Shown here in pieces: positions 1-64,000 of a stretch of 64,000 nucleotides of DNA. Origin of the DNA: an uncultured Cytophagia bacterium (lineage in GTDB: Bacteria; Zhuqueibacterota; Zhuqueibacteria; Oceanimicrobiales; CAZGRP01); contig CAZGRP010000016.1 of the NCBI GenBank assembly GCA_964527995.1, positions 806 through 64,805 of the forward strand, in the 5' to 3' direction. The position numbers and the translations under genes were made by a program. The notes beneath the pieces are model-generated. The model worked only from the letters and a program-made list of their open reading frames with translations, did not search any database and was not told where the DNA came from. Positions within the stretch are counted from its first letter, which is position 1; every line of letters starts with the position of its first letter.

Positions 1-259
1 GGTCGGCCTCGGTGCGCGCAGCGATGCGACTGAGTTCCAGCGAATCGCCTCGATAATCCGGCACGGAATGAAACAGCGCCGGTTCCATATAGTTGTGGCC
101 AAGGATGATGGCGCCGCGTTCTTCTTTGAGCCGGTTGATCTCGTAGGCCAGTTCGGCTTTATAGCGAATCTCGAAGTCTGGCATGATATGAGCCAGCTTC
201 CGCCGCATCTCTGCGTACGTTTCTTCGAGGGTATGAGTCGTAAACTCGGTGGCGATCAT
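1..259 (-). CDS. nadA: Quinolinate synthase A, N-terminal part (runs off window start)
   Basis: Manual translation from ATG at 259: MIATEFTTHTLEETYAEMRRKLAHIMPDFEIRYKAELAYEINRLKEERGAIILGHNYMEPALFHSVPDYRGDSLELSRIAARTEAD; ILxHNY and GDSLELS are NadA motifs; RBS GAGG upstream; not in the ORF track. Confidence 0.9.
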   Translation of the reverse strand, partial: MIATEFTTHTLEETYAEMRRKLAHIMPDFEIRYKAELAYEINRLKEERGAIILGHNYMEPALFHSVPDYRGDSLELSRIAARTEAD

Positions 260-274
260 GATTCCTCGCTCGTT

Positions 275-309
275 GGTAGGTACCAGGGATCAGATACCAG
301 GTCTCAGGT
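275..309. repeat. Degenerate heptamer tandem array
   Basis: ggtaggt accaggg atcagat accaggt ctcaggt, 7-nt period in the nadA leader. Confidence 0.55.
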
Positions 310-331
310 TTCGCTTTTCCATCCTGTCGTG

Positions 332-360
332 AATATACAAAACTTAGCCGTTCCTCGCAA
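332..360 (-). promoter_or_regulatory. Putative sigma70 promoter of nadA
   Basis: Minus strand TTGCGA-N17-TATATT. Confidence 0.55.
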
Positions 361-402
361 TCAACGATTTTGATACACCCGCCGGCGGGGTACAAAAAAT
401 GC

Positions 403-431
403 TTGTGGTTCCAGGAAAATGATTGTATCTT
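403..431 (+). promoter_or_regulatory. Putative sigma70 promoter of the egtD operon
   Basis: TTGTGG-N17-TATCTT, divergent from the nadA promoter. Confidence 0.5.
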
Positions 432-472
432 GACCGCGATTTCACCCTTGCACGCAAGCATGGAGGAAGAGG

Positions 473-1480
473 TTGGAGGACCAAACTAGTGCCGTCGTAT
501 CCGAGCCACGTATCGAGTTACGTATCGCCGGCACGGATCGGGATGGCGCCACCTTCGCAGAGGACGTTCGGCGCGGGCTCGCCGCCACGCCGAAAGAGTT
601 GCCGCCGAAGTACTTCTACGACGAGGTGGGCTCTCAACTGTTTGAGCAGATTTGTGCCCTGCCGGAGTATTATCTCACCCGCACCGAACGAGCGATCCTC
701 GCACAATACGCCGCCGAGATTGCCGCCGTAATGGATGCTGCGCCGGTCCTTGTGGAGCTGGGCAGCGGCAGCTCGTCTAAGACTCGCCTGCTGATCGAGG
801 CCTTCTTGAAGCGGCACGGGGTGCTGCACTACGTGCCCGTGGACCTGTCGCCGAGCATCTTGGAGGAGAGCGTCCGCTCTCTGGCCGAGGACTACCCGGC
901 GTTGCGAATCACTGCGCACGTGGCGGAGTATTTTACGGCCCTGCGCGCGCTTACCGAAGAGGAGTGGAGCCCGAAGCTGATCATCTTCCTCGGCTCCAAT
1001 ATCGGCAACTTTGGCCCTGGCGAAGCCGAGGAGTTCCTGGCCACGGTGCGGAATACGATGACGGAAAGTGACCGTATGCTGGTCGGCATCGACCTCATCA
1101 AGGAGCGTGAGGTTCTACAGGCGGCCTATGATGATCGTCAGGGCATCACCGCCCGGTTCAACCTCAACGTGCTGGCGCGAATCAACCGCGAGCTCGGTGG
1201 CCATTTTGACCTGAACAAATTTCGCCACCTGGCCTTGTTCAACGAAGAGCACAGCCGCATGGAGATCTACCTGGAGAGCAGGGTGGCACACAGCGTCAGG
1301 ATCGATGCCATCGATCTGGTTGCCGATTTCGCCGGCGGCGAAAGGATCCACACAGAGGATTCGCACAAGTTTTCAGCGGAGCAGATCAACGCCCTGGCCT
1401 CCAATGCCGGTCTCAGCGTCGAGCGGGCCTGGTACGACGATCGTCACTGGTTCGGAGTACATTTGCTCAAGCGCTCCTGA
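473..1480 (+). CDS. egtD: L-histidine N-alpha-methyltransferase (hercynine synthase, Methyltransf_33)
   Basis: PKELPPKYFYDEVGSQLFEQICALPEYYLTRTE, VELGSGSSSKT, FLGSNIGN, AAYDD..GITARFN, IHTEDSHKF; TTG start with GGAGG-like RBS. Confidence 0.92.
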   Translation: MEDQTSAVVSEPRIELRIAGTDRDGATFAEDVRRGLAATPKELPPKYFYDEVGSQLFEQICALPEYYLTRTERAILAQYAAEIAAVMDAAPVLVELGSGSSSKTRLLIEAFLKRHGVLHYVPVDLSPSILEESVRSLAEDYPALRITAHVAEYFTALRALTEEEWSPKLIIFLGSNIGNFGPGEAEEFLATVRNTMTESDRMLVGIDLIKEREVLQAAYDDRQGITARFNLNVLARINRELGGHFDLNKFRHLALFNEEHSRMEIYLESRVAHSVRIDAIDLVADFAGGERIHTEDSHKFSAEQINALASNAGLSVERAWYDDRHWFGVHLLKRS

Positions 1481-2238
1481 TGGCCAACGAGATCGTTCTT
1501 GAAGGGGTCTGGAAAGCCTACCCCGGCTGCACGGCCCTTGCCGATGTCGATCTGACCCTCCCGGGTGATCGCACGACGGCCATCGTCGGCCCCAGCGGCA
1601 GCGGCAAGTCCACACTCCTGCAGCTCATCAACGGGCTGGTGCGGCCCGACCGCGGCCATGTGCGAATCGATGGGCAGCTCATCGATTACGACCACCTGCC
1701 TGAGTTGCGCCGCAGTATCGGATACGCCGTCCAGGGAACAGGTCTCTTTCCGCACCTCACCGTGATGCAGAATATCACCCTGCTGGCCAAGCTGAGCGGC
1801 TGGGAGCGTCTGCGAATTCGCGCCCGAGCCGAGGAGCTGATGCGCCTGGTGGACCTGCCGCTCGCCTTTGCCGAACGGTATCCGCATGAGCTGAGCGGCG
1901 GCGAGCAGCAACGCGTCGGCCTGTGCCGGGCGATGATGCTCAACCCGAAGATCTTCTTGCTCGACGAACCCTTCGGTGCCCTCGATTCCATCACTCGCAG
2001 CGAAATCCATGAGGAATTCCTCAAGCTGCAGCAGCTCGAGCCGCGCACCATCGTCCTGGTCACCCACGACCTGCGTGAGGCCCTGAAGCTGGCGCAGCAT
2101 CTGGTCATCCTGCGCCGAGGCAGAGTGGTGCAGACCGGCCGGTGCGATCATGTGGTGCGCCATCCTGCCAGCGAGTTTGTCAGCTATCTTTTCCAGTCGC
2201 AGGTGTTCGAAACTCCCTACGCCCAAATCTCCCCATGA
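1480..2238 (+). CDS. ABC transporter ATP-binding subunit, osmoprotectant (OpuA/ProV/EgtV-like) family
   Basis: Walker A GPSGSGKST, LSGGEQQRVG signature, LLDEPFGALD; overlaps the egtD stop. Confidence 0.9.
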   Translation: MANEIVLEGVWKAYPGCTALADVDLTLPGDRTTAIVGPSGSGKSTLLQLINGLVRPDRGHVRIDGQLIDYDHLPELRRSIGYAVQGTGLFPHLTVMQNITLLAKLSGWERLRIRARAEELMRLVDLPLAFAERYPHELSGGEQQRVGLCRAMMLNPKIFLLDEPFGALDSITRSEIHEEFLKLQQLEPRTIVLVTHDLREALKLAQHLVILRRGRVVQTGRCDHVVRHPASEFVSYLFQSQVFETPYAQISP

Positions 2239-3734
2239 AACACGCGGTCCGCCTTTCGCTCGTCCTGGCCACACTCGAAGTCACAGGGTTGTTCAGCCAG
2301 AGGCTGATCGCAGCTCCTGTGGTCGTCGCATCCAAGCATTTCAACGAGGGATACATCCTGGCCGAGATCATTGCCCAGCTTCTCGAAGACCGTGGGTTTT
2401 CCGTCGAGCGGCGGTTCGGTCTCGGCGGCACCATGGTGTGCTATCGGGCCCTGGTGAACGGCGAAGTCGATGTATACCCGGAGTATTCCGGCACCATCGA
2501 ACAGGCCATCCTGAAGTTGAAGCAGCATCCGGACTACAATGAACTGCAACGTATCTTGCGCCGTAAACACGGCTTGATTCTGCTCGAATCCTTCGGATTC
2601 AACAACACCTATGCCCTGGCGGTGCGCCGGGACCTTGCCGCACGCCTGGGGCTGCGGACGATCGCTGACTTGATGAAGCACCCGGGACTGCGGTTTGGCC
2701 TGAGCCACGAGTTCCTCCACCGGCAGGATGGCTGGCCGGGTCTGGCTGGCATGTACGGCCTGGCTGTACGCCCGCTGGGGATCGAACACGGGCTCATCTA
2801 CCAGGCCATCGCTGAAGGCAAGGTGGACGTGATCGACGTCTACTCCACCGACGCCGAGATCGAGCGCTACGATCTGGTCCTCCTGGAGGACAACCGCAGC
2901 TACTTCCCAACCTATCTGGCGGCGCCCTTGTTGCGAGAAGACCTTGATCCGCGCATAGCGGTCGTCCTCACGGAACTTGCCGACACGATCGACGAGGCCG
3001 AAATGCGGCGGCTGAACGCCGGCGTCTCCATCGACAAAAAGAGCTTCGCGGAAGTGGCCCGCATGTTCCTTCTCGACCGTGGTCTTTTGCGCCGCAATCA
3101 CGCGGTGGCAGTCGATCATCCGTGGAAACTGCTGGCACACCGGGCCCTCGTTCACATCGAGCTGACCGTGGTGGCCGTGCTTGCTGGCATGGCCATCGCC
3201 ATACCGTTCGGCATGCTGATCTACCGCGTGCCACCCTTGTCGCGACCCGTGCTCTATATCACCGGTTTGCTACAGACGATCCCATCGATCGCCCTGCTGG
3301 CGTTCATGATACCGCTCTTCGGGATTGGCGTGCGGCCGGCCATTGTGGCGCTCTTCCTTTATGCCCTGCTGCCGATTCTGCGCAATACCTATGCGGCGCT
3401 GCAGTCGATCGATCCGGTGTTGAAGAAGGTGGCGGTGGGTATGGGGCTGACATCCTGGCAGCGCCTGCGGCGTATCGAGCTGCCGCTGGCCATGCCGACG
3501 ATCCTGGCCGGAGTACGCACGGCAACCGTGATCAACATCGGCACGGCGACGCTGGCGGCCTTTATCGGCGCCGGCGGCCTCGGCGAGCCCATCGTCACCG
3601 GGCTGGCGCTGAACGATACGTCGCTGATCCTGCAGGGAGCGGTGCCGGCCGCCTTGCTGGCAATCGCTGCGGAACTGCTCTTTGAAGGGCTGGAAAGGGC
3701 GCTGGTCCCGAAACATCTGTTGTCAAAGGGGTGA
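2235..3734 (+). CDS. Fused substrate-binding (OpuAC-type) plus permease protein of a betaine/ergothioneine-type ABC transporter
   Basis: N-terminal SKHFNEGYIL, GLGGT, DVYPEYSGT, FNNTYALA, DVYSTD; C-terminal TM part QTIPSIALL, ELPLAMPTILAGVR, AFIGAGGLG; ATG at 2235 overlaps the ATPase stop (ATGA). Confidence 0.9.
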   Translation: MKHAVRLSLVLATLEVTGLFSQRLIAAPVVVASKHFNEGYILAEIIAQLLEDRGFSVERRFGLGGTMVCYRALVNGEVDVYPEYSGTIEQAILKLKQHPDYNELQRILRRKHGLILLESFGFNNTYALAVRRDLAARLGLRTIADLMKHPGLRFGLSHEFLHRQDGWPGLAGMYGLAVRPLGIEHGLIYQAIAEGKVDVIDVYSTDAEIERYDLVLLEDNRSYFPTYLAAPLLREDLDPRIAVVLTELADTIDEAEMRRLNAGVSIDKKSFAEVARMFLLDRGLLRRNHAVAVDHPWKLLAHRALVHIELTVVAVLAGMAIAIPFGMLIYRVPPLSRPVLYITGLLQTIPSIALLAFMIPLFGIGVRPAIVALFLYALLPILRNTYAALQSIDPVLKKVAVGMGLTSWQRLRRIELPLAMPTILAGVRTATVINIGTATLAAFIGAGGLGEPIVTGLALNDTSLILQGAVPAALLAIAAELLFEGLERALVPKHLLSKG

Positions 3735-3811
3735 GCCGAAGGGTCAGGCCAAGGCCGCCGGTTCTGTCAAATCCAACAAGTTGCTCGTGCTGAAACAAGG
3801 AGTGCTGGTCC

Positions 3812-4963
3812 ATGTTCAAACATCTGGAAACCAAACTGATCCATGCCGGTGAGCCGGACCCGCGCATCGGCGGAGCCGTCAGTATGCCCATTTTTCAGTC
3901 GGCCATGTTCGAATACGCCGGCGAGCAAAGCTACCACGACCTCAGGTACATCCGCCTGAACAACACCCCGAACCACACAGCTCTGCACCAGAAGCTGTCG
4001 GCGCTGGAGAATGCCGAGGCGGCACTGGTGGCGGCCAGTGGCATGGCCGCCATCTCCACCGCTCTGCTGACCGTGCTGTCGACGGGCGACCACCTGCTGG
4101 TGCAGGACACGCTCTACGGCGGCACGCATGGATTGATCACGAGAGAATTCCCGGCCTTCGGCATCTCTTTTGATTTTATCGACGCCGATGACCCGGAGTC
4201 GTGGAAGGGCAAGCTGAAGCCAAAGACGAGGGCCATCTACGTGGAAACCATGACCAATCCGTTGCTCCAGGTAGGCGACCTTCGGGCTGTGGTGGCCTTT
4301 GCCAAGGAGCACGGGCTGGTCTCTATGATCGACAACACCTTCGCCAGCCCGGTGAACTTCCGGCCGCCGGAATGGGGGTTCGACCTGTCGCTGCACAGTT
4401 GCACCAAATACCTCAACGGTCATTCCGACATCGTCGCCGGAGCCGTCATCGGTCGGGCTGATCTGGTCGAGGAGATCACCCACCGGCTGAATCATCTCGG
4501 TGGTTCGCTCGATCCGCATGCCTGCTTTCTGTTGCATCGCGGCATCAAGACCCTTGCCGTGCGCATGAGGCAGCACAACGAGAGTGCTCTGCGGATAGCG
4601 CACTTTCTCGAACGGCATCCCGCGGTCGCCAGGGTCAACTATCCGGGGTTGGAAAGCCACCCCAGGTTCCAGCGCGCTCGGGAGCTGTTCGACGGCTTCA
4701 GCGGCATGCTCAGCTTCGAGCTGAAGGGAGGTCTGCAGGCGGCGGAGGAGTTCATGCGGCGCACGACCCTGCCGGTAATTGCGCCCAGCCTCGGCGGCGT
4801 CGAAACGCTGATCACCCTGCCGGCAACGACCTCGCATGCTGGCATGGCGCCGGAAGAGCGCCGGCGGCTGGGAATCTCTGACAGCCTGATCCGTGTGTCG
4901 GTGGGGATCGAGGCGGCAGACGACATCATCGAGGATTTCGATCGCGCTTTGTCTTCATCATAA
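3812..4963 (+). CDS. PLP-dependent trans-sulfuration enzyme (cystathionine gamma-synthase/lyase family)
   Basis: SGMAAI, YGGT, ETMTNP, DNTFASP, HSCTKYLNGHSD (PLP lysine), SLGGVETL, RVSVGIE. Confidence 0.9.
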   Translation: MFKHLETKLIHAGEPDPRIGGAVSMPIFQSAMFEYAGEQSYHDLRYIRLNNTPNHTALHQKLSALENAEAALVAASGMAAISTALLTVLSTGDHLLVQDTLYGGTHGLITREFPAFGISFDFIDADDPESWKGKLKPKTRAIYVETMTNPLLQVGDLRAVVAFAKEHGLVSMIDNTFASPVNFRPPEWGFDLSLHSCTKYLNGHSDIVAGAVIGRADLVEEITHRLNHLGGSLDPHACFLLHRGIKTLAVRMRQHNESALRIAHFLERHPAVARVNYPGLESHPRFQRARELFDGFSGMLSFELKGGLQAAEEFMRRTTLPVIAPSLGGVETLITLPATTSHAGMAPEERRRLGISDSLIRVSVGIEAADDIIEDFDRALSSS

Positions 4964-5051
4964 CTCTGGCTCCGCGATCGGAACGGTCCATTGCCTCCGA
5001 AAGTCGGAGGGTGGGCTTGGGAGGTTTGTCTGTGGCAGCGAGGTCGGTTTG

Positions 5052-5248
5052 TGGATTGATGGATTCATGGGTCGGTGGAGTTTTGGATTACTGGATTGCT
5101 GGATCACTGAAGGGAAAGGATCTGTCGAGCCATGAAGATCCGTTGCACCGGAACGTGTGACCAATGACTGCAACACTCCGCCAATCCATGCTCCACAAAT
5201 TCATCGATCCAACCCTCCAGCGATCCGGCCTTTCACTACTCTACGAAG
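5052..5248. repeat. Inverted pair of degenerate octamer arrays
   Basis: tggattga tggattca tgggtcgg tggagttt tggattac tggattgc tggatcac (5052-5107), then complementary-type units such as tccacaaa ttcatcga tccaaccc tccagcga (about 5160-5248). Confidence 0.6.
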
Positions 5249-5301
5249 AACAATAGGACGTGCCGGTTCGAGATTGAATTCGCAAGACAAGGAGATACCC
5301 G

Positions 5302-6876
5302 TTGCCAAGCTTTGACCCGATTCTCTTGGAGATCTTCCGAAACCTTTTCTACGCTGTAGCCGAGGAGATGGGAGTGACCCTCTGCCGCACCGCTTTTTCT
5401 CCCAATATCAAGGAGCGGCGCGACTTCTCTTGCGCCGTTTTCGATGGTGACGGGCATATGGTGGCACAGGGGGAACACATGCCCGTGCACCTCGGGTCGA
5501 TGCCGCTTTCGGTGGAGAGCGCGGTGCGCAACGTTCCGATGGCGAAAGGCGACATGGTGGTCCTCAACGACCCGTATCGTGGCGGCACTCATCTTCCCGA
5601 CATCACCCTGGTGGCTCCGGTGTTCCACGGGAACAGTCGGCGGCCGCTTTTCTACGTTGCCAACCGGGCCCACCACGCCGATGTCGGTGGCATGACGCCG
5701 GGTTCGATGCCGCTGTCGACGAGCGTCTTCCAGGAAGGGGTCCGCATCCCGCCGCTGAAGCTGGTGGAGGCTGGAAAGGTGAACCGGCAGATCCTGGACT
5801 TCATTCTGGCAAACGTGCGCACCCCCGAAGAACGCGACGGCGACCTGTCGGCGCAGATCGCCGCCCTGCGAACCGGCGAGCGCCGGCTTCTGGAGATGGC
5901 CGGCAAATACGGCGTGGCCACGATCCGCCGGTATATGCGCGAGTTGCAGGACTATGCCGAGCGCATGACACGAGCGGCGATTGCGGCCATGCCCAACGGC
6001 ACATATCGTTTCGAGGACGTGATGGATGACGACGGCGTCGATCCGGGAGAGGTGCCGATTCGGGTGGCGATCACCATTGCCGGAGACCAGGCGATCGTGG
6101 ATTTTACAGGGTCAGCGGCCCAGGTGCGCGGCTGTGTGAACGCGGTTTTCGCCATCACCTACTCCGCGACATTCTACGTTTTTCGTTGCGTCGTAGATGT
6201 CCCCATCCCCTCGAACTATGGCGGCCAGAAGCCGTTGCAGGTGATTGCGCCGGAGGGTACGGTTGTGAACGCGAGCTTCCCGGCCGCAGTCGCGGGCGGC
6301 AATGTCGAGACCAGCCAGCGCATCGTGGATGTGCTGCTTGGTGCCCTGGCACAGGCCGTCCCCGATCGTATCCCGGCGGCGAGCAGCGGCACCATGAACA
6401 ATCTCACCATCGGCGGCGTCGATCCGCGGAGCGGCGAACCGTTCGCCTATTACGAGACCATTGCGGGTGGAATGGGGGCACGGCCGGGTGCACCTGGAAT
6501 CAGCGGCATCCACACCCACATGACCAACACGATGAACACGCCGATCGAAGCGCTGGAGCATGCCTACCCCATGCGCGTTCTGCGCTACCATTTTCGCCGA
6601 GGCTCTGGAGGCGCCGGCCGCTATCGTGGCGGAGACGGACTACGACGCGACATCCAGGTTCTTGTGCCCGCCGAAGCAACCATCCTCTCTGAGCGCCGCC
6701 GGTCGCGACCGTATGGGCTTGCCGGCGGCGAGCCCGGGCAGTGCGGTGAAAACGTGCTTCTACACAAGGGGTGCGAGGAAAGGCCGCCCGGAAAAGTGCG
6801 CCTGCACCTGGAACCAGGCGACGTGTTGAGTATCCGCACCCCCGGCGGAGGCGGCTGGGGGAAGGCTGAGGGCTGA
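5302..6876 (+). CDS. Hydantoinase B / 5-oxoprolinase family subunit
   Basis: [64 protein letters not shown]. Confidence 0.93.
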
Positions 6877-6959
6877 GGGAAGATGGTTGATGGACGATGA
6901 AGGATGCGGTTGCACCGAACCCTCGGGATTTGGATTCTGGGCTGCGGATCTCGGATTTC
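6866..6959. repeat. Two degenerate heptamer tandem arrays
   Basis: ctgaggg ctgaggg aagatgg ttgatgg acgatga aggatgc; gggattt ggattct gggctgc ggatctc ggatttc. Confidence 0.55.
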
Positions 6960-7328
6960 GGTGAGGAGTCTGCGATTCTATCGCAGTGGATCTTTGGTCC
7001 AACGGACAAAGGCAGCCAACGGACTGCACGAGCGCGAGATCTCTGCCGACCAACTTTGCTCCGACATGCTGGTCAATGGCAGGATGGAGGCCTGTGCTTG
7101 AATCGATCCCGAAATTCCCAATCGCAGTTTCCAGCTTGTTGCGGCTTCTGCGGTCGGCCCCGTACCGACTTTAGCTCTGAGCCCGGGAGTTCATTCGCGG
7201 GCGATGGCTGGCTTGGGAGCCGCGTATGGACGCGAATGCACGCGAATTGTGTGCTGCGGGTCGGTTCGATTGGTAAAGAGACAGACCAGCGATGGCAGCC
7301 CAGTTCCAATTTCCAAGACCGCCTAAAG

Positions 7329-7370
7329 TCCCCCTTCGAAGGGGGAGTTAGGGGGATGTCAGGGGGATGG
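7329..7370. repeat. REP-like palindromic element
   Basis: Perfect 18-bp palindrome tcccccttcgaaggggga followed by two aggggga(t) units. Confidence 0.6.
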
Positions 7371-7458
7371 AAGATGGCTTGGAACGCCGCCTGCAGGCGG
7401 TAGCGGGCGTTTTCAATTTGGGATGTCGGATTTCGGATTGCAGCGGAGCGAGGCACGA

Positions 7459-8154
7459 ATGAAACTTCTTCTTTTTGACATAGACGGCACCCTCCTGCAC
7501 AGCGGTGGTGCCGGGCGCCGGGCGATGGACAAAGCCTTTGAGGAACTCTACGGCATTGCCGATGCCTTCCGCGGAATCGAAATGGCTGGAAAGACAGACA
7601 CGTTGATACTCGAAGAGGCACTCCGCAAGTTTGGGCTTCCGGTCGAGGCCGACCAAGTTGCGGACTTCAAGCGGCGCTACTTCGAGCTTTTGCGCCAGGA
7701 AATCCGCAGGCCCAGCGAACGCCAGCGGTTGATGCCCGGCATACGCGAGCTGCTGCAGCGCCTATCGCGCCACCCGAAGGTGACTCTCGGCCTCCTCACT
7801 GGCAACTGGCGCGAAGGCGGCATGATCAAGTTGCGGCATTTTTCTCTGGCGGGCTTCTTCAAGCTCGGCGCCTTCGCCGAGGACGCCCCCAGCAGAGACG
7901 AACTTGTCCCTGTAGCTGTGGAGCGCTACCGCGAGTTGACCGGAAAGACACCCGCACCAGACGACGTCTGGGTCATCGGCGACACGCCGCGCGACGTGGC
8001 CTGCGCTCGCCCGCATGGAGCCCGCGCCATCGCCGTTGCCACCGGACTTTTTTCTCTCGAAGATCTGGCGAAGTCGAGGCCGGATGCCCTTTTCGCCGAT
8101 TTTTCCAACCTCGAAGCCTTCCTCAGACTGCTTGAAAACACGCCTCTCACCTAG
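7459..8154 (+). CDS. HAD superfamily hydrolase (phosphoglycolate phosphatase-like)
   Basis: LLFDIDGTLL motif I, LLTGN motif II, VIGDTPRD motif IV. Confidence 0.9.
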   Translation: MKLLLFDIDGTLLHSGGAGRRAMDKAFEELYGIADAFRGIEMAGKTDTLILEEALRKFGLPVEADQVADFKRRYFELLRQEIRRPSERQRLMPGIRELLQRLSRHPKVTLGLLTGNWREGGMIKLRHFSLAGFFKLGAFAEDAPSRDELVPVAVERYRELTGKTPAPDDVWVIGDTPRDVACARPHGARAIAVATGLFSLEDLAKSRPDALFADFSNLEAFLRLLENTPLT

Positions 8155-8288
8155 GAATAAAGCTCCTCGGCGGGCCGTTACAGGATTTGTGAGCCAGCCA
8201 GGAAGGCAAGAAGGCCGATGCGGCTCACCGACCCGACGCAGCCTTGCCTGCATCCGAAAAATAGCGCAGTTCCGTTGATCCCTCCCCC

Positions 8289-8324
8289 AGGCCTCGGACC
8301 CCAAATGGGTTCGGGGCCTTTTTT
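8289..8324 (+). terminator. Rho-independent terminator
   Basis: aggcctcggaccc-caaat-gggttcggggcct followed by a T-run. Confidence 0.75.
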
Positions 8325-8355
8325 GAGGCTACCCCCAGGCCAGAAAAAAATCGCG

Positions 8356-8384
8356 TTGACTCTTGTTACCATTTCGTTTATCTT
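8356..8384 (+). promoter_or_regulatory. Putative sigma70 promoter of the envelope operon
   Basis: TTGACT-N17-TATCTT, with an A-tract upstream. Confidence 0.65.
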
Positions 8385-8389
8385 TTGAC

Positions 8390-9364
8390 ATGCGTTTCCG
8401 TTCGCTACATCGCCGGCCTGCCGATCCGCCCCGCTGTGCGCTCTGGCTGCTCGCCGGCGTCCTGTTGCTGCCGGTTGTGCCGGCCCAGGGACAGGAGGTG
8501 CCATTGCTGCGACTGCGGTCGCTGAGGGTGGTCGCTGACGGCGAGTTGATGGGCCGGCCTCTGCGTTATCCCGAGGCGATGTCGGTCGCCCCTGATGGGC
8601 GTCTCTATCTTGCCGACACAGGCAACAACCGACTGCTCCTCCTCAACCGCCAGGGTGAGGTGGTGCGCGAGGTTGCCGGGTTCGGATGGGGCAAGGACCA
8701 GTTCGACCGGCCGGTTGACATCTTTGCCAGTTCCGGACTGGACGCTTTCGTTGCGGACTACAACAACCGCCGTGTCCTCCGCTACGACAAAGATCTGAAC
8801 TATCTCTCCTCCTTCACCGCCGGAGAAGGGAAAGAGTCCGAACTCCAGCTTGGCTACCCTTCGGGAGTGGCCCTGTCGTCACATGGGGAGCTGTTTGTGG
8901 TGGACAACGAGAACCGCCGGGTGCTGAAGATTGATTCCTTCGGCGTGCCCGAATTCAGTTTCGGCGACTTCAGCTATGGCGACGGCAGCCTGGAAGATCC
9001 GCAGCGGATTGAGATCAGCCACGACGACGTGATCTACGTCAGCGATCGCGGCCGGCATTGTGTGATGACCTACGACTACTACGGCAATTATCTCGGCCGC
9101 ATCGGCCAGGGGGTGCTCGTCTCACCAATGGGACTTCGCTGGGAGGAAGGCAGGCTATGGGTGGCAGATGTGGAAGGCGACCAGATCGTCCTTTTCGACA
9201 GCGACGGGAAGGCCTTGGGGCGATGGAACGTGCCGGGCGATGGCCTGGGGGCTCTGGATGGCCCGATTGACGTGGACGTCTACAACGGCAACGTGTACGT
9301 TCTTGAACGCGACAGCCAGCGCATCCAGGTCTTTGACTGGCTTGGCTCGCCGCGACGGCCCTAG
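8390..9364 (+). CDS. Exported NHL-repeat beta-propeller protein
   Basis: Hydrophobic signal region; repeated motifs LYLADTGNNR, FVADYNNRR, FVVDNENRR, YVSDRGRH, WVADVEGDQ. Confidence 0.85.
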   Translation: MRFRSLHRRPADPPRCALWLLAGVLLLPVVPAQGQEVPLLRLRSLRVVADGELMGRPLRYPEAMSVAPDGRLYLADTGNNRLLLLNRQGEVVREVAGFGWGKDQFDRPVDIFASSGLDAFVADYNNRRVLRYDKDLNYLSSFTAGEGKESELQLGYPSGVALSSHGELFVVDNENRRVLKIDSFGVPEFSFGDFSYGDGSLEDPQRIEISHDDVIYVSDRGRHCVMTYDYYGNYLGRIGQGVLVSPMGLRWEEGRLWVADVEGDQIVLFDSDGKALGRWNVPGDGLGALDGPIDVDVYNGNVYVLERDSQRIQVFDWLGSPRRP

Positions 9365-9424
9365 CCCGTCGTTCGGGCATCAGGAGTCCCTGTCGCTACA
9401 ACAATCGTTTGCGGTGGTTAGTGC

Positions 9425-12400
9425 ATGAGGGGCCTTTTCGCAACCTTCCTGCTGTTCTCGGTCCTCCCCTCATTGTTGCAGGCTCAGGATCCGCCTGATT
9501 CTGCTCCCCCTGCCAGCCTTTCTTTGAGAACGGTCCAAATCGAATTGAGGCCCGACAGTTTGGACTATGAACTGGCAGACAGCCTCGTGGTCCCAGGATC
9601 GGAGCGTCTCTGGGTCGGCGCTGATACCCTCCGGCCGGGTGTCGACTACTCGTTCGACTATGTCCGGGGCTGGCTGCATCTCAGGCAGAAGGAATTTGCC
9701 GGCCGGACCTTGCATGTCCGTTACCTTCGGCTTCCCGTCCCCCTTCCAATCCACTACCGCCATCGCCGGCCCGTGGTGGTGTCGACAGATTCCCTGGAAC
9801 GAGAGCGGATCGTGGCTGCACTGGCCAAGCAACCGAGGGTGCAAAGACGGCGGGAGTCTGCGGCAAACCTGCGCAAGTCCGGCAGTCTTGTGCGCGGAGT
9901 TACCATCGGTAGCAACCAGGCCCTCACAGTCAACTCGGGATTGCGCCTGCAGCTGTCTGGTCGCGTCGGCAGGGATGTTCAGGTGGTTGCCTCTTTGACC
10001 GATCAGAATACGCCGATCCAGCCTGAAGGCAACACCCAGACGCTGCGCGAGATCGACAAGGTTTTCGTCAAGATTGGTTCCAGTCGCATGCAGGCGACGC
10101 TCGGTGACTTCGACCTGCGCTACAGCGGAACAGAATTCGCCCGCTACGAGCGCAAGCTGCAGGGTGCCATGGGCAGCGCCCGGCTCGGGAATGCCGAAGT
10201 CACGATCTCCGGCGCTGTGTCACGAGGCAAATTCACCACCAACCAGTTCCTCGGACAGGAGGGAAATCAGGGTCCCTATCAGTTGCGCGGGGAGCGCGGC
10301 GAGGTGAACATCATTGTCCTCGCCGGCACAGAACGGGTGTACGTGGACGGCGAGCTGATGACGCGAGGGGAGGACCATGATTACGTCATCGAGTACGGCA
10401 ACGGCCAGATCACATTTACGAGGAATCGACTGATCACCGCCGACTCGCGGATCACGGTGGATTTCCAGTACTCCGCCGAGCACTTTCGCCGTAATCTGTA
10501 CAGCGCGTCTGCCCGGGCACGAGGCCTCAATAACCGTCTCTCCATCGGCGCCACGCTGCTGCGTGAGAGCGACGACAAGAGCAACCCCCTCGACTTTACC
10601 CTGCGGAAGGAGGAACTTTCGCGGCTCCAGGCGGCGGGCGACAATCCGGATTCGACTGTGGTGGATGGGTGGCGCTTCGTGGGTCAGGGCGAAGGCCCAT
10701 ACGTGCGCGACGAGGCCACGGGAGTGTTCGATTATGTCGGACCCGGCAAGGGAGACTACGTGGTCACGTTTTCGTTTGTGGGCCGCGGCAAAGGCGACTA
10801 CGACTTCCAGGGTCTCGGCAACTACCGGTTCGTGGGCAAGGGTCAGGGCAGCTACCTGCCAATCATCCTATTGACGCCCGCCCAGCGCCACGAGGTGGCC
10901 GACATCGATCTTCGCCTCGAACCGAGCAAGGCCCTCTCTCTGACTGCAGAGATGGCCAGCAGTCTCTTCGACGCCAACCTCTATTCGAGCCGCGACGACG
11001 GCGACAATCGCGGCATCGCCGCTCAACTGGGGCTATCCTACCAGCCGGATCGACTCAGGCTTGCAGGCCGATCGCTGGGGCGCCTGCGGTTTGGAGCCCG
11101 TTATCGGCGCAAGAATCGCCGCTTCCGCGACATCGATCGCACGACCATCGTCGAGTATGCACGGCAGTGGGATTTGCCAGGAACGCTTCGCTCGCCCGAA
11201 GAGACGGTCACGGAATTCGAGACCTCCTACGAGCCGACTGCGGGCTTTTCCATGCGGGGCGGCCTCGGGCGACTGGCAAAGGGAGGCACATTCCGCTCCA
11301 ACCGGTGGGAGCTGGAGACTCGTCTCGACAGACAGGGCCTGCCCCGTTTCGACTACCGCATCGAGAGGATCAGCCGTAACGACCAAGAGAGAGTCGATCG
11401 GACTCTGTGGTTGCGGCAGCGCGGTAGCGCCAGCGTCAGCGTTGGCAAGCTCCGGCCCTTTGTGAGCTATGAGGGCGAAATCAAGAAAGAGAGTCGGGGT
11501 GATACGCTGCAAGGCGGGTTCCGTTTCAACGACGTGATCACTGGCATCGAGCTGAAGCGGTGGCGCGGCATGTCGCTGCTGGCCCAGTTCGGCGTACGCG
11601 ATGATGATCAACGCCTCGGGGGGATCTTCAAGAACAGGTCTGTGGCCACCACTCGCCAGGTTCGCTGGCAACTTCACGGCTGGCGTACCCTCAGTGCCGA
11701 CGTCTCTTTCGTGCACCGGACCCGCAACTTCGCCGACCCCTCACTGCAAAGTACGCGCACAGACTTGGCGGACGTGCGTGTGACCTTTGCGCCCCTGCAC
11801 CGCGCCCTCGAATCCAAATGGTACTACCAGATCAACAACACCCGGGTGGCGCGCCAGGAGCGGGTTTTCATCAAGGTGGGCGAAGGCCAGGGTAACTACC
11901 GCTTTGATCCTAATTTCAACGAATATGTGCCGGACTCGTTCGGCGACTATGTTCTGAGGATCTTCGCTACGGACCAATTCGTTCCGGTGATCGACCTGCG
12001 CGCCAGCATGAACCTTCGGTTCGAGCCCGCCAGGCTGCTGGTACGTTCCGGGCAGCGCCGCGATGACTTCTGGAGAAAATATCTGAGTCCGGTGTCCACA
12101 GAAACCCTGGTGCGCATCGAGGAGAAGAGCAGGGAATCCGACGTCTGGCAAATCTACCGCCTGAATCTGAGCCACTTTCAGCGCGAGTCAACGTCCGTGG
12201 CGGGGCTGATCCAGTTGCGCCAGGATCTCTACCTGTGGCGCAATCGCCGCGATCATTCCGTGCGATTGCGATATGAGAGCCGGCGTGAGTTGAACAATCA
12301 ATTCCTGGAAGGCGGGCAACGCCGGAGGCTGGCCGAGACGTCTGCGCGGCTCAATTTTCGGCTGGGTCCGCGTCTGGCCAGCCAGGTGGATCTGATCCAT

Positions 12401-12853
12401 CGCCGGCTGGAGCGGCGGTTTGCCTCCCGCAGTCGCCCCGACCGGGACATCGCGTCGGATCAGGTGGTTCTCGATTTGAGCTACCGGCCGCGGCCCGCTC
12501 TGGAGCTGGCTCTGCGTTCCATCGTCGGTCTGGACCGCGATCGAGAGCCAAAGCCGGATACGCGCGTTCGGCGGTTCGATCTTGCGCCACGGATGTCGTA
12601 TGCCCTCAGCCGCCAGGGCCGCATCCGGGCCGAGGTCAGCCTGACCAGGGTGACCGCCGAGCCGGGGAATCGCTTCATCCCGTTTGAGATGGCGGGTGGC
12701 CGGCGTGTGGGTACCACAGCCGCATGGAGCGTGGGCTTCAACTACCGCTTCGCCAGCAACGTGATGTTGAACCTGAGCTACAATGGCCGAAAGGAGCAAG
12801 GGCGCCCCGACACGATCCATGTCGGTCGCGCTGAGGTGAGAGCTTTCTTTTGA
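9425..12853 (+). CDS. Large conserved outer-membrane beta-barrel protein of unknown function (FCB type)
   Basis: Signal peptide, DQNTPIQPEGNTQTL motif, alternating beta-strand pattern, C-terminal ..EVRAFF. Confidence 0.7.
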   Translation: MRGLFATFLLFSVLPSLLQAQDPPDSAPPASLSLRTVQIELRPDSLDYELADSLVVPGSERLWVGADTLRPGVDYSFDYVRGWLHLRQKEFAGRTLHVRYLRLPVPLPIHYRHRRPVVVSTDSLERERIVAALAKQPRVQRRRESAANLRKSGSLVRGVTIGSNQALTVNSGLRLQLSGRVGRDVQVVASLTDQNTPIQPEGNTQTLREIDKVFVKIGSSRMQATLGDFDLRYSGTEFARYERKLQGAMGSARLGNAEVTISGAVSRGKFTTNQFLGQEGNQGPYQLRGERGEVNIIVLAGTERVYVDGELMTRGEDHDYVIEYGNGQITFTRNRLITADSRITVDFQYSAEHFRRNLYSASARARGLNNRLSIGATLLRESDDKSNPLDFTLRKEELSRLQAAGDNPDSTVVDGWRFVGQGEGPYVRDEATGVFDYVGPGKGDYVVTFSFVGRGKGDYDFQGLGNYRFVGKGQGSYLPIILLTPAQRHEVADIDLRLEPSKALSLTAEMASSLFDANLYSSRDDGDNRGIAAQLGLSYQPDRLRLAGRSLGRLRFGARYRRKNRRFRDIDRTTIVEYARQWDLPGTLRSPEETVTEFETSYEPTAGFSMRGGLGRLAKGGTFRSNRWELETRLDRQGLPRFDYRIERISRNDQERVDRTLWLRQRGSASVSVGKLRPFVSYEGEIKKESRGDTLQGGFRFNDVITGIELKRWRGMSLLAQFGVRDDDQRLGGIFKNRSVATTRQVRWQLHGWRTLSADVSFVHRTRNFADPSLQSTRTDLADVRVTFAPLHRALESKWYYQINNTRVARQERVFIKVGEGQGNYRFDPNFNEYVPDSFGDYVLRIFATDQFVPVIDLRASMNLRFEPARLLVRSGQRRDDFWRKYLSPVSTETLVRIEEKSRESDVWQIYRLNLSHFQRESTSVAGLIQLRQDLYLWRNRRDHSVRLRYESRRELNNQFLEGGQRRRLAETSARLNFRLGPRLASQVDLIHRRLERRFASRSRPDRDIASDQVVLDLSYRPRPALELALRSIVGLDRDREPKPDTRVRRFDLAPRMSYALSRQGRIRAEVSLTRVTAEPGNRFIPFEMAGGRRVGTTAAWSVGFNYRFASNVMLNLSYNGRKEQGRPDTIHVGRAEVRAFF

Positions 12854-12883
12854 CCGTACCTCTGTCCTCTGTGTCTGAGGGAG

Positions 12884-14644
12884 ATGAAACACATCCGCTA
12901 CATCATTCTTCTCGCCTGGCTGACGGTCGCGGCCTCGGGTGCGGCTAGCCAAGACCATTCGGCTGCACCGGTCCGAAGTATCAAAATCCGCAGTCAAGGT
13001 GCTCTACCGACTCGACAGCTCGAGGGCTGGCTTGGCCTGCAGCGCGGCAAGCCGCTGACGGAAGAAGCCCTCCAGGATGGCTTGCGCCGCCTGCTGAGCC
13101 ATCTTCAGGACGAAGGGTATTTTTTCGCCCGAGTCGATTCGGTGCATCGAACGGTGGTGCGGCGTGGCACGGCGGTCGAGGTGACGATCTCGGAGGGTCC
13201 CCAGGTCGTCCTCGGCCAGGTCCGATTTGAGGGGGTCGACGGGGAGGAAAGACGACGGATTGATCGGCAATGGCGTCTCTCCCCCGGCCGACTGTTGTCG
13301 GGGGCGGAACTGAAGGAGCAACTGCATCGGATCGTGCGATCCTACGAGGATCGTGGCTATCCCTACTGTAGCATCGAGTTGGTGCGGATGGAGCTGGCAG
13401 GGCGGGACGGGCCGGGCAAGCAGGCTCTCGACCTGGTGTTACAGGTGCGCCGCGGCCCGAAGGTAGTGATCTCGAAGATCGACGTGCGCGGCAACACGCA
13501 GACGCGCCGCAACATCATTTTGCGGGAGTTGGGAGTTCGACCCGGCGACGTGTACAGTCAGAAACGGGTTGACGAGATTCCGAGGAGGCTGCAAAGCCTC
13601 GGCTACTTCAAAGAGGTGGAGGAGCCAGTGCTGTTGCAGCATCCAGACGGAAGCAGCCGCCTGGTGGTTACCGTGGTGGAGGGCAACAACAATCGCTTCG
13701 ACGGCGTCTTGGGATACAATCCCGGCACGGCGAGAGGGCGCGGCTTCTTGACCGGCCTGGTCGATGTGTCCTTTGGCAATCTGTTCGGCACCGGCCGCCA
13801 GGTCGCGGTCCGTTGGGAAAAGCGCAGCCGGCAGACACAGCAATTCCAGTTGTCGTATCGCGAGCCCTGGGTGGCAGGGCTGCCGCTGAATGCGGGGATT
13901 GGTTTCGAACAGCTCGCTCAGGACACCAGCTATGTGCAGCGCGGGTGGTTCATCGACTTGCAGATCCCCGTGGCCGAACGCCTGTTCGTCTCGGGGCGGT
14001 TGAGTGGTGAAAGCGTCACTCCAGACTCCGCGGGCTCTCGATTTTACGCTGTTCCTCGGAGTCGCGCTCTGTCGGTCGGCTTTTCTTTGAAGTACCAAAC
14101 GGTGAACGACCCCCTAAATCCGCGCTCCGGCGTGCTTTACGCCACCAGCGTGGAAACGGGCCGCAAGAGGATCGATCCTCTGCCCGGTGAGGGAGCGAGC
14201 CGGAGTTTCACTCGTAAGCGCCTTTCTCTCGACTTCGAGGCCTATGTGGAGCCGATACGCTGGCAGGTGATTGCGGTGGCTTTCCACGGCAGGCAAGTCA
14301 CAACCGGCGAGCCCCGCGTGTCGCTCTCTGACCAGTACCGCCTGGGCGGCGCCCTGACTCTGCGCGGATACCGCGAAGAGCAATTCCGTGGTTCCAGGGT
14401 CGCCTGGTCGAATCTGGAGTATCGCTACCTCCTGGGTCCCGCGTCGCGGGCCTTCGTGTTTCTCGATGCCGGCTACTTCTGGCGGCGGGAAGCGACGGCG
14501 GCGGTGCGAGGGTTCAAGCTGGGATACGGCATCGGCGTCAGCATGGCTACCCGTCTTGGCATGCTCAGCATTGCCTACGGCCTCGGTCAAGGCGACGGGC
14601 TTATGGACGGCAAGGTGCACCTGCGGCTGGTGAACCGATTCTAA
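12884..14644 (+). CDS. Omp85 family (BamA/TamA-like) protein with POTRA domains
   Basis: POTRA motifs EGYFFARV, RGYPY, RGNTQTRRNIILREL; NLFGTG; LRGYREEQF; terminal Phe. Confidence 0.88.
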   Translation: MKHIRYIILLAWLTVAASGAASQDHSAAPVRSIKIRSQGALPTRQLEGWLGLQRGKPLTEEALQDGLRRLLSHLQDEGYFFARVDSVHRTVVRRGTAVEVTISEGPQVVLGQVRFEGVDGEERRRIDRQWRLSPGRLLSGAELKEQLHRIVRSYEDRGYPYCSIELVRMELAGRDGPGKQALDLVLQVRRGPKVVISKIDVRGNTQTRRNIILRELGVRPGDVYSQKRVDEIPRRLQSLGYFKEVEEPVLLQHPDGSSRLVVTVVEGNNNRFDGVLGYNPGTARGRGFLTGLVDVSFGNLFGTGRQVAVRWEKRSRQTQQFQLSYREPWVAGLPLNAGIGFEQLAQDTSYVQRGWFIDLQIPVAERLFVSGRLSGESVTPDSAGSRFYAVPRSRALSVGFSLKYQTVNDPLNPRSGVLYATSVETGRKRIDPLPGEGASRSFTRKRLSLDFEAYVEPIRWQVIAVAFHGRQVTTGEPRVSLSDQYRLGGALTLRGYREEQFRGSRVAWSNLEYRYLLGPASRAFVFLDAGYFWRREATAAVRGFKLGYGIGVSMATRLGMLSIAYGLGQGDGLMDGKVHLRLVNRF

Positions 14645-14745
14645 AAGACGTGGGTATCGGCGAGGAGGGAGCGCCGGTCCTACAGCGGCCTTGTCTTGGT
14701 TGGTCAAGTGGATGATGGAGCCAGCAAATCGCAGCACGCTCAGGA

Positions 14746-15603
14746 ATGCGAAACCCAACTCGTTCCAGGCTCGATGAGCTGATCGCCATGGTGCGACTGG
14801 TACGGCCGGCGAACCTGCTCATCGGGGCTGCCTCGATTCTCCTCGGCGCCTGGGTGACAGGCCGGTCGCTGCAGCCGGTGGCGAAAGTGCTTCTGGCCTG
14901 CCTGTCGGGGGCGCTGGTGATGGCCGGAGCCAATGCCATCAACGACGTCTATGACCTCGACATCGACCGTGTGAATCGTCCGCAGCGGCCGCTGCCGTCG
15001 GGCCAGCTAGCCGTCGGCGCTGCTCGGACGCTGGCGATATTTTTCTTTGTCACGGGTGTTTTTTTTAGTATATTTATAGCGCTTATCTCCATCATTGTTG
15101 CAGTTTTGACGGTGGCTCTGCTGTGGCTGTACAGTGCTCGGCTGAAACGCACGCCGCTGTGGGGCAACCTGGCGGTAAGCACGGTCACCGGACTGGCCTT
15201 CATCTATGGAGCCTTGGCGGTGGGGCGGTGGAAGGAAGCGCTGATCCCGGCTGGGTTCGCGTTCCTGTTCCATCTGGGCCGCGAGATCATCAAAGACGTC
15301 GAGGACCTTCCGGGCGACAGACAGCTCGGAGCCGCCACGCTTCCGGTGCAATTCGGCCGGCGCCTGGCGCTGCGGGTGTCCGCGTCGGCTTTTGCGTTGC
15401 TGCTGGTGGCGACGTATCTACCGTATGGTTTCGGACTGTACGGACAGACCTATTGGAAGATCGTTCTGTTTGGAGTGGATTCGGTTTTGGCGGGTGTGAT
15501 GGTCGCGTTGTTGCGCGACCCGCCAGCGCACGTGTTGGGGAGATTGAGCACGCTGCTCAAGGTTGACATGGTGGTAGGGTTGGTGGCGGTCTATTTTCGC
15601 TGA
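14746..15603 (+). CDS. UbiA prenyltransferase, DGGGP-synthase-like (geranylgeranylglycerol-phosphate geranylgeranyltransferase family)
   Basis: [52 protein letters not shown]; multiple TM helices. Confidence 0.8.
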
Positions 15604-15610
15604 CGAAGAG

Positions 15611-16060
15611 ATGCGCGCGGTTGTCCAGCGGGTCAAGAAAGCTTCGGTTTCCATAGACGGCGAGGTGGTGGGCAGGATTGGCCTCGGACTGGTGATCCTG
15701 CTCGGCGTACGACATGGCGATCGCGAGGAGGATGCCAGGTTTCTGGCGCAGAAGTGTGTCAACCTGCGTATCTTTGCCGACGAGGACGGGAAGTTCAACC
15801 GCTCGGCCCTGGATGTGGGGGGCGAGTTGCTGGCGATCTCTCAATTCACCCTCTATGGTGACACCCGCAAAGGCCGCCGCCCGAGCTTTGTCGAGGCGGC
15901 CCCGCCCGAAGTCTCCGAGCCACTCTACAATCGCTTTGTCGAGTTTTTGCGCGACTCCGGATTGCGTGTCGCCGAGGGCCGCTTTGGGGCGATGATGCTG
16001 GTGGAAATCCACAACGACGGCCCAGTGACGCTGATTGTGGAGAGCAAGGGCGCAGGGTGA
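15611..16060 (+). CDS. dtd: D-aminoacyl-tRNA deacylase
   Basis: [25 protein letters not shown]. Confidence 0.96.
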
Positions 16061-16070
16061 GGGAAGGGGG

Positions 16071-16706
16071 GTGACTCTGCCAAGGAGCTACGTGCAAGTT
16101 TTCTCTGACATCATCCCAGGCCGCCTCATTTTGGCTTCTGAGTCGCCTCGCCGGGCCGAGCTGCTACGCCTGCTCGGTATGCCGTTTGAGGTTGCTCCCA
16201 GTGAGGCGGACGAAGATCGGGGACCGACGGAGCCGGTGGAGCACGTCCTGGAGATGTCCAGGCGCAAGGCGCGAGCGGTCGCCGAAAGCGTGGCGGCAGG
16301 GATCGTCATTGGTGCCGACACCATCGTCGTCATTGATGGGCGAATTCTCGGCAAGCCACGCGATGCCGGAGAGGCACGGCAGATGCTGCGGGCACTGAGC
16401 GGGCGCACCCACTACGTGTTCACTGGGTTCACGATGGTGGAAAAGCCTTCAGGCAGGAGCCTGTCGGACTTCGAGCGCACCGCTGTGCATTTCCGGCCGT
16501 TGGAGGATGACGAAATCGATGCCTACGTCGCGACGGGTCACCCGTTCGATAAAGCCGGTGCCTACGGCATCCAGGATGAAAGCGCCGTCTTTGCCGATCG
16601 CATCGAAGGGTGCTTTTACAATGTCGTGGGATTCCCGTTGACGAAGTTCTATCTCGCCCTGCGTTCCTTCGTTGGCAGACCCATAGCAGCCAAAGCCGCT
16701 GGATAG
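16071..16706 (+). CDS. maf: Maf family nucleoside-triphosphate pyrophosphatase
   Basis: LILASESPRRAELL, GADTIV, LGKP, DKAGAYGIQ; start codon uncertain. Confidence 0.92.
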   Translation: MTLPRSYVQVFSDIIPGRLILASESPRRAELLRLLGMPFEVAPSEADEDRGPTEPVEHVLEMSRRKARAVAESVAAGIVIGADTIVVIDGRILGKPRDAGEARQMLRALSGRTHYVFTGFTMVEKPSGRSLSDFERTAVHFRPLEDDEIDAYVATGHPFDKAGAYGIQDESAVFADRIEGCFYNVVGFPLTKFYLALRSFVGRPIAAKAAG

Positions 16707-16722
16707 CGGCATGTGAACGCGG

Positions 16723-17820
16723 ATGCACCTGCAAAATCAGGACTCCATGGAAACACTCGGTAAGAAGCTCAAGAGTGCTCGCAAGACCAAGGGCCTCACG
16801 GTCGAGGCGCTGAGCGAGAAGACCAAGATCAATCGCGACTTCATCGCTGCCATGGAGCGCGATGACTTCGCCTTTCTGCCGCGACCCTATGTGCGCGGAT
16901 TCTTGAGGCAAGTGGCTGCGGCTGTGGGGGTCGACCCGGATGAGGCGGTTTCGGTCCTTGAATCGCTATCCCAAGGAGCAGAGGAATCTGCCGATACGCC
17001 GGCTCAAGAGGCGCAGCAGGAGCCGCCAACGCAATCGCAGAGCGGCGAGGTGGATGCTGGCCGTGTGAAGACGGGGTCGGAAGGCCGTAGCCGCTCTGGG
17101 CGGAAAGGACGCCAGAGGGAGGCGGGGCCGAAAGCCGGAGCCTCGCCTGCGATGCCCGCCGATGCCGCCGCTCCGGTGGCCGAAAGCCCGATTGGACCCC
17201 CGATTCCAGCACAAGCTGCAGGAGGGGGGCGGAGGGCTGCGCCGACGGGTACTCTTGCACCGTCTGGCAAACGGCTGGAATGGCTGCTTGGAACTGCCGC
17301 CGCTGTCGTCGGTCTGGCAATCCTTTTGATCTACATCAGTTATAACCGCTCGGTCTCCAGGGATGCAGCTCAGCCGGTACAAGAGTTGCCCCTGGAAACG
17401 GCGCTACAGCCGGCGGACTCCAGCGCCGAGGCATGGGTTGAACCGGAACCCCAGAACTTGCAGCTTCAGGTGATGGCCGATCAGGCCACGTGGATGCGGG
17501 TTGTCATCGACGACCGGGACACATCCGAAGTCACCCTGCGCCAGGGCCAGAGCAAAACCTGGGAGGCAACCCGGCGATTTGGCATGCGATTCGGCAATGC
17601 AGGCGGTGTACGCTTGCTCCTGAATGGACGCGACCTGGGCAGGCCTGGGAGAAGTGGCCAGGTGGTGTCCATCACGGTCAGCCGGGAGGGCATCGTCAAT
17701 CGCCGCGTGTACGCGCCGAGGCGAGCGCAGCCGGACAGTGTCGCGTCTGTGGATCCTGGTGCAGGGATGCCCCTCGCCGCGGATGTCCAGGGGATCGGAG
17801 GCCGCCATGGGACGCGTTAA
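16723..17820 (+). CDS. rodZ: RodZ-like protein (HTH_25, TM, DUF4115)
   Basis: N-terminal HTH with PYVRGFLR, low-complexity linker, one TM helix, C-terminal WMRV..D and GNAGGV. Confidence 0.75.
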   Translation: MHLQNQDSMETLGKKLKSARKTKGLTVEALSEKTKINRDFIAAMERDDFAFLPRPYVRGFLRQVAAAVGVDPDEAVSVLESLSQGAEESADTPAQEAQQEPPTQSQSGEVDAGRVKTGSEGRSRSGRKGRQREAGPKAGASPAMPADAAAPVAESPIGPPIPAQAAGGGRRAAPTGTLAPSGKRLEWLLGTAAAVVGLAILLIYISYNRSVSRDAAQPVQELPLETALQPADSSAEAWVEPEPQNLQLQVMADQATWMRVVIDDRDTSEVTLRQGQSKTWEATRRFGMRFGNAGGVRLLLNGRDLGRPGRSGQVVSITVSREGIVNRRVYAPRRAQPDSVASVDPGAGMPLAADVQGIGGRHGTR

Positions 17821-18391
17821 CCTATGGGTCGTTCTGTTGATCCTGATGCTTTCAGCCACCACGGCGCCGGTGGCATCGGGGCAGGCTAGAAGAGCCCCGA
17901 TCCTGCGCGGCTGGGTGACGGCCGACTCGTTGTTCTCTGCCCTGCCGCGCTGGCGCCAGCTCCATGATTCTTTCCAGCCCGATACTCTGGCTTTGCGGGC
18001 ACTCAGAGCCTGGAATCTGGACCATGAGGTGCTTGTCTTCTTCGGCTCCTGGTGTCCGGACAGCCGCCGCGAAGTGCCGCGATTCATCAAGACGGTCGAT
18101 CTGATCCAGAATCCGCACGTGCGCTATCGCCTCTACGCCCTGGACCGTTCCAAGCGAGATGCTGCCGGGCTGGCACAGCGATACCACATTTCAGGAGTCC
18201 CGACCTTTATCGTGCTCGAAAACGGCCAGGAGATGGGACGTATCGAGGTGCACCCGCGGCATGGCCTGGAACGCGACTGGGTTGGGATTCTGCTCAAGGA
18301 TCCGGATTGGTGTGTTCGCATAGAGCGTATGGCACTGGCATTTCGGGTCTTGTTGCCGACATTTTACGTGCCGTTGTATCTCCACCCATGA
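17807..18391 (+). CDS. Exported thioredoxin-fold protein (CxxS)
   Basis: Signal peptide, FFGSWCPDS, cis-Pro motif GVPTF. Confidence 0.75.
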   Translation: MGRVNLWVVLLILMLSATTAPVASGQARRAPILRGWVTADSLFSALPRWRQLHDSFQPDTLALRALRAWNLDHEVLVFFGSWCPDSRREVPRFIKTVDLIQNPHVRYRLYALDRSKRDAAGLAQRYHISGVPTFIVLENGQEMGRIEVHPRHGLERDWVGILLKDPDWCVRIERMALAFRVLLPTFYVPLYLHP

Positions 18392-19830
18392 TTCCAGAGA
18401 ACGTCCAACACATCCACATGATCGCCGTCTGCGGCACCGGTATGGGGTCTCTGGCCGGTATGCTCAAAACCCGCGGCTACCACATCACCGGCTCGGACGA
18501 ACACATCTATCCTCCCATGAGCACGTTCTTGGAATCGATCGGCATCTCGGTCCAGGAAGGATTCGACGCCCGCCGGTTGCAGCCGGCTCCCGACCTGGTG
18601 ATCATCGGAAATGCTGTTTCGAGAGGAAATCCCGAGGCAGAGGAAGTGTTGAACCGCAAAATCCCCTACATGTCCCTGCCCGAGGCGCTGAAAGAGTTCT
18701 TCCTTCGCGGAAAATACTCTTGCGTCGTTGCGGGCACCCACGGCAAGACCACAACGAGCTCTTTGCTGGCGTGGACATTGGAGGCTTCCGGACGCAAGCC
18801 CGGATTCTTCATCGGTGGCCTACCGGAAAACTTCGGCCGTGGATTCCAACTTGGCGGCGGACCTCACTTCGTGCTCGAGGGGGACGAGTACGACTCTGCC
18901 TTTTTCGATAAAGCACCCAAATTCTTGCACTACCTGCCGGACCTGGTGATTCTGAACAATGTCGAATTCGATCACGCCGACATTTACCGGAGTTTTGAGG
19001 ACGTCGTCATTGCCTTTCGTCGTCTGATCAACATCATTCCTGGCAATGGGCACCTGGTGGCCGGGATCGATGATCCGGTTGTCCAGGACCTCACCCGCTA
19101 TGCCTTTTCTCATGTGCACACCTTCGGTTTCAGTAGCGATGCCGAATGGCGGGCTGTCGACGTTCGCTTCGGCCCTGAAGGAACTGCGTTCCGCGTCGAG
19201 AAGGAGGGGCAAACCGTCGCAGACCTCTCGCTGCCGCTGAGCGGCGACCACAATGTCCGCAATGCCCTGGGATGCTTCGTGGCGGCGCAGACCCTCGGCT
19301 TGTCGGCAGAGGAGATCGCTGCCGCTTTCCGGAGGTTTCGCGGCGTGCGCAAGCGGCTTCAGTTGCGCGGTGAGGTGGATGGCGTGCTCGTGTTCGACGA
19401 TTTCGCTCATCATCCTACCGAAGTGCGCGAGACCTTGAACGGCTTGCGACAGCGGTATCCACAGCGTCGAATCTGGGCGTTCTTCGAACCTCGTACTGCG
19501 ACCACCAAGCGGAAGATCTTTGAGGATGCCTACGCTCGCGCATTCGAAGCCGCCGACCATGTGGTCATCGCGCCGCTTTACCGGCCCGATAAGGTGCCGG
19601 AGGGAGAGCGACTCTCGGTGGAGCAGTTGGCTGAGCGGCTGCGCACGGCCGGACTCCATGCCGTGGTCTGTCCGCTGGGCGAAGCGATGCTCGAGTTGCT
19701 CGGAGCTGAGGTCCAGCAGGGTGACATCTTGCTCTTCATGAGCAATGGTGACTTCGGCGGAGTGCCCGACAGGTTGATGCAGAAATGGGCGGAGCGCCGG
19801 AGCGTTCCGGCGAACATAACCAAAAGTTGA
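18388..19830 (+). CDS. mpl: Murein peptide ligase
   Basis: VCGTGMGSLA, YPPMST, GTHGKTTT, EGDEYDSAFFDK, EFDHADI, DDFAHHPT. Confidence 0.93.
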   Translation: MIPENVQHIHMIAVCGTGMGSLAGMLKTRGYHITGSDEHIYPPMSTFLESIGISVQEGFDARRLQPAPDLVIIGNAVSRGNPEAEEVLNRKIPYMSLPEALKEFFLRGKYSCVVAGTHGKTTTSSLLAWTLEASGRKPGFFIGGLPENFGRGFQLGGGPHFVLEGDEYDSAFFDKAPKFLHYLPDLVILNNVEFDHADIYRSFEDVVIAFRRLINIIPGNGHLVAGIDDPVVQDLTRYAFSHVHTFGFSSDAEWRAVDVRFGPEGTAFRVEKEGQTVADLSLPLSGDHNVRNALGCFVAAQTLGLSAEEIAAAFRRFRGVRKRLQLRGEVDGVLVFDDFAHHPTEVRETLNGLRQRYPQRRIWAFFEPRTATTKRKIFEDAYARAFEAADHVVIAPLYRPDKVPEGERLSVEQLAERLRTAGLHAVVCPLGEAMLELLGAEVQQGDILLFMSNGDFGGVPDRLMQKWAERRSVPANITKS

Positions 19831-19878
19831 CACTGTGATTGCATGTGCGACGACATCAACACAGAGAAAGGACGAAGG

Positions 19879-20355
19879 ATGAGAGGAAGACCGAGAACCC
19901 GATACCAGCGACGTCCCCCTTACGACAAGCGCAAGATTATCCAGATCCTGGAAGACGTGCAGCAGCGCGCTGAAGAATCGTACGAGCCGATTCAGCTCGA
20001 AAACCTGAACGCTTTCGAGCGCAAGAAAGTCCATCAGTTTTTCGAGGATGATCCTGACTTTGAAACGCGCACTTACCGCAGCGATGACGAACGTTTCGTC
20101 CTCTGGGTCTACCCCGTCGGCAAGCTCAAGGCCTTTGCCGAGGAGAAGGCCATGGAGGCCAAGGAGACCGGCAAGAGCGTGGCCCTGCCCCCGATGAGCA
20201 GCTACGAGCGCTTTCTCGTGCACAGTGCCTTGAAGGACTGGGGCGACATCGAGACGCTCAGCGAGGGAGAGGGCGACGAGCGTCATGTTGTCATCCACCC
20301 GATGCACTTCGGCCGCAAGCTGAAGAAGATTGCCAAGAGAATCAAGCTGATCTGA
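19879..20355 (+). CDS. Tandem R3H-domain nucleic-acid-binding protein
   Basis: LNAFERKKVH and LPPMSSYERFLVH..SEGEGDERHVVI R3H motifs. Confidence 0.8.
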   Translation: MRGRPRTRYQRRPPYDKRKIIQILEDVQQRAEESYEPIQLENLNAFERKKVHQFFEDDPDFETRTYRSDDERFVLWVYPVGKLKAFAEEKAMEAKETGKSVALPPMSSYERFLVHSALKDWGDIETLSEGEGDERHVVIHPMHFGRKLKKIAKRIKLI

Positions 20356-20377
20356 GGGGCGTCGCTGTAACCAGTCG

Positions 20378-20410
20378 AGAGACCCGCGAGGCGGCGGGTC
20401 TTTTCTTTTT
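20378..20410 (+). terminator. Rho-independent terminator
   Basis: agacccgc/gcgggtct stem followed by a T-rich tail. Confidence 0.75.
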
Positions 20411-20455
20411 CTGCGGGAGAGTGGCAGTCTCCAGGTGAACAGGAGGACGAACACA

Positions 20456-21094
20456 ATGAGTGGTGAAAAGTACTTCGATCAGGTCGCAGCGGAGTGGGAT
20501 CGCCTGAGGGCCTCCTTCTTCAGCGAGAAGGTGCGCGAAAAGGCGTTTGCCGTTGCCGGCGTCGAGCCAGGCAGAATCGCTGCCGACGTCGGCGCAGGCA
20601 CGGGTTTCATCACCGAAGGCCTGGTTCGCAAGGGGGTGCAGGTGATCGCCGTGGAGCCGTCTGCCGGAATGTTGCAACAACTGCGAGCAAAACTCGACGG
20701 TCGGGGTGAAATCGACTTCCGCATGGGGGAAGTCGAGGCGTTGCCCATCGAGGACCAGACGGTTGATTATGTGTTCGCCAACATGGTCCTCCATCATGTG
20801 CCTTCGCCACCGGCCGCGGTGAAGGAAATGGCCCGCATCTTGAGGCCGGGCGGCAAGCTCGTTGTGACGGATATGGACGAGCATTCCTTCGAATTCCTGC
20901 GACAAGAGCAGCACGATCTTTGGCTCGGGTTCAAGAGAGTGGATGTGCGCAGATGGTTCGAGGAGGCCGGGCTCGCGGACGTTGTCGTTGACTGTGTGGG
21001 TGAGAACTGTTGCGCCGAGTCGACCAGCGGGGACGAGGTCGCCAGTGTCAGCCTTTTTGTGGCAAGCGGTGTGCGTACGTCCAGCAAGCGTTGA
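20456..21094 (+). CDS. Class I SAM-dependent methyltransferase (UbiE/ArsR-associated type)
   Basis: ADVGAGTG, NMVLHH, RILRPGG, HDLWLGF; AGGAGG RBS. Confidence 0.88.
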   Translation: MSGEKYFDQVAAEWDRLRASFFSEKVREKAFAVAGVEPGRIAADVGAGTGFITEGLVRKGVQVIAVEPSAGMLQQLRAKLDGRGEIDFRMGEVEALPIEDQTVDYVFANMVLHHVPSPPAAVKEMARILRPGGKLVVTDMDEHSFEFLRQEQHDLWLGFKRVDVRRWFEEAGLADVVVDCVGENCCAESTSGDEVASVSLFVASGVRTSSKR

Positions 21095-21273
21095 CGCGTC
21101 GCGGTGAGAAGAGCAATCGATCTGTTCGGCGGACCGCAGGCCATCGACGCCGCATCTTCGAGCTCGTGGCTGCGAGAGCCTTGATGGACCGATCGGTCGA
21201 GGGAATCGTCAATGCCCTGCGGTCTTTGGACGGCTCGGTCGAGCTAATGGCTCTCCGAGAAGGGCCATTCTTG

Positions 21274-21300
21274 TGGATTCCTGTTTTCGCAGGAATGACA
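21274..21300. repeat. REP-like palindrome
   Basis: tggattcctgttttcgcaggaatgaca, resembling the widespread GGATTCCCGCTTTCGCGGGAATGAC REP. Confidence 0.7.
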
Positions 21301-21481
21301 AACCAAAGGTAATTCTCGACTCTTGGACAGCCCCGAGTGGAGATGATGTAACTGCTCGACACAGACGTGTTCCTTGGAAAACTCCTGGCTCAGGAGCACG
21401 GACTAAAAGTCGTCATCATGGGTGTCCATTTTCAGCAGGTTCAGGACGATATCGAGGTTGTCTTTCTCTAACCTTCTTCCC

Positions 21482-23194
21482 ATGCGATCTTCTGCACGCG
21501 TTCTTGGCCTCGTCATAACTTTCGCCTCCGGATGGATGGGGCTCCTGGGGGCTGGCTGCCAGTCGTCGCCAAAGGCGGACCGCATCTTCGTTGGCGGCCA
21601 TGTCGTCACCATGGACGAGCGATTTCCGGAGATCGAAGCAGTGGCCGTCGGCGGGGGCCGGTTTCTGGCAGTGGGAACAACCGCTCAAATCCGCAAGGCC
21701 TATCCGGCGGCCGAGGTCGTAGATCTGGGGGGAAGGACCGTCATGCCCGGCATCATCGAGGCGCACGGACATCTGCTGAGCCTGGGCAAGAGTCTCCTGG
21801 AGCTGAATGTCAAGGGCGTCGGCGAGCCGGAAGAAGTCGTCGAGCGTGTCCGGAAGAGGGTGGAGAAGACGCCGCCTGGCGAGTGGATCGTGGGTTGGGG
21901 TTGGGACGAGGGAGCCTGGGCGGCACACTATCCCAGCAACCAGGCCTTGAGCCGCGCCGCGCCCGACAATCCGGTTTTCCTGACGGGACTTCACGGCTTC
22001 GCTGGCTGGGCCAACCGCCGCGCTCTGGAAATCGCCGGCATCACCGCGGACACCCCCGATCCGCCGAGGGGAAAGATTCTCAAGGACGCAGCGACCGGAG
22101 AGCCGACGGGCATTTTGATGAACGCCGCCCAGGAGCTGGTGACCCGACACATCCCACCGCTGAGCCTGGAGCAGACGGAAAGGGCTTTGAAGCTGGCCGC
22201 CGAGGAATGCCTGAGGAACGGGCTCACCACCGTTCACCTGGCGGGCATATCGGCCAGGACACTCGAAGCGCTGCGATCGCTCGTACGGAAGGACGAGCTG
22301 AAGCTCCGCGTCTACGCCTTGCTCGATGCCTCTGACGCCGATCTGCTGCAGCCGTTCTTCGAGAACGGACCCGAGGTCGATTCCGGCCACAGGCTGACCG
22401 TGCGCGGGATCAAAGTGTTTGCCGATGGTGCTCTCGGCTCCCGCGGCGCCGCCCTGACCGAGCCCTACAGCGACGCACCCCAAACCAGGGGACAGCTCAC
22501 CGCTCCCAAGGATTCACTCTACCGCATCACCGTCCGCGCCCTGCGCGCCGGGCTGCAGGTTGCGGTTCACGCCATCGGCGACCGCGCGAATCGCATTACC
22601 CTTGATGCCTATGCCCAAGCCTTGAAAGAGGTGCCGGCTGCGAAAGATCCGCGCCTGCGCATCGAACATGCCCAGGTGGTCGCTCCGGAAGATGTGCAGC
22701 GTTTTGCAGGGCTGAACGTCATCGCCAGCATGCAGCCGGTTCATTGCACCTCGGACATGGGCTGGGCAGAGGACAGGCTCGGGCCGCGCCGCATCCGCTG
22801 GGCCTACGCCTGGCGATCTTTCTTGGACGCCGGCGTGCATCTGCCGCTCAGCTCCGACTACCCTGGAGAGACGCTGAACCCTTTCTGGGGCATGTACGCC
22901 GCCGAAACACGGCAGACGCCGGAGGGTGATCCTCCGGGTGGCTGGTATCCCGAACAACGCCTGAAGCGCCAGGAGGTGCTGCGCGGCTACACCGTCGAGG
23001 CGGCCTATGCCGGTTTCGAGGAGAAGATGAAAGGGAGGATCGCGCCGGGCATGCTGGCGGACTTCATCGTCCTTTCCGACGATATCCGCACCGTGCCTTC
23101 CAGGGCTCTTCTGAAGATAAAGGTGTTGCAGACCTACGTCGGTGGCGAGCTGGTGTTTGAGGCCGGGGGAGGAGCGTCAGACCCAATCCCGTAA
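21482..23194 (+). CDS. Amidohydrolase_3 (YtcJ-like) metallo-hydrolase, probable lipoprotein
   Basis: PGIIEAHGH, KVFADGALGSRGA, VHAIGDRAN, RIEHAQ, SMQPVH, SSDYP; LLGAGC lipobox-like. Confidence 0.9.
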   Translation: MRSSARVLGLVITFASGWMGLLGAGCQSSPKADRIFVGGHVVTMDERFPEIEAVAVGGGRFLAVGTTAQIRKAYPAAEVVDLGGRTVMPGIIEAHGHLLSLGKSLLELNVKGVGEPEEVVERVRKRVEKTPPGEWIVGWGWDEGAWAAHYPSNQALSRAAPDNPVFLTGLHGFAGWANRRALEIAGITADTPDPPRGKILKDAATGEPTGILMNAAQELVTRHIPPLSLEQTERALKLAAEECLRNGLTTVHLAGISARTLEALRSLVRKDELKLRVYALLDASDADLLQPFFENGPEVDSGHRLTVRGIKVFADGALGSRGAALTEPYSDAPQTRGQLTAPKDSLYRITVRALRAGLQVAVHAIGDRANRITLDAYAQALKEVPAAKDPRLRIEHAQVVAPEDVQRFAGLNVIASMQPVHCTSDMGWAEDRLGPRRIRWAYAWRSFLDAGVHLPLSSDYPGETLNPFWGMYAAETRQTPEGDPPGGWYPEQRLKRQEVLRGYTVEAAYAGFEEKMKGRIAPGMLADFIVLSDDIRTVPSRALLKIKVLQTYVGGELVFEAGGGASDPIP

Positions 23195-23281
23195 AGAAAT
23201 GCGTCGTTGTGGGGTGCAGTTCATTGCTGGGAGGGCCATGGCGGCCGAATCGTCCTGGTGTGACTCTTGGCGCCGCAGCTC

Positions 23282-24886
23282 TCACTCCACCCAAATCGGA
23301 TTGCTCAGCGCCCAGTGCCGCCTGTGCTTGTCACCGGTTTCTACTTCGGCGCGCACGTAGGAAGGTGTTTCCAGTGAACGCAGAGGAAAGTCCGCCGACA
23401 AAGCGTAGGCATCATCGAACTCGACCATCTCCCTCTCGATCTCCTCGCGATCCTGCCCGATCACACCGCGGTAGACCCGCACCCGCCTCAGCCGGCCGAA
23501 CTCGGCCGTCGATCGTGCCAGAATGCGAAGCAGGCCGCCGCCCGAGGCCGTGCCCCCCATGCGTGTGACCTCCCCGTTGTGGCTGTCGACCTGCACGGAA
23601 ACAAAAGGACCGTCCGTGACCATGCAGCGGCCGGCGCGCAGGGCTGCCAGGATCGCTTCAACTGATCGCTCCCCGTGCACATGAACCGCCGTACGCACCT
23701 TGCCAAACAGGTGGTCGTGGTGCTCGCGCATCGTGAAGAAAGGGAAGCCGATCTGCCGAAAGCGGTTGAAGTTGCCGTGGGCGTCGTTGCCGCCGTAGAG
23801 ATAGAGTCTTTGTCCGGCAAGGAGCTGTCGCACCCACTGCTCGAGCCCTTCCCTGAGCCCCACATCGGAGCCGTTCCAAACCTGCAGGCCCGCCAGGTCT
23901 GGATGCCGGCAGTCGACATCCTCCCAGAAGCCACGTTGGACGAGCAGCCATTGCAGGAAGGGCGGCCGCGCCGCCGGATGCGCGGCAATCGCCAGCGCCT
24001 CTTCGGAAAGCTGATCGAGCACTTCTTCGATGCTCATCTCGGGTCGGGTGCGGAGCCAGCGTTCGGCGCCGTCGCCGCTTCCGGGAAAGAATCGCCGCGA
24101 ATTCAACACCAGGAAGTGGACGTTGCGGCCGCGGGCATTGGCGCACGACACTTCCTCGCCCGGCAAAACGACCACATCGCGCTGCTGCCGGTTGATCTCC
24201 TCGACCTCCTCCCAGAGGGCCTGCCACTTCTCGAGATTCGGATCGTTGCTGAGATAGTCGTCGGTATGATCGTCGAGGTCGTAGGAGTGGTCGGTAACCG
24301 CGAAGAACCCAAGCCCCATCGCCTTTGCCATGTTGACAGCGGCTGCAATGGGTGCGCCGAACTCTACCTGGTCGTGCGTGTAGGTGGAATGAGTGTGCAG
24401 ATCGCCGTAGATCCACCCGGCGTGCCGCGGCAGAGGCTGGCTGGCGATGAGTACCGAAAGCGGCTCGTGGCTGGTGCCGATGTGGTTGTCGTTGTGGCAG
24501 CGCAGTCTTCGCCCGCTTACGCTATACTCGATCTCGACATCCAGCGACATCTTGCCGCTCTCGGGCGCGTCCATCCGGAACAGGCGCCACCACAACGGCT
24601 GGCCGATTTCAAGGTCGTGCAGATGGAAGGGGCGGCGCCAGGTCTTTCCATCGGCAGCAGTGAGGGTGAGGGTCACGCAGTGTAGTGCCAGGGGATAGCG
24701 GTGGGCGTCTTTGACCAGGAGGAGAACCGGCAGCGGTTGCCCGGGCTCTACTCGGTGCGGAGCATCGGCGATGATTTCGGGCTCGCGCCTTTTGAGGCGG
24801 CTGTAGAGGCCTCTGAAGCTGTAGTGCGTCTCGGCATACAGCAGGAAGCCGCAGCCGAGAAGGCCGGAGAGGAGGTCAAGCGCCAT
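23282..24886 (-). CDS. PHP-domain metallohydrolase (CehA/McbA-like)
   Basis: GDLHTHS, VTDH, GEEVS, AAHP, GNDAH. Confidence 0.8.
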   Translation of the reverse strand: MALDLLSGLLGCGFLLYAETHYSFRGLYSRLKRREPEIIADAPHRVEPGQPLPVLLLVKDAHRYPLALHCVTLTLTAADGKTWRRPFHLHDLEIGQPLWWRLFRMDAPESGKMSLDVEIEYSVSGRRLRCHNDNHIGTSHEPLSVLIASQPLPRHAGWIYGDLHTHSTYTHDQVEFGAPIAAAVNMAKAMGLGFFAVTDHSYDLDDHTDDYLSNDPNLEKWQALWEEVEEINRQQRDVVVLPGEEVSCANARGRNVHFLVLNSRRFFPGSGDGAERWLRTRPEMSIEEVLDQLSEEALAIAAHPAARPPFLQWLLVQRGFWEDVDCRHPDLAGLQVWNGSDVGLREGLEQWVRQLLAGQRLYLYGGNDAHGNFNRFRQIGFPFFTMREHHDHLFGKVRTAVHVHGERSVEAILAALRAGRCMVTDGPFVSVQVDSHNGEVTRMGGTASGGGLLRILARSTAEFGRLRRVRVYRGVIGQDREEIEREMVEFDDAYALSADFPLRSLETPSYVRAEVETGDKHRRHWALSNPIWVE

Positions 24887-26066
24887 CGCCTCTGAGATCG
24901 GTTTGGGCGGTGGTGGTTTCGCTGATGCGTTTCATCTTGCCAGGTGTTTCCCACTCGTAGCGCACGCCTTTCCAGTGGACGGTCGTTGGAAACAAAACCA
25001 CCGGTGCGAAAAACGTCGTGTAGAGGAAGTAGAAGGCTTCGAAGGGGAGCAGGTACCGCAACAAGTCTCGGCGATGCAGGCGACCTGTGCTGGGCCAGAG
25101 CAGAGCCGTATCCGCGGCAATGACCGACAGGAGAGCCACCAGGCTCAGCAGAGACGAGCCAGGTAGCACGAGGCCAAGGGGCAGAAGAACATGTGTCAGG
25201 AATGCCACCGCCATCAGCGACTTTGCGAACAGAGACACTTCCTTGCCACCGGCAGCCCAGCGCTTGCGCTGGTGGTAGAACTCCGTGAATGTGGCCATCG
25301 GCTTGCTGAGAACGGTGTTGCGCGGGTCGATCGGGAAGCAGACGCGCCAGCCAGTCCGGCGGATCACGGCCTGCATCAGGTTGAAGTCCTCGATGATGCT
25401 GAACCCGAGGTTGCGGTAGCCTCCGACCGCTTCGTACGCGGCACGGCGGAAGGAGAAGTTGTTTCCGAGAACACTCACCGGCCTGCCGAGTCCAGCCGCC
25501 CCCGAGCCGACGGTCAGCAGATAGAGCCAGTCGAGGGACTGCACCTTGCCGGGGAGGCTGGTTCCGTCGCCGGGCTGGTCGAGGAGCGTAAACCCGGCCA
25601 CGATGCCGACATCCGGGGCGTAGTACGAAACGTACGTGCGAACCCAGCTCCGCGGTACGGTGCAGTCGGCGTCGGTGACCAGGATGATGTCACCGCGGCT
25701 ATACTCGATCCCCTGGCAGATGGCGCTGGCTTTGCCCGATAGCCCTTGCACGCGCCGGCGCAGGCCGATGGCGCGCACGATGGGGTAGCGCGCCTCATAC
25801 CTGCGGGCGATCTCCAGGGTGCGGTCCGTCGAGCCATCGTCGAGGATCAGAATCTCCAGCAGGTCGTGGGGGTACTCTACGCCGACGAGAGATTCCAGGC
25901 ATGCGGGCAGGTTCTTCTCTTCATTCCGGGCGGCCACGAGGATCGATACGGTCGGGGTACCTTGTGAGCGCCGAAACCGGGCCCGGGAAAGACCCCGGCG
26001 CAGCAGCGCAGCCTGCGTCAGGTAGGCCAGGACAACAAGAAAGACCGCCCATCCGAGAGGTTGCAT
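24876..26066 (-). CDS. Membrane-bound glycosyltransferase family 2
   Basis: AARNEE, DDGSTD, TDADC, ED, QRKRW. Confidence 0.92.
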   Translation of the reverse strand: MQPLGWAVFLVVLAYLTQAALLRRGLSRARFRRSQGTPTVSILVAARNEEKNLPACLESLVGVEYPHDLLEILILDDGSTDRTLEIARRYEARYPIVRAIGLRRRVQGLSGKASAICQGIEYSRGDIILVTDADCTVPRSWVRTYVSYYAPDVGIVAGFTLLDQPGDGTSLPGKVQSLDWLYLLTVGSGAAGLGRPVSVLGNNFSFRRAAYEAVGGYRNLGFSIIEDFNLMQAVIRRTGWRVCFPIDPRNTVLSKPMATFTEFYHQRKRWAAGGKEVSLFAKSLMAVAFLTHVLLPLGLVLPGSSLLSLVALLSVIAADTALLWPSTGRLHRRDLLRYLLPFEAFYFLYTTFFAPVVLFPTTVHWKGVRYEWETPGKMKRISETTTAQTDLRGDGA

Positions 26067-26090
26067 CGCCCGTTTGCCTCTTGCGATGAG

Positions 26091-27278
26091 CTACAGGTCG
26101 TTCCATTCAGCGAACTGCGTCTCCTCCAACGCAGGCTCGGGTTGCAGGCGAGACTCGAAGCTGTGCCCTTTCCAGCGGAACGAGCCCACCTGCCCCAAGG
26201 CACCGAAGAGGACCACGTACGGTACGTGGAGCACGCTCGCGACGGGGTAGTAGCGCAAGAGATCGTCTTGCCTCAAGACCCGGCTCCCCCGAAGCAGGAA
26301 GGCGATTTCAGCGGCTGCTTTGGCGGCCAGAGAAGCAAGGGCGGCGGCGGCGTAGAGCGGCACGAAGAAGGACACCAGCGGCGTGACCAAAAGCAGGGCA
26401 TTATACAGCCAAACGCCGGTGAGAGAGAGCGCCAGCGCCTTGCGATAATGCCGCCCCTTCGAGGCATAGCGAACGCGCTGGTGGAAGAATTCGCTCAGAC
26501 TGCCAGGGGGCCGCGTCCAGGTGCGGGCTGCCGGCTCGAAAGCGTAACGGATCTGCCAGTCTGTGTTCTGGTTGATCAAATGAAGGAGAAGGTCGTCGTC
26601 GCCCGAGATCAGGTGCCGCACCGAATGATAGCCGCCGACCTCCCAGAACGTCTCCTTGCGGTAACCCATGTTGCCGCCCGTGCAGGTCAGGCTGAACCGG
26701 TTTCCAATGCCGGCCGCTCCGACACAGGCCAGGGCGTAATATTCGAGGGCCAGCAACTTCTGCCAGATTCCGGCCGCTGGCCCGACTTCATACGCAGTGT
26801 AGCCGGCAACGAAGCCGACGCCCTGACCGAAGTGGCGCATCATGGTCGAAATCCACCTCGGCGGCACCACGCAGTCGGCGTCGGTGGTGAGAATCACATC
26901 GCCACGTGCCTCCTCGATGCCAAGCGTCAGCGCCCGCTTTTTGGGAGCCATGTCAGGGTCGAGATCATCGATTCGCAGCAGCCGCAGATTCGCATGGCGG
27001 AGTGCCAGGCGCTCTGCGACTTCGGAGGTGCGGTCTGTAGACCGGTCGTCGACCACCAGGACTTCGTAGCGGTCGGCCGGATAGTCCTGACTCAAGAGGC
27101 TGCGCAGACAGCGGCCCAGGTTCTTTTCTTCGTTCCGCGCGGCGATGAGGACGGTGACGAATGGCTGTTCGGAACTTCGTGGCAAGGGCAGTCTTGCCAG
27201 GCCGTTTCGCAGCCAGAACAGGGTGAGCACATAGGCGACCGTCAGCAGAAGAAGCAGAGCGATCAGCACAGAGACCAT
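26091..27278 (-). CDS. Membrane-bound glycosyltransferase family 2
   Basis: AARNEE, DDRSTD, TDADC, SGDDD, QRVRYASK. Confidence 0.92.
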   Translation of the reverse strand: MVSVLIALLLLLTVAYVLTLFWLRNGLARLPLPRSSEQPFVTVLIAARNEEKNLGRCLRSLLSQDYPADRYEVLVVDDRSTDRTSEVAERLALRHANLRLLRIDDLDPDMAPKKRALTLGIEEARGDVILTTDADCVVPPRWISTMMRHFGQGVGFVAGYTAYEVGPAAGIWQKLLALEYYALACVGAAGIGNRFSLTCTGGNMGYRKETFWEVGGYHSVRHLISGDDDLLLHLINQNTDWQIRYAFEPAARTWTRPPGSLSEFFHQRVRYASKGRHYRKALALSLTGVWLYNALLLVTPLVSFFVPLYAAAALASLAAKAAAEIAFLLRGSRVLRQDDLLRYYPVASVLHVPYVVLFGALGQVGSFRWKGHSFESRLQPEPALEETQFAEWNDL

Positions 27279-27340
27279 CGCCTCCCGTCTTGCGAACTCA
27301 GATCAGAAGCCTTCATGGGACCGGCCATCATCCTCTCAAT

Positions 27341-27375
27341 AAAGTGCAAAATGCAAAAGGCAAAGCGCAGAATGG
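27341..27375. repeat. Degenerate heptamer tandem array
   Basis: aaagtgc aaaatgc aaaaggc aaagcgc agaatgg. Confidence 0.6.
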
Positions 27376-27435
27376 GGGATACTGTGCGCGTCGTGCGTAT
27401 AGCTGACGATAAGTGGATCGGAGAATGAGCGCCCC

Positions 27436-27464
27436 AAAGTACCGATCCACCCCCAAAAAATCAA
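27436..27464 (-). promoter_or_regulatory. Putative sigma70 promoter for the GT2-GT2-PHP genes
   Basis: Minus strand TTGATT-N17-TACTTT. Confidence 0.55.
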
Positions 27465-27586
27465 GGGTATTCTCCTGAATCTGCCGGCTGGCCTGAGTCG
27501 GCGTGCGACCATGAGTTTTGCTCGTCCCACCCCAGGCTCGGCGGCTCTTCCTCCGTAGATCCTGGCATTGCCCACCGCGTCCCCAC

Positions 27587-29164
27587 TCAATAATTCGCCT
27601 GCAGCATCAGGAGCGCCCGGCGTTCGCTGATGTCGGCTCCGGGCCGGCGGTTGAGGTTGTGAATTCTGGCCCAACCGAATCGCAGCGTTACGAAGACATC
27701 GCGGAGCAACTGGTCTCTCAACTCCACGGTCACTTCTCGTTTCCTTTCAACGATGCCGGATAGAAAGTGCTTTCGTGAGCCGTCGGAGCGGCGGTGCGGC
27801 CGGTTGATGTCGCCGGCGCCGTGGCGTGTCTGTGTAAACTCGAGGCGCATCGCCGTGTCGCGCGTAGGCTGGTAGCGTAAGGCCAATTCCACGTCGTCGG
27901 CGTTCGGACCGAGCCAATGTCCGATGCTGCTGTTGTAGTGCTGGTAGGTGTTGATCGAGTCGCGGTGGGTATAGACAAACGGGTCGACGTGGGCGAACTC
28001 GAACAGCAGATCCAGATTATCCAGGCCTCCGAAGTCCGTCCACAGAAGCCCCGCAAGAAAGGCGTATTTGTTGCCCCAATTGTGAATCAGATTACGGTCG
28101 AAACTGAAGTCATCGACCAGCAACTCGGCGTAGGTCTTGATGCCATCCACGGGGAAGTAGGTCAGGTCGAAGCTCACCATGTTGTTGTCCCGGTCTCCGA
28201 GGTGGTGTTCAGCGATCTGGTACGGCATCAGCGGGTTGAGGTATTGGAATTCGACGGACCGCCCACCGTAGATCACGGACTCGGTGCCCGAGAGAAAAAG
28301 CCTGCGACCGACACGGAAATCGAGACGGTGAGCGGCCAGGTACTTTGCCCCCAGACCACTCCGCAGGAAGGCGTGCATGTAGGTGAAGCGGAAGTTTTGG
28401 AAGTCGGCCCAAAGACGAAACATGTCGGCCTCGGGCATCTGCTCCGAGACCGTCATGCTGCCGCGCCGGCCTGGTCCCCACTGTGCCTTGTCCCGCCCGA
28501 CCTGCAGGCGCACCCAACGGTTTCGTACCACGGCGTAGGCGCGCGCCTGGTCTGAGAAAAGGATGTTCCCCGTTCTCACAAGCGGGGTGCCGAGGGATGG
28601 ATCGAAGCGCTCTCTGACCACCCGGGCGCCGCTGATGGCGGTGTTGCGCGCTTCGAGTTCGAAGGCCAGAAAGCGGTGCAGTCGGCCGCGGATGATGCCG
28701 CCGCCGGTGGTTTCCAGCCTTCTACCGGAGGAGTCGGCCTCCTGGCCGCTGCGCAGGAGAAGGCGCTGCTCGAAGAGCGCATCGAAGTAGATCGTGCTGC
28801 TGTCTTGCCTCAAGGTCACCAGGTGCGGCTCCCGCAGCCGGCGGCTGTATTTGACCCCCCGCTCCGCCATCTCGTCCGCAAATTCTCCCTTCAACTGCTC
28901 GAACAGCCGGCGATCGGTCTTGGAGAGAAGCCCGGGGCTGTTGCGCAACCGCGCATCGATGCGGGCGATGATTTTCGCCAGTCGAGCCCGCGAAACCGGT
29001 CGGGTGCGCAGAGCGATGTCCCGAACCAGACCCCTGGTTTCGAGGCGGTCGAGAAAATCGTAAGCCCAGTGTCCGATGGGGAGGTTGGCCGACTGCGCCA
29101 ATGAGGCGGCTGGCGCGAGAAGAGAGAGGAGGATGATCAGAACAAAGAGGCGAACTCGATTCAA
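27587..29164 (-). CDS. Capsule assembly Wzi family outer-membrane protein
   Basis: Signal peptide, HWAYDFLDRL, GRDKAQWGPG, YLAAHRL, YLNP, GHWLGPN, terminal Tyr. Confidence 0.8.
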   Translation of the reverse strand: MNRVRLFVLIILLSLLAPAASLAQSANLPIGHWAYDFLDRLETRGLVRDIALRTRPVSRARLAKIIARIDARLRNSPGLLSKTDRRLFEQLKGEFADEMAERGVKYSRRLREPHLVTLRQDSSTIYFDALFEQRLLLRSGQEADSSGRRLETTGGGIIRGRLHRFLAFELEARNTAISGARVVRERFDPSLGTPLVRTGNILFSDQARAYAVVRNRWVRLQVGRDKAQWGPGRRGSMTVSEQMPEADMFRLWADFQNFRFTYMHAFLRSGLGAKYLAAHRLDFRVGRRLFLSGTESVIYGGRSVEFQYLNPLMPYQIAEHHLGDRDNNMVSFDLTYFPVDGIKTYAELLVDDFSFDRNLIHNWGNKYAFLAGLLWTDFGGLDNLDLLFEFAHVDPFVYTHRDSINTYQHYNSSIGHWLGPNADDVELALRYQPTRDTAMRLEFTQTRHGAGDINRPHRRSDGSRKHFLSGIVERKREVTVELRDQLLRDVFVTLRFGWARIHNLNRRPGADISERRALLMLQANY

Positions 29165-29895
29165 GCGGCTACCGGCGATTGTTTCGACATTCCGTGAAAT
29201 GCAAGGTGGGCCAGCCCGAAGCGCGTCAGCTCGGCGACCCGAGTGGCCTTCCTTCCGGTCACCATCTGGGACAGGGGCAGGCAGCGATAGCCCCGCACAG
29301 TCAGCAGGGGGAGGAGTTCCGACAGAGCCGTAACCGTGGTGGCGCTGCGCTGGTGACCGTCGTGAAGCAGAATGATGGTGCCCGGCTGCAGATGGCGGAG
29401 GACTCGCCGAACGATGGCGGCTGGCGTCGAGCGGCTCGAGTAATCCCGGCTATCGACCTGCCAGAGGACCAGCTGCTTGCCGCAGTCTCGAGTAGCGGCC
29501 AGCATCGCCGGGCCGAAACGGCCATACGGTGGCCGGAAAAGCCTCGGAGCAAAGCCAGCGGCCGCCGCGATGGCGGCGTCAGCCTGGTCGAGCTGATCGT
29601 GGATGTGGTGCCGCGATGCAAAGAGCAGGCTGCGATGCTGGCAAGCGTGACTGCCGATCGAGTGGCCTGCGGCAGCAGCAGCCCGCACCAGCTCGGGGTA
29701 GAGATCCGCCTTCTCGCCGACGACAAAAAAGGTGGCGCGGGCTTGGTGCTCGCCAAGGATCCTCAGAATTTCCGGCGTCCAGGTGGGATCCGGGCCGTCG
29801 TCAAAGGTGAGGTAGACGGCCCTGGTCGCTGCTGGCATTCGCCAGAGGATCTGTGGAAAGATTCGCTCCACTACTGCCGGGATGCGGGTCCACAT
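29161..29895 (-). CDS. Polysaccharide deacetylase (CE4/NodB)
   Basis: YLTFDDGP, ATFF, GSHACQH, FRPPYG, ILLHD. Confidence 0.93.
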   Translation of the reverse strand: MWTRIPAVVERIFPQILWRMPAATRAVYLTFDDGPDPTWTPEILRILGEHQARATFFVVGEKADLYPELVRAAAAAGHSIGSHACQHRSLLFASRHHIHDQLDQADAAIAAAAGFAPRLFRPPYGRFGPAMLAATRDCGKQLVLWQVDSRDYSSRSTPAAIVRRVLRHLQPGTIILLHDGHQRSATTVTALSELLPLLTVRGYRCLPLSQMVTGRKATRVAELTRFGLAHLAFHGMSKQSPVAA

Positions 29896-29898
29896 GGT

Positions 29899-30918
29899 CT
29901 ATTCGCCCCCCTTTGGCGAGCCTCGACGGCGGCGCAGCAGCAACAGCGACGCTCCAGCGACGGCCGGTAGTGCCACGTTGACGGCAAAAAGCAGCATCGC
30001 TGCATCGAAGGCGGCTGCCGGGACGACCCCGAGGCGCGCGAACACCAGAACGGCACTCCCCTCTCGGACTCCCACGTCGCCGAAGCTGATAGGAACAAGC
30101 GTCTTTACGAGGAGTGCGGCGGTGGCGGCAGCAGGGTAAGAGGCCGAAATTCCACCGGCAAAGGCCGCCACAAGAAGGGTGAACTGGATCACAAAGGTTG
30201 CGTAGAAGGCCGCGGATAGAGCCAGAACGCCGAGGCGGAAACGCAGCGTAGACCGCACCCAGAGCATGGCGTTAAAACGGCCTGACAGCGTCCGCAGCCG
30301 CCTCGACCGAATGCGATTGGCCACAGAAACGAGGAGTGCCGGCGCGAGGCAGGCTGCCAGGAGCGCAGCGCCCAGCCCCGCAGCCAGGGCCAGCAATGCC
30401 CATGTGGCGGTCATCGCCTGCTGTACCGCCAAAAGCCAGCCCCACCCAAGCAGTCCCACCAGCAGGATCACCGCCAGATTGACGGCCTTGTCCAGGGCCG
30501 CCAGGAAAGCCGTCTGCACCTTATCCAACTGCGGCAGAAAGAGGCCGCGGCCGATTTCTCCGTAGCGACCGGGGGTCACCAGGCCGAGGGCGAAGCCGGC
30601 CAGGAGCGAAGCCGCTGCGTCAGCGCCGCTGGTCTCTGGCCAGGAGGCCCGCAGCAGTTTCTTCCACTTGACGTGCTGCAGCCAGAGATTGGGGATCAGC
30701 AGCAGGACGGCCACGCCGATATAGACCGGCTGAGCTTTCTCAGCAAGCTCGAGCACGCTACGCCAGGAAACCGAACGTCCGATGACGACAAGAACGAGCG
30801 ATCCGAGAGCCAGTCGGAGCACGACAAGCAGCACATCGCGCTGTCGCTGCGACAGGCTAAATCCAGATCCCCAGGCCCTGGTTGCAGTTTTCGCAGATGT
30901 CGATAGAGTCGCGCGCAT
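29899..30918 (-). CDS. Lysylphosphatidylglycerol-synthase TM / flippase-like domain protein
   Basis: Polytopic membrane protein, TPGRYGEIGR, PISFGDVGVREG; start uncertain. Confidence 0.82.
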   Translation of the reverse strand: MRATLSTSAKTATRAWGSGFSLSQRQRDVLLVVLRLALGSLVLVVIGRSVSWRSVLELAEKAQPVYIGVAVLLLIPNLWLQHVKWKKLLRASWPETSGADAAASLLAGFALGLVTPGRYGEIGRGLFLPQLDKVQTAFLAALDKAVNLAVILLVGLLGWGWLLAVQQAMTATWALLALAAGLGAALLAACLAPALLVSVANRIRSRRLRTLSGRFNAMLWVRSTLRFRLGVLALSAAFYATFVIQFTLLVAAFAGGISASYPAAATAALLVKTLVPISFGDVGVREGSAVLVFARLGVVPAAAFDAAMLLFAVNVALPAVAGASLLLLRRRRGSPKGGE

Positions 30919-31873
30919 GCAGCATTGCGTCCATGAACTTTGCGTGCCTGCCGTTGTTCCAAATCGCCGTGTAGGAGGCCCCGTTGGAGAGATGGCCGAA
31001 CAAGTGCCGGCCGTTCTTATCGAAACAGCACGGTACGATGCCGCCGTCCCAGTTGACCAGCGTGGTGAGCCACGGTCGAGGGCACGGACCCTTGCCTGCG
31101 CTCCTCACCTTCAATGCTGTGCCGTCGTAGTCGTATCGCCGAAATTTTTCTTCCGCAGGTAACCAGACCGCTGCTTCTTCCAGAGTCTCGACCTGAATGT
31201 TTTTCTTCAGCAGCTTGTCGACACCGAGATCTGCCGCCATCCTCTCCATCTCCGGAATCTGATCTTCGTTGTGCTTCATGATCAAGAACTGGAGGAAAAC
31301 ATAGGGTGTCTTGCTTCGCTGGCGAACCTTCTCGGAAACCAGATTGCGCACTCCTCGCCTGACCCGCTCCAGGCTGCCGGCAACGCGGTACTTCTCGTAG
31401 GACTTCTGGTCGACGCCGTCGATAGAGACGATCATCGTGTCCAGTCCGCAGGCCACCGTGCGGGCAGCGTTCTCCGCATCCAGGTAGTGGCCGTTGGTGC
31501 TGGTGGTGCAGTAGATGCGTTTTCGTTTGGCGTATTCGACGAAGTGGAAGAAGTCGCGGTTGATGTAGGGCTCACCCTGATGATAGAGGAGAAGGTAAAA
31601 GATGTAATCGCCCACCTCGTCGATGAGGCGTTTGAAAACATCGAAGGTCATGCGCCCGCGGGCTCGGGTCATGCGACCGTTGCCGGTGACACATAGGGGG
31701 CACTTGAGATTGCAGACGTTGGTCGGCTCGACGGTCAGGATCGGCGGATATCCCCAGAGCAGCGTGCGGCCCGTCAAGGCGGACGCTGCGAAGGAGGAAA
31801 TCACTTTCGTTGCATTCCATATTCGCCGCGGCCTCAGCGTAGGCAGAAGCCTGCGGTAGACGATCTCTTTCAT
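30857..31873 (-). CDS. Radical SAM protein with SPASM domain
   Basis: EPTNVCNLKCPLC, QGEP, STNG, VSIDG; SPASM CPRPW..PCC..CENC. Confidence 0.9.
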   Translation of the reverse strand: MKEIVYRRLLPTLRPRRIWNATKVISSFAASALTGRTLLWGYPPILTVEPTNVCNLKCPLCVTGNGRMTRARGRMTFDVFKRLIDEVGDYIFYLLLYHQGEPYINRDFFHFVEYAKRKRIYCTTSTNGHYLDAENAARTVACGLDTMIVSIDGVDQKSYEKYRVAGSLERVRRGVRNLVSEKVRQRSKTPYVFLQFLIMKHNEDQIPEMERMAADLGVDKLLKKNIQVETLEEAAVWLPAEEKFRRYDYDGTALKVRSAGKGPCPRPWLTTLVNWDGGIVPCCFDKNGRHLFGHLSNGASYTAIWNNGRHAKFMDAMLHARDSIDICENCNQGLGIWI

Positions 31874-31919
31874 CAGAGCCCGGTAACCCCTCTTTGTATG
31901 CTGCCGTCCGCCGCCACAC

Positions 31920-33086
31920 TCACTCCTTCCAGCGAATCCTGGCAACCGCCGCTAGTGGCGAAAGCAGCAGCGTGGATAGAAGCAAGTAGATCTCCCACGG
32001 CAGCAGGAATCGGATATGAAACGACTGAGCCATTCGACGAGCAAAGGTGTGCAGCAACAGTCCGTCGAGCACCAGCTTGGCCGCCAGGCTGGTGAGAGCA
32101 GCCGCCCCTGGGAATGCGCCAAACAGGGCCGCTGCCGCAGCGGCCCAGAGAAGGGCATTGCAGCCGTGAAAGAGAGCATAGCCCGCCAGCACCGGACGCG
32201 GGTAGTATCGACCCGCGGACAGGTGGCGCAGTCGCTGCCGCAAAGCGCTCCGGAACTCCGCCGGCGCGATCGCCGGCACGACCGCTCCCTGCGCCGCGGC
32301 AAAGGTGATCTGCGCCCCCTTTCGCCGCTTCAGGCGATGAAGAAGCAGGTCGTCGTCGCCGGAGACGCTGCGATGCAGGTCTGAAAATCCGCCATTTGAC
32401 TCAAAGAGCCGTCGCCGGTACGCCAGGTTTCTGCCGCTGCACGTAATCACTGTGCCCAGTCCCACACCAGCCGCGGCAACGACCCCGGCCGCCAGGGCAT
32501 CGACTTCCAGGGCTCGCGCCCAAAGCCTCCGGGCTGGGGATCGCACCGGCGAGTAACCGATCACGGCATCTGTGGCCGCATCGAACCGTCCTGCCACCTC
32601 CTCGATCCATTGCGGCGGCGGCTGGCAGTCGGCGTCGGTGGTCAAAACGACCTGGCCGCCGGCACGCTGGATTCCGAGTTCCAGAGCATGCTTTTTCCCT
32701 TGCTTGCCAGCCGGCAGGTGATCGACGCGCACGACCGACAGCCGCCGAAGCCGGGATTGCCAACGCCGGACGATTTCGGCTGTGCCGTCGCTGGAGCGAT
32801 CATCCACCACCACGACCTCCCACAGAGGGTGCGGGTAGGTCTGCGCCTCCAGGGCACGCAAGCACGCCGCGATGACGGCTGCCTCGTTGCGTCCTGCGAT
32901 GACGACGCTGACGGTCGGTCGCGCCTGCGTGCACGAGCTGCGTGTGGCGCGCCGCACTCCCCACCACAACACCACAATTACGGCGGCATAGAGGGTGAAG
33001 ACGATGAAAAGGGCAGAGGTGCCGGCGATCCCGTTCCAGGCGGCTGAATGTTGGGCTAAAATATCCAATCCGCGACAAAGACGCAA
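31920..33086 (-). CDS. Membrane-bound glycosyltransferase family 2 (true start probably downstream of 33086)
   Basis: AGRNEA, DDRSSD, GKKHAL, TDADC, SGDDD, QRLRH. Confidence 0.88.
   Translation of the reverse strand: MRLCRGLDILAQHSAAWNGIAGTSALFIVFTLYAAVIVVLWWGVRRATRSSCTQARPTVSVVIAGRNEAAVIAACLRALEAQTYPHPLWEVVVVDDRSSDGTAEIVRRWQSRLRRLSVVRVDHLPAGKQGKKHALELGIQRAGGQVVLTTDADCQPPPQWIEEVAGRFDAATDAVIGYSPVRSPARRLWARALEVDALAAGVVAAAGVGLGTVITCSGRNLAYRRRLFESNGGFSDLHRSVSGDDDLLLHRLKRRKGAQITFAAAQGAVVPAIAPAEFRSALRQRLRHLSAGRYYPRPVLAGYALFHGCNALLWAAAAAALFGAFPGAAALTSLAAKLVLDGLLLHTFARRMAQSFHIRFLLPWEIYLLLSTLLLSPLAAVARIRWKE
33058..33086 (-). promoter_or_regulatory. Putative sigma70 promoter of the glycoconjugate cluster
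   Basis: Minus strand TTGCGT-N17-TATTTT. Confidence 0.5.
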
Positions 33087-33147
33087 GGGCTTTTTGGATA
33101 TGCCACGTGCAAAGGCCGGTTTACGGCTGAATCATGAGTAAGACGGC

Positions 33148-34788
33148 TCAGCGACGCAAATAGCGGACCTTGAACGTCGGCCGGCGGGCCGCCAGCTTCA
33201 AGAAGACGTCTAGCGGCACCACTTCGAACTCCGGGCCGAGCTGGTCGAGGATCCCTTTGACTCTTTGAATGTCGCTGCTTTCGCGAACATGCATGACCAG
33301 AAAGTACGGCCGCTTCGGATTGAGCTGGGCCAATTCCTGGAGATCGGCCACCGCCTCCTCTGCAGGGCGCGTCGGCGACAGGTAGTAGTCGTAGGAAAGG
33401 AAAGGCCTGCCGTCTCGGAGGTCGAAGGTGTGGGCCGGGCCATAGCCGTTGATGAAGCCGATGGCGTCTGGCATGCCGCGGTAATAGGCGTCCACTACTT
33501 GTTTGGGAAGATCGATATTGCCCATGTAGCGGTTCCCTTCCGAGTAGTCCATGGTCTCGAAAACCTGAAGGTCGAGCTGTTGCATCAGCTCACGGGCCTT
33601 GACAATGAGTTTGGGAAGGGAGTCCGGTGGGACGGCTTTCGGGTACATGTATCCAGGTCCAGAGAGGGCGCCGATAAAATAGTCGTTCGGAGTCGCCATG
33701 TCGTAGAAGTACTGCAGCATAGCCGGAGCCAGCCAGACCCAATTCATCGTCACTTCCCAGCTATAGGGGATCTGGCCGCGGCCGGGTTTGAGCCAGGCCC
33801 CGATGCCCAGTCCATCCGTCTGAATGCAGGTGATATACACCTTCTCTCGAACCGGGACCGCCGTTTCGGGCCGAACGTTGTGGTTGTTTTTGAAGCGGTA
33901 CCCAGGGGTGGTGGGAATCTGGGTGTTGAAGCTCATGTTCGGGAGGGTGTTCAAACCTTCGATCCGCAGGGCATGCTGGGAGGCCAGGGTCGCGAACTGT
34001 GCTTCGGTGTCTTTGGCATAGGAATGCCACCCCATCACCAGCGCCATAGGATTCAATTCACCAAAGAGCCGGTCGGCCAACCGGTATTCCAGGGTGTCTT
34101 TCGGGTCGCACGACAGATCGGTGAAGAAGGCCTTCTGGTAGATGCCGAAATCGGCGATGCCGGGCTGCATGCGTTTGCCGCCGACGCCGCCAAGATAGAT
34201 GATGAAATCATGGTTGGTGCGCCGCCAGTAGCGCTCGTAAGCCCAGCGGTAGATCTCGTAATCGCTTTGACCTTCAAATCTTCCGCGGAAATCTGCCACT
34301 TTCTTGAGTCCGAAGCTCTCGACCAGAGGGATGAGGCCTTCGTCGACGACCACGGCGCGCTCCAGCCCCGCGACTGTGAAAGCGATAATGAGAGAGGTGC
34401 GGACATTCTTGTCCCACACCACATAGCCCTTCACCCGTTTGCGAAAAGTCGCCAGCGCTTCACGCGCCGAAGTCAACTCAGTGAAGACAAAACGGTGCCG
34501 ATCGCTGTAGTACTCGAAAAGTGCCTGGGTAAAGGTATAGGGCCAATCTTCGGGATACACAAAATAGAGGCGTGGCGCTCCCTGGTTGGCGAGCCCTTGC
34601 AGGCTGATCAGCAACGCCTGGGTGGGCAGATCGCCGTCGATGTCCCAGTTCTGTGAGAGACGCATCCAGTACGCCGGGCGTGACTCGCCGCCGGACGCAC
34701 GTGAATTGCCGGTTGCTGCTATCGCCAGGGAGGGGAGGAGCAAGGCGAACAAAATGAGTCGGGACAAGATGGCTCGCGGCTGTGTCAT
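33148..34788 (-). CDS. GxGYxYP family putative glycoside hydrolase
   Basis: Signal peptide, SLQGLAN, KGYVVWD, LSGPGYMYP motif. Confidence 0.85.
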   Translation of the reverse strand: MTQPRAILSRLILFALLLPSLAIAATGNSRASGGESRPAYWMRLSQNWDIDGDLPTQALLISLQGLANQGAPRLYFVYPEDWPYTFTQALFEYYSDRHRFVFTELTSAREALATFRKRVKGYVVWDKNVRTSLIIAFTVAGLERAVVVDEGLIPLVESFGLKKVADFRGRFEGQSDYEIYRWAYERYWRRTNHDFIIYLGGVGGKRMQPGIADFGIYQKAFFTDLSCDPKDTLEYRLADRLFGELNPMALVMGWHSYAKDTEAQFATLASQHALRIEGLNTLPNMSFNTQIPTTPGYRFKNNHNVRPETAVPVREKVYITCIQTDGLGIGAWLKPGRGQIPYSWEVTMNWVWLAPAMLQYFYDMATPNDYFIGALSGPGYMYPKAVPPDSLPKLIVKARELMQQLDLQVFETMDYSEGNRYMGNIDLPKQVVDAYYRGMPDAIGFINGYGPAHTFDLRDGRPFLSYDYYLSPTRPAEEAVADLQELAQLNPKRPYFLVMHVRESSDIQRVKGILDQLGPEFEVVPLDVFLKLAARRPTFKVRYLRR

Positions 34789-34841
34789 AGGTGGTAACTC
34801 CTCTTTTTGCGTTCTGTTCTGAAGACCATGTCGACATCGAT

Positions 34842-35408
34842 TCAGTCGCCGCCGCCCTTTCGGGCCCCCGCTCTCGTGTATACGAATACCAGCGGCGGTC
34901 CCGTCTTCCTCGACGATCGCTTCTCCGTAACCGTCAAGGTTTGGCCGTCGCCAGAAATGCGGAACTCTCGCTCGATGGTGATCGGAGTTTCTCCTTGTGA
35001 GGTCTCCAGGGTGTAGCGTGACTGCAGCCGGAGCACTCTGCCTGTGTTACCCCAATTTGCAACCACCTCACGTACAGCCTCTCTCGGCACGTAGACGGCG
35101 AGGTGGACCTGCTCCATCCATTTGCCAGGCCGAATCGGCAGGCGATTCTCTGCGCCCCCAGTGACGACCGTCATCGAATCACGTTGCGAGTACCGCCCTG
35201 CCTTCCATGTCTTGATAAACGTGATCGTGTTGCCGCGTTCGCGGATTTCTAAGGTTACGGCTCTCCATGGATCGACGTCCGAGCTTCTCTGGCGGTCCAG
35301 CTTCCAGGTGCCGCTGAGGGGCGATTGCGCCCGTAGGCCCGGAGTCAGAAGCAGCAGAAAGGTGATAGCCAGCCAGACGGATGCTGTTTCTTGGGTGTGT
35401 CTGCTCAT
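34842..35408 (-). CDS. Hypothetical exported beta-rich (lipocalin-like) protein
   Basis: Signal peptide followed by LSGTWKLDRQRSS and ISGDGQTLTVTE; co-oriented with the GxGYxYP gene. Confidence 0.7.
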   Translation of the reverse strand: MSRHTQETASVWLAITFLLLLTPGLRAQSPLSGTWKLDRQRSSDVDPWRAVTLEIRERGNTITFIKTWKAGRYSQRDSMTVVTGGAENRLPIRPGKWMEQVHLAVYVPREAVREVVANWGNTGRVLRLQSRYTLETSQGETPITIEREFRISGDGQTLTVTEKRSSRKTGPPLVFVYTRAGARKGGGD

Positions 35409-35636
35409 GGGATCTTCCTCTCGCATAGTGGTGAAGACGAAACTACGATGGCTCACGGTACAGGTGAGTCGGCTCCTGGTCTGCTGGAGCGGGATCATGC
35501 GCGACCGATAAGATAAGGCCGCCATCCCAATCAGGCAAGAGGAATCTTGGAAATCCGAGGCTGGAAGTTGGTGGTTCGTCTGCGGTGGTGCTCGGGACCA
35601 GCGTCGGCGCCTTTCACGCTGGCCGATCCGGAAACC

Positions 35637-35668
35637 AAAAAGCCGGAGCAACTGCCGCTCCGGCTTTT
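35637..35668 (-). terminator. Rho-independent (bidirectional-type) terminator
   Basis: aaaaagccggagc-aactgcc-gctccggctttt. Confidence 0.8.
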
Positions 35669-35722
35669 CGGTCCCAAAAAGGAAGGAGGAAGGTAGTCAT
35701 GAAAGTTCGAAGCGGGACCCGA

Positions 35723-35974
35723 CTACACTTCGATGAAGTAGTTGCCGTTCCCGTCTTCTTGGATCGTTCCCGAGCAAAGAATGTAGTCGGGGTGTTTCGT
35801 GCGCAGCAGTTCAATTGCCTTGTCGGCACTGTGCGCGTGATGGATCTTGAACTTGTCCGTATCGATGATCTGTTCGAGGGCCGCTCCTGATCCCTCCGCG
35901 CTGCCAACCAGGAGGATTTTTTTCACCGAGTCCCCGATTCTGGTGAGGTGCTGTTCGTGCGTGATGGGTGTCAA
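35723..35974 (-). CDS. Small degenerate receiver-like protein
   Basis: KKILLVG..AHSADKAIELLRTKHPDYILC resembles the first half of a REC domain; AAGGA RBS, own promoter and terminator. Confidence 0.6.
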   Translation of the reverse strand: MTPITHEQHLTRIGDSVKKILLVGSAEGSGAALEQIIDTDKFKIHHAHSADKAIELLRTKHPDYILCSGTIQEDGNGNYFIEV

Positions 35975-36012
35975 ATCCTTACCAAAGAACCGCTCCGTGA
36001 GGATAGCGCTTT

Positions 36013-36142
36013 GCGAAACCCGTGCCAGTCGCCGAGCCGAGAGGTTTTGATCACTAAGTGATTGATTTCTTGAATGCCACTCCTAGAGGCGCAAACCTTT
36101 GTATATGAATTCTTGTGGATCACCCTGTTCCATGTTGAAACA
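36013..36142 (-). promoter_or_regulatory. sigma54 promoter with IHF site and candidate activator site
   Basis: Minus strand TGGCACGGGTTTCGC (36027-36013, GG-N10-GC); IHF consensus AATCAATCACTTA (36067-36055); TGT-N11-ACA at 36126-36142. Confidence 0.7.
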
Positions 36143-36241
36143 AATGTTCGATATCCATACGTTACATTTCGCAGCAACCCGCGAGTGGGGGCGAAGGCCT
36201 GCGCGCCTCTAAAAGTCGCCCGCTGGTGGTCCAAAAAGGGG

Positions 36242-36270
36242 TTGACTTTCAACGAGAAAGACTCTACCTT
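36242..36270 (+). promoter_or_regulatory. Putative sigma70 promoter of the larA operon
   Basis: TTGACT-N17-TACCTT. Confidence 0.6.
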
Positions 36271-36296
36271 TAGCGGTGTAAGTCATTGGAGCCAAA

Positions 36297-37580
36297 ATGC
36301 TTGTGACCCTCGCCTATGGTCATGACTCGACGCAGTTAGAGATTCCTGACTCACACCCTGTGCGCGAATTGCGGCTGCGGCAGGCCCCTCCGGAGGTTCC
36401 GGCAACGGAGGCGATTCGTGCCGCTCTGGAATCGCCGATCGCAGCCAAACCGATGGCAGAAATCTTCCGCCGGGGTGAGCGCACGGTGATCATCGTCCCC
36501 GATGGCACGCGGCAGGCGCAGACGCCCACTTACCTGCCCGTTCTGCTGGATCGCCTCAACGAACTTGGTATTTCCGATACTGATATCCGCATCGTCATTG
36601 CCACCGGCAGTCATCGCGTGCCGGAGCCGGCTGAGTTCCCGCTTCTGGTTGGCGAGGAGGCTGCTGCTCGTGTCAAGATCCTGGCCCATGACTGCCGCGA
36701 CGACTCTTCCCTCGTCTATCTCGGCGACACCGTCTTCGGAACGCCTGTGTGGCTGAACCGAACCGTCGTGCAGGGCGAGCGCCTGGTCGTCACCGGGACC
36801 ATCATTCACCACTACTTCGCGGGCTATGGCGGGGGTCCCAAGATGATCCTCCCGGGTTGCGCCGGTTATGAGACGATCCGTACCAACCACGCCCGCACGA
36901 TTTCCGTCGAGAACGGGGGCGTGCACCCGAGATGCGAATTGGGCGTAATCGATGGAAACCCTGTCCAGGAGGATCTCCGGGACGCCATGAAGTTCGTGTC
37001 CGTGGACTGGTTGCTGCACACGATTCTGAATCCCTCAGGAGAGATCGTCGGCGTCGTGGCCGGAGAGATGTTGTCGGCCCACGCCGCCGGCTGCCGCCAG
37101 GTCGATGCTCTTTATTGCATCCCTCTGCAGGAACAGGCGGACATTGTCGTGGCCAGTTGTGGCGGCTTCCCGAAGGATGTCAATTTCGTCCAGGCCCACA
37201 AAAGCTTGCACAACGCCTTTCGTGCCGTCAAGCCGGGTGGCTCGCTGATCTTGTTCGCCGAATGCCGGAACGGCATCGGCTCCCCGACCTTCATGAAATG
37301 GTTCCGCTACCCAACACCGCAGGCCATGGCCGAGGCCCTGGTGGAAAACTACGAGCTCAACGGCCACACTGCCCTGGCAACCTTGCAGAAGGCGCGGGCG
37401 GCCCACATCTTCCTGGTGAGCGACCTGGACCCGCAGGATGTACGCCGCATGGGGCTGCATCCGGCTCGCGACGCCGGCGAGGCGTGGTCCATGGCCACCG
37501 AGGGCCGATCCAGCGACGCCACCGTCGTCATCATTCCGCACGCTTCCCTGACCGTCCCACAACCGAAAGGGTCGCGATGA
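36297..37580 (+). CDS. larA: Nickel-pincer-dependent lactate racemase family (LarA homolog)
   Basis: PDGTR, ATGSHR, HYFAGYGGGPKMILPG, NH, GGFPKD..QAHK; substrate not determinable. Confidence 0.85.
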   Translation: MLVTLAYGHDSTQLEIPDSHPVRELRLRQAPPEVPATEAIRAALESPIAAKPMAEIFRRGERTVIIVPDGTRQAQTPTYLPVLLDRLNELGISDTDIRIVIATGSHRVPEPAEFPLLVGEEAAARVKILAHDCRDDSSLVYLGDTVFGTPVWLNRTVVQGERLVVTGTIIHHYFAGYGGGPKMILPGCAGYETIRTNHARTISVENGGVHPRCELGVIDGNPVQEDLRDAMKFVSVDWLLHTILNPSGEIVGVVAGEMLSAHAAGCRQVDALYCIPLQEQADIVVASCGGFPKDVNFVQAHKSLHNAFRAVKPGGSLILFAECRNGIGSPTFMKWFRYPTPQAMAEALVENYELNGHTALATLQKARAAHIFLVSDLDPQDVRRMGLHPARDAGEAWSMATEGRSSDATVVIIPHASLTVPQPKGSR

Positions 37581-38125
37581 GGCTACTATGGATTGGTGGG
37601 GTTCTGAGCGTGGTCATCATCTCCACCGGCTGCTCCGGGCTGGTTACCATCTATCGTGGCTCGACTGACGCGGCGGAGGTGAGCAAGGAGATCAACCGCG
37701 TGGAAGTGCCGGCGAGCGATCGTTCCGAGCTGAGGCGTCTGGCCGATGAGATCCGCCTCTTCCTGGGGACGCCCTATCGTTGGGGTGGCACCACCCTGGA
37801 GGGTGTCGATTGCTCGGGACTGGTGCAGACCATCTACAAGCGCGTCTACGGCATTTCTTTGCCTCGCACGACGCGGCAGCAGTACGAGATCGGCGTCCCG
37901 CTGAAGGGATCTCGGCTGCGGCTCGGCGACCTGGTGTTCTTCAGGCTGTCCCGCAGAGGTGGGGTCTCCCACGTCGGCATCTACCTGGGGGAAGGAAAAT
38001 TCGTCCACGCCAGCTCTACGCGAGGCGTGCTCATCTCGGACCTGCAGCAGAAGTACTACCGCCAGCATTTCGCCGGTGCCCGGCGCGTTCTACGAGTCCA
38101 ACACAAGAGAGTGAGCGATGAGTGA
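37577..38125 (+). CDS. NlpC/P60 (C40) peptidase lipoprotein
   Basis: ISTGC lipobox, GTPYRWGG, DCSG, GDLVFF, HVGIY, FVHAS. Confidence 0.93.
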   Translation: MRLLWIGGVLSVVIISTGCSGLVTIYRGSTDAAEVSKEINRVEVPASDRSELRRLADEIRLFLGTPYRWGGTTLEGVDCSGLVQTIYKRVYGISLPRTTRQQYEIGVPLKGSRLRLGDLVFFRLSRRGGVSHVGIYLGEGKFVHASSTRGVLISDLQQKYYRQHFAGARRVLRVQHKRVSDE

Positions 38126-39314
38126 GGCAAGAAAGCTGGACATTGACGGGATCCAGGCCTATCTGCGCGACAGCATGCTGGATGGGTGGCTGATCTACGA
38201 CTTCTTCGGGTTGAACAAAGTAGCCCAGGTTCTGTTCGAGTTCGGCGATCATCTGCTGACACGACGGTGGTTCTACTGGATCCCGGCCAAGGGCTCGCCG
38301 ACGTTGATCCTCCACTGGATCGAGAGAGACAATTTCCCTGCGGTCGAAGGCGAGAAGCGACTCTACTCCTCCTGGCAGGATCTTCTGGCCGCCCTGGGCG
38401 ACCTTCTCACGGGAGCCGGCCGCATTGCCATGGAGTATTCCCCCGGCGCTGCGGTGCCGACGATCTCGTGGGTCGACGGTGGCACTCTGGAGGTCATTCG
38501 TTCCATGGGTGTCGATGTGGCTACCTCAGCCAATCTGGTGCAGTACTTCTGGGCGCGGTGGACGCCAGAGCAGCTTCAGAGCCATATCCGTGCAGCCGAG
38601 CAGCTCGATCGGATCAAGGATGAAGGGTTCTCTTTGATACGGCAGCGGATCGAAGCCGGCGAGCCGGTGAATGAATACGATGTGCAACGCTACATGGTGA
38701 AGCGCCTGGACGAAGCGGGATTGGTGACCATGGCCCCTCCCATGGTCTCAGTGAACCAGAATGCCTCCAACCCGCACTATGCGGCGAGTCCGGAGGTGCA
38801 CGCACCTATCCAGAGGGGGGATTTTGTCCTGATCGACATCTGGGCCAAGGAGAAGACGCCGCAGGCAGTCTACGCGGACATCACCTGGAACGGCTATGTG
38901 GGCACCGAAGTGCCGGAAAAGATCCGCCAGGTGTTCGACATCGTGGCCGCCGCCCGGGATCTGGCGGTCGAGTTCCTTCGGCAGGTCGCGCGCCGCGGCG
39001 AGACCACCCAGGGCTGGCGCGTGGATCAGGTGGTCCGGAGTTTTATTGCTGAAAAAGGGTATGGAGAGTACTTCATTCACCGCACAGGTCACAGCATCGA
39101 CACTGAGGACCACGGTAAGGGTGTCAACATCGACAGCCTGGAGACGCGGGACACCCGTGAAATTATCCCCGGACTTGGATTCTCCATCGAACCTGGGATT
39201 TACCTGCCGGAGTTTGGCGTTCGCTGTGAGATCAATGTCTACTACGATCAAGACGGACCTCAGGTCTACACGCGGTCCCAGGACCACGTGCTGGCCATCC
39301 TCGAGGAGTGTTGA
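38118..39314 (+). CDS. M24 family Xaa-Pro aminopeptidase
   Basis: NPHY, DIWAK, YADITW, HRTGH, FSIEPGIY, GVRCE. Confidence 0.9.
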   Translation: MSEARKLDIDGIQAYLRDSMLDGWLIYDFFGLNKVAQVLFEFGDHLLTRRWFYWIPAKGSPTLILHWIERDNFPAVEGEKRLYSSWQDLLAALGDLLTGAGRIAMEYSPGAAVPTISWVDGGTLEVIRSMGVDVATSANLVQYFWARWTPEQLQSHIRAAEQLDRIKDEGFSLIRQRIEAGEPVNEYDVQRYMVKRLDEAGLVTMAPPMVSVNQNASNPHYAASPEVHAPIQRGDFVLIDIWAKEKTPQAVYADITWNGYVGTEVPEKIRQVFDIVAAARDLAVEFLRQVARRGETTQGWRVDQVVRSFIAEKGYGEYFIHRTGHSIDTEDHGKGVNIDSLETRDTREIIPGLGFSIEPGIYLPEFGVRCEINVYYDQDGPQVYTRSQDHVLAILEEC

Positions 39315-39398
39315 TCGTCGCCTCCGGCCGTCGCATCGCCACGCCGGCAGTTGCGGCCGGTTTCGCCTGTTCTGAGCCACTGGATTCACAAGGCCGCC

Positions 39399-40820
39399 AT
39401 GGGAGTGAAACGAGGAAAAGAGCTCGAGCTTGAAATCGAGACACTTGCTTTCGGCGGGCGCGGTATCGCCCGACGAGACGGGTATGTTCTCTTTGTGGAT
39501 GGTGCAATCCCAGGCCAGCGTGTGAAGGCGCGGGTCACCAGAAAAAAGCGGGGTTACGCCGAGGCGGTCGCCTTTGAGGTGATCAAGGAATCCGAGCTGG
39601 CCGTAGCGCCGACCTGCCCACACTTCGGCATCTGTGGCGGCTGCCGTCTGCAGAACCTGGACTACCAGGCTCAGCTACGCTTCAAGCGCGAGCAAGTGGT
39701 CGACAGCCTGCATCGCATCGCCGACATCCCCGAACCCCCGGTGGCCGAGGTACTCCCATCCGAAGACCGCCTGTTTTACCGCAACAAAATGGAATTCTCC
39801 TTCGGCAGGCGTCGCTGGATCACGCGCGAAGAGGTTGCCTCGGGTGAGCTGGCGGCTGCCAAGGAGTTCGCCCTGGGGCTGCATGTGCGCGGCCGATACG
39901 ACCGGGTTCTCAATATCGACACCTGCTTTCTGCAGTCTGAACTGACGGCTGAGATTGTGCGCGAGGTGCGCCGGCTGACCTACGAGTCGGGTTTGGCGGC
40001 CTACAGCACGCAGGACCATACCGGATTCTGGCGCTTTCTGGTTCTGCGCGAAGGCAAGAACACGGGCGAGCTGATGGTCAACGTCGTCACTGCCGAGGAA
40101 CCCTCCCACTACCAGGCCGTGGAGAAGTTGGGCAGCGCCGTGCGTGCCAGATTCCCGGAAATCACCACGCTCGTCCACACCGTGAACAGAACAAAAGCCC
40201 AGGTCGCCACCGGCGATCTGGAGCAGGTCCTTTGGGGATCGGGCTACATCCAGGAAAGGCTGGGCAAGTATTTCTTCCGCATCTCTGCCAATTCATTCTT
40301 CCAGACCAACACTCGGGGTGCGGAACGCCTCTACGAGGTCGTGGCCCGCTTTGCGGACTTCAAGGGCTCGGAGACCGTGTACGACCTGTACTCGGGTGCC
40401 GGCACGATTTCGATCTACATTGCTGGCTCAGTGCAGAAAGTCATCGGGTTCGAAGTGGTGCCGTCCGCTATCCAGGATGCGGTCGTGAACTGCGCCCTCA
40501 ACGCGGTAAAGAACTGCTATTTTGTCGAAGGTGACTTAAAGGACGAACTGGCTCAAGTACCCATCATTGTGGGTCGCTGGGGAGAGCCCAATGTCATCAT
40601 CATCGATCCACCCAGGGCTGGCATGCACCCAAAGGTGGTGCAGCGCCTGCTTCAGCTTTCTGCCGAGAAAATCATCTACGTGTCTTGCAACCCAACCACC
40701 TTTGCCCGCGACGTAAAGGACCTCGAAGACGGCGGCTATCGACTTCAGCAGGTGCAGCCGGTCGACATGTTCCCCCACACGAGCCACATCGAGGTGGTGG
40801 GGTTGCTTGTGGCCTCATAG
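39399..40820 (+). CDS. rlmD: 23S rRNA (uracil-5)-methyltransferase
   Basis: TRAM domain, CPHFGICGGC, YRNKMEF, SFFQTN, DLYSGAG, DPPRAG, YVSCNP, DMFPHT. Confidence 0.93.
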   Translation: MGVKRGKELELEIETLAFGGRGIARRDGYVLFVDGAIPGQRVKARVTRKKRGYAEAVAFEVIKESELAVAPTCPHFGICGGCRLQNLDYQAQLRFKREQVVDSLHRIADIPEPPVAEVLPSEDRLFYRNKMEFSFGRRRWITREEVASGELAAAKEFALGLHVRGRYDRVLNIDTCFLQSELTAEIVREVRRLTYESGLAAYSTQDHTGFWRFLVLREGKNTGELMVNVVTAEEPSHYQAVEKLGSAVRARFPEITTLVHTVNRTKAQVATGDLEQVLWGSGYIQERLGKYFFRISANSFFQTNTRGAERLYEVVARFADFKGSETVYDLYSGAGTISIYIAGSVQKVIGFEVVPSAIQDAVVNCALNAVKNCYFVEGDLKDELAQVPIIVGRWGEPNVIIIDPPRAGMHPKVVQRLLQLSAEKIIYVSCNPTTFARDVKDLEDGGYRLQQVQPVDMFPHTSHIEVVGLLVAS

Positions 40821-41147
40821 GGCGCCTCCTCATTTTCGAGCCGGGTTGTACCGGACCTCGTGATGACCTGCGGCAGACTCCCCGCCCCATGCCGCAGACA
40901 AAGGCCCGAACGCAGGCGGGTGGCGTAGCGGGTCCGCGTAATTGCCGGTGCCGGCCATTACCGAGAAGTGTGCCATTCCTGTCGCCACTGCCCCTCTTGT
41001 CTATGAGAAATCCCAAAGTTGTTTTTCCTAAATCTAAGAAGCCGGGATCCGGAATGGGCTCGGCAGGGGCTTCATTTATGAGATCCAACGTTCGTGGAAA
41101 CAGATGGATAGCTACCTTCCCGCGGGAGGTATTCAGTGGTGGGGAAT

Positions 41148-41162
41148 TGGCACGCTTGTTGA
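41148..41162 (+). promoter_or_regulatory. Possible sigma54 promoter of the ald-maeB operon
   Basis: TGGCACGCTTGTTGA: -24 element perfect, -12 has GA instead of GC. Confidence 0.4.
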
Positions 41163-41242
41163 CTGTATCGGAGGGGTGTATGGCGACCCGGGAAGGACTG
41201 GGTGCACGTGGATAAAACGGTTCAAGTAAGAAAGAGGTTGAT

Positions 41243-42364
41243 ATGACCATCGGCATTCCGAAAGAGCTGGCTGCTGAGGAGCGCCGAATTGCCTTGACGC
41301 CGATCGGCGCCTACGAACTGGTACGTAGCGGCAGCCGCGTACTCGTGGAGAGCGGTGCCGGGGAGCAGTGTGGGTTCCCGGATGCGGCTTTCACTGAAGT
41401 GGGTGCCGAGGTGGTTTTCTCGGCAGAAGAGGTGTTCCGTCGCTCAGACCTTGTCGTCAAAGTGCTGCCACCGGCACGGCAGGAGGCCGAGCGGTTGTCT
41501 TCCAGTCAGACCCTGTTTTGCTTCTTCCCGATTGGGCTGGCCCGACGAGAAACCTATCAACGGCTGCTGAAAAACAACGTCACCACCATTGCCTTCGAGT
41601 CCATCGAAGACGAGTCGGGTCGCCTGCCGATCCTCGAGGTGATGAGCGAGATCGCCGGCACCATGCTGCCACAGATTGCTGGCCGCTTCCTGGAGAGCAC
41701 GGCCGGGGGGCGCGGCATTCTGCTCGGCGGCATCTCCGGCATCCCTGGCGCCAACGTAGTCATCCTGGGAGCGGGCATGGTGGGCACGAGTGCGACCAAC
41801 GCCTTCCTGGGCTCGGGCGCTCAGGTCATGGTGCTCGATCGCGATCTGGAGAGGCTGCGCCAGATCGAGCTGCAGTTTCATCACCGGGCCTCGACGGCGC
41901 TGGTTTCGCCGCTGACGATCGAAAAGGCCGTCCGCTTTGCCGACGTGTTGGTCACCGCAGTACTGATTCATGGCGAGCGCACGCCGCATCTGGTGACAGA
42001 AGCCATGGTGCGGGAGATGAAGGACCGGGCGTTGATCATGGATGTGTCGATCGATCAAGGCGGGGCCGTGGAGACCAGTCATCCGACCACCCACAGCGAT
42101 CCGGTGTTCGTCAAGCATGGCATCATCCACTACGCTGTGCCCAACATCCCTTCGGCGGTGGCGCGCACGGCTTCCTATGCCCTAAACAACGTGGTCCTTC
42201 CTTTTGTACGCAAAATGGAGGAGCTTGGAGTGACAGAGGCACTGCGCGCGGATCCTGTGCTGGCCCGAGGCGTGATCGCCCTGGACGGCAACTGCACCAA
42301 AGAGGGACTGGGTGAGCTATACGGTCTGTCGTATCGGCCTGTGCGCCGACTTCTGGAAGAGTAG
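41243..42364 (+). CDS. ald: Alanine dehydrogenase family protein (divergent active site)
   Basis: IGIPKE, RIALTP, MSEIAG, GAGMVG, DVSIDQGG, HYAVPNIP. Confidence 0.8.
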   Translation: MTIGIPKELAAEERRIALTPIGAYELVRSGSRVLVESGAGEQCGFPDAAFTEVGAEVVFSAEEVFRRSDLVVKVLPPARQEAERLSSSQTLFCFFPIGLARRETYQRLLKNNVTTIAFESIEDESGRLPILEVMSEIAGTMLPQIAGRFLESTAGGRGILLGGISGIPGANVVILGAGMVGTSATNAFLGSGAQVMVLDRDLERLRQIELQFHHRASTALVSPLTIEKAVRFADVLVTAVLIHGERTPHLVTEAMVREMKDRALIMDVSIDQGGAVETSHPTTHSDPVFVKHGIIHYAVPNIPSAVARTASYALNNVVLPFVRKMEELGVTEALRADPVLARGVIALDGNCTKEGLGELYGLSYRPVRRLLEE

Positions 42365-42411
42365 GCGAGTTCACCGACTGCAAACAACAGCACGGACGGA
42401 GAGCAAGTCCT

Positions 42412-43704
42412 ATGCGTTGGATCGATGACTACAAACGGAAGATCGTTTCTGCTGAAGAAGCGGTGGCGCTGGTGAACAGCGGCGACAACGTTTTCGCTTC
42501 AGGCAATGCCGCCACGCCCTATGTCTTGCTGAACGCGCTGGCCGCGCGCAGAGAGGAACTGCGCGACGTGTCGGTCTACCATGTGCTTCTTCTCGGCGGC
42601 GATGAGCTCTCCCGCCCCGAAATGGAGGGGCACTTCCGCCATAAGTCGCTGTTCGTCGGGCCCGCCGACCGCCAGGCCGTCAACGAGGGACGGGCCGACT
42701 ATTTCCCGATCTTTCTTTACGAGATCCCAGCGCTTTTTGAACGTCAAATCCCGCTCGATGTGGCAATCGTCCATACGTCGCTGCCGGACGAGCACGGCTT
42801 CGTTTCTCTGGGCGTCGAGACGCTTGCTTCGAAGGCTGCCGTCGAGCATGCCAAACGGGTCATCGTCCAGGTCAACGAAAAGATGCCGCGGACGTTGGGG
42901 GACTCTTTTGTGCATATCTCGCAGATCGACCGGATCGTGGAGACCAGCGAAGAGCTGCCCGAGTTGCCGCGAAAGACGTATCGCGAGGTCGAGCTGCAGA
43001 TCGCCCAGCACATCGCCGAGTTGATCGAGGACGGCGCTACGCTTCAGCTCGGCATCGGTGCGATACCGGATGCCGTGCTGTCGCTGTTGCGCGACCGCCG
43101 CGACCTGGGCATCCATACCGAGATGGTGTCGGACGGCGTGATGGAGGCCATCGAGACGGGCGTGGTGACGAACCTGCGCAAGTCGATTCACGCCGGGAAG
43201 GTGATCGCTACCTTCCTCCTCGGGTCGCGAAGACTCTATGAGTATGTCGACAACAACCCGCTGTTTGAGCTTCATCCGGTCAACTACACCAACGATCCCT
43301 TCGTCGTCAGTCAAAATGAAGGCATTGTCGCGATCAACTCGGCCGTGGAGGTCGACCTCACCGGCCAGGTTTGCTCCGACTCTATCGGCTACCAGATCTA
43401 CTCTGGTTTTGGTGGCCAGGTCGACTTCATTCGCGGTGCAGCCCGCGCCAAGAATGGTAAGCCCATCATCGCCCTGCCCTCGACGGCAAAGGGCGGGGAG
43501 ATTTCCAGGATCGTTCCTCACTTGCGCGAGGGCGCTGGCGTCGTCACCAGCCGCGGCGACGTGCACTATGTGGCCACGGAGTTCGGCGTCGTCAACCTTC
43601 ACGGCAAGAGCCTGCGCGAGCGAGCCGAGGCGCTGATCAACATCGCCCATCCGAAGTTTCGCGATGAGCTGACGGCCTTTGCAAGAGAGCGCCACTACAT
43701 TTAG
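42412..43704 (+). CDS. Acetyl-CoA hydrolase/transferase (4-hydroxybutyrate CoA-transferase-like)
   Basis: DGATLQLGIGAIP, LGIHTEM, VDLTGQV, SGFGGQVDF, VATEFG. Confidence 0.92.
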   Translation: MRWIDDYKRKIVSAEEAVALVNSGDNVFASGNAATPYVLLNALAARREELRDVSVYHVLLLGGDELSRPEMEGHFRHKSLFVGPADRQAVNEGRADYFPIFLYEIPALFERQIPLDVAIVHTSLPDEHGFVSLGVETLASKAAVEHAKRVIVQVNEKMPRTLGDSFVHISQIDRIVETSEELPELPRKTYREVELQIAQHIAELIEDGATLQLGIGAIPDAVLSLLRDRRDLGIHTEMVSDGVMEAIETGVVTNLRKSIHAGKVIATFLLGSRRLYEYVDNNPLFELHPVNYTNDPFVVSQNEGIVAINSAVEVDLTGQVCSDSIGYQIYSGFGGQVDFIRGAARAKNGKPIIALPSTAKGGEISRIVPHLREGAGVVTSRGDVHYVATEFGVVNLHGKSLRERAEALINIAHPKFRDELTAFARERHYI

Positions 43705-43764
43705 GCAACAGAGGAGGCCGTCGCGTAGCTGGCGGCCGCTTCGTCTCGAACGGGGAGCAACAGC

Positions 43765-45039
43765 GTGTTCTTGGAGTATGTCGACAAACACTCGGGTGAC
43801 CGGATTCTGATCAACCTGAAGCCGAAGGCGATTTCCATCACCATCAACACCTACACGGTTTTGACCTTCGACTTGCTGGGCCGGCCGCTGATCGCCTTTG
43901 TTGGCGGACACACATTCCTACGCAGCCTGGACAATCGTGTGCTGGAGAAGTGGCGCGTCAAGCGTGAGGATGCGTCGGAGAGGGTGCGAATGTGGTTGAG
44001 CCTTGAAGAGCGTCGTGCTTTCCTGGATGATTTGAACGCGCGTATGCGGGCGATCTATGACAACTTCCGCGCCGGAGAACTGGAGGTGCGTCGCCAGTCG
44101 AAACCGATCCGGCGCGAGCTCTTTCTGCGTGCCTTGGAGCGCATTATCCGATACGATTTCCAGACGCTCGAAGGCGAACGCGAGAAGTTTGAGAGGATCT
44201 ACAGCCGTGTTGGCATCCTGCCCCCTGACAAGTACCTGGCACTCGTGCTGCAGGCGACCGAAGGATGTTCCTACAACAAGTGCTCCTTTTGTAATTTCTA
44301 TCGTCGAATCCCCTACCGCGTAAAGAGCCCTCAGGAATTCCGCCGGCATATCGAAGAGGTCATCGACTTCTTCGGGGAGGCCCTGGCTCTGCGCAAATCG
44401 ATCTTTCTGGGCGAGGCCAACGCCCTGGCTGTTCCCATGCCGCGTCTGCTTCCTCTTCTGGAGGAGATCCACCGCTACTTTCGCCTCGGCAACGCAAAGC
44501 CCGGTAGCAATGGCTCCCCCTGGGCAAAGACCGGCTTTGATGGCATCTATTCGTTCCTTGATGTTTTTACCGGCAAGCTCAAGACCATCAAGGACTTCGA
44601 GACCCTGCGGGAGGCCGGTTTGCGTCGAGTCTATCTGGGAATCGAAACCGGCGACGATGAACTGCTCCGCTTTCTCAACAAGCCGGGTACCGCGGCCGAT
44701 GCCGAGCGTGTCGTCTGGAACCTGAAGGAGGCGGGCTTGAACGTCGGCGTCATTTTTCTGCTGGGCGCTGGTGGCGATATTTTCTACCGCTCTCATGTGG
44801 CCCGTACCGCGTCGTTGCTGCGCCGTCTTCCTTTGGGGAAGGGGGACCTGATCTACTTCTCGGAGCTGGTCAGCTGGCCTGAGGTGCCGTACGCGAGCGA
44901 AGTGCGCCTGCGGCGGATTCGCGATCTCGATTCCCGCGAGATGCAGCGCCAGAAGAAAGAGATCCTGGCTCGCGCCGGCCTGGATCGTACAAGCACTGTG
45001 AAGGTGAGTAGCTACTGTCTGAGTGAGTTTATCTATTAG
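43765..45039 (+). CDS. Radical SAM protein of unknown function with N-terminal extension
   Basis: QATEGCSYNKCSFC, FLGEANAL, YLGIETG. Confidence 0.88.
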   Translation: MFLEYVDKHSGDRILINLKPKAISITINTYTVLTFDLLGRPLIAFVGGHTFLRSLDNRVLEKWRVKREDASERVRMWLSLEERRAFLDDLNARMRAIYDNFRAGELEVRRQSKPIRRELFLRALERIIRYDFQTLEGEREKFERIYSRVGILPPDKYLALVLQATEGCSYNKCSFCNFYRRIPYRVKSPQEFRRHIEEVIDFFGEALALRKSIFLGEANALAVPMPRLLPLLEEIHRYFRLGNAKPGSNGSPWAKTGFDGIYSFLDVFTGKLKTIKDFETLREAGLRRVYLGIETGDDELLRFLNKPGTAADAERVVWNLKEAGLNVGVIFLLGAGGDIFYRSHVARTASLLRRLPLGKGDLIYFSELVSWPEVPYASEVRLRRIRDLDSREMQRQKKEILARAGLDRTSTVKVSSYCLSEFIY

Positions 45040-45051
45040 GGAGGCAATCGA

Positions 45052-47325
45052 ATGATTTCTGTTGAAGAGTCCCTTGAGTACCACCGGGGCGGACGTGCAG
45101 GGAAGCTGGAAGTGGTTGCGACCAAGCCGTGCCAGACGCAGCGTGACCTCTCGATGGCCTACACGCCGGGCGTTGCCGAGCCGTGCCGTGTGATCGAAAG
45201 AAACCCGGACGAGGTCTTCGAGTATACGGCCAAAGGCAACCTGGTGGCCGTAGTGACCAACGGCACCGCCGTCCTCGGTCTTGGCGCCATCGGGCCACTG
45301 GCTGGCAAGCCTGTGATGGAAGGGAAGGCGGTGCTCTTCAAACGCTTTGCTGACATCGATGTCTTCGACCTGGAGCTGGATACGCGCGATCCCGAGGAGT
45401 TCATTCGAGCCGTGAAACTGCTTGAGCCGACCTTCGGAGGGATCAACCTGGAGGACATCAAGGCGCCCGAATGCTTCCTCATCGAAGAGCGTCTGAAGAA
45501 GGAAATGAACATCCCGGTTTTCCATGACGACCAGCACGGCACGGCCATCATCTCGGGAGCCGGGCTGCTGAATGCCCTGGAGCTTGTCGGCAAAAAGATC
45601 GAAGAGGTTCGGATCGTGGTGAGTGGCGCCGGCGCTGCCGGTGTTGCCTGTGCGCGTTTCTACTGCATGCTGGGCGCTCGCCGCGAGAACATTCTCATGT
45701 GCGACAGTTTGGGAGTGGTTTACAAAGGCCGCACCGAGAGGATGAACCCCTACAAGGAAGAGTTTGCGGCCGAAACCGATGCCCGCACCCTGGCTGATGC
45801 CCTGAAGGGCGCTGACGTCTTCATTGGAGTTTCCGCCCCGAATGTGGTGACACAGGAGATGGTTCGCTCCATGGCCGACCACCCCATTCTCTTTGCCATG
45901 GCCAATCCCGATCCGGAGATTCCATACGAAGACGCCAAGGCGGCGCGCGACGATGTGATCATGGCCACCGGCCGCAGCGATTATCCCAACCAGGTCAACA
46001 ATGTACTTGGCTTCCCCTTCATTTTCCGCGGTGCCCTTGATGTGCGAGCCAGGGCGATCAACGACGAGATGAAGGTTGCCGCGGCCAGAGCTCTGGCCGC
46101 GCTGGCCAAGGTGCCGGTGCCCTATGCAGTCATGAAGGCCTACCGCCTGGACCGGTTGGAGTTCGGGCCGGACTACATCATTCCCAAGCCTTTCGACCCG
46201 CGCGTGCTGATCTGGGAGGCTTCGGCGGTTGCAAAGGCCGCCATGGAGAGCGGTGTTGCCCGCAGGCGCATCGACATCGACGAGTACCGCGAGAAGCTGG
46301 AGGCCCGTCTGGGCCTGTCTCGCCAGGTGATGCGGGTGATGATCAACAAGGCGCGCAACGATCCAAAGCGCATCGTTTACCCAGAGGGGGACCATGCGCC
46401 AATCTTGAAGGCGTGCGAAGTCATCCTGGATGAGGGCATGGCCCATCCGATTCTGCTTGGGCCTAAGGAGAAGATCGAAGCCCTCATCGAAGAGATGCGG
46501 CTCAACCTCAAGGGCGGAGTGGAAATTGTCGACCCGTACTATTTCGATCGCCGAGACGAGTATGTCCGGGAGTTCTATCATCTGCGCCAGCGCAAGGGGG
46601 TGACTCTGCGCGAGGCGCGCAAGATGATGACGATGCGCAACTACTTCGGCGCCATGATGGTGCGCTTGGGCGACGCCGACGGACTCGTTTCCGGGCTCAC
46701 CACCCACTACCCGGAGACCATTCGCCCTGCTCTGCAGATCATCGGGCCCCGCCCGGGCGTCACTCGCGTGGCCGGGATGTACATGATGGTCTTCCGCGAG
46801 AAAGTCTACTTCTTTGCTGATGCCACGGTCAACATCGACCCGAGCGCTGAAGATCTGGCTCAAATCGCCTTGCTTTGCGCCCGCGAGGTGCGCCGCTTCG
46901 ACGTGGAACCGAGGATCGCCATGGTTTCGTTCAGCAACTTCGGCAGCGCCCGTTATCCGCAGTCAGAGAAGGTTCGGCGAGCCGTGGAGCTCATTCATGA
47001 ACGTGCCCCGGAACTGGCGGTCGACGGCGAGATGCAGGCCGATACAGCGGTTACGCCGGAGATCATCCGGGAGAACTTTCCGTTCTGCAAGCTGAAAGAC
47101 GGCGCAAACGTCCTCATCTTCCCGAACCTCGAGGCAGGAAACGTGGCCTACAAGCTGGTGCAGCGTCTGAGTGGAGCCGAAGCGATCGGCCCGATTCTTC
47201 TCGGCATGCGCAAACCCGTGCATGTGCTGCAGGTGGGCGGCTTCAACGAGGTCGACGTAGTGAATATGACGGCCCTGGCCGTGGTGGATGCGCAGAGTGC
47301 GGAGAAGGCGGCGGTGTCCGGGTAA
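45052..47325 (+). CDS. maeB: NADP-dependent malic enzyme with PTA domain
   Basis: [40 protein letters not shown]-terminal DGEMQAD/GPIL. Confidence 0.96.
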
Positions 47326-47424
47326 GAAAATGTCCGGCACCGGACGCCGGACCTTGAGCGTGATTGGGATGCGATCGAGGCGACATTCCTTTCAGCGGAT
47401 CGTGAATACCTTCGAGGTGACCAA

Positions 47425-48306
47425 ATGGATGTGAGATCGGATTCTTTTCGAAAGGGGCTTTTGGAACTGATTCGGCGCAGCTCGACCGACCTGCCCGTCG
47501 ATGTCGAGGCTGCGTTGCGCCAGGCCCATGGTAGGGAGGAACCGGGTTCGCCGGCGGAAGGTGTACTGCGAGTCATTCTGCGCAACATCGGTCTGGCACG
47601 CGAGGCTGGCACGCCCCTCTGTCAAGACACCGGGACCCCACTTTTTTTTGTGTCGCACCCGATCGGGGTGAGCACCAACGACATCCGGAAACAGATCGAA
47701 GCTTCGCTGGTGCGCGCAACCGAACTGGCTTACTTGCGGCCCAACGCAGTCCATTCCCTGACTGGCGAGAATTCGGGCAACAACCTGGGTCGTGGATTCC
47801 CGCAGATTCACTTTGAAGAGTGGGAGCGCGACCAGTTGCGCATCGATCTGTTGCTCAAAGGCGGCGGCAGCGAGAATGTCGGCGCCCAGTACAAGCTTCC
47901 GGATACGCGGCTGAACGCCGGTCGCGACCTCGCCGGCGTGAAAAAGGTCGTGCTCGATGCGATCTTCCAGGCGCAGGGGCGCGGCTGTTCGCCCGGCGTG
48001 ATTGGCGTCGGCATCGGCGGCGACCGCAGCTCGTCCTTTCTTCTGGCCAAGAAGCAGCTTTTCCGCAAGCTGACGGATAAGAACGAAGACGAACTGCTTC
48101 GCGCCGCCGAACAAGAGCTGTTCGAAAAAGCCAACCAACTGGAGATTGGGCCGATGGGATTCGGCGGCCGCACCACGGTACTGGCCGTCAAAATGGGGTG
48201 GCAACATCGGCACCCGGCCAGCTTTTTCGTGTCGATCGCCTACATGTGCTGGGCCGACCGCCGCCACAGTCTGATTGTCCAGAACGGTGGATATGAGATC
48301 CTGTAG
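47425..48306 (+). CDS. Class I fumarate hydratase / tartrate dehydratase alpha subunit
   Basis: PLCQDTG, LRPN, KGGGSEN, GCSPG, GIGG, GPMGFGG, HPAS, CWADR. Confidence 0.92.
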   Translation: MDVRSDSFRKGLLELIRRSSTDLPVDVEAALRQAHGREEPGSPAEGVLRVILRNIGLAREAGTPLCQDTGTPLFFVSHPIGVSTNDIRKQIEASLVRATELAYLRPNAVHSLTGENSGNNLGRGFPQIHFEEWERDQLRIDLLLKGGGSENVGAQYKLPDTRLNAGRDLAGVKKVVLDAIFQAQGRGCSPGVIGVGIGGDRSSSFLLAKKQLFRKLTDKNEDELLRAAEQELFEKANQLEIGPMGFGGRTTVLAVKMGWQHRHPASFFVSIAYMCWADRRHSLIVQNGGYEIL

Positions 48307-48407
48307 CAGGATCCGGCGCCGCAGTCGGCGGTGATGCGCGGTTCCTCCGGGCCGGTTGCCGCGGTGCGAGCTACGCTGGCAATTGTAACTGGAGCAGGTG
48401 ATCGGAC

Positions 48408-51400
48408 ATGCTTGAATGGCTCCAGCGGACGAGCCTGGGGTTGTTCGTTCTACTCTGGCTTGTCGCAGCGATGGCGGCCGAAAACCGAGATGTCCGCGGG
48501 CTGCAGGCCGGTGTCCCAGCCGCCTTCATCCGCGATCTGCAATCCTTTCAACCCAATCGCATCAGGGTTGACGTCGACAATCGCGGGCACATCGTCAGCT
48601 GGTTGCGCAGCGGCGACGCCGGGATGGAGTGGCCGGCGGGAAGTGCTCTGACCCTCGATTTTACCTCAGGCCTGTGGGTCCTGGGGAAAGTGGACGGACA
48701 ACTTCGGTCGGCAGTGGCTGAGTATACCAGCGAGTTCGTTCCTGGCGTGGTCGTCGGAGGCGTGGCACAGGATGCCGACGACCCTCGTTTTCGGATCTAC
48801 ATCATCACGCGGCAGGATCTGTTGGCGGCTCTGGATGACGATCCCCATACCGCACCCGGAAAAGACTACCGCCAGTGGCCGTTTGCCGATGGCGCTCCGG
48901 CATTGAAGGCGAGTGACGGCAGCGATAGCCTCGATGCCGAAGGAAATCGCATCCCGCTATTGCTCGGAGACGCATCGCTCTGGTGCGTGTTCAACGACTT
49001 CGATACCACGGCGCACAACGACCTGTGGCGTACGCCTCCGCTCGGGTTGGAGGTGCAGATGCTGCTGTGGGGCTACAACGGGCCAGGATCGCTGAAAGAT
49101 GTGCTGTTCGCCCGCTACCTGCTGATCAACAAGGGCCCCAACCGCATCGACTCCACTTACGTGGCCCTCTGGGACGACGGCGACGTCGGTGATCCGGTCA
49201 ACGACTTTGTCGGGTTGGACACGACCTTGCAAATGGCCTACATGTGGAACGACGGCCCAGACGACAGGTATGGGCCCGAGGCGCCGGCCCTGGGATACAT
49301 GTGGCTGCAGGGGCCGATGGTGCCCTCACCAGGCCACAGCGCACGTTTCTTCGGCCGTCTGCGTCCCGGGTTTGACAATCTGCCGGTGACGGCGTTCTCT
49401 AAGTTCACCTGAGGAGCCCAGGCCTGCCGTGATCCGCAGGTTGTTCAGGAAGCCTTCAACTACGCCCGGGGATTGCTGTGGGACGGAACGCCTCACGTCA
49501 ATCCTCTGACAGGAGAGGTGAGCACGCTGCCGTACGCAGGGGATCCGGTCTCCGGCCGGGGCTGGATCGACCCTCTGGAAGAGCCTTCTGGGGACCGGCG
49601 CCTGTTCCTGGCCAGCGGGCCTTTTACTTTTGCGCCCGGAGACAGCCAGGAGGTGTTCGTGGCCGTGATGGCGGCCCAGGGTACCGACAACCTCAACAGC
49701 ATTGTTCGGCTACGGGAGCTCGCGGCCGGCGTCCGGAGGCTCTTCCAGAACTGGTGGCGATTCGATCAAGGCGCCCTGTTCACGCCGTCGCCACCGCCGC
49801 CCCCGGATGTTCAGGTCGCCGAGCTTCCAGGACGGGTGGTGCTGAGCTGGAACGCGCGACCCGAATCCTATTCGAGCGTTCAGGGCGTCGAACCCAGCAA
49901 AAACGCGTCGGGCTATCGATTTCAGGGGTATAACGTGTACCAGCTCGATGCAGGCGATGCAGAGGAGGCAACTTTCGTTTGCCGGATGGTCACCTTCGAT
50001 CTCCCCGACGGCGTTCGAAAGATTCGCGATCGGGTCTTCCTGCCTACCATCGGTGAGGAAGTGGAGGTCACGGTTCAGCACGGCACTGACTCGGGAATCC
50101 GGCATTTCCTGGTGGTCGATGAGGATTCCCTTCTGCATCGGCCGCTCGTGAACGGACGAACGTACTACTTCGGGGTCAGCAGCTATGCTTACAACCCGGA
50201 AGGATCCGGCACGGTGTTACCGCATGCGCTGGAGGGCCGCCTGAGGGTGGTCGCCGCCACGCCTCACGATCCAGTCCCGGGAACGGTTCTGACCTACCAG
50301 GTGCTGGACACGGTCGCCTTTGCCGGCCCGTCGGGGGCCCGCAACGCCGAACACTCCGGGAAGAGCCGAGGCACGGTTGTGGCGCTGGCCATCGACCCGC
50401 TGGCGATGCCGACGGCGGAGTACCAGGTCACCTTTGCCGAGCAAGGTGGTCAGGTCTGCTGGAACCTGAGCCGGGACGGCACACGTTTGGTGATGGCGCA
50501 GACGAATCAGTCCGGTGACTGGAACTATCCGATTGTGGACGGCCTGCTGGTGAAAGTGATCGGCCCTCCGTTTGCTTTCGCCTCCAACGCCGAAAGCGAG
50601 GCCGCCGGGATTGTGGAGGTGAGCTACGCTGGCCAGCCCGTTCCGCCCGGTGGCTGGGATGTGGCCGGAGCTCCTTACGAGGGCAACTCGGTCTGGCACA
50701 GCGTCAGCTGGTCGGGGGCCGACGGCCAAGCCGATCGCTTCTTCATCAGCGGCGGATCGACAGGCCGACTTTCGGACCTGACGCGCAACATCCGGAAGGC
50801 CGTCCCGCATGACTATGAGCTCCGGTTCAGCGACCGCGGGAGTCTGGGGTGGTGGAAATTCGAGGGTGACGTCAGCGCGCCGGTGCCGTTCGAGCTTTGG
50901 GACATCGGCGTTGCCACGCCGGTCGATCCTGCCGACGACCAGCAGCTGATCCCGGTGCTACACTCCGGGGGCCACACCGTAGGCATCTTCGACATCAGCG
51001 AGACGACGCCAGACCCGAGAAGCGGCTGGCCGGCAACGGATCGGATCTTCTTCTACGCCGATCCACGAGGCTATGCCGCCTTCGCCGCCGACGCCGAGGA
51101 CGGCACGGTCGATGACACCACGTTCGGCCGCACCGAGCTGATTGCCGATGTGATTCTGGCCGACTTCGACCAGGACGGCCGGCTGCCGCCTCCCGGAACG
51201 GTGATCCGATTCAATACGACCAAACCGAACCTGCCTGGGGATCGATTCAGCTTCGAGGTGAGCGGACCAGGGTACCAGCGCGATCTCGCTCGCCAGCAGA
51301 TTCAGCGGATCAACGTGTTTCCGAATCCCTACTATGCCCAGAACCTCGGAACCCTGGATCCTCTACAAGGGCATGTGACGTTCACCCACCTGCCGGAGCG

Positions 51401-51632
51401 CGCAACGATTCGCATCTTCACCCTGGCAGGTGATCTGGTCCGCACCATCGAGCACCACGATCCCAGCACCTTGGAACGCTGGGATCTGCGAAACCAGGCC
51501 GGCACGCCGGTCGCCAGCGGCATCTATCTGGTTCATGTCGCCATGCCGGGACTGGGTGAGAAAGTGCTGAAGCTGGCAGTGTTCCAGCCGGTATGGATCC
51601 CACCCTATTCCAGCCAGCCTCCGGAACCATGA
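48408..51632 (+). CDS. Large secreted T9SS cargo protein, one reading frame interrupted by an in-frame TGA at 49410-49412 (Sec recoding or nonsense mutation)
   Basis: ORFs 48408..49412 and 49473..51632 are in the same frame with no other stop between them (..AFSKFT*GAQACRDPQVVQEAFNYARGLLWDG..); signal peptide only on the first; CTD INVFPNPYY..WDLRNQAGTPVASGIYL only on the second. Confidence 0.8.
49408..49449 (+). other. Candidate bacterial SECIS hairpin
   Basis: Stem ggcctgc(49421-27)/gcaggtt(49436-42), loop cgtgatcc with G at loop position 2; cctga can also pair with tcagg. Confidence 0.4.
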
Positions 51633-51730
51633 TTCAGCCGGGGCGGTGGCTGTGTCCGGATGCGGGAAGGATGGTGAATCTCCGGTGTGAGCCGCAGTGA
51701 GACCAACAACGCTTCTTCGGGAGTCAAGCA

Positions 51731-52348
51731 ATGAAAAAACTTACCCTACCTCTGTCTGGAAAAGTTGTCAGCGAGCTTCGCGTAGGCGATCAGGTGAGCC
51801 TGAGCGGAGTCATGCTGACGGCGCGAGATGCGGCCCACAAGTTTCTCATCGAGCATTTCATCGACCGCGAGCCGCAGCCTGAAGACCTGGAGTTGTACGA
51901 GAAGATCAAGGCCGACTTGCGGGAGGGGGCGATCTACCACTGCGGTCCGATCGTGCGCAAGCACGACGATCACTGGGAGTTCGTCGCCGCCGGCCCGACA
52001 ACCAGTATTCGCGAGGAGCCGTACGAGGGCCGAGTGATCGAGGCGTTCCAGGTTCGCGCCATCATCGGTAAGGGGGGCATGGGGCCAAGGACGCTCGACG
52101 CTTGCAAGAAGTTCAAGGCTGTGTACCTGCACGCGGTGGGTGGGGCTGCTTCGCTGCTGGCGCAGTCGGTCAAGGAGGTCGTCGACGTCTACAAGCTGGA
52201 TCTTGGAGTGCCGGAAGCTCTGTGGAAGATCCGGGTCGAGGAATTTCCGGCCGTGGTCACCATGGACAGCCACGGCAACAGCCTCCATGCTCGCGTGGCG
52301 GAGAGTTCGGAGCAGAAGTTGAAGGAGATGCTGGAGGCAGTGGCCTGA
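51731..52348 (+). CDS. Class I fumarate hydratase / tartrate dehydratase beta subunit
   Basis: TARDAAHK, YHCGP, AGPTTS, IGKGG, MDSHGNSL. Confidence 0.93.
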   Translation: MKKLTLPLSGKVVSELRVGDQVSLSGVMLTARDAAHKFLIEHFIDREPQPEDLELYEKIKADLREGAIYHCGPIVRKHDDHWEFVAAGPTTSIREEPYEGRVIEAFQVRAIIGKGGMGPRTLDACKKFKAVYLHAVGGAASLLAQSVKEVVDVYKLDLGVPEALWKIRVEEFPAVVTMDSHGNSLHARVAESSEQKLKEMLEAVA

Positions 52349-52461
52349 CCGGCACGGCGCGACGCGGAACCACACCCCCAGGCCACATCGTATGATCGAT
52401 TGAAAGATCGCATCGGGTCTTTGGCACGTGCTGCACGGCATGGTGCAATCGGAGTGCAGGG

Positions 52462-53559
52462 ATGAACGCTAAGATTGTGGCGGGTTGGGTTCTATTGCTC
52501 TCTTGGGCCGGGACACCGGTGAGCGTACAGGCGCAGTACTCCGATCCCTTTTTGGCAGAATACCTGTGGGGTCGCCAGCCCAGCGCTCGAGCCGAGGCCT
52601 TGGGCAGAGCGCAGGTTGCACTGGATGGGGAACTGGCCTCAGTCCTTTTCAACCCGGCAGGGATCGGCGGCATTGAGGGCGTTGCCGGCAGTGCTTCGTA
52701 CGCGTCTCCCTATTATGGGCTGCGCAAAGCCAGGTACTACTTCGCTGCCGCCGGGATGCGTTTCGCCTCCAATGCCGTGCTCGCACTGAGTGCCCATCAC
52801 TTGACGTATGGGGATAAATTCGTCTACCTGCGAGACCCCGCCAGCGGTGCAACTGCCTCCTTCACCCCCTACGTTTCCAACTATGCCTTAACTCTTGCCT
52901 TCCAGGCTTTTCGCGGTGTCTACGTTGGCGCCAGCCCACACCTGCTATCGTGGCACTACCTCGATGGCAAGACCGCCACAACAGCGATGCTGGATCTCGG
53001 AATGTTGGCGACCGTGTGGCAGCGCAATACAGGGACGGCCAAACAAAGTGTTCGATTGGGAGGCAGCATCTACAATCTTGGCTATTCGAAACTCACGCTG
53101 GAAAAGCACCGGGAAGCTCTCCCCGTCATCGGCAGAATGGGCTTCAGTTACAGGCTCAGGGCACTCAAGGACGGGTTGGCCAAGGGAGTGTACGCCTTCG
53201 GACTCCTGTTGCTGGGTGAGTTCCAGGATCTTTTTAATTCCGGGTATCATACCGCCTTCCGCGTCGGTGCCGAAGTCACCTTTCTGGATATGTGGGTCCT
53301 TCGTGCAGGGTACTACAGCGAAACTCTGTATGACTATGGTTACCCTGCCGTCAACAAAGACCGGCTGGCAGATCTCACCTATGGTCTGGGTCTGATGGTG
53401 CCGGTGCGAAGGTTGACGCACGGCCGGACGCCCCTGGAAATCCGGCTTGACCTTGTCTCGCTTCCGCAAGTCAGCTACACTAGAAGGGGGCTGGACCTGA
53501 ACAATTTCACTACGGTCACTGTGGCTGTGAACTGGGGGGTTCGTGGCCGAGGACGATGA
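52462..53559 (+). CDS. PorV/PorQ-like outer-membrane protein
   Basis: Signal peptide, PSARAEALGRAQVA..SVLFNPAGI, LDLG, LRAGY, TYGLG. Confidence 0.75.
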   Translation: MNAKIVAGWVLLLSWAGTPVSVQAQYSDPFLAEYLWGRQPSARAEALGRAQVALDGELASVLFNPAGIGGIEGVAGSASYASPYYGLRKARYYFAAAGMRFASNAVLALSAHHLTYGDKFVYLRDPASGATASFTPYVSNYALTLAFQAFRGVYVGASPHLLSWHYLDGKTATTAMLDLGMLATVWQRNTGTAKQSVRLGGSIYNLGYSKLTLEKHREALPVIGRMGFSYRLRALKDGLAKGVYAFGLLLLGEFQDLFNSGYHTAFRVGAEVTFLDMWVLRAGYYSETLYDYGYPAVNKDRLADLTYGLGLMVPVRRLTHGRTPLEIRLDLVSLPQVSYTRRGLDLNNFTTVTVAVNWGVRGRGR

Positions 53560-53718
53560 ACTGGCCCGAAATCCTCGCCTTCGATGGATTCACAGGCGGT
53601 AGTGCGCGCTCGTCCAGACCGGTACGTCACGTATGAGGCCGGCTGGATCCTGGTGCTTGCGCGCGTCGAGTTTGGTTCATCGACGCCAGGGGAAACAAAC
53701 AAAAGGAGGTGAAGCGTC

Positions 53719-54273
53719 ATGGCCAAGGTTCTCATTCTCGCGGGAGACGCTGTCGAAGCTTTGGAGGTGATGTATCCATATCAGCGTCTCAAGGAGGAGG
53801 GATTTGAGGCGGTCATCGCCGCTCCCAAGAAGAAAGTTCTGCAGTCGGTGGTTCACGACTTCGAGCCGGGAATCGATACCTACACGGAGAAGCTGGGCTA
53901 CCGGGTGCCCGCCGACTTGGCCTTCAACGATGTTAAGCCGGAAGAGTATGTAGGGCTTGTGCTGCCAGGCGGGCGGGCGCCGGAGTGGATCCGCAACGAG
54001 GAGGGAATCGACGCCATCATCAGGCACTTTTTTGACAGCCACAAGCCGGTGGCAGCGATTTGCCACGCCGGCCTCATCCTGGCGGCGCTCGACCTGGTGA
54101 AGGGTCGCACCTTGGCCGCCTATCCAGCCCTGAAGCGCGACATCGAGATGGCTGGCGGCACCTTCCGCGACGCTGAAGTCGTCGTCGACAAGAACCTGGT
54201 GACGGCCCGCGCATGGCCGGATCATCCGGCGTTCATGCGTGAGTTCATGAAAATGCTCAAGGAAGCGAAGTAA
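53719..54273 (+). CDS. DJ-1/PfpI family protein
   Basis: EALE, PGGRAPE, AICH nucleophile, WPDHP. Confidence 0.93.
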   Translation: MAKVLILAGDAVEALEVMYPYQRLKEEGFEAVIAAPKKKVLQSVVHDFEPGIDTYTEKLGYRVPADLAFNDVKPEEYVGLVLPGGRAPEWIRNEEGIDAIIRHFFDSHKPVAAICHAGLILAALDLVKGRTLAAYPALKRDIEMAGGTFRDAEVVVDKNLVTARAWPDHPAFMREFMKMLKEAK

Positions 54274-54536
54274 GCGGAAAAAGGTTGCCCGCAAGTAGGA
54301 AACGAAGACACTGCGGCCGGAGCCATTTGCGACTCCTCCGGCCGCAGCGCCCTGGACTCGCCAGGTTCTTTCGGGGTAACACTTCCGCCGTCTGCCAATA
54401 GCATCTGGCTTTTCTGATTCCCGCAAAGATGACAGCCGGGCTGCAACTGCCCAACCGATTCGCTGGCGACTACCCCTCTGCTCGCGAAGGTAGGCTGCGC
54501 TGAATCAAAGGCATCGTTAAGGAGGAGTAGACCGTC

Positions 54537-55022
54537 ATGGTTGCACAGTTGGATCGGCTTCTTGCAGACGACTGGGACACCGCCCTGGCACTTCTCGCAG
54601 ATAGCGGTGTCTATCAGCTCCTGGTCGAGATCTCGCGAAGCTCGGTGTTGGAAATCGGCAAGATCGGTCTTGTGGAATTGCCGCGCGGCGCCTATCTTTA
54701 CACTGGCAGCGCCAGGCGAGGACTTTATGCGCGGTTGTCACGACATCTTCGCCACGAAAAGAAGCTGCGGTGGCACATCGATTATCTTCTTCGGGCAGGT
54801 CGGGTTGCCGGCATACGGGCCCTGCCATGGCAGCTCGGCCTTGAGTGCCATCTGAATCTTCTGTCTCTGTCCGAGAACGGCGTACAGGTCCCGGTCCGGG
54901 GGTTCGGAGCCTCAGACTGCTGCTGCCCTGCTCATCTTCTCTACCTGGGCGCACAGCATGACGCTGTGGCGCGCACCGTCTCCTCCTGGACACAGAATAC
55001 GGAGAAACCAGCCCGTGCCTGA
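54537..55022 (+). CDS. GIY-YIG nuclease (DUF123)
   Basis: GVYQL, YLYTGSA, RLSRH, WHIDYL, GFGASDCCCPAHL. Confidence 0.85.
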   Translation: MVAQLDRLLADDWDTALALLADSGVYQLLVEISRSSVLEIGKIGLVELPRGAYLYTGSARRGLYARLSRHLRHEKKLRWHIDYLLRAGRVAGIRALPWQLGLECHLNLLSLSENGVQVPVRGFGASDCCCPAHLLYLGAQHDAVARTVSSWTQNTEKPARA

Positions 55023-56235
55023 AGCGATGACTCCACGCCAGCGGATGCTGACGGCGCTCCGGCACGGAGTGCCCGACATCGTGCCCGTCTGCCCCGACAT
55101 TTCCAACATGATTCCGTGCCGTCTCACCGGCAAGCCGTACTGGGAGATCTATGTCTTCAATAATCCAGGACTTGGGGAAGCCTACCTGGAAGCGGCCCGT
55201 CGGCTGGGCATCGAGGTCTGGTATCTTTACGGTTATGTGCCGGGCGGCAATCGTCAGTTTCCGCTCGATCTCGACCTGGTGGAGCCGCTGGTCTACGACA
55301 ACATCACCGTTCCCAAAGAACTGGTGCGCAAGGAGATTCTGGAGCGCAGTGAAGAGAAGCTGGTGGAGCAGGTGACGGTGGAGACGCCTCTGGGAGAGCT
55401 GGAGACTACTTCTGTCTACATGCGCGAGGCGCCGCCGTGGGATGTGACCAACTTCATCAAAGACATCGATCGAGATTGGCCCAGATTGAAATGGCTGATC
55501 GGAGAGGACTGGCACTGGGGAGATCAGTGCGTGGAATATGAAAAGGTAGGTGACTCTGGCGTCTATGGCCTTCAGGTCCACACCTTTGTTGACTGGTGGG
55601 ATGGCGTCCGCTCCGGAACCTCGGAGAGGCTCATACTTGACTTCTACGACTACCCCAGGCAGATGGAGGAGATCTACAATTTTTTTCGTGTCTTCACGCT
55701 CTCGCGCGTCCATGGGCTGATCGAAGCTGGCGTCGACGAAGTCCTGGTGCAGGGATCCAACAGCTCGATGTCGTTGATCAACCCCCAGATTTACAAGGAA
55801 TTCGTGTTGCCACTAAACATCGAGATCAGCATGCTGTGCCGGAAGCGCGGCACCATCGCCCACCTGCACACATGTGGCCGCTCCAGGCAGGTGGTTGAAT
55901 GGAACGCTGAGCAGGCTTTCTTCGATGTCATCGAACCCCTGGAAAAACCGCCGAGCGGGGACGTCGACCTCGCCGAGGTGAAAAGAAAGTATGGGCAGAA
56001 GGTGGCTCTAAAGGGGAATCTGCTTACGAGTGGAAATCTTCTACTCGGCACACCGGCCGACGTCGAGCGGGAGGTCGTCGAGACTCTGCAGGCAGGGGCC
56101 GAGGGTGGCGGGTTCATTCTGTCCACCGGCGATCAAGTCGGCGGCAATACGCCACTGGAGAACCTCGAAGCCATGATTGAGGCAGGCAGGAAGTACGGCA
56201 CGTACACCGATGACGGCAGGTTGGCGGCGTTCTGA
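55015..56235 (+). CDS. Uroporphyrinogen decarboxylase-fold protein (MtaA/CmuA-like superfamily)
   Basis: MTPRQRML..PD.VP, HLHTCG, ALKGNL, GTPADV, GFILSTG, TPLEN. Confidence 0.82.
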   Translation: MPEAMTPRQRMLTALRHGVPDIVPVCPDISNMIPCRLTGKPYWEIYVFNNPGLGEAYLEAARRLGIEVWYLYGYVPGGNRQFPLDLDLVEPLVYDNITVPKELVRKEILERSEEKLVEQVTVETPLGELETTSVYMREAPPWDVTNFIKDIDRDWPRLKWLIGEDWHWGDQCVEYEKVGDSGVYGLQVHTFVDWWDGVRSGTSERLILDFYDYPRQMEEIYNFFRVFTLSRVHGLIEAGVDEVLVQGSNSSMSLINPQIYKEFVLPLNIEISMLCRKRGTIAHLHTCGRSRQVVEWNAEQAFFDVIEPLEKPPSGDVDLAEVKRKYGQKVALKGNLLTSGNLLLGTPADVEREVVETLQAGAEGGGFILSTGDQVGGNTPLENLEAMIEAGRKYGTYTDDGRLAAF

Positions 56236-56255
56236 TGACGGCGACCTCCAGCCGC

Positions 56256-56816
56256 TTAGAAGATCTCGCGCAGTGCGATTTCGAGACCCTGGAGGAGGGG
56301 CGAACACAGGGTGTCTTTCTTGCCGAACGTCGCCTGTTTCTTGTAGACCCCGGCCGCCAGGGACAGCACCTCGATGGTCTCGGCCTCCGGGTCGACGATC
56401 CAGTATTCCTGGACGCCGAAACGAGCGTAGAGCTTGCGCTTGACCGTGGTGTCACGCTCGCGGGTAGCCGGGGAGAGGATCTCGACGATGAGGTCCGGGG
56501 CGCCCTGGAGGTTCTCCTCTTTCACTCGGGAGAGATGGGCGTTCGACACAAAGAGGAGATCGGGCTGCAAGACATCGTGCTCGGAAAGTACAACGTCGTA
56601 AGGGGCCTCGAGCACGCGCCCCAAACGGTGATCCTTGACAAACGTGAACAGCTTGACGGCTACAGCAAGTGAGATGTTTTGGTGTCTGGTGCTCGGCGAC
56701 GGTGACATGAAGAGGTCCCCCTCGATGATTTCATAGCGCTTGCCGTCATCGGGGAGGTGGCGGTAGTCTTCATAGGTGAAGGCGAGCGCCTCGGTCTTAG
56801 CTGCAGCAGGCATCAC
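56256..56816 (-). CDS. Uma2 (DUF820) family endonuclease-fold protein
   Basis: RYEIIEG, PSTRHQ, QPDL, GAPDLIVEILSP, KRKLY, EYWIVDP. Confidence 0.93.
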   Translation of the reverse strand: MMPAAAKTEALAFTYEDYRHLPDDGKRYEIIEGDLFMSPSPSTRHQNISLAVAVKLFTFVKDHRLGRVLEAPYDVVLSEHDVLQPDLLFVSNAHLSRVKEENLQGAPDLIVEILSPATRERDTTVKRKLYARFGVQEYWIVDPEAETIEVLSLAAGVYKKQATFGKKDTLCSPLLQGLEIALREIF

Positions 56817-56854
56817 TTTACTCCGGCTTTTGCATTCTGGTGGTTCACATCATC

Positions 56855-56883
56855 AAGATAAGCAAACCCGTGCTGGAATGCAA
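56855..56883 (-). promoter_or_regulatory. Putative sigma70 promoter of the Uma2 gene
   Basis: Minus strand TTGCAT-N17-TATCTT. Confidence 0.55.
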
Positions 56884-56965
56884 GAATTCTTGATCGGCGG
56901 GCCTGCGGTGTGGGTCTGGCGTGCTCGCCGTTCCGTTCGAACGAAATGAAGAAAGGGAAAAGATC

Positions 56966-58282
56966 ATGGCTCGAAAACCACAACGACCCAAGCAGAAGGA
57001 AGAATATCGGGTTCGCACCCATCTGATCCACGGCAATTTCGAGAGCAAGAAATGGGACTATGATCATCACGTCGTCCCCCCGATGTCGTCGTCGACCACT
57101 TATCGACTCAGCAGCGTGCAGCGTGGAGCCCAAGGTTTCTTCGAGTTTGCCAGTGAACACCTCGATTTCAAACAGCACGTGCCCATCTATATCTACGATC
57201 GTCTCGAGGAGCCCACGCGCAGCATGCTGGAGGAGAATCTCGCCTACGCCGAGGGCGCCGAGATGTGCGTGACTTTCGCCACTGGCATGGCTGCAGTCAG
57301 CGCGGCCCTCGGAATGCTGCTCGAAACCGGTCACGAGATCGTCGCCCATCAGGTGATGTACGGCTGTACGCATAGTCTGGTGACCAATTGGCTGCCCCGG
57401 TATGGCATCCAGACGCGCATGACCGATCTGATGGATTTGGACAACTTGCGCCGGGCGATCACATCCAAGACGCGTGTCGTCTACTTCGAGACTCCGGTCA
57501 ACCCGACCCTCGATCTGATCGACATTGCCGCAGTGCGACGGGTGGTCGACGAGTTCAATTCCGAGAGGCCGGCCGAGCGTCGGATTCGCATCGTGGTAGA
57601 CAATACCTTCGCGACGCCCTACTGCCAGCGACCGATTTCGCACGGTGCAGACATCGTGGTCCATAGTCTCACCAAGGACATCGGTGGTTTCGGCACTGAC
57701 ATGGGTGGCGCCGTTCTTGGTCCGAACGAGCTTTACAGCCGGCTGCTGCTCTACCGCAAGGACTTCGGCGGTGTCCTTTCTCCGAAAAGTGCCTGGACAT
57801 TCCTGGTCTATGGCCTGCCGACCTTGGCTACCAGGATGACCAACCAGCAGAAAACCGCTCTCAAAGTAGCCAAGTTCCTGGCCAATCACCCGAAGGTCGC
57901 CCGCGTCGCCTACCCCGGCCTGGAAACGTTCCCGCAATACGCCCTGGCCAAACGCCAGATGGTCAACTACGACGGCAGATTTGCCCCGGGAGCGTTGATC
58001 TACTTTCTGCTCAAGGACGCAGCTTCGGAGCAGGGCCAGAGCGACAAGGTCGAGAGGTTCATCGACTACATCGCCGAACATGCCTACTGTATCACGCTGG
58101 CTGTCAGCCTGGGGCACACGAAGACCCTGATCGAGAACCCGTACTCGATGACCCACGCCACCGTGCCGGAAGAGGAGAAACGCCAGCACGGTCTCGAGCC
58201 GGGAGGCATCCGTCTGGCCATCGGCCTGGAAGACTGGCACGACATCATCGAGGATTTGCAGGCAGCGTTCGATTCGATCTGA
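56966..58282 (+). CDS. PLP-dependent methionine gamma-lyase-like enzyme
   Basis: YIYDRL, GMAA, YGCT, ETPVNP, DNTFATP, HSLTK, AVSLG, RLAIGLE. Confidence 0.85.
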   Translation: MARKPQRPKQKEEYRVRTHLIHGNFESKKWDYDHHVVPPMSSSTTYRLSSVQRGAQGFFEFASEHLDFKQHVPIYIYDRLEEPTRSMLEENLAYAEGAEMCVTFATGMAAVSAALGMLLETGHEIVAHQVMYGCTHSLVTNWLPRYGIQTRMTDLMDLDNLRRAITSKTRVVYFETPVNPTLDLIDIAAVRRVVDEFNSERPAERRIRIVVDNTFATPYCQRPISHGADIVVHSLTKDIGGFGTDMGGAVLGPNELYSRLLLYRKDFGGVLSPKSAWTFLVYGLPTLATRMTNQQKTALKVAKFLANHPKVARVAYPGLETFPQYALAKRQMVNYDGRFAPGALIYFLLKDAASEQGQSDKVERFIDYIAEHAYCITLAVSLGHTKTLIENPYSMTHATVPEEEKRQHGLEPGGIRLAIGLEDWHDIIEDLQAAFDSI

Positions 58283-58661
58283 CCCGGCAGGCGCTGACTG
58301 CACCAGCCAGGCGTAGCAGGAACTCTGCGGCGGGCGGAGGTGACATGCGACGGGGGTGTTCTCGGTCCCCATGTGCTTGGGGTTGTGGGGTTTCTCAGAT
58401 GTGGTAAAGCGACGGGAGTTTTTCGCAGCCTTGAGAGTGACACCAACACTTGGCACTTTCAGGGCTCAATCGTGCGGCCGGATACGAACTGTTGACGACA
58501 TTGTAACCGCGTATCTATTAGACGGTTAGGGTTGACTCAGCAAGACAGCTCGGTGGGATGTGGCTGGCATGTTTTTTGTGTGGGTGCGGTGTCGTTCACG
58601 ATCGATGGGAAAGTGAGCGGCAGTCTTTTCGTTCCCGTCTTCCCCAAGAAGGAGACCCGCC

Positions 58662-58886
58662 ATGGCCGATCTCGACATCCCTGCGCGCAGTAATGACCGC
58701 CCAAGTTCGCCGCTGGAAAAGGGCCAGTCTTACTGCCCCCTCTCGGACCAATTGTGTCCGCGCGGCAGTGCCCAGGCGACGCGATGCTGTGAGATCTTCG
58801 CTACGCGCTTCGATCCTGTTTCCAATATGAGTCATTTTGCGATGCTGGCCTGCGCCAGCCAGGCGGCCGGAGTCAGCCCACCGTGA
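58662..58886 (+). CDS. Small Cys-rich hypothetical protein
   Basis: AAGGAG RBS 7 nt upstream of ATG; CPLSDQLCP..CC..C. Confidence 0.5.
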   Translation: MADLDIPARSNDRPSSPLEKGQSYCPLSDQLCPRGSAQATRCCEIFATRFDPVSNMSHFAMLACASQAAGVSPP

Positions 58887-58915
58887 CCTGAGCCAGGAAT
58901 TCAAAACGGACCGGT

Positions 58916-59235
58916 TTGGACTGCCATGATGTTGCCAGAAGCATTCGGTCCAACATCCCCTTGCTGGTCCTGCTGCTGTCGTGGCCTGGGCAGGCGTTTG
59001 TTGGCCGCTACCGCGGGTGCATTTTGGAAGAACCTCCGAAGCGGGCTTCAACCTCGTTGTTTGGACCCTTCCACCGTTTGCCGTCCTGCTGGCCGGCTGT
59101 GTCGTGGTCAAATTCTTCCACCGCCAGCGGGCCATCATAGAGAAGGAAACGGACAAATCCTCGAAACCGCTGCCGCCTGACCAGCAGCGCCTTGCGGATC
59201 GCGTGGAAGACGAACCGCAGGAGTGGGATGGATAG
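58916..59235 (+). pseudogene. CcmH/NrfF-like cytochrome c biogenesis gene remnant
   Basis: FVGRYRGCILEEPPKR in one frame continues as GFNLVVWTLPPFAVLLAG in another (shift near 59043-59045); the LRCxxC domain is absent. Confidence 0.6.
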
Positions 59236-59473
59236 GGACGTCGCCGGGAGTTCAGCGCGCCTCGCAACTGAGGTCGGTATGCCCCTGGTGAGCACAATGC
59301 ACGCACGGGGGTGCGGCATGTGGATACGCGCTACATACGCGAACAAGGCACCAACCTTCGACACTGCCGACTTTATCGACGAAGGTCGCAAAGAAGCCTC
59401 GCCTGGCCGGCGGGGCTTTTGCGTTTCGGGTTGTGGCAAAAGACGCCCAAATCTTGCCATGTACTCGGTCGCT

Positions 59474-59723
59474 GTAGAAATTCTCACCACTGCCGTTGAG
59501 ATTTTCAACGCAATTCCCTTTTCCTTGAAAAACTGTTTCTTAGCCCCTCTCCGCGGAGGACGGGGGGTTGTGGCTGACGAATTTCTCAACACCACTCTGT
59601 CGCATTCCGTCGCGCGACTCTACGCATGAGCGCGCAGACGGCGTTGTTCGGCGTTGAATTTCCGGCAGTTAGCTCTTTGACAATTCTGTCTCGAAACGGG
59701 ACACTTTTTGGCCCGTCACTTGC
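59474..59723 (+). promoter_or_regulatory. sigma54 promoter with upstream repeated operator-like sites
   Basis: TGGCCCGTCACTTGC at 59709-59723; palindrome GTTGA-N5-TCAAC at 59495-59509 with degenerate copies at 59474, 59576 and 59653; TGTC-N9-GACA at 59687-59703. Confidence 0.65.
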
Positions 59724-59773
59724 CGGTACGACTAGCAGGGAAAGAAGTAGGGGCAAAGACTGGAGGTGGCATC

Positions 59774-60490
59774 ATGGTCGCGCTATTTGTGGTGGTGACG
59801 GTCCTGGTGTTCCTGACCATCGACTACTTTGTGCAACGCGCCGAGGTGCGCCGAGCAGCGCAGGCCGCCGGCGTGTCGCATTCGGCCCTCACCCTGGTTG
59901 TGGAGCCGCAGCCGTTCTGGGTGCACACGTCGATTCCGGTGGCGCGTCTTCCTCGCGGCGTGTTTTTTCACCCCGGCCACACTTGGGTACAGCTCGAGCC
60001 GAGCGGAGAATTGCTTGTTGGCTGCGGCACGCTGCCGATCACGGTGCTTGGGGATTTGGACGAGGTGAACGTGTGGCCGGCCGGCAGCGAAGTCCGCGAG
60101 GGCGATCCGGTCATCACTCTGCGGCATGGTGAGCGAGCCATCACCTTGCCGGCACCGGTCGACGGCGTGATCGAGGAGGTCAACACCAGGGTACAGGAGG
60201 AGCCAGAGCGACTGCGGCACGACCCGTTCATGCAAGGGTGGCTTTGCCGCATGTCGCCCAAACGCCTGGCTCCGGGGTTGAAAAAGATGTTCGTCGGCGA
60301 GGAAATGCTCGCCTGGATGCGCCAGGAGATGCGGCGTCTGCGCGATTTCCTGGCATCGCTGTCCGACCATGGCGCACTGGCCGGCGCCACCCTACAGGAT
60401 GGCGGTCTGCCTATCGACGGGCTCGCACAGCGGGTCGATGACCGCACTTGGGCCCGCTTCGTGGACGAGTTCTTCGGGCCCGAGGCGTAA
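59774..60490 (+). CDS. Membrane-anchored GcvH-like protein lacking the lipoyl lysine
   Basis: N-terminal TM, FHPGHTWV, APVDGVIEEVN, DPFMQGWL; hairpin reads LRHGERAI. Confidence 0.8.
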   Translation: MVALFVVVTVLVFLTIDYFVQRAEVRRAAQAAGVSHSALTLVVEPQPFWVHTSIPVARLPRGVFFHPGHTWVQLEPSGELLVGCGTLPITVLGDLDEVNVWPAGSEVREGDPVITLRHGERAITLPAPVDGVIEEVNTRVQEEPERLRHDPFMQGWLCRMSPKRLAPGLKKMFVGEEMLAWMRQEMRRLRDFLASLSDHGALAGATLQDGGLPIDGLAQRVDDRTWARFVDEFFGPEA

Positions 60491-60563
60491 GGGACTCCTG
60501 GCGGCGGGCAGTGCCTTCTGTATGTTCGACACAGAGGAATGGATTCATCTCTTGGAGCCAGCG

Positions 60564-61376
60564 ATGAAGGCCGCCATCTTGACCGATCTGACGAAATGCG
60601 TTGGCTGCGAGGCATGCGTTTGGGCCTGCAAAGAGATCAACGAACTGCCGCGCGATGACGGCGCCCGTAAACTGTCGGCAACCACGTGGACCGTTGTCGA
60701 GGAGCACAACGGCGTCTTCGTCCGTCATCAATGCATGCACTGCGTGGACCCGGCCTGCGCCTCCGTTTGCCCGGTCGCCGCCTTGCAGAAAACGCCCGAG
60801 GGCGCGGTGATCTACGATGAGACACGCTGCATCGGCTGCCGGTACTGCATGGTGGGCTGTCCTTTTGGCATCCCGAAGTATGAATGGGACAGTCCATTGC
60901 CGCGGGTGCAAAAGTGCATCCTATGCTTCGAAAAACGGCTGAAGGAGGGTCGCCAGCCGGCTTGCACCGAGGCATGCCCGACCAAGGCCACGGTTTTTGG
61001 AGACCGTGACGAGCTCGTCCGGGAAGCGCAGCGCCGCATCCGGGCGCATCCTGATCGCTACGTTGACCACATATACGGTCTCCACGAGGCCGGCGGCACG
61101 TCTGTGCTCTACATCTCCGGCGTGCCCTTCGAGGCGCTCGGCTTCAAGGTCACGCTTCGTGACGATCCCTATCCACGCCTGACGTGGGAGATTCTGTCCA
61201 AGCTGCCCAACGTGGTCGGCGTCGGGGGCGTGCTCATGTTCGGCATCTGGTGGGTTGTCAACCGGCGTGAAACCATGGATAGGGTGCGCCGGGGTGAGCT
61301 GTCCCTGGAAGAGGCGTTTGGCGAGAAGGCAGTCGGCGATCGCCCCGCAGTCGAGGACAACTCCGATCTCTCCTGA
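60564..61376 (+). CDS. 4x[4Fe-4S] electron-transfer subunit (HybA/NrfC/HmcB-like) with C-terminal TM
   Basis: CVGCEACVWAC, CMHCVDPACASVCP, CIGCRYCMVGCP, CILC..PACTEACP, YGLHEAGGT. Confidence 0.9.
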   Translation: MKAAILTDLTKCVGCEACVWACKEINELPRDDGARKLSATTWTVVEEHNGVFVRHQCMHCVDPACASVCPVAALQKTPEGAVIYDETRCIGCRYCMVGCPFGIPKYEWDSPLPRVQKCILCFEKRLKEGRQPACTEACPTKATVFGDRDELVREAQRRIRAHPDRYVDHIYGLHEAGGTSVLYISGVPFEALGFKVTLRDDPYPRLTWEILSKLPNVVGVGGVLMFGIWWVVNRRETMDRVRRGELSLEEAFGEKAVGDRPAVEDNSDLS

Positions 61377-61446
61377 CGGGGCTGAGTTCACAACAGAGAT
61401 GGCCGCCTCATTTTGGTGATCCTGGCAACGACAAAGGACAACAGCC

Positions 61447-63030
61447 ATGAACCATCGGTTGCTCGGAAAGCTGACGTTCTGGAAGGGGCTTTTCTGGGTC
61501 ATCCTCGCGGCGGGGCTCTACGCGACGGTCATACGCTTCGCACGCGGTCTGGGGGCGGCCACGCATCTAAACGACAGTTTCCCGTGGGGATTGTGGATCG
61601 GTTTCGACGTGCTGGTCGGTGTTGGCCTGGCCGCCGGGGGGTTCGTGATCGCGGCCACCGTGCACATCTTTCGCATGGAAAAGTACGAGCCCATCGCTCG
61701 TCCGACGGTCCTCACGGCGTTCCTGGGCTACCTGCTAGTGATCGTGGCTTTATTGTTCGACCTCGGGCGCCCGTACCGGATCTGGCATCCGCTGGTGATG
61801 TGGAATCCGCACTCGGTGATGTTTGAAGTAGCCTGGTGTGTGATGCTGTACACTTCAGTGCTGGCGCTTGAGTTCAGCCCGTTACTCTTTGAGCGGCTCA
61901 GATTGCAGAGGCCGCTGCGCGTGATCCGCAGCATCTACGTTCCATTGGTGATCATCGGCGTGCTACTCTCCACCATGCACCAGTCATCCCTTGGCACCCT
62001 CTACGTCATTGCCCCCGACAGGCTCCATGGCCTGTGGTACTCGCCGCTCCTTCCGGTTTTCTTCTTCATAACGGCCATCGCCGCGGGTCTGGCGATGACG
62101 ATCTTCGAATCCTTCATGAGCTTCCGCGCCTTTGGCAAGCGCCTGGAGGCGGACCTGCTGGAAGGCTTGGGTCGAGTAATTGTCGTGGTGCTGGCCGTGT
62201 ACGCGGTGTGGAAGCTGGAGGATCTCGCCAGTCGTGGTAACTTCGGGCTGATCTTCCGGGTTACTCCTGAGAGTGTGCTGTTTTGGGGAGAAATGGGCCT
62301 CGGCGTCGTTCTGCCGATGATCTTGTTCGCGCTGCCAAAGGTTCGCCAGAACGAGCACGGCCTGTTTTTCGCCGCCATGTTGACCATCATGGGGTTCATC
62401 CTCAATCGATTGAACGTGGCCATTACTGGTATGGCGGCTTCGTCCGGCGTCTCCTATTTCCCATCGTGGATGGAGTTCGCCGTCACCATGACCATTGTCG
62501 CTCTCGGCTTCCTGCTTTTCGCCCTGGCCGTGAAGTATCTGCCTGTCTTCCCGCCGGGGGAGCTGGAAGCGGTGCGCCGACCCGAAGTTGCCGTGCGGCG
62601 CGCTCGCCCGGCGTTCCACGGCGGCGTACTGCTCGCTCTCTGGGGACTGCTCTTTGTCGGCATCGTCGTCGTGGGCTTCAGCCTCGAGAGGGACAACCAC
62701 AAGAAGGGTGAAGGACAGCAGCTCGGGGCCACAGAAGTGTTAAAGGCCACCTCCGCCGAGCACCTGGAACTGCCTGCGGCGTACACCTTCCCGACCGCAG
62801 CAGGCAGTCCTGGGCCCGTGACCTTCAGCCACGAGAGCCACATCGATTCGCAGGAGCCGAGCTGCGCCACCTGCCACGCCACTCTCTTCCGGCTCATTGA
62901 GCCGGGCAGGCCGGTGCAGGGTGAGATGACCATGGATCGGATGTACAAGGGCGACCTCTGCGGCGCCTGCCACAACGCGGAGCTCGCCTTCGACGTTCAA
63001 GATGACTGTAGCAGTTGCCATCAGGAATGA
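61447..63030 (+). CDS. NrfD/HybB-type membrane subunit fused to a C-terminal triheme cytochrome c7-like domain
   Basis: PWGLWIGFDV, DLGRP, SVMFEV, STMHQSSLG, YFPSW; C-terminal VTFSHESH, CATCH, CGACH, CSSCH. Confidence 0.9.
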   Translation: MNHRLLGKLTFWKGLFWVILAAGLYATVIRFARGLGAATHLNDSFPWGLWIGFDVLVGVGLAAGGFVIAATVHIFRMEKYEPIARPTVLTAFLGYLLVIVALLFDLGRPYRIWHPLVMWNPHSVMFEVAWCVMLYTSVLALEFSPLLFERLRLQRPLRVIRSIYVPLVIIGVLLSTMHQSSLGTLYVIAPDRLHGLWYSPLLPVFFFITAIAAGLAMTIFESFMSFRAFGKRLEADLLEGLGRVIVVVLAVYAVWKLEDLASRGNFGLIFRVTPESVLFWGEMGLGVVLPMILFALPKVRQNEHGLFFAAMLTIMGFILNRLNVAITGMAASSGVSYFPSWMEFAVTMTIVALGFLLFALAVKYLPVFPPGELEAVRRPEVAVRRARPAFHGGVLLALWGLLFVGIVVVGFSLERDNHKKGEGQQLGATEVLKATSAEHLELPAAYTFPTAAGSPGPVTFSHESHIDSQEPSCATCHATLFRLIEPGRPVQGEMTMDRMYKGDLCGACHNAELAFDVQDDCSSCHQE

Positions 63031-63047
63031 ATCCGGGAGGGTGAGGG

Positions 63048-63797
63048 ATGAAGCCCCCGGAAAAGAACTCGCGAAACCAGCGCCTCCTGCCCGATGGCGC
63101 CCTGCGGTGCGTCTGGATGACGGCCGGGCTGGTGGCCTACAAGTTGTGCGATCGTGACTTCGAATGCGAACACTGTCGGTTTGATGGCGTGATGCGCGGT
63201 CGAAGGGTTGATGAATCTGCGGAGGAAGCGCCGGTGCCGAAGGATGCGGCAGAGTTGGAATTCCGCAGCGACCGGCAGTACCATCCAGCACACACATGGG
63301 CCAAGACGCTGGAAGGGGGTCGTCTGCGCATCGGCATCGATTCCTTCGCCGCTAAACTGATCGATCGCACGATCTCTGCCATCCTGCCGCCATCGGGAGC
63401 AGTGGTGCATCACGGCCGGATTGGGTGTTGGCTCCTCGACGATTTGGGCCCGCTGCCTCTGAAGATGCCCGTCAGCGGGAGGGTGCTGTGCGGCAATGAG
63501 CGGCTGCGCAGCTACCCCTCTCTTGCCGCTGAGTCACCCTACGATGAGGGCTGGCTGATGGAAATCGTCCCGGAGGACGCGGCACAGGAGATGGCGTTCC
63601 TGCTGTCGGCAGACGAGATGCGGCGTCGGTCGCAAGCCGACCTGGCGCGTTTCCGTCGCCTCGCCGCGGCATACCTGCGCCGCGGCACCCAGGTCGTCGG
63701 CCTGACGCGGGCGGACGGTGGCGAGTGCCTGGCTGCCCTGCGCGACATGCTGGGCGCGCCGCGCCACCGTCGCCTGGTGATGCACTTCTTGGATTGA
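63048..63797 (+). CDS. GcvH-like protein with Cys-rich N-terminal domain, lacking the lipoyl lysine
   Basis: CVWMTAG..KLCDRDFECEHCRFD, YHPAHTW, RIGIDSFA, PVSG, SPYDEGWL. Confidence 0.82.
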   Translation: MKPPEKNSRNQRLLPDGALRCVWMTAGLVAYKLCDRDFECEHCRFDGVMRGRRVDESAEEAPVPKDAAELEFRSDRQYHPAHTWAKTLEGGRLRIGIDSFAAKLIDRTISAILPPSGAVVHHGRIGCWLLDDLGPLPLKMPVSGRVLCGNERLRSYPSLAAESPYDEGWLMEIVPEDAAQEMAFLLSADEMRRRSQADLARFRRLAAAYLRRGTQVVGLTRADGGECLAALRDMLGAPRHRRLVMHFLD

Positions 63798-63830
63798 GAA
63801 GGAACGAAGATAGCCGTCCAGAGTGCACCC

Positions 63831-64000
63831 ATGCCAGATCGTGAAGACCAGGTGATAACCGGAAGAAGCCTGGGAGAGCTCTACCACAGCCTCGGCTTGC
63901 GGCTCTTTCTCTGGCTGTTTGGCCTCATGATCCTGGTGTTCGCGGGGTATGCCTACGTGACCATACGCGGGACTTCACGACACTGGAGACAGATGCTGTA
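63831..64000 (+). CDS. N-terminus of a probable membrane sensor (histidine kinase), truncated by window end
   Basis: Manual translation MPDREDQVITGRSLGELYHSLGLRLFLWLFGLMILVFAGYAYVTIRGTSRHWRQML: SL..RL followed by TM1, typical of sensor kinases; no kinase domain is visible in the window. Confidence 0.5.
   Translation, partial: MPDREDQVITGRSLGELYHSLGLRLFLWLFGLMILVFAGYAYVTIRGTSRHWRQML

What the first reader, a model, noticed from the sequence alone, without database searches (positions are those of the whole stretch)
48408..51632. Candidate T9SS-secreted selenoprotein: single in-frame UGA with SECIS-like hairpin and a U-x4-C motif
Seen: two ORFs share one frame and are separated only by TGA (49410-12). 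The read-through is ..AFSKFT-U-GAQA-C-RDP.., giving about 1070 aa with one signal peptide and one T9SS CTD. A 7-bp stem starts after 8 intervening nt; its loop begins 16 nt after the UGA with G at position 2. Established: bacterial Sec insertion needs a hairpin just 3' of UGA with an early loop G, and Sec usually replaces Cys, often near a second Cys. Inference: a secreted non-oxidoreductase-family protein with a Se-S pair would be an unusual selenoprotein class. A simple nonsense mutation or assembly error is equally possible, and GC-rich DNA forms hairpins by chance.
Basis: partly seen in the sequence, partly recalled or inferred. Interest (0 to 1): 0.85.

Follow-up and report, generated by a model that had tools for sequence, protein, structure and literature searches.

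The report
New secreted selenoprotein family (T9SS cargo)
The in-frame TGA is almost certainly a real selenocysteine codon in a large secreted beta-sandwich protein, the first sign of an unrecognised selenoprotein family that gene callers currently split into two ORFs.

Summary

- **Same column elsewhere:** TGA 49410-12 lies in the same alignment column as an in-frame TGA in 11 other DNA loci. Ten are other genomes of the same phylum, labelled candidate division KSB1 / Ca. Zhuqueibacterota. One is a short contig of another MAG.
- **Sec/Cys pair:** In one well-supported clade, 8 genes carry TGA and their 5 nearest orthologs carry Cys (TGC/TGT). More distant paralogs carry Asn.
- **Protein fragments:** Eight database protein fragments end exactly at the residue before this column.
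- **Hairpins:** An uninterrupted hairpin of at least 6 bp with G in the first two loop positions follows 11 of 12 TGA codons. It follows 0 of 5 Cys codons and 0 of 13 Asn codons. The stem sequences differ between lineages but stay paired.
- **Machinery:** The genome has SelA, SelB, tRNA-Sec and three known selenoproteins (SelD, FdhA, a Prx-like protein) with similar small SECIS hairpins.
- **Assembly:** Contigs from two sequencing runs both carry the TGA.
- **The protein:** 1074 aa, made of a signal peptide, a galactose-mutarotase-like supersandwich domain holding Sec335, beta-sandwich modules and a T9SS C-terminal domain.
- **Novelty:** No Pfam or NCBIfam model covers the Sec domain, and none of the 119 catalogued prokaryotic selenoprotein families matches it.
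- **Open point:** The chemical role of Sec, possibly a Se-S pair with a lineage-specific Cys, is inferred only.

The parts
48408..51632 (+). Whole selenoprotein gene (1074 codons plus terminal TGA), currently callable only as two ORFs of 334 aa and 719 aa
   Evidence: Homology to full-length proteins of 1000-1200 aa runs across the TGA.
48408..48479 (+). Predicted signal peptide (residues 1-24, ..AMA|AE)
   Evidence: Read by eye. The model shows a helix at residues 2-25. No signal-peptide predictor was run.
48513..49790 (+). N-terminal galactose-mutarotase-like supersandwich domain (about residues 36-461) that holds Sec335
   Evidence: AF2 model with pLDDT 90.6 and pTM 0.86. VIA Z 18.6/18.4/18.4 to the N-domains of dextran dextrinase 9ju0, glucoamylase 1lf6 and glucodextranase 1ulv. 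No Pfam, NCBIfam or PDB sequence hit.
49410..49412 (+). UGA read as selenocysteine (residue 335)
   Evidence: Same column as TGA in 11 other loci and as Cys in 5 orthologs. Present in the contigs of two runs.
49421..49442 (+). bSECIS-type hairpin: 5' arm 49421-27, loop 49428-35 (CGUGAUCC), 3' arm 49436-42
   Evidence: Geometry fits the consensus quoted in PMC13188914, Fig. 2 legend.
49425..49427 (+). Cys340 codon (UGC) of the U-x4-C motif; it lies inside the 5' arm of the hairpin
   Evidence: The same arrangement (UGC ... CCG CAG) occurs in G070.
51279..51590 (+). T9SS C-terminal sorting domain (about residues 958-1061)
   Evidence: Fold match to the PorZ CTD 5m11_A (Z 13.1), the PorU CTD (Z 10.7) and T9SS-bound substrate CTDs (Z 8-9). 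PorZ C-terminus E 2.9e-10.
51630..51632 (+). True stop codon of the gene (also TGA)
   Evidence: TGA closes 1278 of 2219 open frames of at least 400 codons in the genome.

Best explanation
The gene 48408-51632 encodes one 1074-residue selenoprotein.

**Decoding.** UGA 49410-12 is decoded as selenocysteine. SelB carrying Sec-tRNASec is recruited by the small hairpin that starts 8 nt downstream (49421-42). The genome's SelD, FdhA and Prx-like genes work the same way.

**Export (inferred from the domains).** The protein crosses the inner membrane by its signal peptide. It then crosses the outer membrane through the type IX secretion system, which recognises its C-terminal domain.

**Position of Sec.** Sec335 sits in the loop just after a beta strand (model strand 329-334) of an N-terminal supersandwich domain. 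That domain resembles the non-catalytic N-domains of glucoamylase and GH94-type enzymes.

**What is shown.**
- The UGA is conserved.
- Sec and Cys alternate at the column.
- A hairpin is conserved after the UGA.
- The Sec machinery and T9SS components are present.
- The folds are as described.

**What is inferred.**
- Selenium is actually inserted.
- Sec works together with a nearby Cys as a selenenylsulfide, redox or metal-binding centre on an extracellular, probably glycan-directed protein. The candidate partner is Cys340 here, or the 'PCDVYF' Cys in the YY-U clade.
For: **1. TGA at the same column.**
- Four paralogs in other families of the class have an in-frame TGA aligned with U335.
- A class-wide search covered 125 genomes and yielded 29 loci. 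At this column 8 had TGA, 5 Cys (TGC/TGT), 14 Asn, 1 Ser and 1 a deletion.
- A phylum search of 167 genomes added G070.
- A scan of genome contigs returned 80 loci. Ten had TGA, 9 of them the same loci as before. The new one was L154.
- The total is 12 DNA loci, all TGA.
- The frame stays open for hundreds of codons downstream, reaching a T9SS C-terminal domain in three of the four paralogs read in full; the fourth runs off its contig end.

**2. Protein fragments.** P0062 ends exactly at the residue before the column. So do 7 of the 10 short representatives I fetched: P0079, P0092 (..LKFT), P0121, P0169, P0145, P0209 and P0213.

**3. Hairpins.**
- By one fixed rule, 11 of 12 TGA loci have an uninterrupted hairpin of at least 6 bp with G in loop position 1 or 2.
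- 0 of 5 Cys orthologs and 0 of 13 Asn paralogs have one. Two of the 13 Asn paralogs reach 5 bp.
- Three stems at the identical register (8-nt spacer) have unrelated sequences that all pair. They are GGCCUGC/GCAGGUU (window), GGAUCCG/CGGAUCC (L154) and GCGGUUC/GAACCGC (G039).

**4. Fit to the published bSECIS consensus.**
- The window hairpin fits these limits: loop 3-9 nt, stem 4-16 bp, G then G/U in the first loop positions, loop 16-37 nt after UGA, and MFE at or below -7.5 (PMC13188914 Fig. 2 legend).
- The hairpin alone scores -9.2 kcal/mol.

**5. Machinery and known selenoproteins in this genome.**
- SelA scores 496.7 bits, the SelB wing domain 65.5 bits, and tRNA-SeC with anticodon tca is present.
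- SelD has U at SCAG-U-ASK. FdhA and a Prx-like UxxC protein each have one TGA.
- Their SECIS hairpins have spacers of 10-11 nt, stems of 6-7 bp and loops of 3-5 nt beginning with G or CG.
- SelA is present in 17 of 17 other genomes tested, including all 9 other TGA-bearing ones tested.

**6. Assembly.** Contigs of two runs (depth 24 and 19.5) carry the TGA. The only difference is a synonymous A>G at 49232.

**7. T9SS.** PorU scores 909.9 bits and SprA 959.8 bits in the genome.

**8. Cys partner.**
- Cys at column 395 occurs in 12 of 17 U/C/stop rows against 1 of 57 others.
- The one clade member that lost U/C (L042) also lost that Cys.
- The window and G070 instead have U-x4-C, and G026 has U-x5-C.
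Against: - No direct evidence of selenium insertion or of the full-length product exists. No RNA run was listed.
- Taken alone, the window's hairpin is not better than chance.
- Its 8-nt loop is larger than the 3-5 nt loops of the genome's three known SECIS.
- The window's closest full-length relative, P0002 (66% identity over the N-domain), has His at the column, not Cys.
- None of 46 full-length database homologs has Cys there.
- One TGA locus (L029) lacks a hairpin under my rule. It and L032 have only a 5-bp stem GCGGU/ACCGC around an 18-nt loop.
- The two runs may be the source of this assembly, so they are not independent of it.
- I could not measure Sec-to-Cys distances, because model coordinates are not given. 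The Cys340 codon is also part of the RNA stem, so its conservation may serve the RNA rather than the protein.
- Related genomes are not independent samples.
Confidence: 0.88

Rival explanations
1. Conserved programmed termination or non-Sec read-through. The UGA is a functional stop at a domain boundary. It yields a 334-aa N-fragment, with occasional near-cognate read-through (Trp, Cys or Arg) or re-initiation giving the rest, and selenium plays no part.
For: - The stop is conserved at one column.
- Gene callers predict separate 334-aa and 719-aa products.
- All 12 UGAs are followed by G.
- No expression data exist.
Against: - The column lies inside the supersandwich domain, just after strand 329-334 of a fold spanning about residues 36-461. 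It is not at a domain boundary.
- The nearest orthologs have Cys, the residue that Sec replaces.
- Hairpins of the bSECIS type follow only the TGA forms.
- The 719-aa ORF would lack a signal peptide.
- The full Sec machinery is present in every TGA-bearing genome tested.
Confidence: 0.07
2. Simple nonsense mutation: a pseudogene in a large paralogous family.
For: - The family has many copies per genome (19 matches in G000), so loss of one copy would be cheap.
- TGA is one step from Arg CGA/AGA, and Arg occurs at this column in 3 of the 46 full-length database homologs (47 aligned rows including the query).
- The window hairpin alone is within chance.
Against: - A random stop would have to fall on exactly the column where 11 other loci carry TGA and 5 carry Cys.
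- The 57%-identical fragment P0062 and the fragment P0092 (..LKFT) end at the same residue.
- The 739 downstream codons are intact and homologous to the end, including a well-folded CTD.
Confidence: 0.02
3. Sequencing or assembly error, or reassignment of TGA in this organism.
For: The genome is a 181-contig metagenome assembly.
Against: - Contigs from two runs at depth 24 and 19.5 agree at 49410-12, while differing at 49232.
- TGA ends the gene itself and closes 1278 of 2219 long open frames, so it is the normal stop.
Confidence: 0.01

Closest known systems
Bacterial SelB/SECIS-dependent selenoprotein genes of the same genome (SelD, FdhA, Prx-like UxxC protein)
   Same: - In-frame UGA followed 8-11 nt later by a 6-7 bp hairpin with G at loop position 1-2.
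- The same machinery would decode it.
- Cys orthologs exist for the Sec position.
   Different: - The protein is not an oxidoreductase, has no thioredoxin fold, and has no UxxC/CxxU motif.
- Its loop is 8 nt against 3-5 nt.
- Most paralogs carry Asn rather than Cys at the site.
Catalogued prokaryotic selenoprotein families that look extracytoplasmic by their names in Table 1 of PMC13188914 (e.g. TonB-dependent receptor FCYXU-type NF049945; GSU2204-family outer-membrane beta-barrel; DUF1573 UGC protein)
   Same: Sec in a protein that leaves the cytoplasm, predicted by comparative genomics (section 7, parts 1-2 read).
   Different: - None of the 119 listed families is a T9SS cargo or a supersandwich-domain protein.
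- No NCBIfam selenoprotein model hits the window protein or its relatives.
- The location of those families is my reading of their names and was not tested.
N-terminal supersandwich (galactose-mutarotase-like) domains of bacterial glucoamylase 1lf6, glucodextranase 1ulv, dextran dextrinase 9ju0, GH94 phosphorylases and GH116
   Same: Fold match of Z 18.6-16, rmsd 3.3-4.2 A over 235-274 residues.
   Different: - Sequence identity is only 6-13%.
- There is no sequence-level match to any PDB chain.
- No (alpha/alpha)6 catalytic domain follows.
- No Sec or Cys is known at this site in those enzymes (recalled, not tested).
T9SS cargo proteins with C-terminal sorting domains (PorZ, PorU, RgpB, mirolase, NucA/RemA substrates)
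   Same: CTD fold with Z 13.1 to 7.8. PorU and SprA are present in the genome. Relatives carry PF18962/TIGR04183.
   Different: The window's own CTD is below the Pfam/TIGR cut-offs. My two literature searches found no T9SS cargo reported to contain Sec.

Membership tests
Bacterial selenoprotein gene (SelB/SECIS-decoded UGA) | In-frame UGA with the reading frame and homology continuing downstream | tested here: met
   Homologs align over residues 71-1059 across the TGA.
Bacterial selenoprotein gene (SelB/SECIS-decoded UGA) | UGA conserved at the same column in homologs, with Cys in other homologs (Sec/Cys pair) | tested here: met
   12 TGA loci. 5 Cys orthologs occur in the YY[U/C] clade and 1 Cys in an Ignavibacteria-labelled locus. 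No Cys homolog was found in the window's own small clade.
Bacterial selenoprotein gene (SelB/SECIS-decoded UGA) | [quoted passage not shown] 2 legend) | tested here: met
   The window has a 7-bp stem, an 8-nt loop CGUGAUCC, loop start at nt 16 and -9.2 kcal/mol. The hairpin is conserved in 11 of 12 TGA loci and absent from Cys and Asn forms. Alone it is not beyond chance.
Bacterial selenoprotein gene (SelB/SECIS-decoded UGA) | selA, selB, selC and selD in the genome | tested here: met
Bacterial selenoprotein gene (SelB/SECIS-decoded UGA) | Selenium actually incorporated at the UGA | not testable with these tools
   Needs 75Se labelling or mass spectrometry.
Type IX secretion system cargo | C-terminal sorting domain (CTD) | tested here: met
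   By fold: PorZ CTD Z 13.1, rmsd 2.0 A, 92 residues, 28% identity. By sequence only sub-threshold: PF13860 18.9 bits against 27, and PorZ C-terminus E 2.9e-10.
Type IX secretion system cargo | N-terminal Sec-type signal peptide | tested here: inconclusive
   Judged by eye. No predictor was available.
Type IX secretion system cargo | T9SS machinery in the genome | tested here: met
   PorU 909.9 bits and SprA 959.8 bits. Other components were not searched.
Thioredoxin-fold / UxxC-CxxU redox selenoproteins | Trx-like fold with a UxxC or CxxU motif | tested here: not met
   The fold is a supersandwich. The motif is U-x4-C.
Galactose-mutarotase-like supersandwich domains of glycoside hydrolases and phosphorylases | Supersandwich fold | tested here: met
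   Z 18.6 to 9ju0, 18.4 to 1lf6 and 1ulv. Foldseek TM is only 0.36.
Galactose-mutarotase-like supersandwich domains of glycoside hydrolases and phosphorylases | Sequence-level membership, or an attached catalytic (alpha/alpha)6 or TIM domain | tested here: not met
   No PDB sequence match at E up to 1. No Pfam GH domain. The downstream part consists of beta-sandwich modules plus the CTD.

The most novel reading that the evidence does not exclude
A widespread family of T9SS-exported supersandwich proteins in KSB1 and probably other FCB-group bacteria has placed selenocysteine at one loop position in at least two, and apparently three, separate clades.

Each time Sec comes with a lineage-specific partner Cys. 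The partner is U-x4/5-C in one type and a distant 'PCDVYF' Cys in the other.

This would create an extracellular selenenylsulfide redox or metal-binding centre on a glycan-directed surface protein. It would be the first selenoprotein class among T9SS cargo, and one in which Sec replaces Asn-type rather than only Cys-type ancestors.
Probability: 0.4. Interest if true: 0.8.

Novelty: new member of a known kind. Interest (0 to 1): 0.72.

Why it matters
- **Reach of Sec use:** Nearly all catalogued bacterial selenoproteins are small oxidoreductases, often with a thioredoxin fold. A 1074-residue secreted beta-sandwich protein with Sec would extend selenium use to the cell surface and T9SS secretome. 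The organisms are uncultured KSB1 bacteria from microbial mats.
- **Annotation error:** These genes are currently split into two 'hypothetical proteins'. Secretome and CAZyme-like inventories of these phyla are therefore wrong at these loci.
- **SECIS data:** The family provides natural Sec, Cys and Asn variants at one site, with several unrelated SECIS stems in the same register. That is useful material for studying how Sec sites and SECIS elements arise inside coding sequence.

Tried and rejected
- **Full-length homologs looked contradictory at first.** An alignment of 46 full-length database homologs showed Asn, Ala, Lys, Arg, Ser, Thr or Met and no Cys at the column. This first pointed to a nonsense mutation. 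I rejected that once six-frame genome searches, which read through stops, showed the TGA and Cys forms.
- **Single-sequence fold significance.** Not significant.
- **Rfam scan of 49350-49550.** Only chance-level miRNA and lncRNA rows appeared, and no SECIS family.
- **Covariance model.** I did not build one, because the hairpins sit in different registers. A fixed-rule hairpin count was used instead. For the Asn control I used 13 of the 14 Asn loci. L045, at a contig end, was left out without testing.
- **Sec machinery as a discriminator.** SelA is present in all 17 genomes tested, including those with Cys or Asn forms only. It is a necessary condition but not a discriminating one.
- **RNA evidence.** No RNA holder was listed.
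- **The G000:C10 paralog.** It looked split near the same place, but the break is an N run with duplicated flanks, which is a scaffolding artefact.
- **3D distances between Sec335 and candidate Cys partners.** Not obtainable, because model coordinates are not exposed.
- **Foldseek 'pdb'.** It gave only weak TM (0.36). VIA wide search gave the clear fold.
- **Sequence search of the PDB.** 0 hits at E up to 1.
- **Tree and AU test.**
  - The tree was the 'quick' kind (SH-aLRT only).
  - The AU test rejects a single clade for the 17 U/C/stop rows (p 0.000118).
  - That group was defined by the trait, and the long branches of L081 and L023 may affect placement.
- **Short representatives not fetched.**
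  - One search listed 18 short representatives under 400 aa besides the query, and I fetched 10 of them.
  - The other 8 (P0095, P0122, P0151, P0163, P0170, P0191, P0204, P0216) were judged from the coordinates alone not to end at the column.
  - Protein-only fragments do not show which stop codon ends them. As 50%-identity representatives, some may stand for loci already counted at DNA level.
- **Literature.**
  - Searches for 'selenoprotein' with 'type IX secretion', 'selenoprotein' with 'T9SS', and 'selenocysteine' with 'KSB1' found nothing linking Sec to T9SS cargo.
  - I read Fig. 2 legend passages and section 7 parts 1-2 of PMC13188914.
  - I read passages of PMC9012183.
  - Supplementary tables of these papers were not available and might list further candidate families.
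Full report
**What is in the sequence**

- The window holds an ATG ORF at 48408-49412 (334 aa) that ends in TGA at 49410-12. The same frame stays open until TGA at 51630-32.
- Reading the first TGA as U gives 1074 residues with ..AFSKFT-U335-GAQA-C340-RDP...
- The described hairpin is real. After an 8-nt spacer, GGCCUGC (49421-27) pairs with GCAGGUU (49436-42) around the loop CGUGAUCC. The loop starts at the 16th nt after UGA and has G at position 2.
- Taken alone the hairpin is unremarkable.
  - The 66-nt stretch folds worse than most shuffles (z +1.59).
  - 5.9% of 20,000 random TGA triplets in this 60.4% GC genome are followed by a consensus-type hairpin of at least 7 bp.

**First pass looked negative**

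- I found 55 database relatives and aligned 46 full-length ones (1000-1200 aa) across the site.
- At column 335 they carry Asn 20, Ala 12, Lys 3, Arg 3, Ser 3, Thr 2, Met 1 and never Cys. C340 is not conserved either.
- The genome nevertheless has the complete Sec apparatus:
  - SelA at 496.7 bits;
  - the SelB wing domain at 65.5 bits;
  - tRNA-SeC with anticodon tca;
  - a SelD that itself carries U at SCAG-U-ASK.

**Stop-tolerant genome searches reversed the picture**

- Among 40 relatives, four paralogs in other families of the class carry a single in-frame TGA. In all four it aligns with U335..SPYY*AH..AGFA*G..SAYY*GH and ..MVYY*GY.
- Each frame continues for hundreds of codons. Three of the four reach a C-terminal T9SS sorting domain. 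The G035 locus runs off its contig end.
- A class-wide search (125 genomes) returned 29 loci. At this column:
  - 8 carry TGA (G039, G093, G086, G087, G035, G090, G030, G085);
  - 5 carry Cys TGC/TGT, and these are the closest sense orthologs at 50-64% identity (G041, G034, G023, G028, G033);
  - 14 carry Asn, 1 Ser and 1 a deletion.
  - This is the classical Sec/Cys signature.
- A phylum-wide profile search (167 genomes) added G070, with ..NGYT*GGAFC, again U-x4-C.
- A scan of 185,579 species' genomes kept 80 loci: Asn 42, TGA 10, Cys 2 and others 26.
  - Nine of the ten TGA loci were already known. The new one is L154.
  - A Cys form turned up in a locus labelled Ignavibacteria.
- Record titles label the TGA-bearing genomes as candidate division KSB1 / Ca. 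Zhuqueibacterota.
- The total is 12 DNA loci with TGA at one column.

**Protein fragments agree**

- P0062 is 57% identical to the window's N-fragment and ends ..AFNKYI, exactly where the window's ORF ends.
- A full HMMER scan of 1.84 billion representatives listed 150 best hits. I fetched 10 short ones, and 7 end at the residue before the column. They include P0092 (..AAFLKFT) and P0213 (..LTSNTVYY).
- Ends caused by contig breaks would not pile up on one column.

**The RNA element**

- I applied one fixed rule: an uninterrupted stem, a loop of 3-14 nt with G in its first two positions, and a stem start 4-20 nt after the codon.
  - 11 of 12 TGA loci have a hairpin of at least 6 bp.
  - 0 of 5 Cys orthologs and 0 of 13 Asn paralogs do. 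Two Asn loci reach 5 bp.
- The exception, L029, and its relative L032 share a 5-bp stem around an 18-nt loop.
- The G039 gene has GCGGUUC-GUG-GAACCGC. Its 64%-identical Cys ortholog has GCGUUUC-AGC-CAGCCGC at the same codons, which no longer pairs.
- Three lineages keep the same register (8-nt spacer, loop at nt 16) with unrelated but fully paired stems: the window, L154 (GGAUCCG-UGGU-CGGAUCC) and G039. G086 and G087 use AUUCAGG/CCUGAAU three nt further on.
- The window element meets the published consensus of loop 3-9 nt, stem 4-16 bp, G then G/U early in the loop, 16-37 nt from UGA and MFE at or below -7.5 (PMC13188914 Fig. 2 legend; energy).
- It is comparable to this genome's own SECIS elements:
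  - SelD: UGGGUC-CGGGU-GACCUG;
  - FdhA: GGUCCCA-GGUC-UGGGAUC;
  - Prx-like: GGAAGGA-GGC-UCCUUCC.
- Its loop is longer, at 8 nt against 3-5 nt.

**Errors and code changes excluded**

- Contigs from two runs of one microbial-mat study (depth 24 and 19.5) carry the TGA.
- One of them differs from the window only by a synonymous A>G at 49232. Both runs may be the assembly's source.
- TGA is the normal stop here. It ends this gene and closes 1278 of 2219 long open frames.

**The protein**

- Residues 1-474 were modelled with 51 aligned sequences and give pLDDT 90.6 and pTM 0.86.
- The fold is a galactose-mutarotase-like supersandwich.
  - Z 18.6, 18.4 and 18.4 to the N-domains of dextran dextrinase, glucoamylase and glucodextranase.
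  - Z 16-18 to GH94 phosphorylases and GH116.
  - Z 14.6 to a GH174 endo-fucanase.
- No Pfam, NCBIfam or PDB sequence relative exists.
- U335 follows strand 329-334, inside this domain.
- Residues 470-1074 model as beta-sandwich modules (pLDDT 82.6).
- The last roughly 100 residues match the PorZ CTD (Z 13.1, rmsd 2.0 A), the PorU CTD (Z 10.7) and CTDs of substrates bound to the T9SS.
- The genome encodes PorU and SprA.

**Evolution and a possible partner Cys**

- A quick maximum-likelihood tree of 74 N-domains puts the U-bearing genes in three places:
  - the YY[U/C] clade, with 8 U, 5 C and one member that lost it;
  - G026 with G070;
  - the window with P0062 (stop) and P0002 (His), inside a clade whose other members have Gly, Asn or Arg.
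- An AU test rejects a single clade for the 17 U/C/stop rows (p 0.000118). The site therefore gained Sec/Cys more than once, or lost it many times.
- Cys at column 395 ('PCDVYF') occurs in 12 of 17 U/C/stop rows and 1 of 57 others. The clade member that lost U/C also lost this Cys.
- The window and G070 instead have U-x4-C, and G026 has U-x5-C. L154 has a Cys next to column 395.
- Sec is thus accompanied by a lineage-specific Cys in every Sec lineage examined, which suggests a Se-S or shared-ligand centre.
- This remains inference.
  - Distances could not be measured.
  - In the window and G070 the Cys codon UGC pairs with GCA of the 3' arm, so the RNA may be what conserves it.

**Comparison with what is known**

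- A 2026 review tabulates 119 prokaryotic selenoprotein families and subfamilies. None is a T9SS cargo or a supersandwich protein.
- Searches combining selenoprotein with T9SS or type IX secretion found nothing relevant.
- A KSB1 genomics paper notes only that selA, selB and selD are common in the phylum.
- The decoding mechanism is ordinary. The protein family and its cellular destination are new.

**Verdict**

- A genuine Sec codon is very likely (about 0.88).
- The family is a new member of the known kind 'bacterial selenoprotein'.
- The role of Sec is open.

Noticed in passing
window 47425-48306 and 51731-52348: The selenoprotein gene sits between a fumarase alpha-type gene (PF05681) and a fumarase C-terminal/beta-type gene (PF05683). 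These two would normally be adjacent subunit genes.
   Followed up: no
G000:C10:48258-51607 (minus strand): The closest in-genome paralog has Asn at the Sec column. It is interrupted by an N run with the same peptide duplicated on both sides, which is a scaffolding artefact. It is flanked by ORFs that look TonB-receptor-like and PorV-like by eye.
   Followed up: partly
G000:C19:29794-32625 (minus strand), next to selD at 28435-29355: A 944-codon frame with many CxxCH haem motifs and a T9SS-type C-terminal domain lies directly upstream of the Sec-containing selD.
   Followed up: no
G000:C23:16-2940; G000:C6:106260-106595; G000:C19:28435-29355: Known selenoprotein genes of this genome are FdhA (..QARI-U-HSS), a Prx-like protein (..STTW-U-RWC) and SelD (SCAG-U-ASK). 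Each has a small SECIS with a 10-11 nt spacer.
   Followed up: yes
G014:C116:681-13025; G030:C16:64406-75301; G003:C20:138-11500: The family forms tandem arrays of three to four copies in relatives. In G030 one array holds both a TGA copy and sense-codon copies.
   Followed up: no
L126 (locus from genome contigs, title 'uncultured Ignavibacteria bacterium'), match 1495-2787: A member outside KSB1 has Cys at the Sec column, followed by a second Cys (..PSA-C-GTYPLLN-C-PP). It may be a Cys-form counterpart in another phylum.
   Followed up: partly
window 49232: One of the two runs' contigs has G instead of A here, a synonymous CAA to CAG change (Gln275). This suggests a second strain that keeps the TGA.
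   Followed up: yes

What the first reader, a model, noticed from the sequence alone, without database searches (positions are those of the whole stretch)
59474..64000. sigma54-controlled redox module: two lipoyl-less GcvH-like proteins, Fe-S subunit, NrfD-cytochrome c7 fusion and probable sensor kinase, with no catalytic subunit
Seen: a compact co-oriented run of GcvH-like(TM) - 4x[4Fe-4S] - HybB/NrfD+triheme - Cys-rich GcvH-like - TM sensor start, behind a GG-N10-GC promoter. No hydrogenase or molybdopterin catalytic subunit and no GcvP/T/L are in the window. Established: NrfC/NrfD pairs normally link a catalytic subunit to the quinone pool. Inference: this may be a quinone/periplasmic redox-sensing or electron-conduit complex wired to a two-component system, with H-protein folds reused as adaptors.
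Basis: partly seen in the sequence, partly recalled or inferred. Interest (0 to 1): 0.8.

Follow-up and report, generated by a model that had tools for sequence, protein, structure and literature searches.

The report
Hydrogenase-bearing redox-sensor operon with GcvH-like adaptors
The "catalyst-less" redox module is the front half of a ten-gene operon whose [NiFe] hydrogenase lies just past the window edge, but its seven-gene core (quinone-linked iron-sulfur module, two lipoate-less H-protein look-alikes, haem sensor kinase, sigma-54 regulator, metalloprotease) is a widespread, undescribed unit that usually has no hydrogenase at all.

Summary
The five genes are real. They are a TM-anchored lipoyl-less GcvH-like protein, a signal-less HybA/HmcB-like 4x[4Fe-4S] protein, a HybB/NrfD-c7 fusion, a Cys4 GcvH-like protein, and the start of a sensor kinase. 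A sigma-54 -24/-12 element lies 50 nt upstream.

The contig continues past base 64000: the rest of the kinase (periplasmic PAS-like domain with CxxCH and Cx4CH), a Tat-signal anchorless [NiFe] hydrogenase small subunit, the large subunit, a maturation protease, an NtrC-type sigma-54 regulator and an M54 peptidase.

In 0 of 20 related loci does a hydrogenase follow the kinase. Only 3 of 15 other module-bearing genomes have a group-1 [NiFe] hydrogenase anywhere. Relatives fuse the GcvH-like domain to receiver domains or to a periplasmic binding domain, so it looks like a signalling adaptor.

Best reading: a sigma-54/two-component-controlled, quinone-linked NrfCD-type module that this lineage recruited as membrane anchor and quinone reductase for an inserted hydrogenase.

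The scan met the same seven-gene operon before on other DNA (e1-4893995). No paper describing it was found. What the GcvH-like proteins bind, and how the Fe-S subunit is exported elsewhere, remain open.

The parts
59709..59724 (+). sigma-54 type -24/-12 promoter-like element TGGCCCGTCACTTGCC, 50 nt before the first start codon
   Evidence: 2 mismatches to TGGCAC-N5-TTGCW. Equivalent elements occur upstream of the orthologous first gene in 7 of 11 loci, against 0.06 expected by shuffling. rpoN is present in the genome. Function was not tested.
59774..60490 (+). GcvH-like protein 1 (238 aa): N-terminal TM anchor starting at residue 1, cytoplasmic lipoyl-less H-protein fold, and a family-specific C-terminal helical extension with a DGG motif
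   Evidence: Pfam GCV_H 5e-17, below the NCBIfam GcvH cut-offs. 61 relatives of similar length. Alignment invariants. E at the lipoyl-Lys column.
60564..61376 (+). HybA/HmcB-like 4x[4Fe-4S] protein (270 aa) with a C-terminal TM tail anchor and no signal peptide
   Evidence: NCBIfam HmcB 270.6 bits (cut-off 420) and HybA 221.2 (cut-off 263), matching from model position 38-41 onward, i.e. without the signal region. 16 Cys in four motifs. GGAG lies 6 nt before ATG 60564. 10 of 10 orthologues have an in-frame stop 4 to 33 codons before the start Met, which sits 5 to 11 residues before the first Cys motif, leaving no room for a signal peptide. E. coli HybA has a Tat signal.
61447..63030 (+). HybB/HmcC-like NrfD membrane subunit (10 TM), an 11th TM and a periplasmic triheme cytochrome c7 domain (527 aa)
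   Evidence: Pfam NrfD 2.6e-28 and Cytochrome_C7 8e-15; NCBIfam HmcC 330 bits (cut-off 550), HybB 299 (cut-off 450), nanowire_3heme 73.8 (cut-off 40). CxxCH at residues 473, 505, 521. K+R bias 20 inside to 7 outside. E. coli HybB quinone-site and channel residues are conserved.
63048..63797 (+). GcvH-like protein 2 (249 aa): N-terminal Cys4 motif (C21, C34, C40, C43), lipoyl-less H-protein fold, and the same kind of C-terminal extension
   Evidence: Pfam GCV_H 3.7e-13. 102 relatives. C34, C40 and C43 are invariant and C21 nearly so in 34 sequences. AlphaFold2 model: core pLDDT above 90, TM-score 0.93 (normalised to the target) to T. thermophilus H-protein 1onl_A; the Cys4 region has low confidence.
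63831..64000 (+). Start of the sensor histidine kinase (555 aa; runs to window-equivalent 65498). Beyond it on the same strand (L002 = window minus 57194): HydS 8411-9382, HydL 9393-11099, maturation protease 11096-11584, sigma-54 response regulator 11581-12933, M54 peptidase 12940-13485
   Evidence: HAMP, HisKA, HATPase_c; NiFe small subunit TIGR00391 383 bits; NiFeSe_Hases 773 bits; HycI; REC + Sigma54_activat + HTH_8; Peptidase_M54. Kinase periplasmic domain: CIICH at 128 and CANAACH at 171, invariant in 16 of 16. Model pLDDT 82.5, PAS/Cache-like fold.
59468..59592 (+). Two copies of a 23-nt direct repeat (78% alike, 102 nt apart) with an inverted partner, 120-240 nt upstream of the -24/-12 element: a candidate activator-binding region
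   Evidence: D1, I3. Weak: two-copy repeats are often chance, and it was not seen conserved in other loci.

Best explanation
The finding is the 5' half of a ten-gene, co-oriented cluster.

Its conserved core is seven genes: GcvH-like-1, signal-less HybA-like Fe-S protein, HybB/NrfD (here fused to c7), GcvH-like-2, haem-c sensor kinase, sigma-54 response regulator and M54 peptidase. In this lineage a periplasmic [NiFe] hydrogenase (Tat-signal small subunit without membrane anchor, large subunit, maturation protease) has been inserted between kinase and regulator.

Proposed working in this genome (inferred):
1. H2 is oxidised in the periplasm.
2. Electrons pass through the c7 domain and/or the four Fe-S clusters of HybA' to menaquinone at the HybB' site.
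3. HybA' has a tail anchor but no signal peptide, so it reaches the periplasm by hitch-hiking on the small subunit's Tat signal, and in turn anchors the hydrogenase.
4. The kinase's periplasmic PAS-like haem domain reads the redox state of this electron path and drives the regulator, which activates the -24/-12 promoter in front of the operon.
5. The two GcvH-like proteins sit on the cytoplasmic side as non-lipoylated signalling adaptors acting on the membrane module or the kinase. Their target is unknown.

Shown: gene content, order, motifs, conservation and topology bias. Inferred: electron path, export route, what the kinase senses and the adaptor role.
For: Anatomy of the cluster:
- Gene content and domains.
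- Tight spacing, a 4-nt protease/regulator overlap and no terminator-like site between genes.
- The kinase-to-HydS and protease-to-regulator junctions are bridged by contigs of a second sample (X2). The kinase-to-HydS junction is also bridged by a 92-95% identical relative from another study (X3). So the insertion is not a mis-assembly.

The hydrogenase and the module complement each other:
- HydS has RRDFMKF but no C-terminal TM, whereas E. coli HybO has one.
- HybA' has the C-tail but no signal.
- No cytochrome b gene lies in the cluster, and the genome has no other HybB homologue.

Precedent: signal-less tail-anchored ferredoxin + HybB-like + Tat-signal [FeFe] hydrogenase, proposed to hitch-hike (bioRxiv 10.1101/2023.11.02.564894; passages read).

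HybB' looks catalytically competent:
- E. coli HybB D58, D109, S129, E133, Y99, E148, E155, H184 and R329 are invariant in 12 of 12 module proteins. The residue list comes from PMC8076601 (passages read).
- Canonical N-in topology in 12 of 12.

Regulation:
- -24/-12 element in 7 of 11 loci against 0.06 expected; rpoN present.
- Kinase haem motifs in 16 of 16.
- PAS/Cache-like fold, with Foldseek E 1.6e-4 to the haem-c sensor GSU0935, 3b42.

Adaptor role of the GcvH-like proteins:
- TM-REC-GcvH-like and REC-GcvH fusions sit beside kinase, HybA', HybB'c7 and RR54 in 3 same-order genomes.
- Signal peptide + periplasmic PBP-like domain + TM + GcvH-like forms: 10 of the 150 best hits to the C-terminal-extension profile are 493-564 aa, all 10 carry a C-terminal GCV_H domain, and 3 were read in full.
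Against: - The module is mostly hydrogenase-independent. No hydrogenase follows the kinase in 0 of 20 other loci. Only 3 of 15 other module-bearing genomes have a group-1 large subunit, and two of those three carry a complete separate hybO-A-B-C-D operon. So the hitch-hiking route cannot explain how HybA' is exported elsewhere, and H2 oxidation is not the core function.
- The window's HybA' frame is open upstream. An in-frame ATG at 60438 would add a PRRKGLL... stretch. It would overlap gcvH1 by 53 nt and is not matched in any relative, but it is not excluded.
- The kinase domain stays below the Pfam gathering score for the haem-sensor family (13.8-25.6 bits against 27).
- There are no expression data and no experimental data of any kind.
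- The hydrogenase could instead hand electrons to soluble cytochromes.
Confidence: 0.55

Rival explanations
1. Pure sensing device. HybA'/HybB' is not a bulk respiratory enzyme but the input arm of the two-component system. It equilibrates the kinase's periplasmic haems with the quinone pool. The GcvH-like proteins relay or tune the signal. The hydrogenase here is only a regulated cargo gene that uses other periplasmic acceptors.
For: The module is strictly linked to the haem kinase, the sigma-54 regulator and M54 across phyla, without any catalytic gene. The GcvH-like domain is fused to receiver and periplasmic binding domains. The earlier scan finding e1-4893995 reached this reading on other DNA (not independent evidence).
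Against: HybB' keeps all quinone-site and proton-channel residues of a working HybB. The inserted hydrogenase has no anchor, no cytochrome b and no other HybB in the genome, and it sits inside the operon with overlapping genes. Multihaem cytochrome genes flank the module in several loci, as expected for an electron-transfer role.
Confidence: 0.2
2. Quinol-oxidising outlet. The module runs in the opposite direction, like Cbc-, Nhc- or stand-alone NrfCD-type complexes. It passes electrons from menaquinol through HybA' and c7 to periplasmic or surface multihaem cytochromes. The hydrogenase here either evolves H2 from that path or is functionally separate.
For: c7 is fused or adjacent in several loci. 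Multihaem cytochromes, some with a T9SS sorting tail, lie next to the module in L008, L012, L052 and L059. A stand-alone NrfCD cluster in Melioribacter roseus was interpreted this way (PMC3534657; passage read), though it was not shown to be the same family. Tail-anchored ferredoxin + HybB-like + c-type cytochrome modules are described in 10.1101/2023.11.02.564894.
Against: The closest solved relative of the large subunit is an uptake-type periplasmic enzyme (3myr_B, 738 bits). The direction of electron flow cannot be read from sequence. Most Bacteroidota versions lack c7.
Confidence: 0.12
3. The GcvH-like proteins are assembly or export chaperones, for example cytoplasmic escorts or proof-readers for the signal-less Fe-S subunit, rather than signalling adaptors.
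For: They are cytoplasmic by the positive-inside rule. One carries a conserved Cys4 motif. They co-occur with a HybA' that lacks its own export signal. No HybE-like chaperone gene is in the cluster.
Against: The same domain is fused to receiver domains and to a periplasmic binding domain + TM, which are architectures typical of signalling. GcvH-like TM proteins also accompany Tat-signal-bearing HybA paralogues (L057, L060).
Confidence: 0.08
4. One reading: in this genome the module works without any catalytic subunit.
For: None of the five genes in 59474-64000 is catalytic.
Against: HydS, HydL and the protease follow on the same strand within the same gene string. The junctions are confirmed in independent assemblies.
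Confidence: 0.03

Closest known systems
E. coli hydrogenase-2 electron-transfer pair HybA/HybB (hybOABCDEFG)
   Same: A 4x[4Fe-4S] tail-anchored protein plus a haem-less 10-TM NrfD-type quinone subunit next to a group-1 [NiFe] hydrogenase. Quinone-site and channel residues of HybB are conserved.
   Different: - HybA' has no Tat signal and HydS has no C-terminal anchor.
- Gene order differs: A'-B' sit upstream, separated from hydSL by a GcvH-like gene and a kinase gene.
- NCBIfam equivalog cut-offs are not reached.
- c7 is fused to HybB'.
- No hybE/F/G genes here.
- The module occurs mostly without a hydrogenase.
Desulfovibrio Hmc complex subunits HmcB/HmcC (and the related Nhc, Qrc)
   Same: These are the best NCBIfam matches (HmcB 270.6 bits, HmcC 330.4 bits). 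A cytochrome c partner delivers electrons to an Fe-S/NrfD pair. Hmc is implicated in H2-linked electron transport (as summarised in 10.1101/2023.11.02.564894).
   Different: Scores are below the equivalog cut-offs (420 and 550). There are no HmcA, D, E or F genes. A triheme c7 is fused instead of a separate 16-haem cytochrome. GcvH-like proteins take the place of a cytoplasmic HdrD-like subunit.
Signal-less tail-anchored ferredoxin + HybB-like quinol oxidase + Tat-signal periplasmic [FeFe] hydrogenase (bioRxiv 10.1101/2023.11.02.564894)
   Same: The Fe-S protein has a C-tail but no signal peptide, sits next to a HybB-like subunit and a Tat-signal hydrogenase, and is proposed to hitch-hike (passages read).
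   Different: Here the hydrogenase is [NiFe] and lies downstream. The pair is embedded in a kinase/regulator/GcvH-like operon. Most relatives have no hydrogenase partner.
Periplasmic haem-c PAS-like sensor domains of Geobacter chemoreceptors GSU0582/GSU0935 (PDB 3b47, 3b42; Pfam PF21563)
   Same: PAS/Cache-like periplasmic fold with a covalent haem motif. Foldseek E 1.6e-4 (3b42) and 1.1e-2 (3b47). Repeated weak PF21563 hits.
   Different: There are two motifs here (CxxCH and Cx4CHxH). The output is a histidine kinase, not an MCP. Pfam gathering score is not reached. Top fold matches are haem-free WalK/CitA/DctB sensors.
Glycine cleavage H protein and lipoate-binding relatives
   Same: Same barrel-sandwich fold (TM-score 0.93, normalised to the target, to 1onl_A). 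Pfam GCV_H.
   Different: No lipoyl lysine. There is an extra N-terminal TM or Cys4 module and a C-terminal helical extension. Scores are far below the GcvH equivalog cut-offs. A canonical-length GcvH match (130-aa open frame) lies elsewhere in the genome.
H2-sensing regulatory hydrogenase circuits (HupUV/HoxBC with HupT/HoxJ and the NtrC-type HupR/HoxA); recalled, not tested
   Same: A hydrogenase locus combined with a histidine kinase and a sigma-54-family regulator.
   Different: Here the hydrogenase is Tat-exported and protease-matured (a group-1 feature). The kinase has a periplasmic haem domain. The kinase-regulator pair is conserved without any hydrogenase in most genomes.

Membership tests
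Hyb-type (E. coli Hyd-2-like) HybA/HybB | HybA carries its own twin-arginine signal peptide | tested here: not met
   The match to the HybA model starts at position 41. The start Met lies 5-11 residues before the first Cys motif, with an in-frame stop 4-33 codons upstream, in 10 of 10 relatives. E. coli HybA has VNRRNFIK....
Hyb-type (E. coli Hyd-2-like) HybA/HybB | hybO-hybA-hybB-hybC gene order, and a small subunit with a C-terminal TM anchor | tested here: not met
   The order here is A'-B'-GcvH2-HK-HydS-HydL. HydS ends without a hydrophobic tail. Canonical hybOABCD operons exist separately in G001 and G002.
Hyb-type (E. coli Hyd-2-like) HybA/HybB | NCBIfam equivalog scores above cut-off | tested here: not met
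   HybA 221.2 bits against 263; HybB 298.7 against 450.
Hyb-type (E. coli Hyd-2-like) HybA/HybB | Quinone-site and ion-channel residues of HybB | tested here: met
   D58, D109, S129, E133, Y99, Y141, E148, E155, H184, S186, S187, E291 and R329 are invariant in 12 of 12. S105 is A or G; S190 is S or T.
Hmc complex (HmcABCDEF) | HmcB/HmcC equivalog scores, and presence of HmcA, HmcD, HmcE and HmcF | tested here: not met
   270.6 bits against 420 and 330.4 against 550. None of the ten cluster genes scanned against Pfam/NCBIfam is an HmcA-, HmcD-, HmcE- or HmcF-type protein.
Group-1 periplasmic [NiFe] hydrogenase | Tat-signal small subunit, large subunit with a C-terminal extension, and a dedicated endopeptidase | tested here: met
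   TIGR00391 383 bits (cut-off 179.5) with RRDFMKF; PF00374 773 bits; TIGR00072 131 bits. Closest solved chain is 3myr_B, 738 bits. The subgroup was not assigned.
Glycine cleavage system H protein | Lipoyl-lysine in the hairpin (E. coli K65), and an equivalog score | tested here: not met
   E and L at that column. K in 2 of 61 and 0 of 98 relatives. 50 and 44.7 bits against a cut-off of 115.85.
NtrC-type two-component system with a sigma-54 promoter | HAMP-HisKA-HATPase kinase; REC-AAA+(Sigma54_activat)-HTH_8 regulator; GG-N10-GC element; rpoN in the genome | tested here: met
   Activity and regulon were not tested.
Haem-c PAS-like periplasmic sensors (PF21563, GSU0582/0935 type) | Family-level sequence match and a covalent haem motif in a PAS-like periplasmic fold | tested here: inconclusive
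   Motifs are invariant in 16 of 16. The fold is PAS/Cache-like with 3b42 at E 1.6e-4. PF21563 scores of 13.8-25.6 bits stay below the gathering score of 27. Haem binding is not testable here.
Hitch-hiking tail-anchored ferredoxin of Tat hydrogenases | No signal peptide, a conserved C-tail, and an adjacent Tat-signal hydrogenase | tested here: met
   Met in this genome. The third feature is not met in 20 of 20 related loci. Co-export itself is not testable with these tools.

The most novel reading that the evidence does not exclude
The lipoate-less GcvH fold plus its C-terminal helical extension is a new cytoplasmic signal-output/adaptor domain. At least 1834 50%-identity clusters match the extension profile.

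It is delivered to the membrane by a bare TM anchor, a Cys4 module, a phosphorylatable receiver domain, or a periplasmic ligand-binding domain. It would act on a haem-less NrfD/HybB-type quinone module.

That would mean post-translational, two-component control of a respiratory quinone site (or, in reverse, a respiratory complex used as the input of a kinase). The always-adjacent M54 'archaemetzincin' would be part of the circuit.
Probability: 0.35. Interest if true: 0.8.

Novelty: new variant of a known kind. Interest (0 to 1): 0.62.

Why it matters
NrfCD/HybAB-type modules are the standard way bacteria link periplasmic redox enzymes to the quinone pool. How their activity is sensed or regulated is largely unknown.

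This operon ties such a module to a haem-containing kinase, a sigma-54 regulator and a family of H-protein look-alikes. That family is annotated everywhere as 'glycine cleavage system H protein' although it cannot carry lipoate.

The window adds a natural experiment. One lineage has plugged an anchorless [NiFe] hydrogenase into the operon, which points to what the module can do: accept periplasmic electrons and reduce quinone. It also gives a tractable phenotype (H2 uptake) for testing the unknown parts.

It would also:
- correct a widespread mis-annotation;
- give bacterial archaemetzincins a first genomic context;
- extend the recently proposed Tat hitch-hiking of signal-less tail-anchored ferredoxins from [FeFe] to [NiFe] hydrogenases.

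Tried and rejected
- **Complex prediction** (HybB' 1-385 + HybA' + GcvH-like-1 as partner): no verdict. Score 0.51, with one unrelated-protein control at 0.56.
- **Sequencing runs**: no RNA holder listed, so co-transcription could not be examined.
- **Papers.** Five searches gave 0 papers: GcvH/'glycine cleavage system H' with NrfD or HybA; response regulator + GcvH + output domain; NrfD-like/HybB/HmcC. Searches gave only the general papers cited. One search found no paper holding 'archaemetzincin' among the 8 listed of 222. The NrfD review PMC8076601 has 0 occurrences of 'glycine' or 'two-component'. Supplements of the bioRxiv preprint (its Table S3 and dataset S1) are closed and might list members of this family.
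- **First search for related loci attempt** with the diverse alignment failed. A closer alignment was used instead.
- **Genomic context of the periplasmic-binding-domain + GcvH-like proteins**: not found in 5 module-bearing genomes, nor in 251 genomes sampled from G003's phylum at E<=1e-45. No positive-control genome was available.
- **Crude hydropathy TM counter**: it double-counted helices and was replaced by an alignment-based loop count.
- **GcvH-like-2 Cys4 region**: the AlphaFold2 model gives no usable fold there (pLDDT below 60). The PDB sequence search finds only H proteins.
- **Kinase periplasmic domain against PDB by sequence**: nothing significant.
- **Rfam and Pfam on the 1.5 kb upstream of the operon**: nothing.
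- **Regulatory (group 2b) H2-sensor hydrogenase**: considered and rejected, because HydS has a Tat signal and HydL has a protease-cleaved extension.
- **Inverted topology with a cytoplasmic HybA'**: considered and judged unlikely. HybB' is N-in in 12 of 12, c7 must be periplasmic, and the HybA' tail has the NRR motif after its TM, like canonical HybA.

Full report
**1. What is in the sequence**

The window is G000:C16:806-64805. The contig continues 6.8 kb beyond base 64000. From 59774 onward, on the + strand, ORF listing and Pfam/NCBIfam scans give ten genes.

| Gene | Position | Length | Key features |
|---|---|---|---|
| GcvH-like-1 | window 59774-60490 | 238 aa | TM helix from residue 1, GCV_H 5e-17 |
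| HybA' | window 60564-61376 | 270 aa | Fer4_11; best NCBIfam models HmcB 270.6 and HybA 221.2 bits, both below cut-off |
| HybB'-c7 | window 61447-63030 | 527 aa | NrfD + Cytochrome_C7; HmcC 330, HybB 299 bits, below cut-off; TIGR04257 triheme domain above cut-off |
| GcvH-like-2 | window 63048-63797 | 249 aa | GCV_H 3.7e-13 |
| Sensor kinase | window 63831 to window-equivalent 65498 | 555 aa | HAMP-HisKA-HATPase |
| [NiFe] hydrogenase small subunit | L002 8411-9382 | 323 aa | RRDFMKF Tat motif |
| [NiFe] hydrogenase large subunit | L002 9393-11099 | 568 aa | PF00374, 773 bits |
| HyaD/HybD-type maturation protease | L002 11096-11584 | 162 aa | HycI |
| NtrC-type regulator | L002 11581-12933 | 450 aa | REC-AAA+-HTH |
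| M54 peptidase | L002 12940-13485 | 181 aa | Peptidase_M54 |

(L002 position = window position minus 57194.)

- Gaps between genes are -4 to 106 nt. The scan finds no terminator-like site between genes.
- HybA' has 16 Cys in four cluster motifs. The c7 domain has three CxxCH. The kinase has CIICH and CANAACH in its periplasmic loop.

**2. The lipoyl-less claim and the promoter**

- Aligned to E. coli GcvH (fetched), the lipoyl-Lys65 column holds E in protein 1 and L in protein 2.
- Among the relatives found, K occupies that column in 2 of 61 (family 1) and 0 of 98 (family 2).
- A -24/-12-like element, TGGCCCGTCACTTGCC, lies at 59709-59724. On its own it is unremarkable: 61 three-mismatch matches in 13.6 kb against 61.4 expected.
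- However, an element with GG and GC and at least 9 of 11 consensus letters lies within 200 nt upstream of the first gene in 7 of 11 loci, against 0.06 expected from shuffles. L005, L010 and L013 have near-misses.
- rpoN is present in the genome (446 bits).

**3. The window edge hid the catalytic subunit**

The arrangement is not an assembly error.
- In a second sample of the same study (X2), contigs bridge the kinase/HydS junction (7394-8678) and run from HydL through the protease into the regulator and M54 (9855-13500).
- In a different study (X3), a relative 92-95% identical bridges the kinase/HydS junction with a different 31-letter spacer.
- X1 may be the source sample and is not counted.

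The large subunit's closest solved chain is 3myr_B (738 bits), ahead of Hyd-1- and Hyd-2-type chains. I did not assign a subgroup.

**4. The core is a conserved seven-gene unit that normally has no hydrogenase**

A pattern search with the family-1 alignment gave 11 genome loci. They come from Terriglobia/Acidobacteriota, Bacteroidota, Ignavibacteriales and 'JGI-2' records.

- In the 8 loci that reach far enough, the order is GcvH-like-1, HybA', HybB', GcvH-like-2 (missing in L012), kinase, RR54, M54, all co-oriented. No locus has a hydrogenase hit.
- Six same-class genomes have the module, often with two tandem GcvH-like-1 genes. Kinase-RR54-M54 is adjacent in 4 of 6; one contig is too short, and one shows none within 19 kb.
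- I examined 6 of 14 metagenome loci found with the kinase; the other 8 were weak partial matches. RR54 directly follows the kinase in 5 of these 6.
- Overall, a hydrogenase follows the kinase in 0 of 20 other loci.
- The HydL query finds strong matches elsewhere in G001, G002 and G005 (E<=1e-182), and a second copy in the own genome (1e-153). It finds nothing at E<=1e-50 in 10 further module-bearing genomes, nine of which are 93-100% complete, and only weak N-terminal matches in G003 and G004. That is 3 of 15.
- In G001 and G002 the hydrogenase sits in a separate canonical hybO-A-B-C-D operon with its own HybA/B (40% and 38% identical to the module's). In G005 it has a cytochrome b.
- Flanking genes are not conserved.

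**5. Features of the module proteins**

*HybA'.*
- It lacks a signal peptide in 10 of 10 relatives: an in-frame stop lies 4 to 33 codons before the start Met, which sits 5 to 11 residues before the first Cys motif, so there is no room for one.
- It keeps the C-terminal TM followed by NRR, as do E. coli and acidobacterial HybA.
- In the window the frame stays open upstream and could encode PRRKGLL from ATG 60438. That start would overlap gcvH1 by 53 nt, whereas ATG 60564 has GGAG 6 nt upstream.

*HybB'.*
- It has the canonical N-in orientation in 12 of 12 (K+R 11-22 inside against 4-11 outside).
- This is consistent with an 11th TM carrying c7 to the periplasm in the window, L003, L004 and L059.
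- It retains the E. coli HybB quinone-site and channel residues listed in PMC8076601.
- HybA' therefore most likely faces the periplasm.

*Kinase periplasmic domain.*
- Both haem motifs are invariant in 16 of 16.
- It models (pLDDT 82.5) as a PAS/Cache-like sensor.
- Top Foldseek matches are WalK, CitA and DctB, with the haem-c sensor GSU0935 at E 1.6e-4.
- PF21563 hits recur but stay below threshold.

**6. The GcvH-like proteins behave like signalling adaptors**

- Both paralogues share a C-terminal helix-loop(DGG)-helix extension.
- In three same-order genomes the orthologous positions are taken by TM-REC-GCV_H(+extension) proteins of about 388 aa and REC-GCV_H proteins of about 260 aa. These sit between the haem kinase and HybA'/HybB'c7/RR54.
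- A profile of the extension alone finds 1834 cluster representatives at E<=1e-3 and 544 at E<=1e-10. Most are 215-250 aa.
- Ten of the best 150 are 493-564 aa. All 10 have a C-terminal GCV_H domain. The 3 I read in full are signal peptide + periplasmic PBP-like domain + TM + GcvH-like + extension (PBP_like_2 scores only 7e-4, in one of them).
- A third TM type accompanies Tat-signal HybA paralogues with c7 (L057, L060).
- Sources name these proteins only 'glycine cleavage system H protein' or 'hypothetical'.

**7. How it most likely works here**

The inserted hydrogenase and the module are complementary.

| Component | Export signal | Membrane anchor |
|---|---|---|
| HydS | yes (Tat) | no |
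| HybA' | no | yes (C-terminal tail) |

- The cluster has no cytochrome b, and the genome has no other HybB homologue.
- A preprint describes the same logic for a signal-less tail-anchored ferredoxin, a HybB-like subunit and a Tat-signal [FeFe] hydrogenase (10.1101/2023.11.02.564894; passages read).
- I therefore read this cluster as an H2:menaquinone oxidoreductase built on the conserved module. The haem kinase and RR54 control the sigma-54 promoter, and the GcvH-like proteins act as cytoplasmic adaptors.
- Not explained: how HybA' is exported in the many hydrogenase-free genomes, what the adaptors bind, and what the M54 peptidase does.

**8. Comparison and novelty**

- The Fe-S/NrfD pair is a known kind (Hyb, Hmc, Nhc, Qrc, stand-alone NrfCD). 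This one fails the membership tests for HybAB and HmcBC: no signal peptide, different gene order, scores below cut-off.
- My searches found no paper on its coupling to a haem kinase, RR54, M54 and lipoate-less H-protein folds, or on REC-GcvH fusions.
- The scan itself met the seven-gene operon before in another genome (e1-4893995) and read it as a redox-sensing device with a periplasm-facing Fe-S protein. My independent tests agree with that.
- New here: the hydrogenase-bearing variant, the receiver and binding-domain fusions, the residue-level check of HybB', and the Tat hitch-hiking reading.

Noticed in passing
G000:C122:2245-3813 (-), outside the window: A second group-1 hydrogenase large-subunit gene, 50% identical to the one in the cluster, with one in-frame TGA. 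It may be a selenocysteine [NiFeSe] enzyme.
   Followed up: no
window 58283-59773: About 1.5 kb between the PLP-dependent Cys/Met enzyme gene and the operon has no Pfam-supported ORF and no Rfam match. A terminator-like hairpin at 59687-59703 sits 6 nt before the -24/-12 element.
   Followed up: partly
L002 12940-13485 (window-equivalent 70134-70679) and the orthologous position in related loci: An M54 'archaemetzincin' peptidase gene follows the sigma-54 regulator in all 8 complete genome loci, in 4 same-class loci and in 2 metagenome loci, often within a few bases. Its role is unknown.
   Followed up: partly
L060 7200-15393; L057 5595-10978; L052 3413-6782: Paralogous sets sit beside the signal-less module in the same loci. 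They comprise c7/multihaem cytochrome, Tat-signal HybA, HybB and a third type of TM GcvH-like protein (N-terminus MEGFSYVDLF.../MDSFTYVDIF...).
   Followed up: partly
P0293, P0288, P0221 (representative-library proteins): Proteins of 537-564 aa with signal peptide, periplasmic PBP-like domain, TM and a cytoplasmic GcvH-like domain with the family extension. Their gene context could not be fetched.
   Followed up: partly
L006 2814-4985; L053-L056: Two or three tandem copies of the TM-anchored GcvH-like gene precede HybA' in several genomes.
   Followed up: no
L059 9834-11318; L008 1-1416 and 3663-5815; L012 5000-8694: Multihaem c-type cytochromes, some with a T9SS C-terminal sorting domain or fused to cytochrome b561, lie next to the module in some loci.
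   Followed up: no
L003 956-9580; L004 220-4186: In the two Acidobacteriota loci the module lies directly downstream of Suf-type Fe-S assembly genes: Rrf2, an ABC ATPase, a class-V aminotransferase and FeS_assembly_P.
   Followed up: no
window 56256-56816 (-): A Uma2-family putative endonuclease gene lies on the opposite strand between a URO-D-like gene and the Cys/Met PLP enzyme gene.
   Followed up: no
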